Positions 1 to 35,358 of a DNA stretch of 35,358 nucleotides are shown here, piece by piece. Each line of letters begins with the position of its first letter. The stretch's first letter is position 1. Below the pieces are notes generated by a model. It was not told the origin of the DNA. It searched no databases and saw only the letters and a list, made by a program, of their open reading frames with translations. The position numbers and the translations under genes were made by a program. Source of the DNA: an uncultured Planctomycetaceae bacterium (lineage in GTDB: Bacteria; Planctomycetota; Planctomycetia; Pirellulales; UBA1268); contig CAXEMW010000002.1 of assembly GCA_963997395.1 (NCBI GenBank), positions 1 to 35,358 of the forward strand. Direction: 5' to 3'.

Positions 1-2
1 CT

Positions 3-401
3 GTCTTAACAGACCTTGCGCCTGTTGGTATTACAGTAAAGGCAGAAGATGAACCTGTCGCTGTCGCAGTTTCCTCAATCAAAGTTCTTCGTGATATCTT
101 TTACATTGGTGCTGTTGGTTTTGGTCGCCGGGGTGAAATACGTGATGAACCGATCCTTGAATTTCCACTTGAGTCAGATCAGTTCTTTGTGTTGGGAGAT
201 AACTCGGCTGCCAGTAAAGATGGGCGACTTTGGATTGATGTCCATTATGTTGAGCGGCGACTGCTTCTAGGCCGAGCAATATCGATTGTTTGGCCGCATA
301 TGGTGACGGCATCCCGACACGTGACGGTTACCCTCCCTATACTGGGCGAGTTGCGATTGCCCTCATGGCCAAACTTCGCGAGGATGAAGTTTATCCGATA
401 G
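3..401 (+). CDS. lepB: Signal peptidase I (S26), C-terminal part; the 5' end lies outside the window
   Basis: Frame 3 is open from the window edge to TAG at 399-401. The translation contains ...FFVLGDNSAASKDGRLW..., matching the conserved GDNxxxSxDSR box of type I signal peptidases. Confidence 0.7.
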   Translation, partial: VLTDLAPVGITVKAEDEPVAVAVSSIKVLRDIFYIGAVGFGRRGEIRDEPILEFPLESDQFFVLGDNSAASKDGRLWIDVHYVERRLLLGRAISIVWPHMVTASRHVTVTLPILGELRLPSWPNFARMKFIR

Positions 402-452
402 GTCAGGTAGCGTGCCTCCCAGATGGACACGAAGTGAAATCAAGGACAGATC

Positions 453-1205
453 ATGTCACTGTTAAAAGCTGAAGGACTTGTGAAGGTTTATGGACGTCGT
501 CGTGTAGTTGACGGTGTGTCATTTGAAGTTCAGCAGGGTGAAATCGTAGGTCTTCTTGGACCCAATGGTGCTGGGAAGACAACAAGTTTTCGTATGACGT
601 GTGGGCTCGTTATTCCAAATGGCGGCCGTGTGCTCTTGGATGATAAAGAGATTACAAAGTGGCCGATGTTTAAGCGGTCGCGAGATGGTGGTATGGGATA
701 CCTTGCTCAGGAGCAGAGTGTTTTTCGTAAGCTGACAGTCCAACAAAATCTTTTGGCAATTATGGAACTCATTGGCATGCCACCCAAAGAGCGCCGTCGC
801 CGCAGTGAAGAGTTGATGGAACAGTTTGATATCACACGGATTCGAAAGTCGAAAGCACATTATATTTCAGGTGGTGAAAAGCGACGGCTTGAAATTGCTC
901 GTTGTCTTGTCACTGAGCCCCGGATTATTCTGCTCGATGAGCCGTTTACTGGTATCGACCCAGTGACAATCCACTCGATTCAAAAAATCATCATGGGGTT
1001 ACGGGATGATGGCATTTCGATCCTGATTACGGATCACCGCGAGCGTGAGACGTTGGCGATCACAGATCGTAGCTATATCGTGCGGGCCGGAAAAATTCTC
1101 TGTCATGGCACGGCGGAAGAAGTATTAAATAACCCGGACGCCAAAAAGTACTACTTTGGTGAAACACCACCCGGGAATCCTCTGGATTCAACCGAAGCGG
1201 CATAG
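453..1205 (+). CDS. lptB: LPS export ABC transporter ATP-binding protein LptB
   Basis: 250 aa. Walker A GPNGAGKTT, ABC signature ISGGEKRRLEIARCL and Walker B ILLDEPFTGIDP are present. LptB-typical blocks are GMGYLAQEQSVFRKLTVQQNL, ILITDHRERETL and C-terminal ...NPDAKKYYFGE. Confidence 0.9.
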   Translation: MSLLKAEGLVKVYGRRRVVDGVSFEVQQGEIVGLLGPNGAGKTTSFRMTCGLVIPNGGRVLLDDKEITKWPMFKRSRDGGMGYLAQEQSVFRKLTVQQNLLAIMELIGMPPKERRRRSEELMEQFDITRIRKSKAHYISGGEKRRLEIARCLVTEPRIILLDEPFTGIDPVTIHSIQKIIMGLRDDGISILITDHRERETLAITDRSYIVRAGKILCHGTAEEVLNNPDAKKYYFGETPPGNPLDSTEAA

Positions 1206-1214
1206 CAAATCATT

Positions 1215-1245
1215 TGATTTGACTGCACAGCTGATTTGATTGCAC
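1215..1245 (+). repeat. Tandemly spaced 14-nt direct repeat TGATTTGA(C/T)TGCAC x2 in the lptB-DUF1559 intergenic region
   Basis: The copies are at 1215-1228 and 1232-1245, with one mismatch and 17-nt periodicity. Each contains a TTGAC/TTGAT -35-like hexamer. They lie in a 235-nt non-coding leader. Confidence 0.3.
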
Positions 1246-1440
1246 GGTGTTTCGCATGGAACTTGTCTTCTGACCACATGCAGACGCGTGCAGTGCGGTT
1301 TTCGTACCAAGAAGAAAACTTCCTATACCAAAACAACTTGTTTTGAAGAAAAACGCTTGATCTGTCGAGACAGTTTTTTCAAGATCATATTTCTTTCTTG
1401 CATATTTGTTTTTGGGGAACTTTGGAGGGAACGTGGAATT

Positions 1441-2526
1441 ATGAACACAAATTATCGCAGGGGTTTTACCCTGATCGAACTTCTTGTTGTCATTGCAATC
1501 ATCGGTGTCCTTGTAGGACTCCTTCTTCCTGCTGTTCAGCAGGCGCGTGAGGCGGCGCGCCGTGTGTCATGTTCCAACAATCTCAAGCAGCACGGTCTTG
1601 CGCTTCATAATTATTACGACGCGAATAAAAAATTTCCTATGTACATGTTTGATGGGAATCCAAAAACAGGAGAGCGGAGCGTCGACATTGGAAATGGCAC
1701 AGGCCATCGAGCACCAGCATGGAATATGTGGCTCGGTCATAGTTTATGGACCCAGTTATTGCCGTGGCTCGAGGAGACAACAACATACGATGCGATGGAT
1801 TTGAACAGATGGTCTACCGCAGGAGTCAATGGCTCGGCTGCAATTCGCCGAAAATTTATTACGGCATTTATCTGTCCATCAGATTTGCCGTACGGAGATC
1901 CTCGATTCGGTGGAATCAATTATGTGGCCAACGCAGGTTCAACGGTCAACATCTACCGTATGGGGGGTGGAGGGGGACCCAATGGGTTACAGACCGTTAC
2001 CCCCGGTATTTATGATGGGCCAATTATGAAGCACAATACAACGACGTTCGAAGAAATAACCGATGGAACATCAAACACGATTCTTTTGTCCGAGAGTCTC
2101 AAAGGTGATAACGATGATACGCTTCTGAATCTCGAACGAGATACGACGGCCCAGATATCTTTGGTGGGTAGTGCGAACTTTCCAACAGCCGCAAATCTTG
2201 AAACCATGGGTCAGGCAGCTGATGCCGGCGCATTGACGTGGCATCGAAGTAATGCGGGTCGAGATTGGCAGCGAGGTATACCAACAAAATCAGCATTTAA
2301 TACAGTCGCACCGCCTAACTGGAAACATGTGTCTTTTGCGACGGGTGGACGATACGGTGATTCAGCAGACCGGAATGGTGTGTACCCCGCTCGAAGCAAG
2401 CACCCTGGTGTGGTGAACACAGTGACCGCTGATGGTGCCACGCATACAGTGAGCAACACTATCGACCTCACAACGTGGCAGAATCTTGGTGCCCGTCAGG
2501 ATGGGAACGTAGCCAAGCTTCCTTAA
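1441..2526 (+). CDS. DUF1559 / H-X9-DG family protein with prepilin-type N-terminal cleavage/methylation domain
   Basis: I start it at ATG 1441, with GGAGGG at 1424-1429. The N-terminus [41 protein letters not shown] is the type IV pilin-like methylation motif typical of planctomycete DUF1559 proteins. The C-terminal [14 protein letters not shown] fits H-X9-DG. The ORF-track extension to 1240 has no signal-like sequence. Confidence 0.85.
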
Positions 2527-2582
2527 AATTATTTTGTGGGGTGGTGGAACATAAGTCCCTGATGCAACTTTTGGAGAAATAG

Positions 2583-2888
2583 ATGCGCAAAGAAATGGCA
2601 TGCCTTGTACTCGGATTGAGCCTGTTCGTTGGATGTGGGGGTGGTGAAAAAGTGATTCGTGTCACCCCTCCTTCAATTACGAATCAACTTCGAGATGTTC
2701 TTGAGCAAATCGCCGATGCTGGAATGATTGACAGTTCGATCGAGTATGCCAAAGAACTTGTTGACAAGGTTGTGGCAGCTGATCCAGGTAAAGCAGGGTT
2801 GGAACAATCAGTAAATGAGCTTGAGCGTGCTCAAGGGAAAAAAGCAATCTCAAAAAAAGTTGAGGAGATGCTAAACATTCTTGAGTAG
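2583..2888 (+). CDS. Small hypothetical lipoprotein
   Basis: 101 aa. GGAGAAATAG lies directly upstream of the ATG. The N-terminus MRKEMACLVLGLSLFVGCGGGE has a lipobox-like FVGC. The rest is acidic and helical-looking with no recognisable family. It sits immediately downstream of the DUF1559 gene. Confidence 0.55.
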   Translation: MRKEMACLVLGLSLFVGCGGGEKVIRVTPPSITNQLRDVLEQIADAGMIDSSIEYAKELVDKVVAADPGKAGLEQSVNELERAQGKKAISKKVEEMLNILE

Positions 2889-2916
2889 CTGGGAACTCGT
2901 AGTGCAACGCGGAGCA

Positions 2917-4359
2917 TTACTCTGCCGATGGCGTACCCAGAAAATACCTATTTAGAAATTCACGTCGGTCGGTTTCGCAGCGTGTGTATTCAACCATGGC
3001 AAGTAGTTTCTGCTGGTCTCGCCGAAGTTTTTCAGCGAGGGATGGTTCATTTGTAAGAGACTCTGGAAGTCCTCCATAGTGTGAAATCTGTTTTTCTGTA
3101 CCGGCAATCTGCTTGCTGAATTCAATGGCCCCAAACCGCTCGAGCATGAGGAGGGCACTCTCAAGACGTCGGTCATGGCGTGCCTGTCGGCCAAGAATTT
3201 TTTCATTCAGCCACTCGATGCCAAACGCATTCACCTTTTCAAGATCATGTTCGAGTACATGATCGATCTGACGGTAGAAGTCAGCATTCGGATTTGCCCA
3301 ACGGATGAATTCCATGAGCATCGGAAGATCATTTTGGTCATAGAGGAGAGTACATTGTGACGGGAATCCATCCCGACCCGCTCGACCAATTTCCTGATAG
3401 TAGCTTTCGAGTGAGCCAGGAACTTCGGCATGTGTCACGGTGCGAATATTGGATTTATCGATCCCCATTCCAAACGCATTGGTGGCGAGAACGATTGGCT
3501 CTTTGCCACGAAGAAAGCGTTCTTGCATTCGCTTTCGGTCGACTGGTCGTAAGTTGCCGTGGTAACAGCCATGAGCAATACCTTCTTCTTCAAGGAGATG
3601 GCTAAACCGCTCAAGTGTTTTGATGAGTGTGAAGTAGACGATATGGCCGCCATCACCAGCCTGAAACTTTTTGAGGATGTGAAGAAGGTGCTGCAACTTA
3701 TCGTCTTCGCCCCAGACCTCTTCGACGAGAAGAACAAGATTAGGCCGTTGAATGCCTTCATGAAAAACCTGCACGTCAGCCTCTTCAAGGCCTAGTTGAT
3801 GGACAATGTCCTGCTGTACCTCATGTGTCGCTGTAGCTGTGAGTGCGAGTGTGGTGGGATAACCAAGAAATTCACGAATTTCACCAACACGCGTGTAGTC
3901 TGGTCGAAAATCATGCCCCCATTGGCTTACGCAGTGTGCCTCATCGATAGCAAGTAACGTCACCTTTCGGCCACCTAACACACGACGAAACTCAGATTTC
4001 TGGAAGCGTTCCGGTGTGATATAGAGCAAGCGATACGAACCATTTTCAATTTCATGATAGCGAGCTATCCGCGCTTCTTTGGTGAGAGAGGAGTTGATAA
4101 ACGTGGCATCGATGCCACGAGCATTGAGCGCATCGACCTGATCTTTCATCAGTGCGATGAGTGGACTGAGTACGACCGTCAGGCCGTCCTGTACGAGCGC
4201 TGGCACCTGATAACACAGGCTTTTTCCGCCACCTGTTGGCATAAGAACAAGACTGTGCTTTCCGGCGAGTGTCCGTTCAATAATCGCTTGCTGCGTACCA
4301 CGAAATGATTGATAGCCGAAGGTCTCTTGTAAAACGTCTTGGGCTGTTATTGGAGCCAT
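2917..4359 (-). CDS. recQ: RecQ-family ATP-dependent DNA helicase, short form
   Basis: FGYQSFRGTQQAII, Walker A MPTGGGKSLCYQVPAL and DEAH box IDEAHCVSQWGHDFRPDY are present, followed by LTATAT and the motif VI-like YYQEIGRAGRDG. ATG 4359 (MAPITAQDVL...) is preferred over the GTG at 4377. Confidence 0.85.
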   Translation of the reverse strand: MAPITAQDVLQETFGYQSFRGTQQAIIERTLAGKHSLVLMPTGGGKSLCYQVPALVQDGLTVVLSPLIALMKDQVDALNARGIDATFINSSLTKEARIARYHEIENGSYRLLYITPERFQKSEFRRVLGGRKVTLLAIDEAHCVSQWGHDFRPDYTRVGEIREFLGYPTTLALTATATHEVQQDIVHQLGLEEADVQVFHEGIQRPNLVLLVEEVWGEDDKLQHLLHILKKFQAGDGGHIVYFTLIKTLERFSHLLEEEGIAHGCYHGNLRPVDRKRMQERFLRGKEPIVLATNAFGMGIDKSNIRTVTHAEVPGSLESYYQEIGRAGRDGFPSQCTLLYDQNDLPMLMEFIRWANPNADFYRQIDHVLEHDLEKVNAFGIEWLNEKILGRQARHDRRLESALLMLERFGAIEFSKQIAGTEKQISHYGGLPESLTNEPSLAEKLRRDQQKLLAMVEYTRCETDRREFLNRYFLGTPSAE

Positions 4360-4384
4360 TGTTAGGAATTCTACCACTGGTATG

Positions 4385-4442
4385 TTTTATCTGTCTGCAT
4401 GCTATGGCAACCATGCCGTGCGGTGAAGGGTATCAGATAAAA
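4385..4442. promoter_or_regulatory. 9-bp perfect inverted repeat TTTTATCTG / CAGATAAAA flanking a smaller palindrome, in the divergent recQ / hypothetical-gene intergenic region
   Basis: TTTTATCTG is at 4385-4393 and CAGATAAAA at 4434-4442. Nested between them is GCATGctATGGcaaCCATGC. The region sits between two divergently transcribed genes, so it is a candidate operator or RNA structure. Confidence 0.25.
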
Positions 4443-4508
4443 TGTATGTGAAGATTAATTTTTGTAACCGTCATATAGGTGACAACAAGATACTGAAGGG
4501 AATGTCAG

Positions 4509-5537
4509 ATGTATAAACCCAGGTTACTTGTTGAGTTGTTTCTTTTTGTAGCCCTGTGGACTGTCGCAACGGTTGAAGCTGGTCAACGGTACGAACTTGC
4601 TAAGCGAGCAAGTGAGATCGATACGGCTGCACAGGAGCATCCAGAATTAGGCTTTGTTTTCTCAGACCCGAAGACTGGGAAGCCTACTGATATAGAGCAT
4701 GCCATTGTTGATACCCGCGTGCCCTCAAAGCGTCGGCTCGTTATCTGGTTGATGGCATATAGCCCAGAACTTTTTGACAGACTTGCAGGGTATGGTCTTC
4801 ATGGAATTCAAGTTCATTACGCGAATCGCTGGTTTGGAACGGTGCCTCCCGACGTTCGTGATGCGGGGGGTGTCCTTGGTCCAATCCGACTTGAGGCAGC
4901 AACTGGCGAGGACTACAGTCCTCTTGTCAATATTCCCAAGCCTGATGGAATGAAGGAGCGTGCACGGCAGTTTCTTCGGTGGCTCCAAAAAGAAAATCCG
5001 CAGGGAAGGTGGGGACAGTTTCTCACAAGCGATCAGCGTGATGTACGGTGGGAAAGGGTAATCATGGCGGGAAGTTCTCATGGCTCAACGACTGCAGCAC
5101 GATTTTCAATGCATCAGTCGGTAGATCGTGTTGTGATGTTTTGTGGGCCCCGCGATAACACAGAAACCTGGCAGGGCGGTCGCTCTGCCACACCGCCACA
5201 CCGTTTTTTCGGTTTTACTCATGTGCTTGATAAAGGATGGCAGGAAGATCATTACTGTCGATCCTGGCAACTACTCAAATTGAATCAGTGTGGTGATGTC
5301 GTCAATGTCGAAAAGTCATCTCCACCGTATGAAAATACTCGACGACTCATCACAGACTGTGACCTCAAAGGGAATGTGCGACAGGCTCATTCCGGCGTTG
5401 TTCCAAAACAGAGTGCTTTTAAAAATGAAGAGGGTGCGTTTCGTCACGAAGCAGTATGGAAGTATCTTTTTCTGCATCCCGTGGACAAAATTGGTGAAGC
5501 AGTTGGCCAGGATGCAGATTGTGAAATGACGCCCTAA
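4509..5537 (+). CDS. Hypothetical exported protein, possibly alpha/beta-hydrolase-like
   Basis: 342 aa with a signal-peptide-like N-terminus (LFLFVALWTVATVEA). The single G-x-S-x-G-like element IMAGSSHGSTTAA is the only catalytic-looking motif. I recognise no family. Confidence 0.6.
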   Translation: MYKPRLLVELFLFVALWTVATVEAGQRYELAKRASEIDTAAQEHPELGFVFSDPKTGKPTDIEHAIVDTRVPSKRRLVIWLMAYSPELFDRLAGYGLHGIQVHYANRWFGTVPPDVRDAGGVLGPIRLEAATGEDYSPLVNIPKPDGMKERARQFLRWLQKENPQGRWGQFLTSDQRDVRWERVIMAGSSHGSTTAARFSMHQSVDRVVMFCGPRDNTETWQGGRSATPPHRFFGFTHVLDKGWQEDHYCRSWQLLKLNQCGDVVNVEKSSPPYENTRRLITDCDLKGNVRQAHSGVVPKQSAFKNEEGAFRHEAVWKYLFLHPVDKIGEAVGQDADCEMTP

Positions 5538-5598
5538 CGTTTCACAGTGATCGATTCGCCGTTATTGCATGTGAGCGAATGCTGTTCAAGAAACATCA

Positions 5599-6438
5599 CT
5601 ATGCAACCCGTGTTTTAGATATGCTTTGGATATCATGGGTTATCTGTGCTGCAATTTCTGTATCACTTGTTTGTTCAGTTTCGTCACTGTTTGGCTCAGA
5701 TAGTCCTTCAAGCCACGTATGGTCGACGAGTTCAATTCGCCCATCAAGGTGTTCAACCAATGCTGTACAGTGTTCCATCCAATCACCACAATTGTAGTAG
5801 TCAATGCCATCAATTTTACGAATAATTGGAACGTGAATATGGCCGCATATGACACCACTGCAATTTTTCTTTTTTGTATAACGGGCGACGAAAAGTTCAA
5901 AGTCATTTATAAAGTTGACAGCGTGCTTTACTCTTGTTTTGAGTAAGGAACTCAGAGACCAATAGGGGTACCCAAGAGACCGCCTTGCAAGATTCATCCA
6001 TTTATTGAGGTGAAGTGCAGCTGTGTACGCACGATCGCCAAGGTGATAAACCCAGGCAGCATGTTTTGTGAGGTGGTCAAAAAAATCACCATGAATAACA
6101 AGGAGACGTCGACCATCGACCGTTTCATGAATAAACATGTCAGCTAATTCGACCCCTCCGAGTGTCTGTGGTGAAAAAGAGCGGAGGAATTCATCATGGT
6201 TTCCAGTAGTGTAAAAGACCTTGGTGCCACGCTTAAGCATGCCCAAGATTCTTCGTACGACAAAACTCGAGGAGTCACTCCAGAAAAAGGAACGCTTCAT
6301 TTACCAGCCGTCTACAATGTCACCAACAAGGTATAGCCGGTCAGGTTCAACTCGACCGAGAAAGGCAAAGAGTTCATCAACTCGGCTAAACCTACAACCA
6401 AGGTGGAGGTCAGAGAGAAACAAGGAACGAACTCGCAT
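5599..6438 (-). pseudogene. LpxH-like UDP-2,3-diacylglucosamine diphosphatase / calcineurin-like metallophosphoesterase, interrupted by an in-frame TAA (6301-6303) immediately followed by ATG
   Basis: The N-terminal piece (6304-6438) reads MRVRSLFLSDLHLG...LYLVGDIVDGW and carries the DxH and GD metal motifs. The C-terminal piece (5599-6300) reads MKRSFFWSD...VFYTTGNHDEF...GHIH...NCGDWMEHCTALVEH and carries GNHD/GHxH. The two pieces are in the same frame, with the junction reading ..GAC GGC TGG TAA ATG AAG CGT... Confidence 0.65.
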
Positions 6439-6576
6439 GAGACGCGGCTCCTTTATGCTTGCTGATTCTGGCTCTATCAAGAAGCCAATTCGCCCATACT
6501 CTACAAATCCTTGCGTAGAGAAGCAGCACAAAAACAGATGAGTTTTGTGTGAGGATTCGTGAGCACTATTTTGGAA

Positions 6577-6852
6577 TTAACCACCAAAGCCGAGTTTTGG
6601 TGGTTTCATGCTTCGAAGTGTCAAGACGGCACCCACTGACATGAGGGCAAGTCCAAGCCATCTAGGTGGAGAGACAACCTTTCGGCTTGCGGTACCCTGC
6701 CAGGCATTTGGAGTGATTGTTTCCTCAGGAGTGATCTGAGCTGCTACCACCTGGCTTGAAAAGTCACTTAACGTAAAAGATTCAACCATCCGAAGTTGGA
6801 TGCCAATAAAGAATACGATAAGACCGACGAGTAATATTGTGTGACGTCTCAC
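6577..6852 (-). CDS. Small hypothetical membrane protein with two predicted TM helices
   Basis: 91 aa with a GTG start. The hydrophobic segments are ILLVGLIVFFIGIQL and WLGLALMSVGAVLTL. There is no obvious RBS and no family recognised. It lies between the KS-like and LpxH-like genes on the same strand. Confidence 0.4.
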   Translation of the reverse strand: MRRHTILLVGLIVFFIGIQLRMVESFTLSDFSSQVVAAQITPEETITPNAWQGTASRKVVSPPRWLGLALMSVGAVLTLRSMKPPKLGFGG

Positions 6853-7041
6853 AGGAATTGTTCCACGAGTGGTGGGGAGTGGGGTCCTTGCATTAAGTGA
6901 GATCGACCCGACTTATTTCATGATTCAATTCAGACTGCAGATTGACGGTTATGACGGTTGATACGGATGCAACAAAAAGGATCAGGATGGCAGATCCGTC
7001 GGCGTCTGCTTAGAACTCGAACCAGCAGAAAAGGCAATGAA

Positions 7042-8310
7042 TCAGTCGGCAGTAATTGCCACCGCGGAAGCTTGCCCCATCGTGCTGAAATTGATGGCGA
7101 TCGCTGTATTTGGCCGCCCGGTCATCGGCTTTTCATGGATGACGTTGATGGGGCATGCTGGGTCAGGAGTCTCATAGTTACGTGTCGGAGGAATAGTTCT
7201 AGATTCAACTGCCAGTACACTGGCTGCTAATTCAAGAAGGCCACTGCCGGCACCTGCATGGCCGAAGTTCCCCTTTGGTGCCGTCACAGGCGTATCACCA
7301 ACGATAGCGGCAATAGCTTGCGCTTCAGCAGTATCCATAGGTCCGGTGCTAAGGCCATGCGCGTTAATGTGACCAAGTGTCTTGGTATCAAGCCCGGCTT
7401 GTTTGAGCACAGTCTGTAACGCCATTTCAACGCCGCGTCCCGTTGGAAGACTCTCTTGCTTTCTCGGTTCACAGCATGCAGCTGTTGCAAGAATTCGACT
7501 ACGAATATGTGCATCTCGCTTCTCAGCGTGCTCTCTTGATTCGAGAACAAGAACAGCAGCACCCTCTCCATTGACAAGCCCATCTCGATGAAGATCAAAG
7601 GGCCGGCATGCTGATTCAAAGTCCTCGCTCCGTTTCGAGAGCGACGCATTTCCTCGTGCTACCAGGGCTGTTGGATGCAATCGGCTTCCAGTACCACCGG
7701 CAAGCATGACGTCAGCCCAGCCGCGCTGTATGACAGTCGCTGCTTCAGATACAGCCAATAAACTTGAAACATCCCCTAGGACAATCGTGTTATTTGGACC
7801 GCGAGCATCGTGTGCAATAGCGATATGCGAAGCCGTCATATTCGGCAGGTGCTTGAGTAGCCAGAGTGGTTGTAATTCCTCTTGTATCGCTTCAGCCCAC
7901 TGGTCATAAGAAAATGTATCAGCCGCAGTTTTGGCACGGCGATAGGTCGTTTCAAGATCATCAAGATCTGCATAGATCATGTCATTCCCAAAGACGACTC
8001 CGAATCGCTCTGGATCAAGATGTTCACTTGCTACGCCAGCATCGGCCATGGCGAGGTCTGCTGCAGCAAAACCAAATTGGATATCCCGACTCATGACCTT
8101 CAAACTTTTGCGGGGCCGCACATAGAGTTTGGGGTCGAAACTAGGAACTTGACCACCAAAGCGAACGGTAAGACCATGTGCATCAAAAAGATCGATAGGT
8201 CGTATTCCGTTCTCACCTTCGAGGAGCGCATGCCAGAAAGCATCAGCGCCAATTCCTATGGGGCTGATGACTCCGACACCAGTAATGACAACATCCGATT
8301 TATTCTGCAT
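7042..8310 (-). CDS. Beta-ketoacyl-ACP synthase II (FabF/KS) family protein with a non-canonical active-site position (Asp instead of Cys)
   Basis: 422 aa. KS blocks present are VVITGVGVISPIG, RPFDLHRDGLVNGEGAAVLVLE, INAHGLST and GNFGHAGAGSG. The nucleophile block reads GPNNTIVLGDVSSLLAV where KS enzymes have ...ACxSS.... Confidence 0.85.
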   Translation of the reverse strand: MQNKSDVVITGVGVISPIGIGADAFWHALLEGENGIRPIDLFDAHGLTVRFGGQVPSFDPKLYVRPRKSLKVMSRDIQFGFAAADLAMADAGVASEHLDPERFGVVFGNDMIYADLDDLETTYRRAKTAADTFSYDQWAEAIQEELQPLWLLKHLPNMTASHIAIAHDARGPNNTIVLGDVSSLLAVSEAATVIQRGWADVMLAGGTGSRLHPTALVARGNASLSKRSEDFESACRPFDLHRDGLVNGEGAAVLVLESREHAEKRDAHIRSRILATAACCEPRKQESLPTGRGVEMALQTVLKQAGLDTKTLGHINAHGLSTGPMDTAEAQAIAAIVGDTPVTAPKGNFGHAGAGSGLLELAASVLAVESRTIPPTRNYETPDPACPINVIHEKPMTGRPNTAIAINFSTMGQASAVAITAD

Positions 8311-8397
8311 TGTTTGACTCGCATTAGGTTATCGGATGACGACAAAAAAGAACTCAAGTCGACCCTCGATTGCCTGCATAAGTCGTCGTGAATGGTG

Positions 8398-8967
8398 TTA
8401 TTGCCGGGGGTGGGTGGCCCGCCAGGTAGCCGGCCGAACGGGATCGGGTGCTTCCCATAGGCCAATCCGGGCTTTTTTCGCACCCTTCTCTGCAGCCACC
8501 AGATCAGTGGGTGGCGAATAGCGATCAAAGACCCAAGCGAGTCCTTCAGCAACAAGTTCCCGGTTAATATTCCTGTCATTCACCCAGAGAGTTGCAAGAA
8601 GACGGTCATATTGATCACGACCATTTGGTGTCATGTGAAATGGAGTTTTGTTTAACTTTTGAGCGAGTGCCTGTTGGGCTGCTTGTCCATAAGGCTGCCG
8701 GTACTCAGGAGCATCAATATCTGCAAGTCGAACTTTTTCAACATGACCGTTTTGATTAACAACTGTTACGGTGTCGCCGTCATGAACTTTTCGAACGGTC
8801 CATGTTGTTTTGGATAAAGAATGCGTGTCTTGCTGACGACGACACTCACCAATCGTCAAGATGGGGACAAGAAGAGCAAGTACACCGAGTAGTTTGTAGA
8901 GCTTGGAATACATTCGCCGTTGCCACAGAGAAGACTTTGATAGGAAATATGCAGTTCTATCGAGCAT
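8398..8967 (-). CDS. Thermonuclease (staphylococcal nuclease, SNase) family protein, exported or anchored
   Basis: VHDGDTVTV...VRLADIDAPE...GRDQYDRLLA...NRELVAEGLAWVF match SNase core motifs. A hydrophobic N-terminus is present. An alternative ATG start lies at 8913 (MYSKLYKLLGVLALLVPIL...). Confidence 0.8.
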   Translation of the reverse strand: MLDRTAYFLSKSSLWQRRMYSKLYKLLGVLALLVPILTIGECRRQQDTHSLSKTTWTVRKVHDGDTVTVVNQNGHVEKVRLADIDAPEYRQPYGQAAQQALAQKLNKTPFHMTPNGRDQYDRLLATLWVNDRNINRELVAEGLAWVFDRYSPPTDLVAAEKGAKKARIGLWEAPDPVRPATWRATHPRQ

Positions 8968-9034
8968 ACCGTCAAACCAAGGTATTCCGTGATCTTCTAC
9001 TCACTATGAAGATAGTGGTGTGACCAGAAACTTT

Positions 9035-9835
9035 TTATGAAGGACGTCCACCGGGTGGGCCCCGACGTCCTGGAGGTCCACCGCCTCGGCCAGGTTCCAT
9101 ACCGAGTTGCTCACGACGTTCGTTCATGGCACGTCTGTATTCTGTTCGGAGAGCTCTTTCATCTGGAGATGAGTTGTCGAGGCGGCGCTTCATCCAATCG
9201 TTCCGGGTGTCTTCCGTTCGCTGTCCGCCACGACCTCCGGGACCTGGTTCACCACCGGCGTTTGGCCCACGCCCTCGGCCTTCCTGTCCACCACCATTTC
9301 GACCGTTCTCCGCAGTCTGGCCATTCGCATTAGCTTGCTCACGGGCAGCCCTTTCAGCTGCCCATCGTTCTCGACGCTCTTTGCTGCGTGCCTCTTCAGC
9401 CTTTATTCGTCTGTCCATTTCGGCCCGGCGTTGCTCGGGGGGAAGTGCAAAATATGACTGGGTTGCTGCCCGTTCACGGGCATTAAAGAGTCGTCCCATA
9501 TCTTGGCGAATCTGCCCACGATATTTTTCAGGGACATCTCGAAATTTTTGGAACCACTCACCCATGTCAGGGCCTGAAGATCCATAGGGAATTTCATTTC
9601 GAGCTACTCTGGCAAGACGAGCAACCTCTTCATCGACCATTGAATGGATTTCAGCAACAGCCTCAGGCTCAGTGAATCCACCACTCCACCAGCTACCGAG
9701 AAGAAAGAGTAGCACGATACACGTACCAGCGACAGCAATACGAGATAGCCACTTCTTCCGCTTCGAGTGGCTATTGCCGGATTGCTGGCTCACAGCAGCA
9801 CGGATTGAATCACGAGTTTTTGAGGAAGCACTCAT
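9035..9835 (-). CDS. Hypothetical single-pass membrane protein with an Arg/Glu-rich and Gly/Arg/Pro-rich low-complexity tail
   Basis: 266 aa with a strong RBS (AGGAGAAGGG before ATG 9835). The TM segment is IAVAGTCIVLLFLLGSWW. A charged helical region (RRAEMDRRIKAEEARSKERRERWAAERAAREQ) is followed by GGQEGRGRGPNAGGEPGPGGRGGQ and ...GRGGGPPGRRGPPGGRPS. Confidence 0.6.
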   Translation of the reverse strand: MSASSKTRDSIRAAVSQQSGNSHSKRKKWLSRIAVAGTCIVLLFLLGSWWSGGFTEPEAVAEIHSMVDEEVARLARVARNEIPYGSSGPDMGEWFQKFRDVPEKYRGQIRQDMGRLFNARERAATQSYFALPPEQRRAEMDRRIKAEEARSKERRERWAAERAAREQANANGQTAENGRNGGGQEGRGRGPNAGGEPGPGGRGGQRTEDTRNDWMKRRLDNSSPDERALRTEYRRAMNERREQLGMEPGRGGGPPGRRGPPGGRPS

Positions 9836-10012
9836 GCCCTTCTCCTAAAAAGTCATTCAGGGAATATTATTCGCAACGATACAAACACACTTCTATACAA
9901 GAGGCCTAAAGAGTGAAACGATTCAGACAAGAAGAAGTTCTGGAATGTAATAATACCATCGAATATATGCAAAAAAGAGACCAGTTCGAAATCCCGATAG
10001 GCCATGTTTTGG

Positions 10013-11833
10013 TTATAGTTCGACAACAAGTGGCTCGCTATCGGCGGAATGAGTCCACATCTGTGTAACCGATGCGCCATTTACCGAAACAGTGATTTCA
10101 TAGTCACCAAAGAATGCTTTGGTTTTCACTTGTCCTTTTGCGTCTGTCTGCATGTCCGTATTTGTGGCCCACGTTTTGTGTACAAGTTCTCGCCATATTT
10201 TGATAGCGGGTCGTTCAGTCCAATCTTTTCGAATCAGCGTCCCCTCAGGTTTCCAATGATAGCCAGCCCAGAAACCCCAGTTAATAAAGGCCGTCATCTT
10301 GGGATGACTAAATGAAAGCGTGAGTACATCCCGTAGATAATCGGCATGCAGTTCATCATCGTTACAAACAAAGTCATACTCAGTTACAACGAGCCGATCG
10401 ACAAGTGGTGCAAACCGTTCGTACCGTCGCCAGAGGTCTTCCATACCTCGTAGGTTGTTGATTGAAAAGTGACTCTGAAAACCAATGCCGTCTGCTTTTG
10501 ACGATGCCTGTTCTTGAAAAGTTTTCATGAACGTAAAAAACTTTTCCTCACGAGCATTGTCGAAGAGCGCTTCATTGACGATCAGTTCGGCAGATGTCAT
10601 CGTCCGCTGTTCAGCAAGAAGTTCTGAATAGATCGAAGGTCCAAAGACATCACGAAGATCTTTTTGGAATCGAATGGGGTGGTTAATGGCGTCCCATTCA
10701 TGGATGAAACCTTTTGTTTTTTGAAGAACATACTTTTCATGTTCGTGTATAGACGAGAGGATTTTTTCAGGTTCACCGGCTGTGACAAAAGCGTTGCTCC
10801 ATGGTTTCAAATTCCCCCAGACAAGTGTGTGCCCTCGCATGGGGAGTCGACGGTCGTGAGCCCAATGTAATGTGTTTGTTAGATCAGAGAGAAGCTGGTT
10901 CGCATAGTTTCCATCTTTTGTATGAGGTGTGTGTTGGGGTATCAGGGCAGGTACAGGAACGAGAGCGTGAAAGAGTTCTTCAAATGTTTGCCGATACCGA
11001 ATGGCATCAGGGCTCATGTCATCAACGAGACGAACCTGAAAAGTGCTCCCAAAACCAAAAGCGTGACGACGCATTCGTATGCGCACGTCAGCTTGCTGAA
11101 TAGTGTTTCCATGCGGATCGAGTACACGAACAATCAGCGGTGCTGTTCGGTATTTTGCTATTCGTGCGTCCGCATCCTGTCTCCAGGGAGCATCTGGTTC
11201 ACGGCCCTGATACCCAGCTTCCATCATGGGTAGTCGTGACATATCAAAACCAGATGGTGCCACATAAAGCCGGACATCCTCAATTTCAATACGTTGTGGT
11301 TGGACGTCAAAACTCAGGCGAATTTTTCCTGTATCTGCGGCAACTGGTTTGGCTGCTCGAAACGGGTGAAAGTACCATCCCCACTCGTGACCAATTGTGC
11401 CTTTGTGGTAGAGCGCTGTTTGCCGAAGCGTCTCCCGGTCACCGACGTGAATAAGGACTCGTCCGGGGCGCGGGTCATTTGCATTGTTGTCCGCATCAAC
11501 TATTCGGCATCGGACAGCTACAAAGCCGACACCATCCTCTTTTAGCGGGACATCAAACGTTTTCGAGAAGGCTAGTTTATTTCCCTTTCCGAGAGTCGCC
11601 GTTGACTCTGCCAGCCAAACAAAGCCATCTCCCGCAGGTAATTTTTTGAAGCAACCTGTTTCTACCGGCGACGGTAATGTTTTCGGAAGACCGCTCTCGA
11701 GGACCTGAGTAAGTTCATCGGGAAGAAAAGGTAACGACTGCGCGGTGCAGATGGTGCCCAATGTAAAAATGGAACCAAGAATCATCACGGCCCAGAATGA
11801 GTAATAAAGAACGATTCGATGGGTTCCGTTCAT
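10013..11833 (-). CDS. Exported GH10-like (clan GH-A) glycoside-hydrolase-fold protein with an N-terminal beta-sandwich-like region
   Basis: The start is ATG 11833, with GGAGA about 7 nt upstream and signal peptide MNGTHRIVLYYSFWAVMILGSIFTLGTICTAQS. GH10-type blocks are RGHTLVWGN, EWDAINHP, ADGIGFQSH and LVVTEYDF. Confidence 0.7.
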   Translation of the reverse strand: MNGTHRIVLYYSFWAVMILGSIFTLGTICTAQSLPFLPDELTQVLESGLPKTLPSPVETGCFKKLPAGDGFVWLAESTATLGKGNKLAFSKTFDVPLKEDGVGFVAVRCRIVDADNNANDPRPGRVLIHVGDRETLRQTALYHKGTIGHEWGWYFHPFRAAKPVAADTGKIRLSFDVQPQRIEIEDVRLYVAPSGFDMSRLPMMEAGYQGREPDAPWRQDADARIAKYRTAPLIVRVLDPHGNTIQQADVRIRMRRHAFGFGSTFQVRLVDDMSPDAIRYRQTFEELFHALVPVPALIPQHTPHTKDGNYANQLLSDLTNTLHWAHDRRLPMRGHTLVWGNLKPWSNAFVTAGEPEKILSSIHEHEKYVLQKTKGFIHEWDAINHPIRFQKDLRDVFGPSIYSELLAEQRTMTSAELIVNEALFDNAREEKFFTFMKTFQEQASSKADGIGFQSHFSINNLRGMEDLWRRYERFAPLVDRLVVTEYDFVCNDDELHADYLRDVLTLSFSHPKMTAFINWGFWAGYHWKPEGTLIRKDWTERPAIKIWRELVHKTWATNTDMQTDAKGQVKTKAFFGDYEITVSVNGASVTQMWTHSADSEPLVVEL

Positions 11834-12025
11834 CAGTTTCTCCAAACGATAAAGGAGGCAAGCGGTTTTCGGTTGTGTTAAAAGTGACTTGTGTAGCAGC
11901 ACGTGGTTCCCGTAATGCGAGTTGTTGGGTTTTCTATCACGCTACAATTCTGGATGATTTTTGAAAACCAAGGTACCATAAGAAGTTGCTGTGAAATGCA
12001 TTCAGAAATGAATAAAGGAAATGCA

Positions 12026-12517
12026 ATGAAATATTCTGATTGTACTCATTGGTTTTTCGTGTGCCTTGTGTTGATAGTGTGTGCAGCAAGGGGGCTCGCT
12101 GAACCGGCGGATCAAGTGAATCAGCAAGAAGGCAACAAAGAAGAAAAAATTCAACAAAAGGCTAGGGAAGAATATGCAGGCCTATGGCGAATTGAAACAG
12201 TTGCATCGAAAGGCGATACAACGGAACCAGATAAACGAATTGCCATTGAGAACAAGACGGATGGAACATGGGTCTTATTTATAGATAACGAAGAGTTCAG
12301 CAGTGGTACAAATTCTTTTGCTCCACTTTGTGATCCAAAGGAAATTGATATTTCTATTACAGGTGGTGAAGGCCAAGGAAAAGTTCTGCAGGGAATTTAT
12401 GAGATTGAAGAGTCAATACAGCGACTCTGTTTTCGAGGTGGTGATGGTTCGCGACCAGATAGTTTTGAGTCATTTTATGGTGACGAAAGTATTGTGGTGA
12501 CTTTTGTTCGTGAGTAA
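12026..12517 (+). CDS. TIGR03067-type planctomycete-specific domain protein (exported)
   Basis: The signal peptide is MKYSDCTHWFFVCLVLIVCAARGLA. The pattern GLWRIETV...DPKEIDISI...GKVLQGIYEIEESIQRLCF...RPDSF...VVTFVRE matches the family signature as I remember it. An alternative start lies at 12008. Confidence 0.6.
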   Translation: MKYSDCTHWFFVCLVLIVCAARGLAEPADQVNQQEGNKEEKIQQKAREEYAGLWRIETVASKGDTTEPDKRIAIENKTDGTWVLFIDNEEFSSGTNSFAPLCDPKEIDISITGGEGQGKVLQGIYEIEESIQRLCFRGGDGSRPDSFESFYGDESIVVTFVRE

Positions 12518-12585
12518 CTGCTGGAAAATTATGTTCAAGCTAAAGCAGTACGAGACATACCAGTGAAAAGAAAGTACGAGTAGGG

Positions 12586-13803
12586 ATGATTTCTAGGCTA
12601 TTTGTTTCATGTGTGTGTCTTTTCGCTCCTTTTGTTCTCCTTGTTGACACTACACATGCCAAGCAACTCGATGGGTTTGATCTTATAGCTATAGAAAAAC
12701 CCCGTGTCCTTGGAAAAGCAAACAACTATCTTTCCGAAGAGCCACGGACAGTCACGTTTTCACACTGTGAGAGAAGTGCTGGCGGTCGACACGATTATTA
12801 CTCAGAGGGCGATTATTGGTGGCCTGATCCAGAGAATCCTGACGGTCCCTTTATTCGAAGAGATGGTGAGACGTATCCCGAACTATTTTTGGATCACCGC
12901 CAAGCCATGATTCGGTTGAGTGAAATTGTAGGCACGCTCACGTCGGCATATATAGTCACCAAAGATGAACAGTACGCGACACACGCAGTCAAACATCTTG
13001 AAGCCTGGTTTGTGCAAAGCAGCACAAAAATGAACCCAAGTCTTCTTTATGGCCAGGCTATTCAGGGTCGTTACGAAGGTCGGAGTATTGGTGTTATCGA
13101 TACACTTCACCTTACCGAGGTAGCTCGAAGCGCAAAAATTCTTTGTTCATCACCTTCATTTCCAACCAAGTCTCAAGCAGGTGTCAGACAATGGTTTCAA
13201 ACCTATTTGACGTGGATCAATACTCACGAGTACGGCATTCGTGAAAAGAATCATCCAAATAATCATGGCGTATGCTGGTCGCTTCAGGCAGCGTCTTTTG
13301 CAGATTTCGTAGGCGATGAAGAAATTCTGCAATGGATTCGAGAGCAGTTTCAATCTGTTTACCTGCAGGAAATGATGGATGATTCGGGTGGGTTCCCTGC
13401 CGAACTAGCACGAACCAAGCCCTACGGATACTCACTCTTTGTCATCGATGCTATGGCCGGAGTAGCTCAAGTTGCATCTACAGAAGGAAACGATTTATGG
13501 GCTTTTCAATTACCAGACGGACGTGGCATGCACCGTGGAATTGAATTTATTGTTCCATATATTGAAGACAAATCTTCATGGCCATATCCGAAAGACATCA
13601 TGTATTGGAAGGAATGGCCCGTGCGGCACCCAAGCCTTCTTTTTGCAGGGCTTCATTATGAGGATGCCCGCTATCTAGATATCTGGAAAAACCTTGAAGC
13701 AGACCCAGAAACATTTGAAGTGAAGAGGAATCTTCCACTTCGCCATCCACTCTTATGGGTGTCAGAAAATGAAGCAGACAGTGTTTCTGGAATAGGCTTG
13801 TAA
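12586..13803 (+). CDS. Alginate lyase family (PL5-like, chondroitin AC/alginate lyase fold) protein, exported
   Basis: A signal peptide is present. GGRHDYYSEGDYWWPDPENPDGPFIRRDGETYPE and HPNNHGVCWSLQAASFA match conserved blocks of Alginate_lyase-domain proteins. Confidence 0.7.
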   Translation: MISRLFVSCVCLFAPFVLLVDTTHAKQLDGFDLIAIEKPRVLGKANNYLSEEPRTVTFSHCERSAGGRHDYYSEGDYWWPDPENPDGPFIRRDGETYPELFLDHRQAMIRLSEIVGTLTSAYIVTKDEQYATHAVKHLEAWFVQSSTKMNPSLLYGQAIQGRYEGRSIGVIDTLHLTEVARSAKILCSSPSFPTKSQAGVRQWFQTYLTWINTHEYGIREKNHPNNHGVCWSLQAASFADFVGDEEILQWIREQFQSVYLQEMMDDSGGFPAELARTKPYGYSLFVIDAMAGVAQVASTEGNDLWAFQLPDGRGMHRGIEFIVPYIEDKSSWPYPKDIMYWKEWPVRHPSLLFAGLHYEDARYLDIWKNLEADPETFEVKRNLPLRHPLLWVSENEADSVSGIGL

Positions 13804-13833
13804 GGACAGTGTCGATGCATTTGGTTCTAGATG

Positions 13834-15276
13834 CTACGGAGATGCTTGGAGTGGACCATCAATGTCGAACTCAACAACAGTAGCAATGTTGTGAAGAAGG
13901 GGTTCACCAACAAGTATTGTTGTCTGCTCTGGACCGGATGTAACACGAAGCTCTTTGCCATCAGCATGTTGTCGGGCAGTTGCGGTGGTATTCGTTCCAA
14001 GCGGCAGAATAAGCTTCCCATCAGCAGGCCAATCAAAGATGTGTAAGTATAGTCGAGTCTTTCCGTCAGGCAGTGGCTTTTGTGAGCATCGTCCCCAACT
14101 GAGTTTTTCAAAAGGGCTGGCCTTTGTGCCGTATATTGCTTCACCATTGGTCTTCATCCAGTCACCAATTACTTTGAGTGACGCAATACTTTCCTCTGGA
14201 ACGCTTCCATCGCCCGTGGGACCAATATTTAATAAATAGTTTCCACCCTTGCTTGCGACGTCGATGAGATTTCGAATGAGTGTCTCATCAGATTTCCATG
14301 CATGATCATGTTCACTGAACCCCCATGTTGTATTCATGGTCATGCATGTTTCCCAATCGAGATCAGGGAGTCCGGTCGCTGGAATATGTTGTTCAGGTGT
14401 GATGAAATCACCATATTTTGGTTCCAATTGATCAGTAACTGCATGAGTTCCCATGCCACTAAAACCAGCTTCAGGAATTCGAAAAAGTCGATTGTTCATG
14501 ATGATCTGGGGTTGCTTCTCCTTGACGCGATCCATGAGTTCAAAGGCTTTCCAGGCTCGTTCTCCTTGGAAGTCTGTTGAGCTGTAATCCCACCAGACAA
14601 CGTCTACTTGTCCATAATTGGACATCAATTCATTCGCTTGTGCGTGCAGAAACTGAATATATTTTTCATGGTCTCGATGGCCATTCGGATATGGCTGCCC
14701 TTTGAGTGGATAGGGCAACTCCTTCGACAAGAGATATGCATATTGATCATGATGCCAATCAATAACGGAGTGATAGAATCCGACTCGAAGCCCTTCTTTC
14801 CGGCAGGCATCAACGATCTCTTTCACAAGATCACGATGAAGTACAGAACCGGCATCAAATTCACTTACTTTTGAATCATGTAATGCAAAGCCGTCGTGGT
14901 GCTTTGTGGTAAAGACAAGGTATCGACAGCCAGCATTCTTTGCCATCTGAGCCCACTGGGTTGCAAAGTCTTCTTTTGGCTTAAATAGGGGTATCGCATT
15001 CTTTGCATAGGTTGCTGTGTCGGCTTTGACTCGTTGCTGTATCCACTCCATCCCGCCCTGCGTTGCAACAGGCTTGCCTTCCCAGGTACCAGCCAATCCA
15101 GAATAAAGGCCCCAGTGCACAAACATTCCAAAGCGTGCGTCCCGCCACCACTGCATGCGACTATCTCTTTGTTGGGACGACTCGGTCGCAGAAGAGGGTT
15201 TGTCAGAAGCGTGCCCACAAATAGAAAATGTGATCGCAATGAAAAAGAGAGTAAGTACGATGCAATGCTTGATCAT
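13834..15276 (-). CDS. Alpha-L-fucosidase (GH29), exported
   Basis: The signal peptide is MIKHCIVLTLFFIAITFSICGHA. MQWWRDARFGMFVHWGLYS and YLVFTTKHHDGFALHDSKVSEF are hallmark GH29 blocks. Confidence 0.9.
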   Translation of the reverse strand: MIKHCIVLTLFFIAITFSICGHASDKPSSATESSQQRDSRMQWWRDARFGMFVHWGLYSGLAGTWEGKPVATQGGMEWIQQRVKADTATYAKNAIPLFKPKEDFATQWAQMAKNAGCRYLVFTTKHHDGFALHDSKVSEFDAGSVLHRDLVKEIVDACRKEGLRVGFYHSVIDWHHDQYAYLLSKELPYPLKGQPYPNGHRDHEKYIQFLHAQANELMSNYGQVDVVWWDYSSTDFQGERAWKAFELMDRVKEKQPQIIMNNRLFRIPEAGFSGMGTHAVTDQLEPKYGDFITPEQHIPATGLPDLDWETCMTMNTTWGFSEHDHAWKSDETLIRNLIDVASKGGNYLLNIGPTGDGSVPEESIASLKVIGDWMKTNGEAIYGTKASPFEKLSWGRCSQKPLPDGKTRLYLHIFDWPADGKLILPLGTNTTATARQHADGKELRVTSGPEQTTILVGEPLLHNIATVVEFDIDGPLQASP

Positions 15277-15596
15277 AAGAGAACCTTTTGTGGTCTAGAA
15301 GAATGCTGTACCTGACTGGTTTTTCTCATCCCAGACACAACAGATATTGTTTCTGGTCACTACTTATCAACTAATTTTTTCAATGGTCGGAAACCCAACT
15401 GCTTTGCGGCATTGGACATTGATGCGAGTAAGACGTCCCCTCGTATTTCATAGTTACAGCTATAGGTTAACAGACGGTATGGCACGTTTGACTCCTGCCG
15501 AAAATACCATTTTTATACAGTTCGTTCGCCATATGCGGAAACACCTCAAACACATCGTGCGCTTCGCTTACATCTTCAGCCGCGTGAAATAGTTGT

Positions 15597-16466
15597 TTAC
15601 CCTTCCGGAATATCCTGTATGACTTTTTGAACCCATTTCCTTACACGATCACGATAGCTACTTGGGCGGTGCATCCATAAATCAGTGTGTGCATGCAGGT
15701 AAGGGCCCTCTGGGATATTGAATATGCTGTCTACTGGAACATCAAGGAACGTAAAGTCAGCAAGCTCAAGGTATTCAGCAAGGAAGTCTTTGCGAACTGC
15801 TGTTGCACGCTGCCCACATACAAGGACAGGTCTTCCTTGTAATCGTGAGAGACGGTGAAGAGCCGATTGGCGGTCACTGTGTGGGTATGGCCATTTTCTC
15901 ACGCCATCAAAATGATCGTGAGTGACGACAGCCTTCCAGAGCCCTGCAATTTCATCGTCAGCAAGCCCGATATAACTCGTTGCAATTGCACCACGAGAGA
16001 ATCCACAGATCAGCAGGTTGTCGATATCACCGCCAAACTCTTTACAGATTCGACCAATATTTTGTTTGCAGTATTGAACAGTTGCCTCCCGGTTGCCCCA
16101 CCATGTAACAGCATTGTGGTTGTTATCCATGGCGATATAGGGCATGACAATCCAGATAAACTGAGTGCCACCGCTGATACCATAGCCAAGGTTGGCGTCA
16201 CGTACCTCACCACTTCCGTTTCCTGGTGGAAATTTATTGCCGGTGTATTCAACCAGAACAGGGTATTTGTCTCCGGGCACCCAGTTTTGTGGGAGATAGA
16301 GTGAGTGATAAACATCCGTGCCATGATACTCAGGTGCTTGTTGCCAGACTCGTTTGCCTGCTGCTGGTGCCTCATGAGTCATTGGCGGTGTTACAAGATC
16401 GGAGGCGGCACCAATTTCTATAACAAGAGCGACTGCAGCAAGAAAAAACATGGTTCGCAGGATCAT
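15597..16466 (-). CDS. Exported alpha/beta-hydrolase (esterase-like)
   Basis: The ATG at 16466 gives signal peptide MILRTMFFLAAVALVIEIGAA; the ORF-track start at 16481 is TTG. The nucleophile elbow is LLICGFSRGAIAT (G-x-S-x-G). The overall layout resembles secreted polymer esterases. Confidence 0.65.
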   Translation of the reverse strand: MILRTMFFLAAVALVIEIGAASDLVTPPMTHEAPAAGKRVWQQAPEYHGTDVYHSLYLPQNWVPGDKYPVLVEYTGNKFPPGNGSGEVRDANLGYGISGGTQFIWIVMPYIAMDNNHNAVTWWGNREATVQYCKQNIGRICKEFGGDIDNLLICGFSRGAIATSYIGLADDEIAGLWKAVVTHDHFDGVRKWPYPHSDRQSALHRLSRLQGRPVLVCGQRATAVRKDFLAEYLELADFTFLDVPVDSIFNIPEGPYLHAHTDLWMHRPSSYRDRVRKWVQKVIQDIPEG

Positions 16467-16641
16467 GTCAGGTTGAGTCAATCAATGAGTGGTCGAGGCT
16501 CCTGACAAGGAGTCTACTGTCCTTTTGACTCCTTTTGAATCGGAAGTACCATCATAGAGCAGGCGTCATTTGTTACGCCCTGCAAGAACAGGTTGAAAAT
16601 CGAGGGAAGTGGTTGTTCTTTTTGACGAGGAAAAGTTTTTT

Positions 16642-17469
16642 ATGGGTGCTCAAAAACAGCGTCGGTCAATGGCAGAAAAAGCAGATAAGTACAAGTGCTA
16701 TTTGAAGTCAGTTCAGTCTCCTGAGCATGAAGTCGAATTTTTTGATAAAGCATTCAAGGATGAGTTTCATCGTAAGCCAACCACATTGCGTGAAGATTTT
16801 TGTGGCACCTTCTCAGTGTGTTGTGAATGGGTAAAGCTTGGCAGACAACGTACGGCACTCGGTGTCGACCTTGATCCAGAGCCATTGGCATGGGGGGAGA
16901 AACACATTCTTTCAAAGCTGCAATCCGCGCAGGCTTCACGGGTTCGCATCCTTGAAAAAGATGTTCGTGAAAAAACGCGGCCAGGTGCCGACGTTCTAGC
17001 CGCACAAAACTTTTCTTTCTGGCTATTCAAGACTCGCAAAGAATTATTGGAATATTTCCGCGTTGCCAGATCAAACATGAGTCGGCAGAGCGTCATGGTG
17101 ATGGATATGATGGGCGGTGGTGACTGCTATGCAGAAAATACAGTTGAAAAGAAAGTTGTGAAAAAAGGGAAAAAGGGTTTTAGCTATCACTGGAAACAGG
17201 TGCAGTTTAATCCGGTCACACACGAGGCTGATTTCTCAATTTCATTCAAATTCGCTGATGGCAGCAAATTGCAGGATGCCTTTCAATACAACTGGAGATT
17301 CTGGACGATTGCGGAGGTTCGAGAACTCCTCGAAGAAGCCGGTTTCAAGAAGTCATATGTCTACTGGGAAGAAGAAGACGAAGATGGCGAAGATACGGGT
17401 GAGTGGATCAAAGCCGAACAGGCTGAAAGCTATCCGAGTTGGTTGTGCTATATCGTTGCTGTAAAGTAG
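16642..17469 (+). CDS. Class I SAM-dependent methyltransferase-like protein
   Basis: LREDFCGTFSVCCEWVKLGRQRTALGVDLDPEPLAWG looks like a motif I/post-I region. The C-terminus is acidic. ATG 16642 is preferred over the upstream GTG at 16609. Confidence 0.65.
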   Translation: MGAQKQRRSMAEKADKYKCYLKSVQSPEHEVEFFDKAFKDEFHRKPTTLREDFCGTFSVCCEWVKLGRQRTALGVDLDPEPLAWGEKHILSKLQSAQASRVRILEKDVREKTRPGADVLAAQNFSFWLFKTRKELLEYFRVARSNMSRQSVMVMDMMGGGDCYAENTVEKKVVKKGKKGFSYHWKQVQFNPVTHEADFSISFKFADGSKLQDAFQYNWRFWTIAEVRELLEEAGFKKSYVYWEEEDEDGEDTGEWIKAEQAESYPSWLCYIVAVK

Positions 17470-17568
17470 ATGTTGGAAGCGATAGGTGCCTTCTTAGACG
17501 TTCATAAGGGGTGTGTCTTGTGGAAGCCCTTTGTCTTCAGTCACGGAGGATGTTCTTCATTGAATTCT

Positions 17569-18450
17569 ATGGGTGACCATCTAGCTATAAAACCTGTCGG
17601 AACACATGTTTCCAAGTGGGGTGAAGGTCCGCGTTTCTGGAACAACTCGCTACTGTACGTGGATATTGAAGGTCACTCTATCATTCGCCTTTGTCCCGAT
17701 TCACACAACGAGGATGTATGGGACGTTGGTGAACGAATCGGTGCAGTTACGCCAACACACGATGGAGGTTTGTTATGTGCTGGAGATTCAGGAATATACA
17801 GCTTCCGGCTACAGAGTGGAGAGAAGAAGGTTCTTGTTGACCCAGAATCTGACAAAAGACCAGACAACCGATTTAATGACGGCATGTGTGACCCTTCAGG
17901 GAGGTTTTGGGCTGGCACGATCAGTACCACAAAGCTGGTGGGCAATGCATCACTTTATATGTTTGATCGTGAGGGGCAGTTGCACAAAAAGATTCCTCGT
18001 GTGACCAACTCGAATGGAATCTGTTGGAGCGAGGATGCGTCTTTGATGTATTACATAGATACGCCAACGAAAAAGGTTATGGCATATCCGTTTGAGAATG
18101 AAACGGGAAATCTCGGCATTCCAAAAGTTGTTATCGATACTCAATCAGCAGACGTCGAGGGGTCGCCAGATGGCATGGCAATTGATATTGATGGAAATCT
18201 TTGGATTGCAATGTGTCACGGAGGCGCCGTGATTCAAGTTGAGACGCAAACGGGAAAGGTAGTGAAGAAGATTTCTTTCCCGTGTGTTGAAACAACCGCC
18301 TGTACGTTCGGCGGTGCTCATTATGACAGACTCTTTGTAACAACCGGACTTCACAAGACTCTGAGAGAGCCTGATGCAGGAAAAGTATTTGTTATTGATG
18401 GTCTTTCGACACATGGTTTTCCAGTGGTTCCTTATAAGGGAAGCATTTGA
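17569..18450 (+). CDS. SMP-30/gluconolactonase/LRE family protein
   Basis: WGEGPRFW, NRFNDGMCDPSGRFWAGT, NSNGICWSED, PDGMAIDIDGNLWIA and LFVTT are typical blocks of the six-bladed propeller lactonase family. The upstream 33 codons of the ORF (from 17470) have no counterpart in the family. Confidence 0.8.
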   Translation: MGDHLAIKPVGTHVSKWGEGPRFWNNSLLYVDIEGHSIIRLCPDSHNEDVWDVGERIGAVTPTHDGGLLCAGDSGIYSFRLQSGEKKVLVDPESDKRPDNRFNDGMCDPSGRFWAGTISTTKLVGNASLYMFDREGQLHKKIPRVTNSNGICWSEDASLMYYIDTPTKKVMAYPFENETGNLGIPKVVIDTQSADVEGSPDGMAIDIDGNLWIAMCHGGAVIQVETQTGKVVKKISFPCVETTACTFGGAHYDRLFVTTGLHKTLREPDAGKVFVIDGLSTHGFPVVPYKGSI

Positions 18451-18500
18451 TGGAAACGTATTTCAGGTAAACCTGAGGGAGACGTAGGAGTCGTATACCA

Positions 18501-20066
18501 ATGAGATACATACTGTTTGTGTACTCGCTGCTCTTATGTGCCCACGCATCAAGTAGCACCGCACACGAACTCACACTTGAAACGATTCCTGGACACGGGT
18601 GCTGGGTTGACCCTCGGGTGAATCAGAACCGTCTTGAAAACTTTCGAGTCACGGCATGGTTTGAACAGCAATTGCTCGGTGACGGCCTAGCGTATCAGCG
18701 GCGGATGGCGTCATTAAATGATACAGGGCGTCGGGCTCTTCGGATCGATGTCCGAAACGTTCTGAAAGAGGCCAATCAATTGGCTATCGAAAAGGCTGGT
18801 CCGGTCCTCAAGGCGCTCAAAGCATCCGATGTCATTCAAGACGTTACATATCATTGGATTGTGAATGGTTTTACCTGTACGACAGATAAGAATGGTGTCG
18901 AGGCAATCAAAGAAATTCCCGGTGTTCGATGTCTTTTCTTTGTCGGTCCTGTCCGCAAGAGAAACACTCCAATTATAAAAAATGTGCAACCAGAACACGA
19001 AGATGAACCGGTACCATTTCAGTCAGATGACGTGTCCCCTGCGTGGTATATCAAAGCACTCCGTGCTGATAAGGCTTGGAGTTTATATAACGCAACAGGG
19101 GCAGGCGTGCTGAATGTCATTCACGATGGCAACTTTGTGGTATCACCGACTATTCGTCCAACTCGCTATCGGAATCAACAGGAACAAGCCAATGGAATTG
19201 ATGACGACGGGAATGGTCTGATTGATGATCTGCATGGCTTTGACTTTGACCGTCAAACCGGTGATTTGCTTCGAAGAGGGTCAGATAACATAAACACAAT
19301 CGATAGAAAACTTCTTCATGGTCACCAGTGTGCTGCCATTATCTGTGGTCGCACAGCGGGAACGCCTGCTCGACAGTTTGGTATTGCACCGGATGCTCGG
19401 TGGGCGGGTGTGCTTGCAGGTCAGTGTTTCGAAGAAGCTCTCGAGTGGGCAATCGAACACGATGCCGACACGTATAGCATGAGCTTCTCCCGAGCAAATC
19501 TAGGTGAGTACCGATCACACTGGAGAAAAGCGTGTGAGCATGCTTCCCTCTGTGGTGTTCACCTTGTCTCAGGCGCTGGGAATTATGCAATGGAAGGATC
19601 GACTCAATTCAAGCCGGTTCCTATTCAGATGCCCATTCCACAAGACATTCCTTTTGCGGTGTTTGCTGCTGCAGGTGTGCAGCGTGATTTGTCCCGAACA
19701 CCATTTTCCAGTCAGGGGCCGGTAGAATGGAAAACGCATCACTATCAAGATGGCCAGGTGAAGAAGCCAGAGGTTGCAGCTTTTAATTACCGCTTGCCGT
19801 CGATTCAGCCGAATGGCCGCATTCTTGGTCAAGCAGCGAGTGGAAACTCATTTGCCGGACCCATGCTATGCGGAGCTATTGCACTTATGCTGTCGATTGA
19901 CCCGGACCTTCACCCATGGGAAACGCGACAGATTCTTATTGATACTGCACGTGATATTGCCGACGAGGGCTACGACTACCAAACGGGGCATGGCTTAATC
20001 GATGCAGAGAAAGCAGTCGCAATTGTAGTTGAGAGACTGAAGAGTCGGGCGGTCGACGTGGAATAA
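18501..20066 (+). CDS. Subtilisin-like serine protease (peptidase S8), exported, with an I9-like propeptide region
   Basis: AGGAG lies upstream of the ATG and a signal peptide is present. The Asp block is GAGVLNVIHDGNF. DDDGNGLIDDLHGFDF follows, then the His block HGHQCAAIICG and the Ser block SGNSFAGPMLCGAIALML. Confidence 0.85.
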   Translation: MRYILFVYSLLLCAHASSSTAHELTLETIPGHGCWVDPRVNQNRLENFRVTAWFEQQLLGDGLAYQRRMASLNDTGRRALRIDVRNVLKEANQLAIEKAGPVLKALKASDVIQDVTYHWIVNGFTCTTDKNGVEAIKEIPGVRCLFFVGPVRKRNTPIIKNVQPEHEDEPVPFQSDDVSPAWYIKALRADKAWSLYNATGAGVLNVIHDGNFVVSPTIRPTRYRNQQEQANGIDDDGNGLIDDLHGFDFDRQTGDLLRRGSDNINTIDRKLLHGHQCAAIICGRTAGTPARQFGIAPDARWAGVLAGQCFEEALEWAIEHDADTYSMSFSRANLGEYRSHWRKACEHASLCGVHLVSGAGNYAMEGSTQFKPVPIQMPIPQDIPFAVFAAAGVQRDLSRTPFSSQGPVEWKTHHYQDGQVKKPEVAAFNYRLPSIQPNGRILGQAASGNSFAGPMLCGAIALMLSIDPDLHPWETRQILIDTARDIADEGYDYQTGHGLIDAEKAVAIVVERLKSRAVDVE

Positions 20067-20126
20067 GAGGACATATACTGCTGTTTCTTTAGTATCTGTC
20101 ACAAATGGAAATGAGAGGAAATTCTA

Positions 20127-20888
20127 GTGCGTTTAGTCTGTTACATGATGACGGTATTGATCACCTGTTGTTCTGTAGGGACAAGACAGGTTGATGCGGA
20201 GCAGCCGTACATTGTTTTCCTGATAGCGGAGAAAGAGTATCAAACAGAAAAGACTCTGCCAGATTTTTGTGAGCAGTATGTTCATCACGGAAGGGCAAGC
20301 TTTGTCTACGCAGATCCACATGAACCCAACAAATTGATTGGTAGTGAGGCAGTTGATACGGCAGATCTCTTGTTTGTGAGTGTTCGTCGAAGGACATTGC
20401 CACCACAACAACTCAATAGAATTCGTCGGTATGTCCAATCTGGTAAGCCAGTCATTGGTATACGTACGGCGAGCCATGCCTTCTGTTTACGGAAGCAAGA
20501 GCCAGAAGATGGCTTTGCTGCATGGCCAGAATTCGACAAAACGGTGTTTGGTGGAAACTACACCAACCATTACAAGAACTCACTCATCGCGATGATCCAG
20601 AGAGTGAATCCATCCTCTACCTTGGCAGAATCTCTCTTGTCTGGAATAAAAGAACTTCCATGTGCTTCGGGTGGCTCGTTGTATTGTGTTTCACCGCTTG
20701 AAGAAAAGGCAGACGTTGTTTTGGAAGGTGTTGTTGAAGGGCATGCCCCCGAACCTGTCGCCTGGACTTTTCGTCGTGCTGATGGAGGCAAGTCGTTCTA
20801 TACATCGCTCGGACATATCGATGACTTTCGTGGGCCGATTCTTCCGCCTCTTTTATTGAATGCGATTGAGTGGTGTCTCCATGAATGA
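20127..20888 (+). CDS. ThuA-like (type 1 glutamine amidotransferase-like fold) domain protein, exported
   Basis: It has a GTG start with GAGGA upstream and a signal-like N-terminus. The C-terminal block GGKSFYTSLGHIDDFRGPILPPLLLNAIEWC resembles ThuA-family proteins. Confidence 0.65.
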   Translation: MRLVCYMMTVLITCCSVGTRQVDAEQPYIVFLIAEKEYQTEKTLPDFCEQYVHHGRASFVYADPHEPNKLIGSEAVDTADLLFVSVRRRTLPPQQLNRIRRYVQSGKPVIGIRTASHAFCLRKQEPEDGFAAWPEFDKTVFGGNYTNHYKNSLIAMIQRVNPSSTLAESLLSGIKELPCASGGSLYCVSPLEEKADVVLEGVVEGHAPEPVAWTFRRADGGKSFYTSLGHIDDFRGPILPPLLLNAIEWCLHE

Positions 20889-22125
20889 GTTGTATTTGTA
20901 TCAAGTGATAGTTTTTTGCTTCCTATTTTTCTCTCATTGCTGTTCACCAGTTTTTGGTGCGCCGCATGTCGAGTGGATAACGGGTTGGGGAACGGAACAC
21001 GAAGATCATGTTTTTGAGGGTGTCCATGTACAAGCAGGGGGTTTTTGTGTGGTCGGAAAATGTGGTGAGCCAGATTCGTCAACGGCAAATGGATTTGTGA
21101 TGAAAGTTGATGCCAATGGGGAACAAGAGTGGCTGACAGTACTGGGCAAGCAAAGCTTTCATGATGAAGCACGCTGTGTTGTTGAAGTGCACGACGGTTT
21201 TATCGTTGGTGGAACAATGGGTATCTCTAAAAGAAGATCAAAAGCGTGTCTTTGGAAGATAAGCCCATCCGGTGAAGTTACATGGAAGAAAGTTCTGGAT
21301 CATAAGAAAAATGGTGCGATTCGGGGACTCGATATTCTTGACTCAGAATCATTTGTTGCCACTGGATATGTCGCGAGTGATGAGATAGGTGTTCCGTTTA
21401 TTTCAGATGAGTCCACCGGCATCCTTCTTGTCTCGAATCAAAGCGGAGACATCGCCTGGCAAAAAGAAATTCCCTTTTCACAGGGTGCGAAGGTTTCGTA
21501 TCAGAAAAAAACGCATGTCATCACGATTTGTGGCACCACTTGGCAGGAATCTTTTGAACATGAACACCAAGATGCTTTCCTTGTTCAGTTTTCACACGAT
21601 GGAGAAAAACTCCATCAGCATCTGTATGGAGGCACTGATATGGAGCAGTGTTTTGACTTCGAGGCGTTACCTGATGGATTTGTTCTTGCTGGACACAAAG
21701 CAAGCCACGAAAGTGGGAATTGGGACGTATGGCTCATGAGAACCGACACTGAGGGAGACCTGCTCTGGGAGCAAACCTATGACCAGTTGTCGAATGGAAC
21801 AAGTAAAAACATTTTTGATGAGTGTTATGGAGTGAAGCAGACATCCGATGGTGGATTCGTGCTTGCCTGCGGGTCTGGGATCGAGCCAGATCACGTTTCC
21901 GACGAAGACTCACCTGACAATCTATGGGCTGCGTGTTTGCTTAAAACTAACGCCATCGGAGAGCCCCTCTGGACGTATGTGTTTCACCAACCGGAAAGCG
22001 GGCACAATGCCTGCGAATGGGTTATACCGCACGGTGATGGGCAGTACCTGATGCTTCTTGATAGTGATCACCTCGGTGAGGCAGAACCATCGAATGTTGG
22101 ATTGGTTTACGTGTCCGACAATTAA
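20881..22125 (+). CDS. Hypothetical exported repeat protein, probable beta-propeller
   Basis: ATG 20881 overlaps the upstream stop (ATGAATGA). The signal peptide is MNELYLYQVIVFCFLFFSHCCSPVFGA. It has six full units plus one partial unit of about 47-56 aa, with the pattern ..DGGF[VI][LV].G........(W/F)L.K.d..G...W. Confidence 0.6.
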   Translation: MNELYLYQVIVFCFLFFSHCCSPVFGAPHVEWITGWGTEHEDHVFEGVHVQAGGFCVVGKCGEPDSSTANGFVMKVDANGEQEWLTVLGKQSFHDEARCVVEVHDGFIVGGTMGISKRRSKACLWKISPSGEVTWKKVLDHKKNGAIRGLDILDSESFVATGYVASDEIGVPFISDESTGILLVSNQSGDIAWQKEIPFSQGAKVSYQKKTHVITICGTTWQESFEHEHQDAFLVQFSHDGEKLHQHLYGGTDMEQCFDFEALPDGFVLAGHKASHESGNWDVWLMRTDTEGDLLWEQTYDQLSNGTSKNIFDECYGVKQTSDGGFVLACGSGIEPDHVSDEDSPDNLWAACLLKTNAIGEPLWTYVFHQPESGHNACEWVIPHGDGQYLMLLDSDHLGEAEPSNVGLVYVSDN

Positions 22126-22282
22126 ATGATGGTTGTCACATGACACTTGTCTTGTGTAACCCTAGTATTAGGCCCGTGATGACATTTTGTGTCCTGGTGA
22201 GACAAGAGATCAAAATTGTGTCAACATAGTGAGCGTACATTGCCATATGTTCGTTGACTGCAGCAGAGGAAGAGAGAAATCC

Positions 22283-23512
22283 ATGCGTATGATGTTTCTA
22301 CCTAATAATGTTATGAGCCCCAGTACGAGGAGCATTTCAAGAAATCTTAGCGTCACGGTCACCGTTCTATTTTTGATTTCAGCTTCATGTAGTTTTTCAT
22401 TTGCTCAGCGGCCCGGTGGGCGTCGAGGTTCTCGCGGGCGTTCAGAGGCATCTCTTTCAGAGCCATATCGTGGCATTCGTTCAGGTGGCACAATTCAAGA
22501 GGACCTCTTTCGGATTGAGTCTACAGGTGTTTCCACGCAGCCAGTTGTTGATGCAGCAGTGACGTTTTTGAATGGGCTCAACGACGAACAACGAAATCGC
22601 ACCACATTTCCTGTCGATGATATTGAGTGGCGGAGTTGGGATAACAGGCACTTTTATAAGCGACGTGGTGTTGGCTTTGATGAAATGGATGAGCAGCAGA
22701 GGAAACACGCGTTCGCACTTCTGAGCGCGAGCCTAAGCGCCAAGGGCCTCGCATTGTCGAAAGACATTATGAAGCTCAATGGAACCCTCGCTGAACTTGC
22801 TGATAATTTTGATGAATATGGAGAGTGGCTCTATTGGATAACCATCATGGGAGATCCTTCATCAACAGAACCATGGGGGTGGCAGATCGACGGTCATCAT
22901 CTCATCATCAATTATTTTGTTTTGGGCGATCAGGTTGTCATGTCTCCAGTTTTTATTGGCAGTGAACCAGTCCATGCAGTTTCAGGAAAATTTAAAGGAA
23001 CTGTTGTTATGCAAGACGAACAGGATAAGGGCCTTGCTTTTATGCGATCACTCGATGAGCCCCAGCAAAAGAAAGCGGTTCTCAGTCCACTCAAAGAGCA
23101 GAACAATGCCGTCGCACAGGCGTATCGAGACAACATTGATCTTGAGTATGCAGGCTTGAACGCAGCGACATTATCAAATGATCAAAAGGATTTGCTTCTC
23201 GATGTTGTGCATGCATATGTCGGAACAATGGATGAGGGGCATGCTGCAATCAAAATGCGTGAAGTTGAAGACCATCTTGATAACACCTGGTTTGCATGGG
23301 TTGGTGGAACAGCAGACGACAGCGTCTTTTATTACAGAATCCATAGCCCAGTGCTTTTAATTGAGTTTGATCACCAGAGACGGGTCGCACCGTTTCGATC
23401 AGACAAACCGTCACGAGATCATATTCATGCGGTGCTGCGTACACCAAATGGTAATGATTACGGCAAAGATCTTTTGCGGCAGCATATCGAGCAGCATCAC
23501 ACGACAAACTAG
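22283..23512 (+). CDS. DUF3500 domain-containing protein, exported
   Basis: The start is ATG 22283 (GGAAGAGAG upstream) with a signal peptide. Blocks [48 protein letters not shown] and [15 protein letters not shown] are characteristic of DUF3500. Confidence 0.8.
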
Positions 23513-23587
23513 CCCTTGCTCCGTCATTCGTGTTGGTCGTTTGTTTGAACAAACAACTGGTTGAATGAAGCAGCACACATGGTGGTT

Positions 23588-24727
23588 TCATTCACCCGTT
23601 CGTGGTGTCTGTGATTCTCGGTATTTATTGAGTTCTTGTACGGTGTCATGCAAACCAGGTCGGCTTAAGAGCCCATCTGCAAAGAATCCTTGCTTCACTC
23701 CTGATTTGCCAAATCCCTTTGGTGTGTCGACTGGGTTGCACCAGAACACACCAAGTATGTAGCTCGTGTTGAGGGCAGCTTTTATATATTCAGCGTAGGC
23801 TTTTCCGGCAGCCACAGAATCCTCGGCAAGTTTCCATGCAGAAATATTCTTGTCACCATCCTGAAATCGGATGGCAAAGTCACATAAGAGGATTGGCTTG
23901 CCAGTACATCGATGAATTTCATCAAGCTTCTGTTGCGGAAATGATTCCATGAAGTACGGCTGCACGGCTATGGCATCCACATATGGAAGCATTTCCTCGA
24001 CGATAGCAGGATTGAATGTTTGGAATGAAAAACGATCGCCAAAGATCAGATGATCGGGGTCGTACGTTCTGTTCGCTGTGCCAACGATACGAAAGTATTC
24101 GCGTGCGATGAAACGAAGAAAGGCTTCGTCCTGTGATGTGGTTCCACCATCTTTCCATGCCTTTATAAATTCTTGGTGCGCCTGTTTTCCAGGTGCATCT
24201 GGAGGGAGTGACTTCATAAAATCAACCCAGTTGTTGCCGGTCGAATTGTCGAGAGGCCAGGCGCCGAGGTCAGTCCAACAATAGCCAATAACGTTTTCAG
24301 GATTTTGAAGGCTCTTTTCGCAACTAGCCTTCACTTCAACCTCGAGTCGCTTGTGTTCTTCTGGATCAAAAATATCAATGAAATGAAAGCTTCCGGCATC
24401 TCGATAGGTCGAAATAGGAACAAGATGGTTCCAGCTTTCAACGTAGGGCATGTCACCCCGCAGCTGAGGAGGACAGCCGTATCCATAGGCATTGAAACCA
24501 AGCCGCTTACAGGCAGTGGAAAACTCTGTGAAATCAAACGCATTGCGGTTGTTGCTGGCATGTGTAATGCCATGAGCAAAGAATGGATTGCCATGAGAGT
24601 CCACCAGCCAATCTCGACCATCAATTGTGGCAAGACTGATGGGTTTTGATGGCGGCGACCCTGCTCGAATGGAATCTGCACAATTGCAAATCAAGATAAA
24701 GCTTACGAGTGAAAAGAGAAATTTCAT
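23588..24727 (-). CDS. Hypothetical exported protein, possibly TIM-barrel glycoside-hydrolase-like
   Basis: ATG 24727 gives signal peptide MKFLFSLVSFILICNCADS; the ORF-track start at 24745 is GTG. The function guess rests only on weak GH-A-like features (GNPFFAHGITH, IGYCWTDLGAWP, PILLCDFA). Confidence 0.55.
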   Translation of the reverse strand: MKFLFSLVSFILICNCADSIRAGSPPSKPISLATIDGRDWLVDSHGNPFFAHGITHASNNRNAFDFTEFSTACKRLGFNAYGYGCPPQLRGDMPYVESWNHLVPISTYRDAGSFHFIDIFDPEEHKRLEVEVKASCEKSLQNPENVIGYCWTDLGAWPLDNSTGNNWVDFMKSLPPDAPGKQAHQEFIKAWKDGGTTSQDEAFLRFIAREYFRIVGTANRTYDPDHLIFGDRFSFQTFNPAIVEEMLPYVDAIAVQPYFMESFPQQKLDEIHRCTGKPILLCDFAIRFQDGDKNISAWKLAEDSVAAGKAYAEYIKAALNTSYILGVFWCNPVDTPKGFGKSGVKQGFFADGLLSRPGLHDTVQELNKYRESQTPRTGE

Positions 24728-24864
24728 AATACAAATCAATGGCACCGAAGGGACTGACGTTGTTTTCTACAAACCGTGTTACTGTTTCATGCGTTCAAGT
24801 AACAACAAATTGGTATTTGTGTGAACAAGAAACCGTTCGAGCTTCTCGCACTACCCAAGATACA

Positions 24865-26127
24865 CTAAATATCGAGTGTCCCGGTACTTGATCCAAATTG
24901 ATCGGACTCAATGCCCATTGATTGAAGAAGGGATACAAACAGGTTGCACAGTGGGACATTGTCTTTTTTGTTGTGCTGAATAAACCTGCCGTGATTGTGC
25001 TTCCCACCGGCCAGAATGATCGGAAGGTTTCTGGGGTCGTGAGCATTTGCATTTCCGAGGTTGCTGCCAAAGAGAACTGAGGTCTGTTCGAGTAAACCCG
25101 ATCCATTTTCAGATGGCTGTTTCAAGCCATCAAGGAAATCACTCAAGCACGTAAGGATTTCCATTTCAATAATCTTGAGTTGTGCGATTCTCTCCGGGTC
25201 TTGTCCATGGTGAGAAAGAGGGTGATGGCCATCGGACACACCGTCAATATTTGGAGTGCCATGGTCACTCTGAATAACAACTGATATCACGCGTGATGAA
25301 TCTGTCTGGAGAATAAGTGGAATGAGGTTGAGGAGCGACCGAACACGACCAACTAGATCAGACGGGTCGGCAATATTTTCCGGAGGTGCAGTCTGAACAC
25401 TGGGTTTCGGTCGATCGAGCCATACTTCGGAATTATTTAATTCTGTTTCAGCAACCCGAATGGAGTCAAAATATTGTTCAAGTTGACGTTTATCGGCGCT
25501 ATGTGTTGTGCGTTCTACTGATTGTATCTGCTCAATTACACTATCGAGAATGCTATGGCCATCTGCGAGGCGTTGTCTCTGTTGTCTGATTTCTTTTTGA
25601 CTTCCACGTAAGAATAATTTTGCATACACCTGAGACGGCATATCATCAGCAGGAATCATCACACCGTTTCTTGTGAAAGACTGACTTTTCTTTCTGTTAC
25701 TACTCAGTGAGACAGATGGGTATCTTGTCACATTTCCAATTTTCTCGGCAGCAAACTGATCAATTGAAATCGTGTTTCGAAAACCTCCGAGGCCGGGGTT
25801 TCTTGCAGATGTCAGAAAGGTCATCTCGGTGTCGTGAGGATCTTTCCCTACCTGGTCTGGATGTGACAGACCGGCGAATAGCGTGAACTCTTTGCGATGG
25901 CGTTGAAGAATGTCTAGGTATTCGGTGCTTTCATAACCGGAGCCTGGTCTCTGAGGAAACAGAGACGGTGCATGGAGGCCAAGCGTGTTGCAGATACACA
26001 CCATTCGCTTGGGTGGCGTCATCTGACTGCCGCCGACTGCTATGCTCATGGATTCAAGAAGAGGCAAGGCAACTGTAATTCCAGAAGCTTTTAGTGCTGT
26101 GCGTCGTGAGAGCGGTGTGTGCATCAT
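24865..26127 (-). CDS. DUF1552 (HXXSHH) domain protein with a twin-arginine signal
   Basis: The N-terminus MMHTPLSRRTALKASGITVALPLLESM fits S-R-R-x-x-L-K. The internal GHHPLSHHG contains the H-x-x-S-H-H signature. The start overlaps the upstream stop as ATGA (26124-26127). Confidence 0.9.
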   Translation of the reverse strand: MMHTPLSRRTALKASGITVALPLLESMSIAVGGSQMTPPKRMVCICNTLGLHAPSLFPQRPGSGYESTEYLDILQRHRKEFTLFAGLSHPDQVGKDPHDTEMTFLTSARNPGLGGFRNTISIDQFAAEKIGNVTRYPSVSLSSNRKKSQSFTRNGVMIPADDMPSQVYAKLFLRGSQKEIRQQRQRLADGHSILDSVIEQIQSVERTTHSADKRQLEQYFDSIRVAETELNNSEVWLDRPKPSVQTAPPENIADPSDLVGRVRSLLNLIPLILQTDSSRVISVVIQSDHGTPNIDGVSDGHHPLSHHGQDPERIAQLKIIEMEILTCLSDFLDGLKQPSENGSGLLEQTSVLFGSNLGNANAHDPRNLPIILAGGKHNHGRFIQHNKKDNVPLCNLFVSLLQSMGIESDQFGSSTGTLDI

Positions 26128-28571
26128 CGATTCCTGAACAGGGGACTTGTAACAACGTGGTGGATAAGACTTCGGAGAGGATATCCGTCGCTTTGTGTCG
26201 CAGAAAGAATGCGTTCGACTTCATCACGATCAGAAAATTCAATGTCACCACCCGTCGCGAAAATGATCAATTGTGAGAGAGTATTTCGTGCAATTTGTTT
26301 AGTTGATTCACGAAGTAATTTTCGATAGTCACGAATGTTTTGGAAAACATCGCCCTCGACTGTGACCCCAGACGTGTTTACACGCGGGCCTGAGTTGTAA
26401 CCCACTCGCTTTAACCGTAATCCAGGTTGAAGACTTTGTTTCATATTTTTACCAATGCGATAGTGCTGCCGGTACGTACCAACCGGATCGAAGCCTTCCA
26501 TTGCGAAACCTGGTGGATCGATATGCTGATGACACCTAGCACATGTTTCAACCGACTGATGCTTCAAAAGCATCTGACGAATTGTGGTAGTGCCTCGTGT
26601 ATCTGGTTCAATTGTGGCAATGTCTGGCGGTGGTGGATTCGGTGGAAGACCCAGCACATGCGTAAGGATAAAATTGCCACGTTTGACGGGCGTTGTGACA
26701 CTCCCATTTGCAGTTACTTTTGCAATTGAGGCATGTCCAAGAATACCGCCTCGTGGACTTGATGCGTCCAAGGAGACTCTCCTCATCGTTTCACCGAATA
26801 CGCCTTTGATGTCATAGTGTTCAGCAAGACGGCGGTTCAGGAATGTAAAGTCGGAGTCAATCAGGTTATGGATTGGCAGATTTTCTTTCAGCAGATACGA
26901 GAAAAACTCTCGTGTCTCAGCAAGCATTGCTCGACGTAAGACATCATCATATTCAGGGTACAGTTTTAGATCAGGTGTCGTTGCATCAATCTGATCGAGT
27001 TCGAAACACTGATCGGTAAAATCATGAATAAAAAGTTGACTTTTTTTATCAGCCAAGAGTCGATCGACCTGAGTAGACAGCGTGTTGGATTCAGAAAGCC
27101 TTCCCTCGCTCGCTAATAGAAGTAACTCTTCGTCAGGAGGGCTTCGCCAGAGAAAATATGAAAGTCGAGAGGCAAGCGCATGGTCGGTTAGCTTCGATTT
27201 ATTTTTCTGCAAATCGTTCGTCAGAAAGAGCGTATGTGGAGAAATGAGGATCGCTGTTAATGGAATGCGAGCGCTGGCAATAAACCCACGCCGGGCTTCG
27301 AGGCTCGGGATAGCGAGATTGGCCAGCTCCGTTATTTCTTTCTTAGTGACTGGTCTCCGGAAGGCTCTGGGCGCAAGCGCTGCCACAGCGTCACGAATAT
27401 GTTGGTAATGAGATTTTGTTGTAACGGGTCTGTACGATCTTCTATTTACAGTCCGTTCCCATTCAACACCTGGGAACAGGGATCGTGTTCGGCGTGGAGG
27501 CCACGTAGTTTCCAGCGGACCTTCAACAAGCACCTCATGAACCCGAACGCCCTCTCCTTTGAACTCACTTGCAGGTTGAGAGTTGTAAATGACTTTGCCA
27601 TCAGGTGCCGGTTCAAGTTCATCAGCACTGACATAAAAGTAATCATCTGGCCGGAAATAGTGAATCGTTGAAACAGTTCGCATTTTCTCTGTCACATCCC
27701 ATGCGGCAAAGAGTTCACTACTGCCCTGAATATCATTCTGACGCTTGAGGCTCATGGTTACCGACGAGCGCGGCTGATACGCGGAGCCGGTCACCGTAAT
27801 CCGGTATCGTCCGGGAGTAGAAAATCGTAGGCCGTTTGCATCCGAGCGTAGGTTGTAGTTTTCACCACGGAACATGATGAGATCATCATTGTCTCGGAAG
27901 ACAGTGCCACCGCCACGGCGGACAGGTCGTTCAAACCACATTTGCATATATCGTGAGTTTGCATAATCAAGCTCACGTTTCATGTTTGGTTTTGGGCCTA
28001 ACTCAATTGCTTCATCAAGAGCGGCTTCGGCTGCTTTGAGAAAACCTTTCACGTGGACGTGGGACATTTCCTGATTCGCCGCCACGACATCAAACGCTCC
28101 TGACTCATCTTCTGGTGGGAGATATTTTGCAATCTCACCACCTATGCCCAGAAGATCATGGAGCGTATGTTCGTACTCACGTCGTGACAGCCGCCTTGAG
28201 GGCACTCTTCCATTCTGTTTTCGTGCCTGTTTATTTATTTGTGAAAGTTCTTTTTTAAGTGTCGATAATGCGGCATGCCTCGCCTCATCACTTGGCATGA
28301 AAGAATCTGGTGGAGGCATTTCTCGACGCTGAATACGATCGAATATGAGTACCCATTGCTGGAACGCTTCCGGTGACGTGTCCGGTTTATCGATGGCGTT
28401 CAAGTTCAAATGTGTCTCTGTCTCTGCATCATGACACGAGATACAGGCTGTCTGAACCAGATTTTCAACTGCATGAAAATCATTTTCCGCATGTACACAC
28501 GGCATGTTAGTAGCAAGCAGATACGCCCATGCGACGAAATACTTTCGGAGAAGATATCGAAATAGTCTCAT
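26124..28571 (-). CDS. DUF1587/DUF1592/DUF1595/DUF1588/DUF1585-type protein with two CxxCH motifs
   Basis: 815 aa with a signal peptide. The N-terminal motif is CISCH (28431-28445). The DUF1588-like block is GGILGHASIAKV...TPVKRGNFILTHVLGLPPNPPPPDI. The DUF1585-like C-terminus is CARCHQHIDPPGFAMEGFDPVG. There are ATGA overlaps at both ends. Confidence 0.9.
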   Translation of the reverse strand: MRLFRYLLRKYFVAWAYLLATNMPCVHAENDFHAVENLVQTACISCHDAETETHLNLNAIDKPDTSPEAFQQWVLIFDRIQRREMPPPDSFMPSDEARHAALSTLKKELSQINKQARKQNGRVPSRRLSRREYEHTLHDLLGIGGEIAKYLPPEDESGAFDVVAANQEMSHVHVKGFLKAAEAALDEAIELGPKPNMKRELDYANSRYMQMWFERPVRRGGGTVFRDNDDLIMFRGENYNLRSDANGLRFSTPGRYRITVTGSAYQPRSSVTMSLKRQNDIQGSSELFAAWDVTEKMRTVSTIHYFRPDDYFYVSADELEPAPDGKVIYNSQPASEFKGEGVRVHEVLVEGPLETTWPPRRTRSLFPGVEWERTVNRRSYRPVTTKSHYQHIRDAVAALAPRAFRRPVTKKEITELANLAIPSLEARRGFIASARIPLTAILISPHTLFLTNDLQKNKSKLTDHALASRLSYFLWRSPPDEELLLLASEGRLSESNTLSTQVDRLLADKKSQLFIHDFTDQCFELDQIDATTPDLKLYPEYDDVLRRAMLAETREFFSYLLKENLPIHNLIDSDFTFLNRRLAEHYDIKGVFGETMRRVSLDASSPRGGILGHASIAKVTANGSVTTPVKRGNFILTHVLGLPPNPPPPDIATIEPDTRGTTTIRQMLLKHQSVETCARCHQHIDPPGFAMEGFDPVGTYRQHYRIGKNMKQSLQPGLRLKRVGYNSGPRVNTSGVTVEGDVFQNIRDYRKLLRESTKQIARNTLSQLIIFATGGDIEFSDRDEVERILSATQSDGYPLRSLIHHVVTSPLFRNR

Positions 28572-31078
28572 TGGTTTGTCGCTGGAATAGCCTTTGAGGA
28601 CTCGACAAATGCCAAAAGGTCGAGAATATCTTCAGCTGTAAAGGTATCGAGTAATCCACTCGGCATGCTGGAAACGTCAGCAACCTTTCGTTCCTCAATC
28701 GCTGACTTTTGAATTCGCTCAATGTTCTCCGGTCGAAGCAGGTTCTGTACGATCTCTACATGGTCCGGTGTTTCATTGACCACTAAGCCTGTTAGGAGAC
28801 GACCATCATCAACAAGGATCATCTGTGTTTTAAAATCCTTATGAATCTCTTGAGACGGATTCACAAGCTGCAAGAGAAGCTTGCTGCCCTGAAAGCGTTT
28901 TGAAACTGCTGTTAGGTCCGGGCCGTATTTTGCACCCTTTCCTTCAATCGAATGGCATCGGCTACAGGCTGCCTGTTCGAAAACGTACCGGCCATTGTCG
29001 AGAGATCGATTCTCTAAATGATTTGCCTGTGTAATCAGCTCTCGATAATTCTGCTTCCATTTTTTTACAAACTTTCTGGTTGGAATAGCATCCGGCTCGG
29101 TACTCCCGACGTGTTCTAGAATACGAATAAACATTTGGCCATCACGGCTTCGCTTTGGATTCTGGCGTCGGAACTGTTGCCACAACTTGTTCACCTGTTG
29201 TCGTTGCGATGAACTGAGTTCAGTCATCCGTGCATCAACATATTCTTGATGATTTTTTCCGTGGTAGGCAGCTGGTAATGGAGATTGACCAATTTTTTGA
29301 AACAGGCCCTGATTCGGAGGCCTACGTTTTGGTACCACAGCAAGATTACCCACATCATGATTCCCGTCGTATGTTTTCGCGATGAGCTGCGTGCCACCAT
29401 GTGTTGGCAGCGTGTCAGGTAACGAAATACAGATCACAGCCCCAACGCCTCGTTCCATATGACGGGCTGGTCCAGATGTACTGGTCCAGACTTTTCCGTC
29501 ATCATCAAATTCAATTTCACGTGTGTATGAGACGCGGGTTGGTAAACGGAACTCAACAAGTGTTTCAGTGACGGGGTCAAACCTGTTGATTGTGTCGTTT
29601 CCAGTACCACAGACCCAGACAATGCCGTCCTTATCGATATTTAATGCATACGGAATCTGGTTTTCAGCATCAGGCAATTCGTAGACAGTCCAGCGTTCGG
29701 TCGTGGGATCAAACTTTCCAAATACACCCGATCCAAAGCCAGGAACCCAGACCATGCCATCAGGTGCTACATGAAGCCGACGTGGTCCACGAAAAGGCGG
29801 GTTCCACTCTTTGATCGCGCCATCATCGACCGACGGGTCAATTCGTCCAATCCGGTTGCCATTGAGCTTGGAATACCAGATCATTCCATCGACGGGAGAA
29901 AAATCGATGCCATAGGGGGTAATGCCTCGTGACTCACCACGACCAGCGGCAGTCGCCTGACCAGCATCAAGGAGTTTGTATTCTTTGACGACGTGTGTTG
30001 TTGGATGAATCGAAAAACATGAATTGGAGCCGGCATCGGTGTACCAAATCAATCCTTCAGGATCACTCGGATTTATTCGTAATGTATGTGGGTAATTCCC
30101 ACGTGTCTTTGGTGCCTCCGCACTGCTGTAGGTTTCAAATTGCTCTGTATTGAAATCAAAGCGAACCATCTTGCCACTTGCGCACATGGTCGTCCATAAG
30201 CTTCCATCATTAGCTGTTTCAATTGAATGAGGGCCGTATGCTCCTTTCGGATATTTGTACGTTGTTTGCTCACCCGATTCGGTATCAAGTGCAATCAACT
30301 TTCCATTTTGAATGTTGACCGCATAGACTCTTCCATCACGGCCAAGTTCCAGATCATGAAACGATCCTTGGAGCAGTTCATCCATTTCCCACATTGTGAT
30401 TGTGGCAGCAGCAGCAAGCCCTGTTGGAGCTGGTGGTGGCACAAAAGTTGGCCATTGTTTGACGGCGTCTCCTTTGTACGTTTCCATCAGTCGAGGAATG
30501 ATGGTTTCTTTTGTATGTGGAAACAGCCCACCGAATCCATCCATCCGTCGCAGCATGGTCTCCCAGTCAACAGGCTCTTCTGGAGTTCGAAAACCCACGG
30601 TTCCAACTTGATGGCAGTAGGAACACATCATTTTGAAATTGAGCTTGGCATGTGAATCCTCAAAATCCAACATGCTGAAGGCACTGTTTGCCGGTCGCTG
30701 TAATTCGAGCTCTTCACCAACTGCTGGGCGTGTCTGGATGTGAAGATTATCTGTGTTCGCAGACACGCTGCTCAGCCAGGTATCTGCGAGCCCCATGAGG
30801 CGAGTACGGAGCCGATACGTACAGTCTCTAAGCCCATCAATAGTGAAAGAGCCATCTGGTTTGGTGAATACAGATGTCCATTTTCGATGCTCAGTGTCAA
30901 TTGCTGAAACCATGACACCTCCAACGGGCATGTTCTTTTCATTGACGACAGTCCCTTGAATCGTTGCTGCTTGGCTGAAAGCGCAACTGAGCAGTACTGT
31001 AAGACTAGAGCACAATAGAACCACACTTTTTTTCATGGCATCTTTCCCACCAAGGCAAAAAACTTGTTTGGTTTTCAT
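28568..31078 (-). CDS. Multidomain exported protein: CarboxypepD_reg-like domain, CxxCH site, Vgb/NHL-like beta-propeller, 64-aa shared module, Pirellula-type C-terminal haem-binding domain
   Basis: GAGAGGA lies upstream of ATG 31078, with an alternative ATG at 31036. The N-terminal domain reads IQGTVVNEKNMPVGGVMVSAIDTE...DGSFTIDGL, followed by CSYCHQ. Propeller blades include GMIWYSKLNGNRIGRIDP, GMVWVPGFGSGVFGKFDP and GIVWVCGTGNDTINRFDP. The C-terminus reads CSRCHSIEGKGAKYGPDLT...SSMPSGLLDTFTAEDILDLLAFVES. Confidence 0.85.
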   Translation of the reverse strand: MKTKQVFCLGGKDAMKKSVVLLCSSLTVLLSCAFSQAATIQGTVVNEKNMPVGGVMVSAIDTEHRKWTSVFTKPDGSFTIDGLRDCTYRLRTRLMGLADTWLSSVSANTDNLHIQTRPAVGEELELQRPANSAFSMLDFEDSHAKLNFKMMCSYCHQVGTVGFRTPEEPVDWETMLRRMDGFGGLFPHTKETIIPRLMETYKGDAVKQWPTFVPPPAPTGLAAAATITMWEMDELLQGSFHDLELGRDGRVYAVNIQNGKLIALDTESGEQTTYKYPKGAYGPHSIETANDGSLWTTMCASGKMVRFDFNTEQFETYSSAEAPKTRGNYPHTLRINPSDPEGLIWYTDAGSNSCFSIHPTTHVVKEYKLLDAGQATAAGRGESRGITPYGIDFSPVDGMIWYSKLNGNRIGRIDPSVDDGAIKEWNPPFRGPRRLHVAPDGMVWVPGFGSGVFGKFDPTTERWTVYELPDAENQIPYALNIDKDGIVWVCGTGNDTINRFDPVTETLVEFRLPTRVSYTREIEFDDDGKVWTSTSGPARHMERGVGAVICISLPDTLPTHGGTQLIAKTYDGNHDVGNLAVVPKRRPPNQGLFQKIGQSPLPAAYHGKNHQEYVDARMTELSSSQRQQVNKLWQQFRRQNPKRSRDGQMFIRILEHVGSTEPDAIPTRKFVKKWKQNYRELITQANHLENRSLDNGRYVFEQAACSRCHSIEGKGAKYGPDLTAVSKRFQGSKLLLQLVNPSQEIHKDFKTQMILVDDGRLLTGLVVNETPDHVEIVQNLLRPENIERIQKSAIEERKVADVSSMPSGLLDTFTAEDILDLLAFVESSKAIPATNQ

Positions 31079-31106
31079 AGTATCCTCTCACAATCAGATA
31101 GTTCAC

Positions 31107-34100
31107 TTAGTTGTTTTTGGTTTCACCAATGCAGTACAGATACTGCCGGCCCCGCAAATAAAGGCAGTCGCCTACTGGTACAGGTGAGGCATTGAATTCA
31201 TCATCAAGCGTGTTCGTAGCAACAACATTCAATTCATTTGTGTGTTTGAGTACGACGATAGAACCAGTTCGGCCGGCAAAATAAACATGGCCGTTGGCAC
31301 CAACAGGAGACGCATAGATATTTTGAATATCAGGCAGGCGTGTTCGTTCGATGATTGCTTCACCAGTGGTGACATTCAAAGCAGTAAGAATTCCCTTGTT
31401 GGATTGAGTGAAATACAACTGGTCATCAAATAGGAGTGGAGATGGAATGTATGGAGTTCCTTTGTCCCCTGACCAAACAACTGCAGAACTTCCAGAAACA
31501 TCACCCTTCGAATCGAGTTTTAAAGCCATGACAGAGTGGCCCTCATAGCCGCTCATGCAGATGACCATGTCGTTATAGATGACTGGTGAAGGCGTAACGT
31601 TGCCGGTCAATCCACTGCATTGCCAAATGACCTCTCCGGTATCAAGGTCGTAGCTGCGAATGAAATTTGAAGCTGCTGTGATAACCTGCGTTCGTTCACC
31701 ATCTTTTGTAAAGATTTGAGGTGTTGCCCATGCGTTTTTCTCATCGCGAGTACGTTTCCAGACGGTTTGACCGGTGGCAGCTTCAAGGACCTCTATCGAT
31801 GATTGGCCAGAATGATCACGGACGATAATAATTCGTCCATGATGAAGGACAGGAGAGCATCCTTCACCGAGGCTGGCTCCGACGCGAACTTCTCCAAGGT
31901 CCCGTTTCCAGAGCAATGTTCCATCAAGGCTGTAGCAGTACATTCCTGCAGAACCAAACCAGCAGTACAGTCGCTCTCCATCAGTCACCGGTGATGCACA
32001 GGCAAAGTCGGCATGGTGATGAGTGCCTTCATGGGGAACTTTTTCAGTTGCAGTTTGTTGCCAGAGTTTTTTTCCAGTGAACCGGTTCAAACAAAGAACT
32101 TCAAACCGAAAAACAGTATTCGGGAATGTGATGCCAAAAACCCGCTCAGGCTGTTCTTCTGGAGGTGGCAGGCTTGGATCAACAACTTTGGTATCAACGG
32201 CTGTCAGAACAAATATCTTGTCATCCCACACAATGGGAGAAGCGTTACCTTGTCCTTCAATCGGTACTTTCCAGCGGATGTTGTTTTCTTCACTCCATGT
32301 GACAGGAGGTGAAGCAGTTGCACTCATGCCAGTGGCTTCTGGCCCTCGCCACTGATGCCAGAAGCGTTCTGTTTTCTCAAGAAAAGCTTTTTGTTCGCGA
32401 GGGAATTGGTAATTGCTGTCTGCAAACGTGTCATTTCTTGTCAGCGTATCTTCACTTTTTTGCTGTTTTCCTGATGACTGGACGTAATCCAATATTTTGA
32501 CAAAGAGCTGTCCTTTATTGACACCCTCATTCTGTTCGGTGCTGGCCTTTTTCCAAAGTTCTCCCAGACGTGTTCGTTGCTTCGGTGACAATTTTTTCAT
32601 TCGTTCATCAACGTAGGATTGATGATTTGAGCCACGGTAGCCACGAGGAATCGGGCGTTGCGATATCTTCTTGAGAATGTCTTGAGATGATGATTGAACA
32701 CGCTGACCTTTCTCAGGATTCTGTTTCGCTTTTCCCTGTTTGTTTTCTGTCCCAGTTTGAGCAGACCAGTCAGGTGCATCGGCCATAATATCCTTGTAGA
32801 GCGCCAGCAGCTTTTTCTTGAGACGCTCAGTGACTTTCGGACGTTGCTTTGAGATGTCCTTCTTTTGTTGCGGATCAGTTTTTAAGTCGTACAGTGCGAA
32901 CCGGCTAAACCCGCCTGCCTTGATCGTTGGAATCCACGCTTCCTGGAAAGTCCGTGCACGAACGAACTCACTCTTCAGCCGGTTGTATTCGGGGCTGGAG
33001 AAGGTGGTGTTGGTGACGCGGGAACCCAGGTTGGGCGCCCGCGGATTGATGCCCGCCAATCTGGCCAGCTTCTGCTGCAATTCATTTTTCTTGGCATTAT
33101 TCGCTGGCAATTTGTAATCAGAGTAACCCATCAGCGTGTAATCCCCTTCACGCAAGGTAGCGAGATGACCCGATGACGGTGAAAGCCACAACAGGGGTTG
33201 CGATCGATTCAAGTCACCTTTCTCGATGAGCAACGGTGAAAGGTCAGCGCCATCAAGGTGCACGCCTTTGGGTTTATCGATACCGGTCAGGCCGCAAATC
33301 GTTGGCAGTAAATCAACCGAGCCTGAAGGTGTGTCTTCAGTACGACCGCCTCGAAAACCATTCGGCCAGAAGAAAATACCAGGAGAGCGTAATCCACCTT
33401 CAAATTTCGATCCTTTGGCACCAGTCAATCCACCATTTCGATCAGCCCGATAACTTCCGTGGTCTGAGGAGTAAATAATTAAGGTGTTGTCCAGCTTGCC
33501 TGTTTCTTTGAGCTTTGCAACGAGTCGTCCAATGGCTCGATCGGTGTTATCGACTGTGGCCGAATAGATTGCGGCTTCATCCTTGAGATCGCCGTAGATC
33601 GAGGTGATCTCATCAGGCGCCGCCAGTTTGGAGTGAGGCTCATTAAACCACATGTTCATGAAGAACGGTTGATCTGGATTCTTCTTCTCGTCTAACCAGC
33701 GGATCGCATCGTCCACGATCAACTGACACGAATAGCCTTTTAGCGGTCCGACTCGTTTGCCGTTGCGCATAAAGTTCGTAGGATCCTTATGGCTTGGGTT
33801 GGCTCCGTTCGAGAGCCCGAACCAGTAGTCAAAACCGTGCTGCTGAAGCGTAGGTTTTTTTCGTTTGCCTGAGGTCATCCCGACGTGCCACTTGCCGAAG
33901 TGGGCCGTTCCATAACCAGCCTGTTGCAACACTTCTGCGATCGTCACTTCGCGTTCCAGCAGATGCATGTCGTGCATGTGATCCTGCAGAACGCTGTAAA
34001 TACCAGTGCGGAGATTCTGCCTTCCGGTAAGGAGAGTCGCCCGCGATGGCGAGCAGACTGCTGCCCCGGCGTGAAAGTCGGTGAACTTGACCCCACGCGC

Positions 34101-34274
34101 TGCCAGGTTGTCGAGCACTGGTGTTTTGACTGGCCCGCCATAACAGCCGAGATCCTTTGATCCAAGATCATCGGCCAGCAGAATGACGACGTTGGGCTTG
34201 GATTGCTTTTCTTCAGCTGAAGCAAACGCAGCGAGCATCGAGAAGCATAAAAAAAATGTGAGGATAGGTTTCAT
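31107..34274 (-). CDS. Fusion protein: N-terminal formylglycine-type sulfatase, 64-aa shared module and C-terminal PQQ-like (BamB-like) beta-propeller
   Basis: ATG 34274 gives signal peptide MKPILTFFLCFSMLAAFASA. Sulfatase blocks are NVVILLADDLGSKDLGCYGG, CSPSRATLLTGR, HFGKWH, SSDHGS and FEGGLRSPGIFFWP. The C-terminal half starts WHQWRGPEATG...IRWKVPIEGQGNASPIVWDDKIFVLTA, typical of planctomycete PQQ-like propeller proteins. Confidence 0.85.
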   Translation of the reverse strand: MKPILTFFLCFSMLAAFASAEEKQSKPNVVILLADDLGSKDLGCYGGPVKTPVLDNLAARGVKFTDFHAGAAVCSPSRATLLTGRQNLRTGIYSVLQDHMHDMHLLEREVTIAEVLQQAGYGTAHFGKWHVGMTSGKRKKPTLQQHGFDYWFGLSNGANPSHKDPTNFMRNGKRVGPLKGYSCQLIVDDAIRWLDEKKNPDQPFFMNMWFNEPHSKLAAPDEITSIYGDLKDEAAIYSATVDNTDRAIGRLVAKLKETGKLDNTLIIYSSDHGSYRADRNGGLTGAKGSKFEGGLRSPGIFFWPNGFRGGRTEDTPSGSVDLLPTICGLTGIDKPKGVHLDGADLSPLLIEKGDLNRSQPLLWLSPSSGHLATLREGDYTLMGYSDYKLPANNAKKNELQQKLARLAGINPRAPNLGSRVTNTTFSSPEYNRLKSEFVRARTFQEAWIPTIKAGGFSRFALYDLKTDPQQKKDISKQRPKVTERLKKKLLALYKDIMADAPDWSAQTGTENKQGKAKQNPEKGQRVQSSSQDILKKISQRPIPRGYRGSNHQSYVDERMKKLSPKQRTRLGELWKKASTEQNEGVNKGQLFVKILDYVQSSGKQQKSEDTLTRNDTFADSNYQFPREQKAFLEKTERFWHQWRGPEATGMSATASPPVTWSEENNIRWKVPIEGQGNASPIVWDDKIFVLTAVDTKVVDPSLPPPEEQPERVFGITFPNTVFRFEVLCLNRFTGKKLWQQTATEKVPHEGTHHHADFACASPVTDGERLYCWFGSAGMYCYSLDGTLLWKRDLGEVRVGASLGEGCSPVLHHGRIIIVRDHSGQSSIEVLEAATGQTVWKRTRDEKNAWATPQIFTKDGERTQVITAASNFIRSYDLDTGEVIWQCSGLTGNVTPSPVIYNDMVICMSGYEGHSVMALKLDSKGDVSGSSAVVWSGDKGTPYIPSPLLFDDQLYFTQSNKGILTALNVTTGEAIIERTRLPDIQNIYASPVGANGHVYFAGRTGSIVVLKHTNELNVVATNTLDDEFNASPVPVGDCLYLRGRQYLYCIGETKNN

Positions 34275-34290
34275 GATATGTGTTCTCTTC

Positions 34291-35358
34291 TTATTTTGTT
34301 TTGGGCTTGCCCGTAGTTTTATTTTCATCTGACGTATGACCTGACGCCGCTGGAATTGCATGCGGTGACAACCAGTCAATTTGAGGCCAGTTCCGTAAGT
34401 CGGTCTTCAGGTGAGGCCCCGGTGTACTGCGTCCTTGCCTGACATATTCACCCGCGAGAGCAGTCAATTCACTGACGACGTCAGGACGTATCTCGATCAG
34501 ATTGGTTGTCTCGTCCGGATCAGTCCGCATGTTGTAGAGCTGGCGGTTCGCAGTGTCGAATGACCTCTGTTCAATCGTTCCGTTGTACCTGCTGCTGCGT
34601 TGCCCGGCTCCGTAACCGTTCCCTCCGGATCCCGCGTGCAACAGTAATTTCCAGTCACCGGTTCGAATCGCAAATCGACCGCTCGATGAGTGGTGAATTA
34701 TTGCATGAGCTTTTCGGTTGTCATCGCCTTTGCCTAGCATCAATGGAAGAATGGAAACACTATCGACCCCCTGATCTGTGGGAAGCTCGACAGACAGAAG
34801 TTCTGAAAATGTTGCCATCATGTCGACAAGACAGAAGGGTGTGTCGCACGTTGAGCCCGGCGCGATCACGCCTGGCCAGCGAGCAATGAATGGAACGCGG
34901 TGTCCGCCTTCCCAGTTGTCGCGTTTGGCTCCCAGGAAGTGAGAGGAGCTGTCGTGACCAAACTTACTCCGGCGTGGATACATGTTGGTCTCAGGTCCGT
35001 TGTCACTGGTCACAATCACCAGGGTGTTGTCTGTGAGTTTCAATCGATCCAACGCATTCATCACCCTTCCTATGTGATGATCCACTTCCACCATGAAATC
35101 GCCGTAGATATCCAATTTGCTTGTACCGACGAAGGCATCACCCGGCGCGTGAGGTGTGTGAGGTGCATTGAGCGGCATGTAAACGAAAAAGGGGCTTTGC
35201 TCGTTGCGTTGGATGAAGGAGATGACTTCGTCGGTCAAGGTCGGCATGACATGCTTATGCCGCCAGCCAGGAACCGCAGGTCCCTGCCGACCACCTTTGT
35301 CTTCTTCCTTCAAACTGGAAGTGGGTTGCTCGGTGACACGGTCATTTCGAATGAAAAC
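34291..35358 (-). CDS. Sulfatase (arylsulfatase family), C-terminal about 355 aa; the 5' end lies outside the window
   Basis: The frame is open to the window edge (VFIRNDRVTEQP...). Blocks present are FVYMPLNAPHTPHAP, VIVTSDNGPE and GAKRDNWEGGHRVPFIARWPG. The stop lies 16 nt before the next gene's start. Confidence 0.85.
   Translation of the reverse strand, partial: VFIRNDRVTEQPTSSLKEEDKGGRQGPAVPGWRHKHVMPTLTDEVISFIQRNEQSPFFVYMPLNAPHTPHAPGDAFVGTSKLDIYGDFMVEVDHHIGRVMNALDRLKLTDNTLVIVTSDNGPETNMYPRRSKFGHDSSSHFLGAKRDNWEGGHRVPFIARWPGVIAPGSTCDTPFCLVDMMATFSELLSVELPTDQGVDSVSILPLMLGKGDDNRKAHAIIHHSSSGRFAIRTGDWKLLLHAGSGGNGYGAGQRSSRYNGTIEQRSFDTANRQLYNMRTDPDETTNLIEIRPDVVSELTALAGEYVRQGRSTPGPHLKTDLRNWPQIDWLSPHAIPAASGHTSDENKTTGKPKTK

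Follow-up and report, generated by a model that had tools for sequence, protein, structure and literature searches.

A conserved gene cluster around a DUF1592/DUF1552 pair and S1 sulfatases in marine Planctomycetes

Planctomycetes and Verrucomicrobia encode protein pairs in which a PSCyt3/PSD protein of the DUF1592 group accompanies a DUF1552 protein (He et al. 2017, PMC5615132); the Pfam families concerned are PF07631, PF07627, PF07626, PF07624 and PF07637 for the former and PF07586 for the latter. Here, we describe such a pair in a stretch of 35,358 nucleotides from an uncultured Planctomycetaceae bacterium (the window), where it lies in a train of six consecutive minus-strand genes. The cluster to which the pair belongs is the first specific context for these families of unknown function, with a chemistry that we infer. 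Our best explanation of the whole, with a probability of about one in two, is a conserved cluster whose products form one inducible periplasmic machine for a sulfated substrate.

The gene train in the window

The genes (g6 to g1, in order of reading) and their main features are:

34291-35358, minus: g6, S1 sulfatase, C-terminal 355 aa, truncated by the window end
31107-34274, minus: g5 (core), 1055 aa, S1 sulfatase, 72-aa module and BamB-like propeller
33279-34196, minus: g5 sulfatase domain, S1 formylglycine type, CSPSR at 34041-34055
32472-32687, minus: g5 72-aa module
31110-32357, minus: g5 BamB-like 8-bladed propeller
28568-31078, minus: g4 (core), 836 aa, predicted exported haem-c propeller protein
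30611-30625, minus: g4 first CxxCH (CSYCH); the other N-terminal part is a CarboxypepD_reg beta-sandwich
about 29474-30361, minus: g4 Vgb-lyase/SGL-type propeller (Pfam)
29099-29314, minus: g4 72-aa module
28598-28999, minus: g4 C-terminal class I cytochrome c domain, TIGR02603 type, CSRCH at 28952-28966
26124-28571, minus: g3 (core), 815 aa, dihaem PSCyt3/PSD protein (DUF1587/1595/1592/1588/1585)
28431-28445, minus: g3 haem site 1 (CISCH), with MPP at 28311-28319
26529-26543, minus: g3 haem site 2 (CARCH)
24865-26127, minus: g2 (core), 420 aa, DUF1552/HXXSHH protein, predicted Tat-exported
26089-26109, minus: g2 SRRTALK (Tat)
25207-25224, minus: g2 HPLSHH
23588-24727/24745, minus: g1 (accessory), 379 aa, predicted exported GH50-like (beta/alpha)8 protein

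The open reading frames claimed by an earlier sequence-only reading proved correct to the base, and base-by-base checking bore out its gaps of 16 nt (34275-34290) and 28 nt (31079-31106), its ATGA stop/start overlaps at 28568-28571 and 26124-26127 and its 137 nt from g2 to g1, counted to the g1 ATG. The motifs are likewise all present as it had listed them, namely CSPSR (residue 74 of g5), four CxxCH (CSYCH 152 and CSRCH 705 in g4, CISCH 43 and CARCH 677 in g3), and SRRTALK (7-13) and HPLSHH (302) in g2, and its domain calls were all confirmed with Pfam. CxxCH is expected by chance about 0.005 times per 800 aa and is absent from the remaining 23 ORFs translated from the window. Export of the products is predicted, by eye and from a scan of N-terminal hydrophobicity. 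Gene spacing points to co-transcription of the train; a consensus scan of the window for promoters and terminators gave a number of sites not above that in shuffled sequence.

A conserved core and its variable neighbours

Judged by synteny, a cluster conserved in marine Planctomycetes (Planctomycetia) has as its core g5, g4, g3 and g2, four of the six genes flagged. The synteny sample comprised 26 genome loci, loci of Stieleria and Rubripirellula, of SH139 and of an 8.3-Mb genome, and metagenome loci, here given L numbers. In both Pirellulales and Planctomycetales, core order and start/stop overlaps are kept at 55-72% identity, with overlaps in L016, L018, L027 and L028 besides the window, and the order sulfatase-g4-g3-g2 recurs in Planctomicrobium, Fuerstiella, Rhodopirellula, Rubripirellula, Stieleria bergensis, strain SH139 and many MAGs; synteny confined to this genome, which the sequence-only reading had named as counting against it, was not found, the order being shared by several genera. 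The fuller cluster usually begins, outside the window, with genes for an ECF sigma factor, a FecR anti-sigma factor and a DUF1559 prepilin-like protein, often followed by a formylglycine-generating enzyme (FGE), then by one to three S1 sulfatases, g4, in some cases a BamB-like propeller, g3, g2 and, again in some cases, a BamB-like propeller.

Three independent gene fusions unite parts of the cluster: the sulfatase-propeller fusion that is g5 in the window, 1313-aa sulfatase-module-propeller-CxxCH proteins with a haem domain (L011, L012), and a 1671-aa in-frame g4-linker-g3 protein (L042). Sulfatases and DUF pairs are numerous in planctomycete genomes (PMC5615132) and g6 and g1 are not conserved neighbours, as would be expected if unrelated exported genes had come together by chance in a sulfatase-rich, gene-dense genome. 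This account is scarcely credible, given the order kept in two taxonomic orders at such divergence, the overlapping frames, the three fusions and the reciprocal recovery of the same loci from searches started with g4 and with g2, and for the four-gene core it is effectively refuted by synteny, fusions and the comparison with paralogues given below. The proposal of a single six-gene unit stands in part: the genes are functionally linked and form no chance train, but only four are core, and g6 and g1, seen only in near-identical relatives, are by their distribution lineage-specific, strain-level additions.

The g6 fragment in the window matches Pfam Sulfatase at 5e-27; the complete g6, in a contig 99.2% identical to the window (L109), has 538 aa, a signal peptide and CTPSR. 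It is present in L025, and a different sulfatase takes its place in L002, with the break at window position 34302; g6 is best classed as an accessory, strain-variable member of a sulfatase array. Such arrays adjoin the cluster in L031-L036 and L109. No Pfam or NCBIfam match was obtained for g1, which is remotely GH50-like (GH50 beta-agarase 4bq4, 6e-10); the Aga50D segment IIGEFHI aligns with LLCDFAI of g1, so Asp stands in place of Glu. It adjoins g2 only in relatives with an 82-94% identical g1 (L001-L004, L007), and in L003 an extra 1.4 kb lies between the two. Genes for GH10, alginate lyase and GH29, besides the GH50-like gene, make the window as a whole a glycan-degradation island.

The suggestion that the DUF pair has a specific context and does not stand alone was upheld by comparison with 23 paralogous DUF1552 loci. 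A DUF1592 partner lies upstream of DUF1552 in 19 of these, whereas a g4-like neighbour occurs in none, as against all four orthologous loci (4/4), so that the cluster context is specific to one orthologue group. The majority of the paralogous pairs have no sulfatase nearby.

At least seven genome loci have ECF sigma and FecR genes at the front of the cluster, and in the clade of the window (L008, L043/46/48/50) a second DUF1592/DUF1552 pair diverges from the same two genes. Together with the failure to find SusC/SusD-type genes among the window and locus proteins scanned, this would fit a periplasmic sensor, in which g3 and g2 (and g4) recognise the sulfated substrate or its product and pass the signal to the anti-sigma factor of FecR type, like the SusC-like transducers of Bacteroidetes polysaccharide utilization loci (PULs). 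We regard such a role as improbable: ECF/FecR genes lie within 8 kb in just four of the 23 paralogous loci, all of the same cluster type, none were found within 10 kb upstream of the core in L027 and L028, and DUF1552 retains enzyme-like invariant polar residues in what appears to be an alkaline-phosphatase-type fold.

The FGE gene lies within the cluster in L002, L003, L005, L008, L011 and L012, in two separate lineages, and its product has a lipobox-like signal (LAGC). FGE is copper- and O2-dependent and requires two external electrons per turnover, and we know of no identified physiological donor; the haem proteins might exchange electrons with the co-encoded FGE or an FGE-like domain and so activate exported alkaline-phosphatase-superfamily enzymes in the oxidising periplasm. 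A paralogous DUF1592 protein (L060), in which an N-terminal FGE-sulfatase domain (9.4e-47) is fused to PSCyt1/PSD/PSCyt3 and which is followed by DUF1552, is in keeping with redox-assisted maturation of this kind. It is nevertheless very improbable, as no neighbouring FGE was found beside the core in L016, L018, L027 and L028, most DUF pairs lack a nearby sulfatase, PF03781 includes many non-FGE paralogues, and DUF1552 lacks a CxPxR motif and, in the profile alignment, has His instead of Cys or Ser at the formylglycine position or beside it.

The core proteins and their proposed function

The sulfatase domain of g5 (Pfam Sulfatase, 7e-65) has S1 sulfatases, among them GalNAc-6- and carrageenan sulfatases, as its nearest PDB entries, and is exchanged among close relatives, with 57-59% identity versus 92-98% for module and propeller; on comparison of the predicted proteins, the sulfatase head is thus the interchangeable part and the module-propeller portion the constant one. 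Elsewhere the g5-type propeller (PQQ_2, 2e-23) is a separate gene downstream of DUF1552. Its sole PDB match is BamB, at about 1e-6, with none to PQQ dehydrogenases, which it does not resemble.

In g4, with more than 120 clusters at 66% identity or above, CarboxypepD_reg, Vgb_lyase/SGL propeller and Cytochrom_C domains were detected with Pfam, TIGR02603 also matching, and both CxxCH motifs are invariant among orthologues. In g3 (PSD3/PSD5/PSD4/PSCyt3/PSD2), an alignment of 20 sequences, among them paralogues with 26-33% identity, shows no substitution at C43, C46, H47, M85, P86, C677, C680 or H681; apart from weak class I cytochrome c matches to the N-terminal haem region, no solved relative was found.

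In the DUF1552 protein g2 (Pfam HXXSHH, 8.7e-64), the Tat RR is conserved without exception, both among 150 orthologues and among paralogues. The AF2 model of g2 (pLDDT 66, pTM 0.71) was compared with the PDB using Foldseek, and the top 50 matches are all enzymes of the alkaline-phosphatase superfamily (best E 3.9e-5; TM 0.36-0.41); the conserved PHDT and HxxSHH loops are modelled at pLDDT below 50. Profile alignment of DUF1552 with sulfatases by hhalign is colinear (E 3.1e-4, probability 39%), and an enzyme-like set of invariant polar residues is retained in the family. From model and alignment, we place DUF1552 in the alkaline-phosphatase superfamily with moderate confidence, and it looks esterase-like, not redox. 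Of the ‘Tat-exported catalytic subunit’ of an electron-transfer module suggested earlier, the Tat motif holds, but the predicted fold is of the esterase type and no redox fold.

To our knowledge, redox partners are required neither by esterases of the alkaline-phosphatase superfamily nor by formylglycine sulfatases, and the conserved gene set includes no flavin, Mo, FeS or membrane-bound electron carrier. A purely hydrolytic scavenging complex, with sulfatases and DUF1552 cleaving sulfate or phosphate esters for carbon, sulfur or phosphorus and haems that are structural or ligand-binding and pass no catalytically relevant electrons, would accord with the hydrolytic or transfer chemistry of the superfamily to which both catalytic-looking proteins appear to belong and with the lack of a conserved dedicated electron donor or acceptor. 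It would also accord with the L035 g4 orthologue, located after g2, which has no C-terminal cytochrome domain, so that this domain is dispensable in cis. We nonetheless consider this complex unlikely, because sequences as distant as 26% identity still have all four haem sites unchanged, along with the Met-Pro-Pro distal-ligand motif, because the sulfatase-propeller protein of L011/L012 acquired its haem domain independently, and because the C-terminal domain of g4 matches the solved structure of an anammox dihaem cytochrome c (7zs0, 9e-12), whose haem potentials are reported as about +350 mV (PMC11791136).

In the inducible machine that we favour, the products would assemble in the periplasm and act on a sulfated substrate, for which algal glycans are the most likely source. 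The sulfatase heads, matured by FGE, would remove sulfate and determine specificity, DUF1552 would work with dihaem g3 as a second subunit of esterase type, one that does without formylglycine, and g4, joined to g3 in one lineage, would perform a propeller-catalysed step. The four c-type haems would form a relay to the respiratory chain from an oxidative step, whose target would be either the desulfated substrate or an active site or cofactor of an enzyme, with the BamB-like propellers and the 72-aa module as scaffold or docking elements. That desulfation is coupled to electron transfer, as the sequence-only reading proposed, is strengthened by the invariant haem sites and the L011/L012 haem-domain fusion; since the predicted DUF1552 fold is esterase-type and the g5 propeller BamB-like, it is a coupling that we infer.

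Comparison with known systems

Like described PSCyt3/PSD and DUF1552 pairs, g3 and g2 are full members of their families, with five PSD/PSCyt3 domains and HXXSHH above gathering thresholds, and g3 lies directly upstream of, and overlaps, its Tat-signal partner, a pairing also seen in the 19 paralogous loci. Unlike the sampled paralogous pairs, the orthologue group of the window belongs to a larger, fixed cluster (sulfatase, g4, BamB-like propellers, ECF/FecR/DUF1559 and often FGE), and g4 can be fused to the DUF1592 protein. In the PSCyt1/PSCyt2/PSD1 (DUF1549/DUF1553) and DUF1501 pairs, a large planctomycete-specific CxxCH protein likewise adjoins a Tat-exported partner (PMC5615132; PMC2754498). 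Those pairs belong to other Pfam families, and none of DUF1501, DUF1549 and DUF1553 is found in the window. DUF1501 is placed in the Pfam alkaline-phosphatase clan, which would parallel the DUF1552 fold.

The sulfated-glycan PULs of Bacteroidetes are also inducible clusters for exported proteins, with S1 sulfatases, glycoside-hydrolase-like genes and ECF sigma/FecR-type anti-sigma factors, but the cluster described here, without a SusC/SusD pair in the proteins scanned, has haem-c proteins, a predicted Tat-exported alkaline-phosphatase-like protein, BamB-like propellers and a DUF1559 prepilin-like gene. Quinohaemoprotein dehydrogenases are periplasmic and resemble g4 and the L011/L012 g5 orthologues in placing a class I cytochrome c domain after a propeller; the propeller of g4 is, however, of the Vgb-lyase/SGL type, and that of g5, about 415 aa, matches only PQQ_2/BamB. 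Finally, the N-terminal domain of g5 and g6 are ordinary S1 formylglycine sulfatases (PF00884, CSPSR/CTPSR then LTG, and an SDHG-type motif), whereas g5 is set apart by the 72-aa module and BamB-like propeller fused to it, with a haem domain as well in L011/L012, and by a head that is swapped among close relatives.

Gene layout and conservation of the core

The four core genes g5, g4, g3 and g2 form one unit in their inheritance and arrangement and, in some cases, by fusion. They lie within a run of six consecutive minus-strand genes at 23588-35358, numbered g6 to g1 in order of transcription.

Genes of the run, in order of transcription (window coordinates)
34291-35358, minus strand: g6, sulfatase (Pfam), cut by the window end
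31107-34274, minus strand: g5, sulfatase with a C-terminal PQQ_2/BamB-like propeller (Pfam)
28568-31078, minus strand: g4, CarboxypepD_reg, Vgb-lyase/SGL-type propeller and C-terminal cytochrome c of the TIGR02603 type
26124-28571, minus strand: g3, PSD3, PSD5, PSD4, PSCyt3 and PSD2
24865-26127, minus strand: g2, HXXSHH (DUF1552)
23588-24727 (ATG start) or 23588-24745 (GTG start), minus strand: g1, neither Pfam nor NCBIfam match

Pfam and NCBIfam confirmed the domain calls of the sequence-only reading, g1 alone being without a match, as well as its two different propellers, which Pfam assigns to the PQQ_2/BamB-like (g5) and Vgb-lyase/SGL (g4) types. The spacing that it had reported, with gaps of 16 nt and 28 nt, two ATGA overlaps and 137 nt before g1, is exact throughout; the motifs that it had named are all present (CSPSR in g5, CSYCH and CSRCH in g4, CISCH and CARCH in g3, SRRTALK and HPLSHH in g2), and its export signals agree with an N-terminal scan, which found hydrophobic segments in g1 to g5. 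None of the window's other 23 ORFs contains CxxCH, for which the chance expectation is about 0.005 per 800 residues. The number of sites in a scan for consensus promoters and terminators was not above that in shuffled sequence, and an Rfam scan of the window gave no match.

The g4 family is tightly conserved, with more than 120 clusters at 66-97% identity, some of them named Rubripirellula or Planctomycetaceae SH139. When g4 was scanned against GTDB, with each species represented by a single genome, 25 related loci were recovered, together with a weak and irrelevant match on a cyanobacterial contig; all window proteins were mapped onto the recovered loci, which stem from pattern scans biased towards closer relatives and in which ORFs were defined from stop to stop. 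Wherever sequence is available, these loci have the order sulfatase, g4, g3, g2. With protein identities of 55-72%, the order is kept in Planctomicrobium, Fuerstiella, Rhodopirellula, Rubripirellula, the complete genome of Stieleria bergensis and several Pirellulaceae/Planctomycetaceae MAGs, as well as in SH139 and an 8.3-Mb genome, and in distant relatives the core genes likewise overlap, by 1-4 nt. One 3-kb contig (L006, JAAGZL010000428.1), whose g4 is 98% identical to that of the window, is deposited in a 'Gammaproteobacteria bacterium' MAG and was probably mis-binned. By synteny, the six-gene unit first proposed shrinks to the four-gene core, and g6 and g1 are rejected as members: g1 is syntenic only in near-identical relatives, as are the DUF3500, ThuA and S8 genes downstream of it, and g6, present in the related contigs L025 and L109, is replaced in the close relative L002, where another sulfatase occupies the same position and similarity ends exactly at window 34302.

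A reciprocal metagenome scan with a diverse DUF1552 profile recovered 14 loci that belong to the orthologue group and another 66 that are paralogous (27-33% identity); a further homologue search, the third, used a mixed profile for DUF1552 and returned the orthologue group only, adding no diversity. The sequence-only reading had proposed counting how often DUF1592/DUF1552 pairs are flanked by sulfatase and haem-propeller genes, and this count was run on the loci with at least 5.5 kb of upstream sequence.

Neighbours of DUF1552 genes (23 paralogous and 4 orthologous loci)
DUF1592-type gene directly upstream of DUF1552: paralogous 19/23, orthologous 4/4
g4-like gene nearby: paralogous 0/23, orthologous 4/4
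Sulfatase within 8 kb: paralogous 3/23, orthologous 3/4

The three paralogous loci with a sulfatase represent a second, divergently transcribed DUF1592/DUF1552 pair beside the cluster itself. The counts thus make the sulfatase and haem-propeller context peculiar to this orthologue group, so that the specific context claimed for the DUF pair holds here and not as a general property of such pairs.

Predicted properties of the encoded proteins

Residues 27-332 of g5 match PF00884 with 219.7 bits (cut-off 25), and the best PDB relatives of this sulfatase are S1 sulfatases (8e-54 to 1e-50). Its formylglycine motif with the following LTG, AAVCSPSRATLLTG at residue 74, is conserved in the orthologues of loci L011 and L012, and formylglycine formation and sulfate-ester hydrolysis are plausible predictions for g5 because an FGE is co-encoded in relatives. 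The gene g6 is complete in L109, a contig 99.2% identical to the window, where it encodes an S1 sulfatase with a signal peptide and CTPSR (MKPILTFSCFLLLTAYASA... and SAVCTPSRYALLTG) and is preceded by another sulfatase. The signal peptides of g5 (window 34218-34274) and g6 (L109:1633-1700) are almost identical, MKPILTFFLCFSMLAAFASAEE versus MKPILTFSCFLLLTAYASAEV, while the mature sulfatases share only about 32% identity; the common signal peptide suggests 5'-end recombination or duplication within a sulfatase array. The g5 propeller matches only PQQ_2 and Beta-prop_ACSF4 in Pfam and only BamB in the PDB (about 1e-6), and with BamB as the sole PDB match a PQQ dehydrogenase identity was rejected.

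The two adjacent haem proteins are predicted to carry four haems c between them. Both CxxCH motifs of g4 are invariant among orthologues, and residues 694-827 match TIGR02603 with 103 bits (cut-off 68). This C-terminal domain also matches PDB entry 7zs0 (9e-12), a solved anammox dihaem cytochrome c (PMC11791136). The propeller of g4 reaches 90.3 bits (cut-off 50) with the Vgb lyase model PF24684, a family-level resemblance only: as an orthologue of the streptogramin lyases Vgb(A)/Vgb(B) it was rejected, scoring 61 bits with NCBIfam models whose cut-off is 600. A lipoprotein anchor for g4 was likewise rejected, the Cys not being conserved. In g3 all five domains exceed their gathering thresholds, and the predicted haem sites, a CxxCH with Met-Pro-Pro (M85-P86 of g3) followed by a second CxxCH, are invariant in an alignment of 20 family members reaching down to 26% identity. 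Sequence and profile searches of the PDB with g3 gave only weak class I cytochrome c matches, the rest of the protein having no solved relative.

Directly downstream of g3, and overlapping it by ATGA, g2 matches HXXSHH (PF07586) with 216.5 bits and begins with the twin-arginine signal SRRTALK, whose RR does not vary among orthologues or paralogues. In the PDB, neither sequence nor profile searches found a match to g2. An AF2 model built from a 150-sequence alignment reached pLDDT 66 and pTM 0.71 (an earlier one with 42 orthologues, at pLDDT 45, was unusable), and its top 50 Foldseek matches in the PDB all belong to the alkaline-phosphatase superfamily (E 3.9e-5 to 7e-3, TM 0.30-0.41), including LtaS/LtaP, carrageenan and other sulfatases, sulfamidase, phosphonate monoester hydrolase (PMH), PbgA and MCR-1. 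When 80 DUF1552 proteins were aligned with 40 sulfatases by hhalign, the two families were colinear across the whole core (E 3.1e-4, probability 39%; with shallow alignments E had been 0.11, not significant), pairing DUF1552 FLT(S/G) with sulfatase LLTG and TSVLFGSNLG with TLIIYSSDHG. The model and this alignment support, with moderate confidence, the alpha/beta core fold of this superfamily for g2. The formylglycine position aligns with P97/H98 (His in 67 of the 80 family members and Pro-His in the g2 group, with neither Cys nor Ser) and the sulfatase SDHG motif with GSNLG, both in loops of low pLDDT. Taken together, the Foldseek matches, the hhalign result and the His or Pro-His at this position indicate an esterase-type fold without formylglycine, in which the conserved loops are poorly modelled. 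As a formylglycine sulfatase g2 was rejected, since CxPxR/SxPxR is absent both from it and from the paralogue at locus L060.

Outside the core, g1 resembles GH50 beta-agarases in their catalytic domain, with a local match to residues 574-706 of Aga50D (4bq4, E 6e-10). The Aga50D segment IIGEFHI, whose Glu we take to be the catalytic nucleophile, aligns with LLCDFAI in g1 (Asp for Glu), and g1 is possibly a glycosidase of divergent or non-canonical type. Elsewhere the window encodes a DUF1559 protein, GH10, an alginate lyase, a GH29 fucosidase, an SGL lactonase, ThuA and DUF3500, and by this gene content looks like a planctomycete glycan-degradation island. It also holds six ORFs of 204-421 aa without a Pfam match, the 421-aa one overlapping the ThuA gene by 29 nt and accompanying ThuA and DUF3500 in close relatives.

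ORFs without a Pfam match (204-421 aa)
4509-5537, plus strand
9035-9835, minus strand
11903-12517, plus strand
15597-16481, minus strand
16609-17469, plus strand
20860-22125, plus strand

Fusions, exchangeable parts and the wider cluster

The C-terminal propeller of g5 is a separate gene downstream of DUF1552 in L012, L016, L018 (Stieleria bergensis), L022 and L024, and L027 has a copy too; the stand-alone propellers are 56-61% identical to g5 residues 639-1050. Being separate elsewhere, the propeller makes g5 a Rosetta-stone fusion that joins the cluster's first gene to its last. Two g5 orthologues of about 1300 aa (L011:4646-8584 and L012:5594-9532) have an additional C-terminal CxxCH haem-type domain (..VGNCA[AG]CHTLP.FTDG..; Pfam Cytochrom_C 2.7e-5 in L012), so that each is a predicted sulfatase-propeller-cytochrome triple fusion. 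We take this haem motif to resemble that of di-haem peroxidases/MauG; a CCP_MauG match was not obtained. The orthologues of g4 and g3 form one 1671-aa reading frame in L042 (2989-8001), with a Ser/Gly/Arg-rich linker in place of the g3 signal peptide, a fusion known from one contig, which contains no N, metagenome contigs being sometimes chimeric. L035 has a permuted core order and a g4 relative from which the C-terminal cytochrome domain is missing. In L002, otherwise 96-98% identical, the g5 orthologue (L002:6797-9969) is interrupted near residue 390 and reads as two ORFs, owing to a frameshift, pseudogene formation or an assembly error.

The sulfatase part of g5 appears to be exchangeable. 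Compared with L003, L005 and L008, the sulfatase head (window 32786-34274) is 57-59% identical and the remainder of the protein, comprising a short module and the propeller, 92-98%, with a break in DNA identity inside g5 near window 32786; the pattern points to a head swap on a constant module-propeller chassis and hence to exchangeable specificity. The module, of about 72 aa, is common to g4 residues 589-660 and g5 residues 530-601 (40% identity, E 7e-16), with the consensus ..LP.GY....HQ.YVD.RM..L...QR...G.LW....NRG..F.KIL.YV. and no Pfam model over the stretch.

The 72-aa module in the window, from the similarity of g4 and g5
29099-29314, minus strand: copy in g4
32472-32687, minus strand: copy in g5

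An exhaustive search found the module in 82 representative clusters. Among its longer carriers, sulfatases and 3-keto-disaccharide hydrolases predominate, and it also occurs on PQQ_2-ankyrin proteins, a SASA esterase, and HEAT, CCP_MauG and GFO_IDH proteins; within the cluster it is present in all g4 orthologues and in only some of the upstream sulfatases. Our guess is that it serves as a docking element.

Upstream of the sulfatase, relatives encode an ECF sigma factor, a FecR-type anti-sigma factor and a DUF1559 prepilin-like protein. All three genes are present in L003, L008, L011, L012 and L016; at the end of L002 there are FecR and DUF1559, and L018 has ECF and FecR. It is probable that the cluster is under an ECF/FecR switch, and a rival account of the cluster would make it a sensor feeding FecR. 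L002, which shares 96.5% DNA identity with the window, has the order FecR, DUF1559, FGE, a 318-aa protein (weakly matching a PD40 propeller), two sulfatases, g5, g4, g3, g2, g1. Its FGE gene, between DUF1559 and the sulfatases (L002:1530-2450; PF03781, 1.6e-39), encodes a lipobox-like LAGC, and an FGE occupies this position inside the cluster in L003, L005, L008, L011, L012 and L043/46/48/50 too. Genes for BamB-like propellers are frequent extras, between g4 and g3 or after g2. The window clade has the second DUF1592/DUF1552 pair (about 29-30% identity) just upstream of the cluster, divergent from ECF-FecR-DUF1559 where those genes are present (L008 and L043/46/48/50).

Second DUF1592/DUF1552 pair, on the strand opposite to the cluster
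L003:1-954
L005:752-4437
L008:65-2410
also in L043/46/48/50

At the paralogous pair of L060, a DUF1592-type protein (L060:1326-4901, a 1192-aa reading frame) is followed by DUF1552 at 4919-6199; the former begins with an FGE-sulfatase domain (9.4e-47), followed by PSCyt1/PSD3/PSD5/PSD4/PSCyt3/PSD2. A second rival, in which the haem proteins would assist FGE-type maturation by redox chemistry, draws on both the FGE encoded inside the cluster and this fusion of an FGE-like domain to a PSCyt1/PSD/PSCyt3 protein beside DUF1552.

Proposed mechanism and comparison with known systems

We propose that the products of the cluster make up a multi-protein machine in the periplasm, whose substrate would be sulfated and probably derived from algal glycans. 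Its sulfatase heads, exchangeable and matured by FGE, would act together with g2, a second alkaline-phosphatase-type subunit partnered with the dihaem protein g3, and with g4, a putative haem-c propeller enzyme, and a four-haem relay would couple an oxidative step to respiration. This redox step is the weakest link of the mechanism, because neither esterase family needs electrons and because the cluster has no conserved PQQ signature or other redox cofactor protein; the rival at this point is hydrolysis only, with haems that are structural. In its broadest form, to which we assign a probability of about 15%, the proposal makes the PSCyt3/PSD-DUF1552 pair the catalytic heart of an unrecognised class of periplasmic haem-dependent alkaline-phosphatase-superfamily complexes. 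DUF1552 would then represent a new catalytic branch of the superfamily, in which His takes the place of the sulfatases' formylglycine. For its chemistry or its activation it would need electrons via the c-haems of g3 and g4, and the 72-aa module would recruit exchangeable heads (sulfatases, 3-keto-disaccharide hydrolases, esterases). In one version, the haem proteins would be the physiological donors, long sought, that supply electrons to periplasmic FGE-type oxidases.

DUF1592-type/DUF1552 pairs are a signature of Planctomycetes and Verrucomicrobia, which degrade the ocean's sulfated algal polysaccharides. They number thousands, with at least 6,957 DUF1552 proteins at E ≤ 1e-10 among 8,000 scored candidates. 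The pair and its abundance are already known; He et al. (PMC5615132) are explicit that it has no assigned function, none of the papers located assigns one, and a later preprint repeats the association. In our literature search we found no description of the fixed cluster of sulfatase, g4 and pair with ECF/FecR/DUF1559/FGE, its gene fusions, the 72-aa module or the DUF1552 fold, and the literature on ECF classification held nothing specific to this cluster. The orthologue group provides handles in its fixed partners (a sulfatase presumably matured by FGE, a protein with haem c and a propeller, and BamB-like propellers), a likely ECF/FecR regulator, a fold assignment for DUF1552 and cultured carriers (Stieleria bergensis SV_7m_r, Rubripirellula tenax Poly51, Rhodopirellula bahusiensis and strain SH139), and the natural fusions predict which proteins of the cluster touch. 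If the haems are catalytically required, the system would be an unusual union of ester hydrolysis and c-type cytochromes, with a bearing on marine carbon and sulfur cycling.

Two known systems invite comparison. The cluster differs from a Bacteroidetes-type PUL with its SusC/SusD pair in that no such domains were found in the window ORFs or the locus proteins scanned. It differs from quinohaemoprotein and other PQQ dehydrogenases in that neither g5 nor g4 has a PF01011-type PQQ propeller with PQQ/Ca-binding residues, that of g4 being of the Vgb_lyase/SGL type, and it resembles the quinohaemoproteins in the linked class I cytochrome c domain of g4 and in the C-terminal CxxCH domain of the L011 and L012 g5 orthologues.
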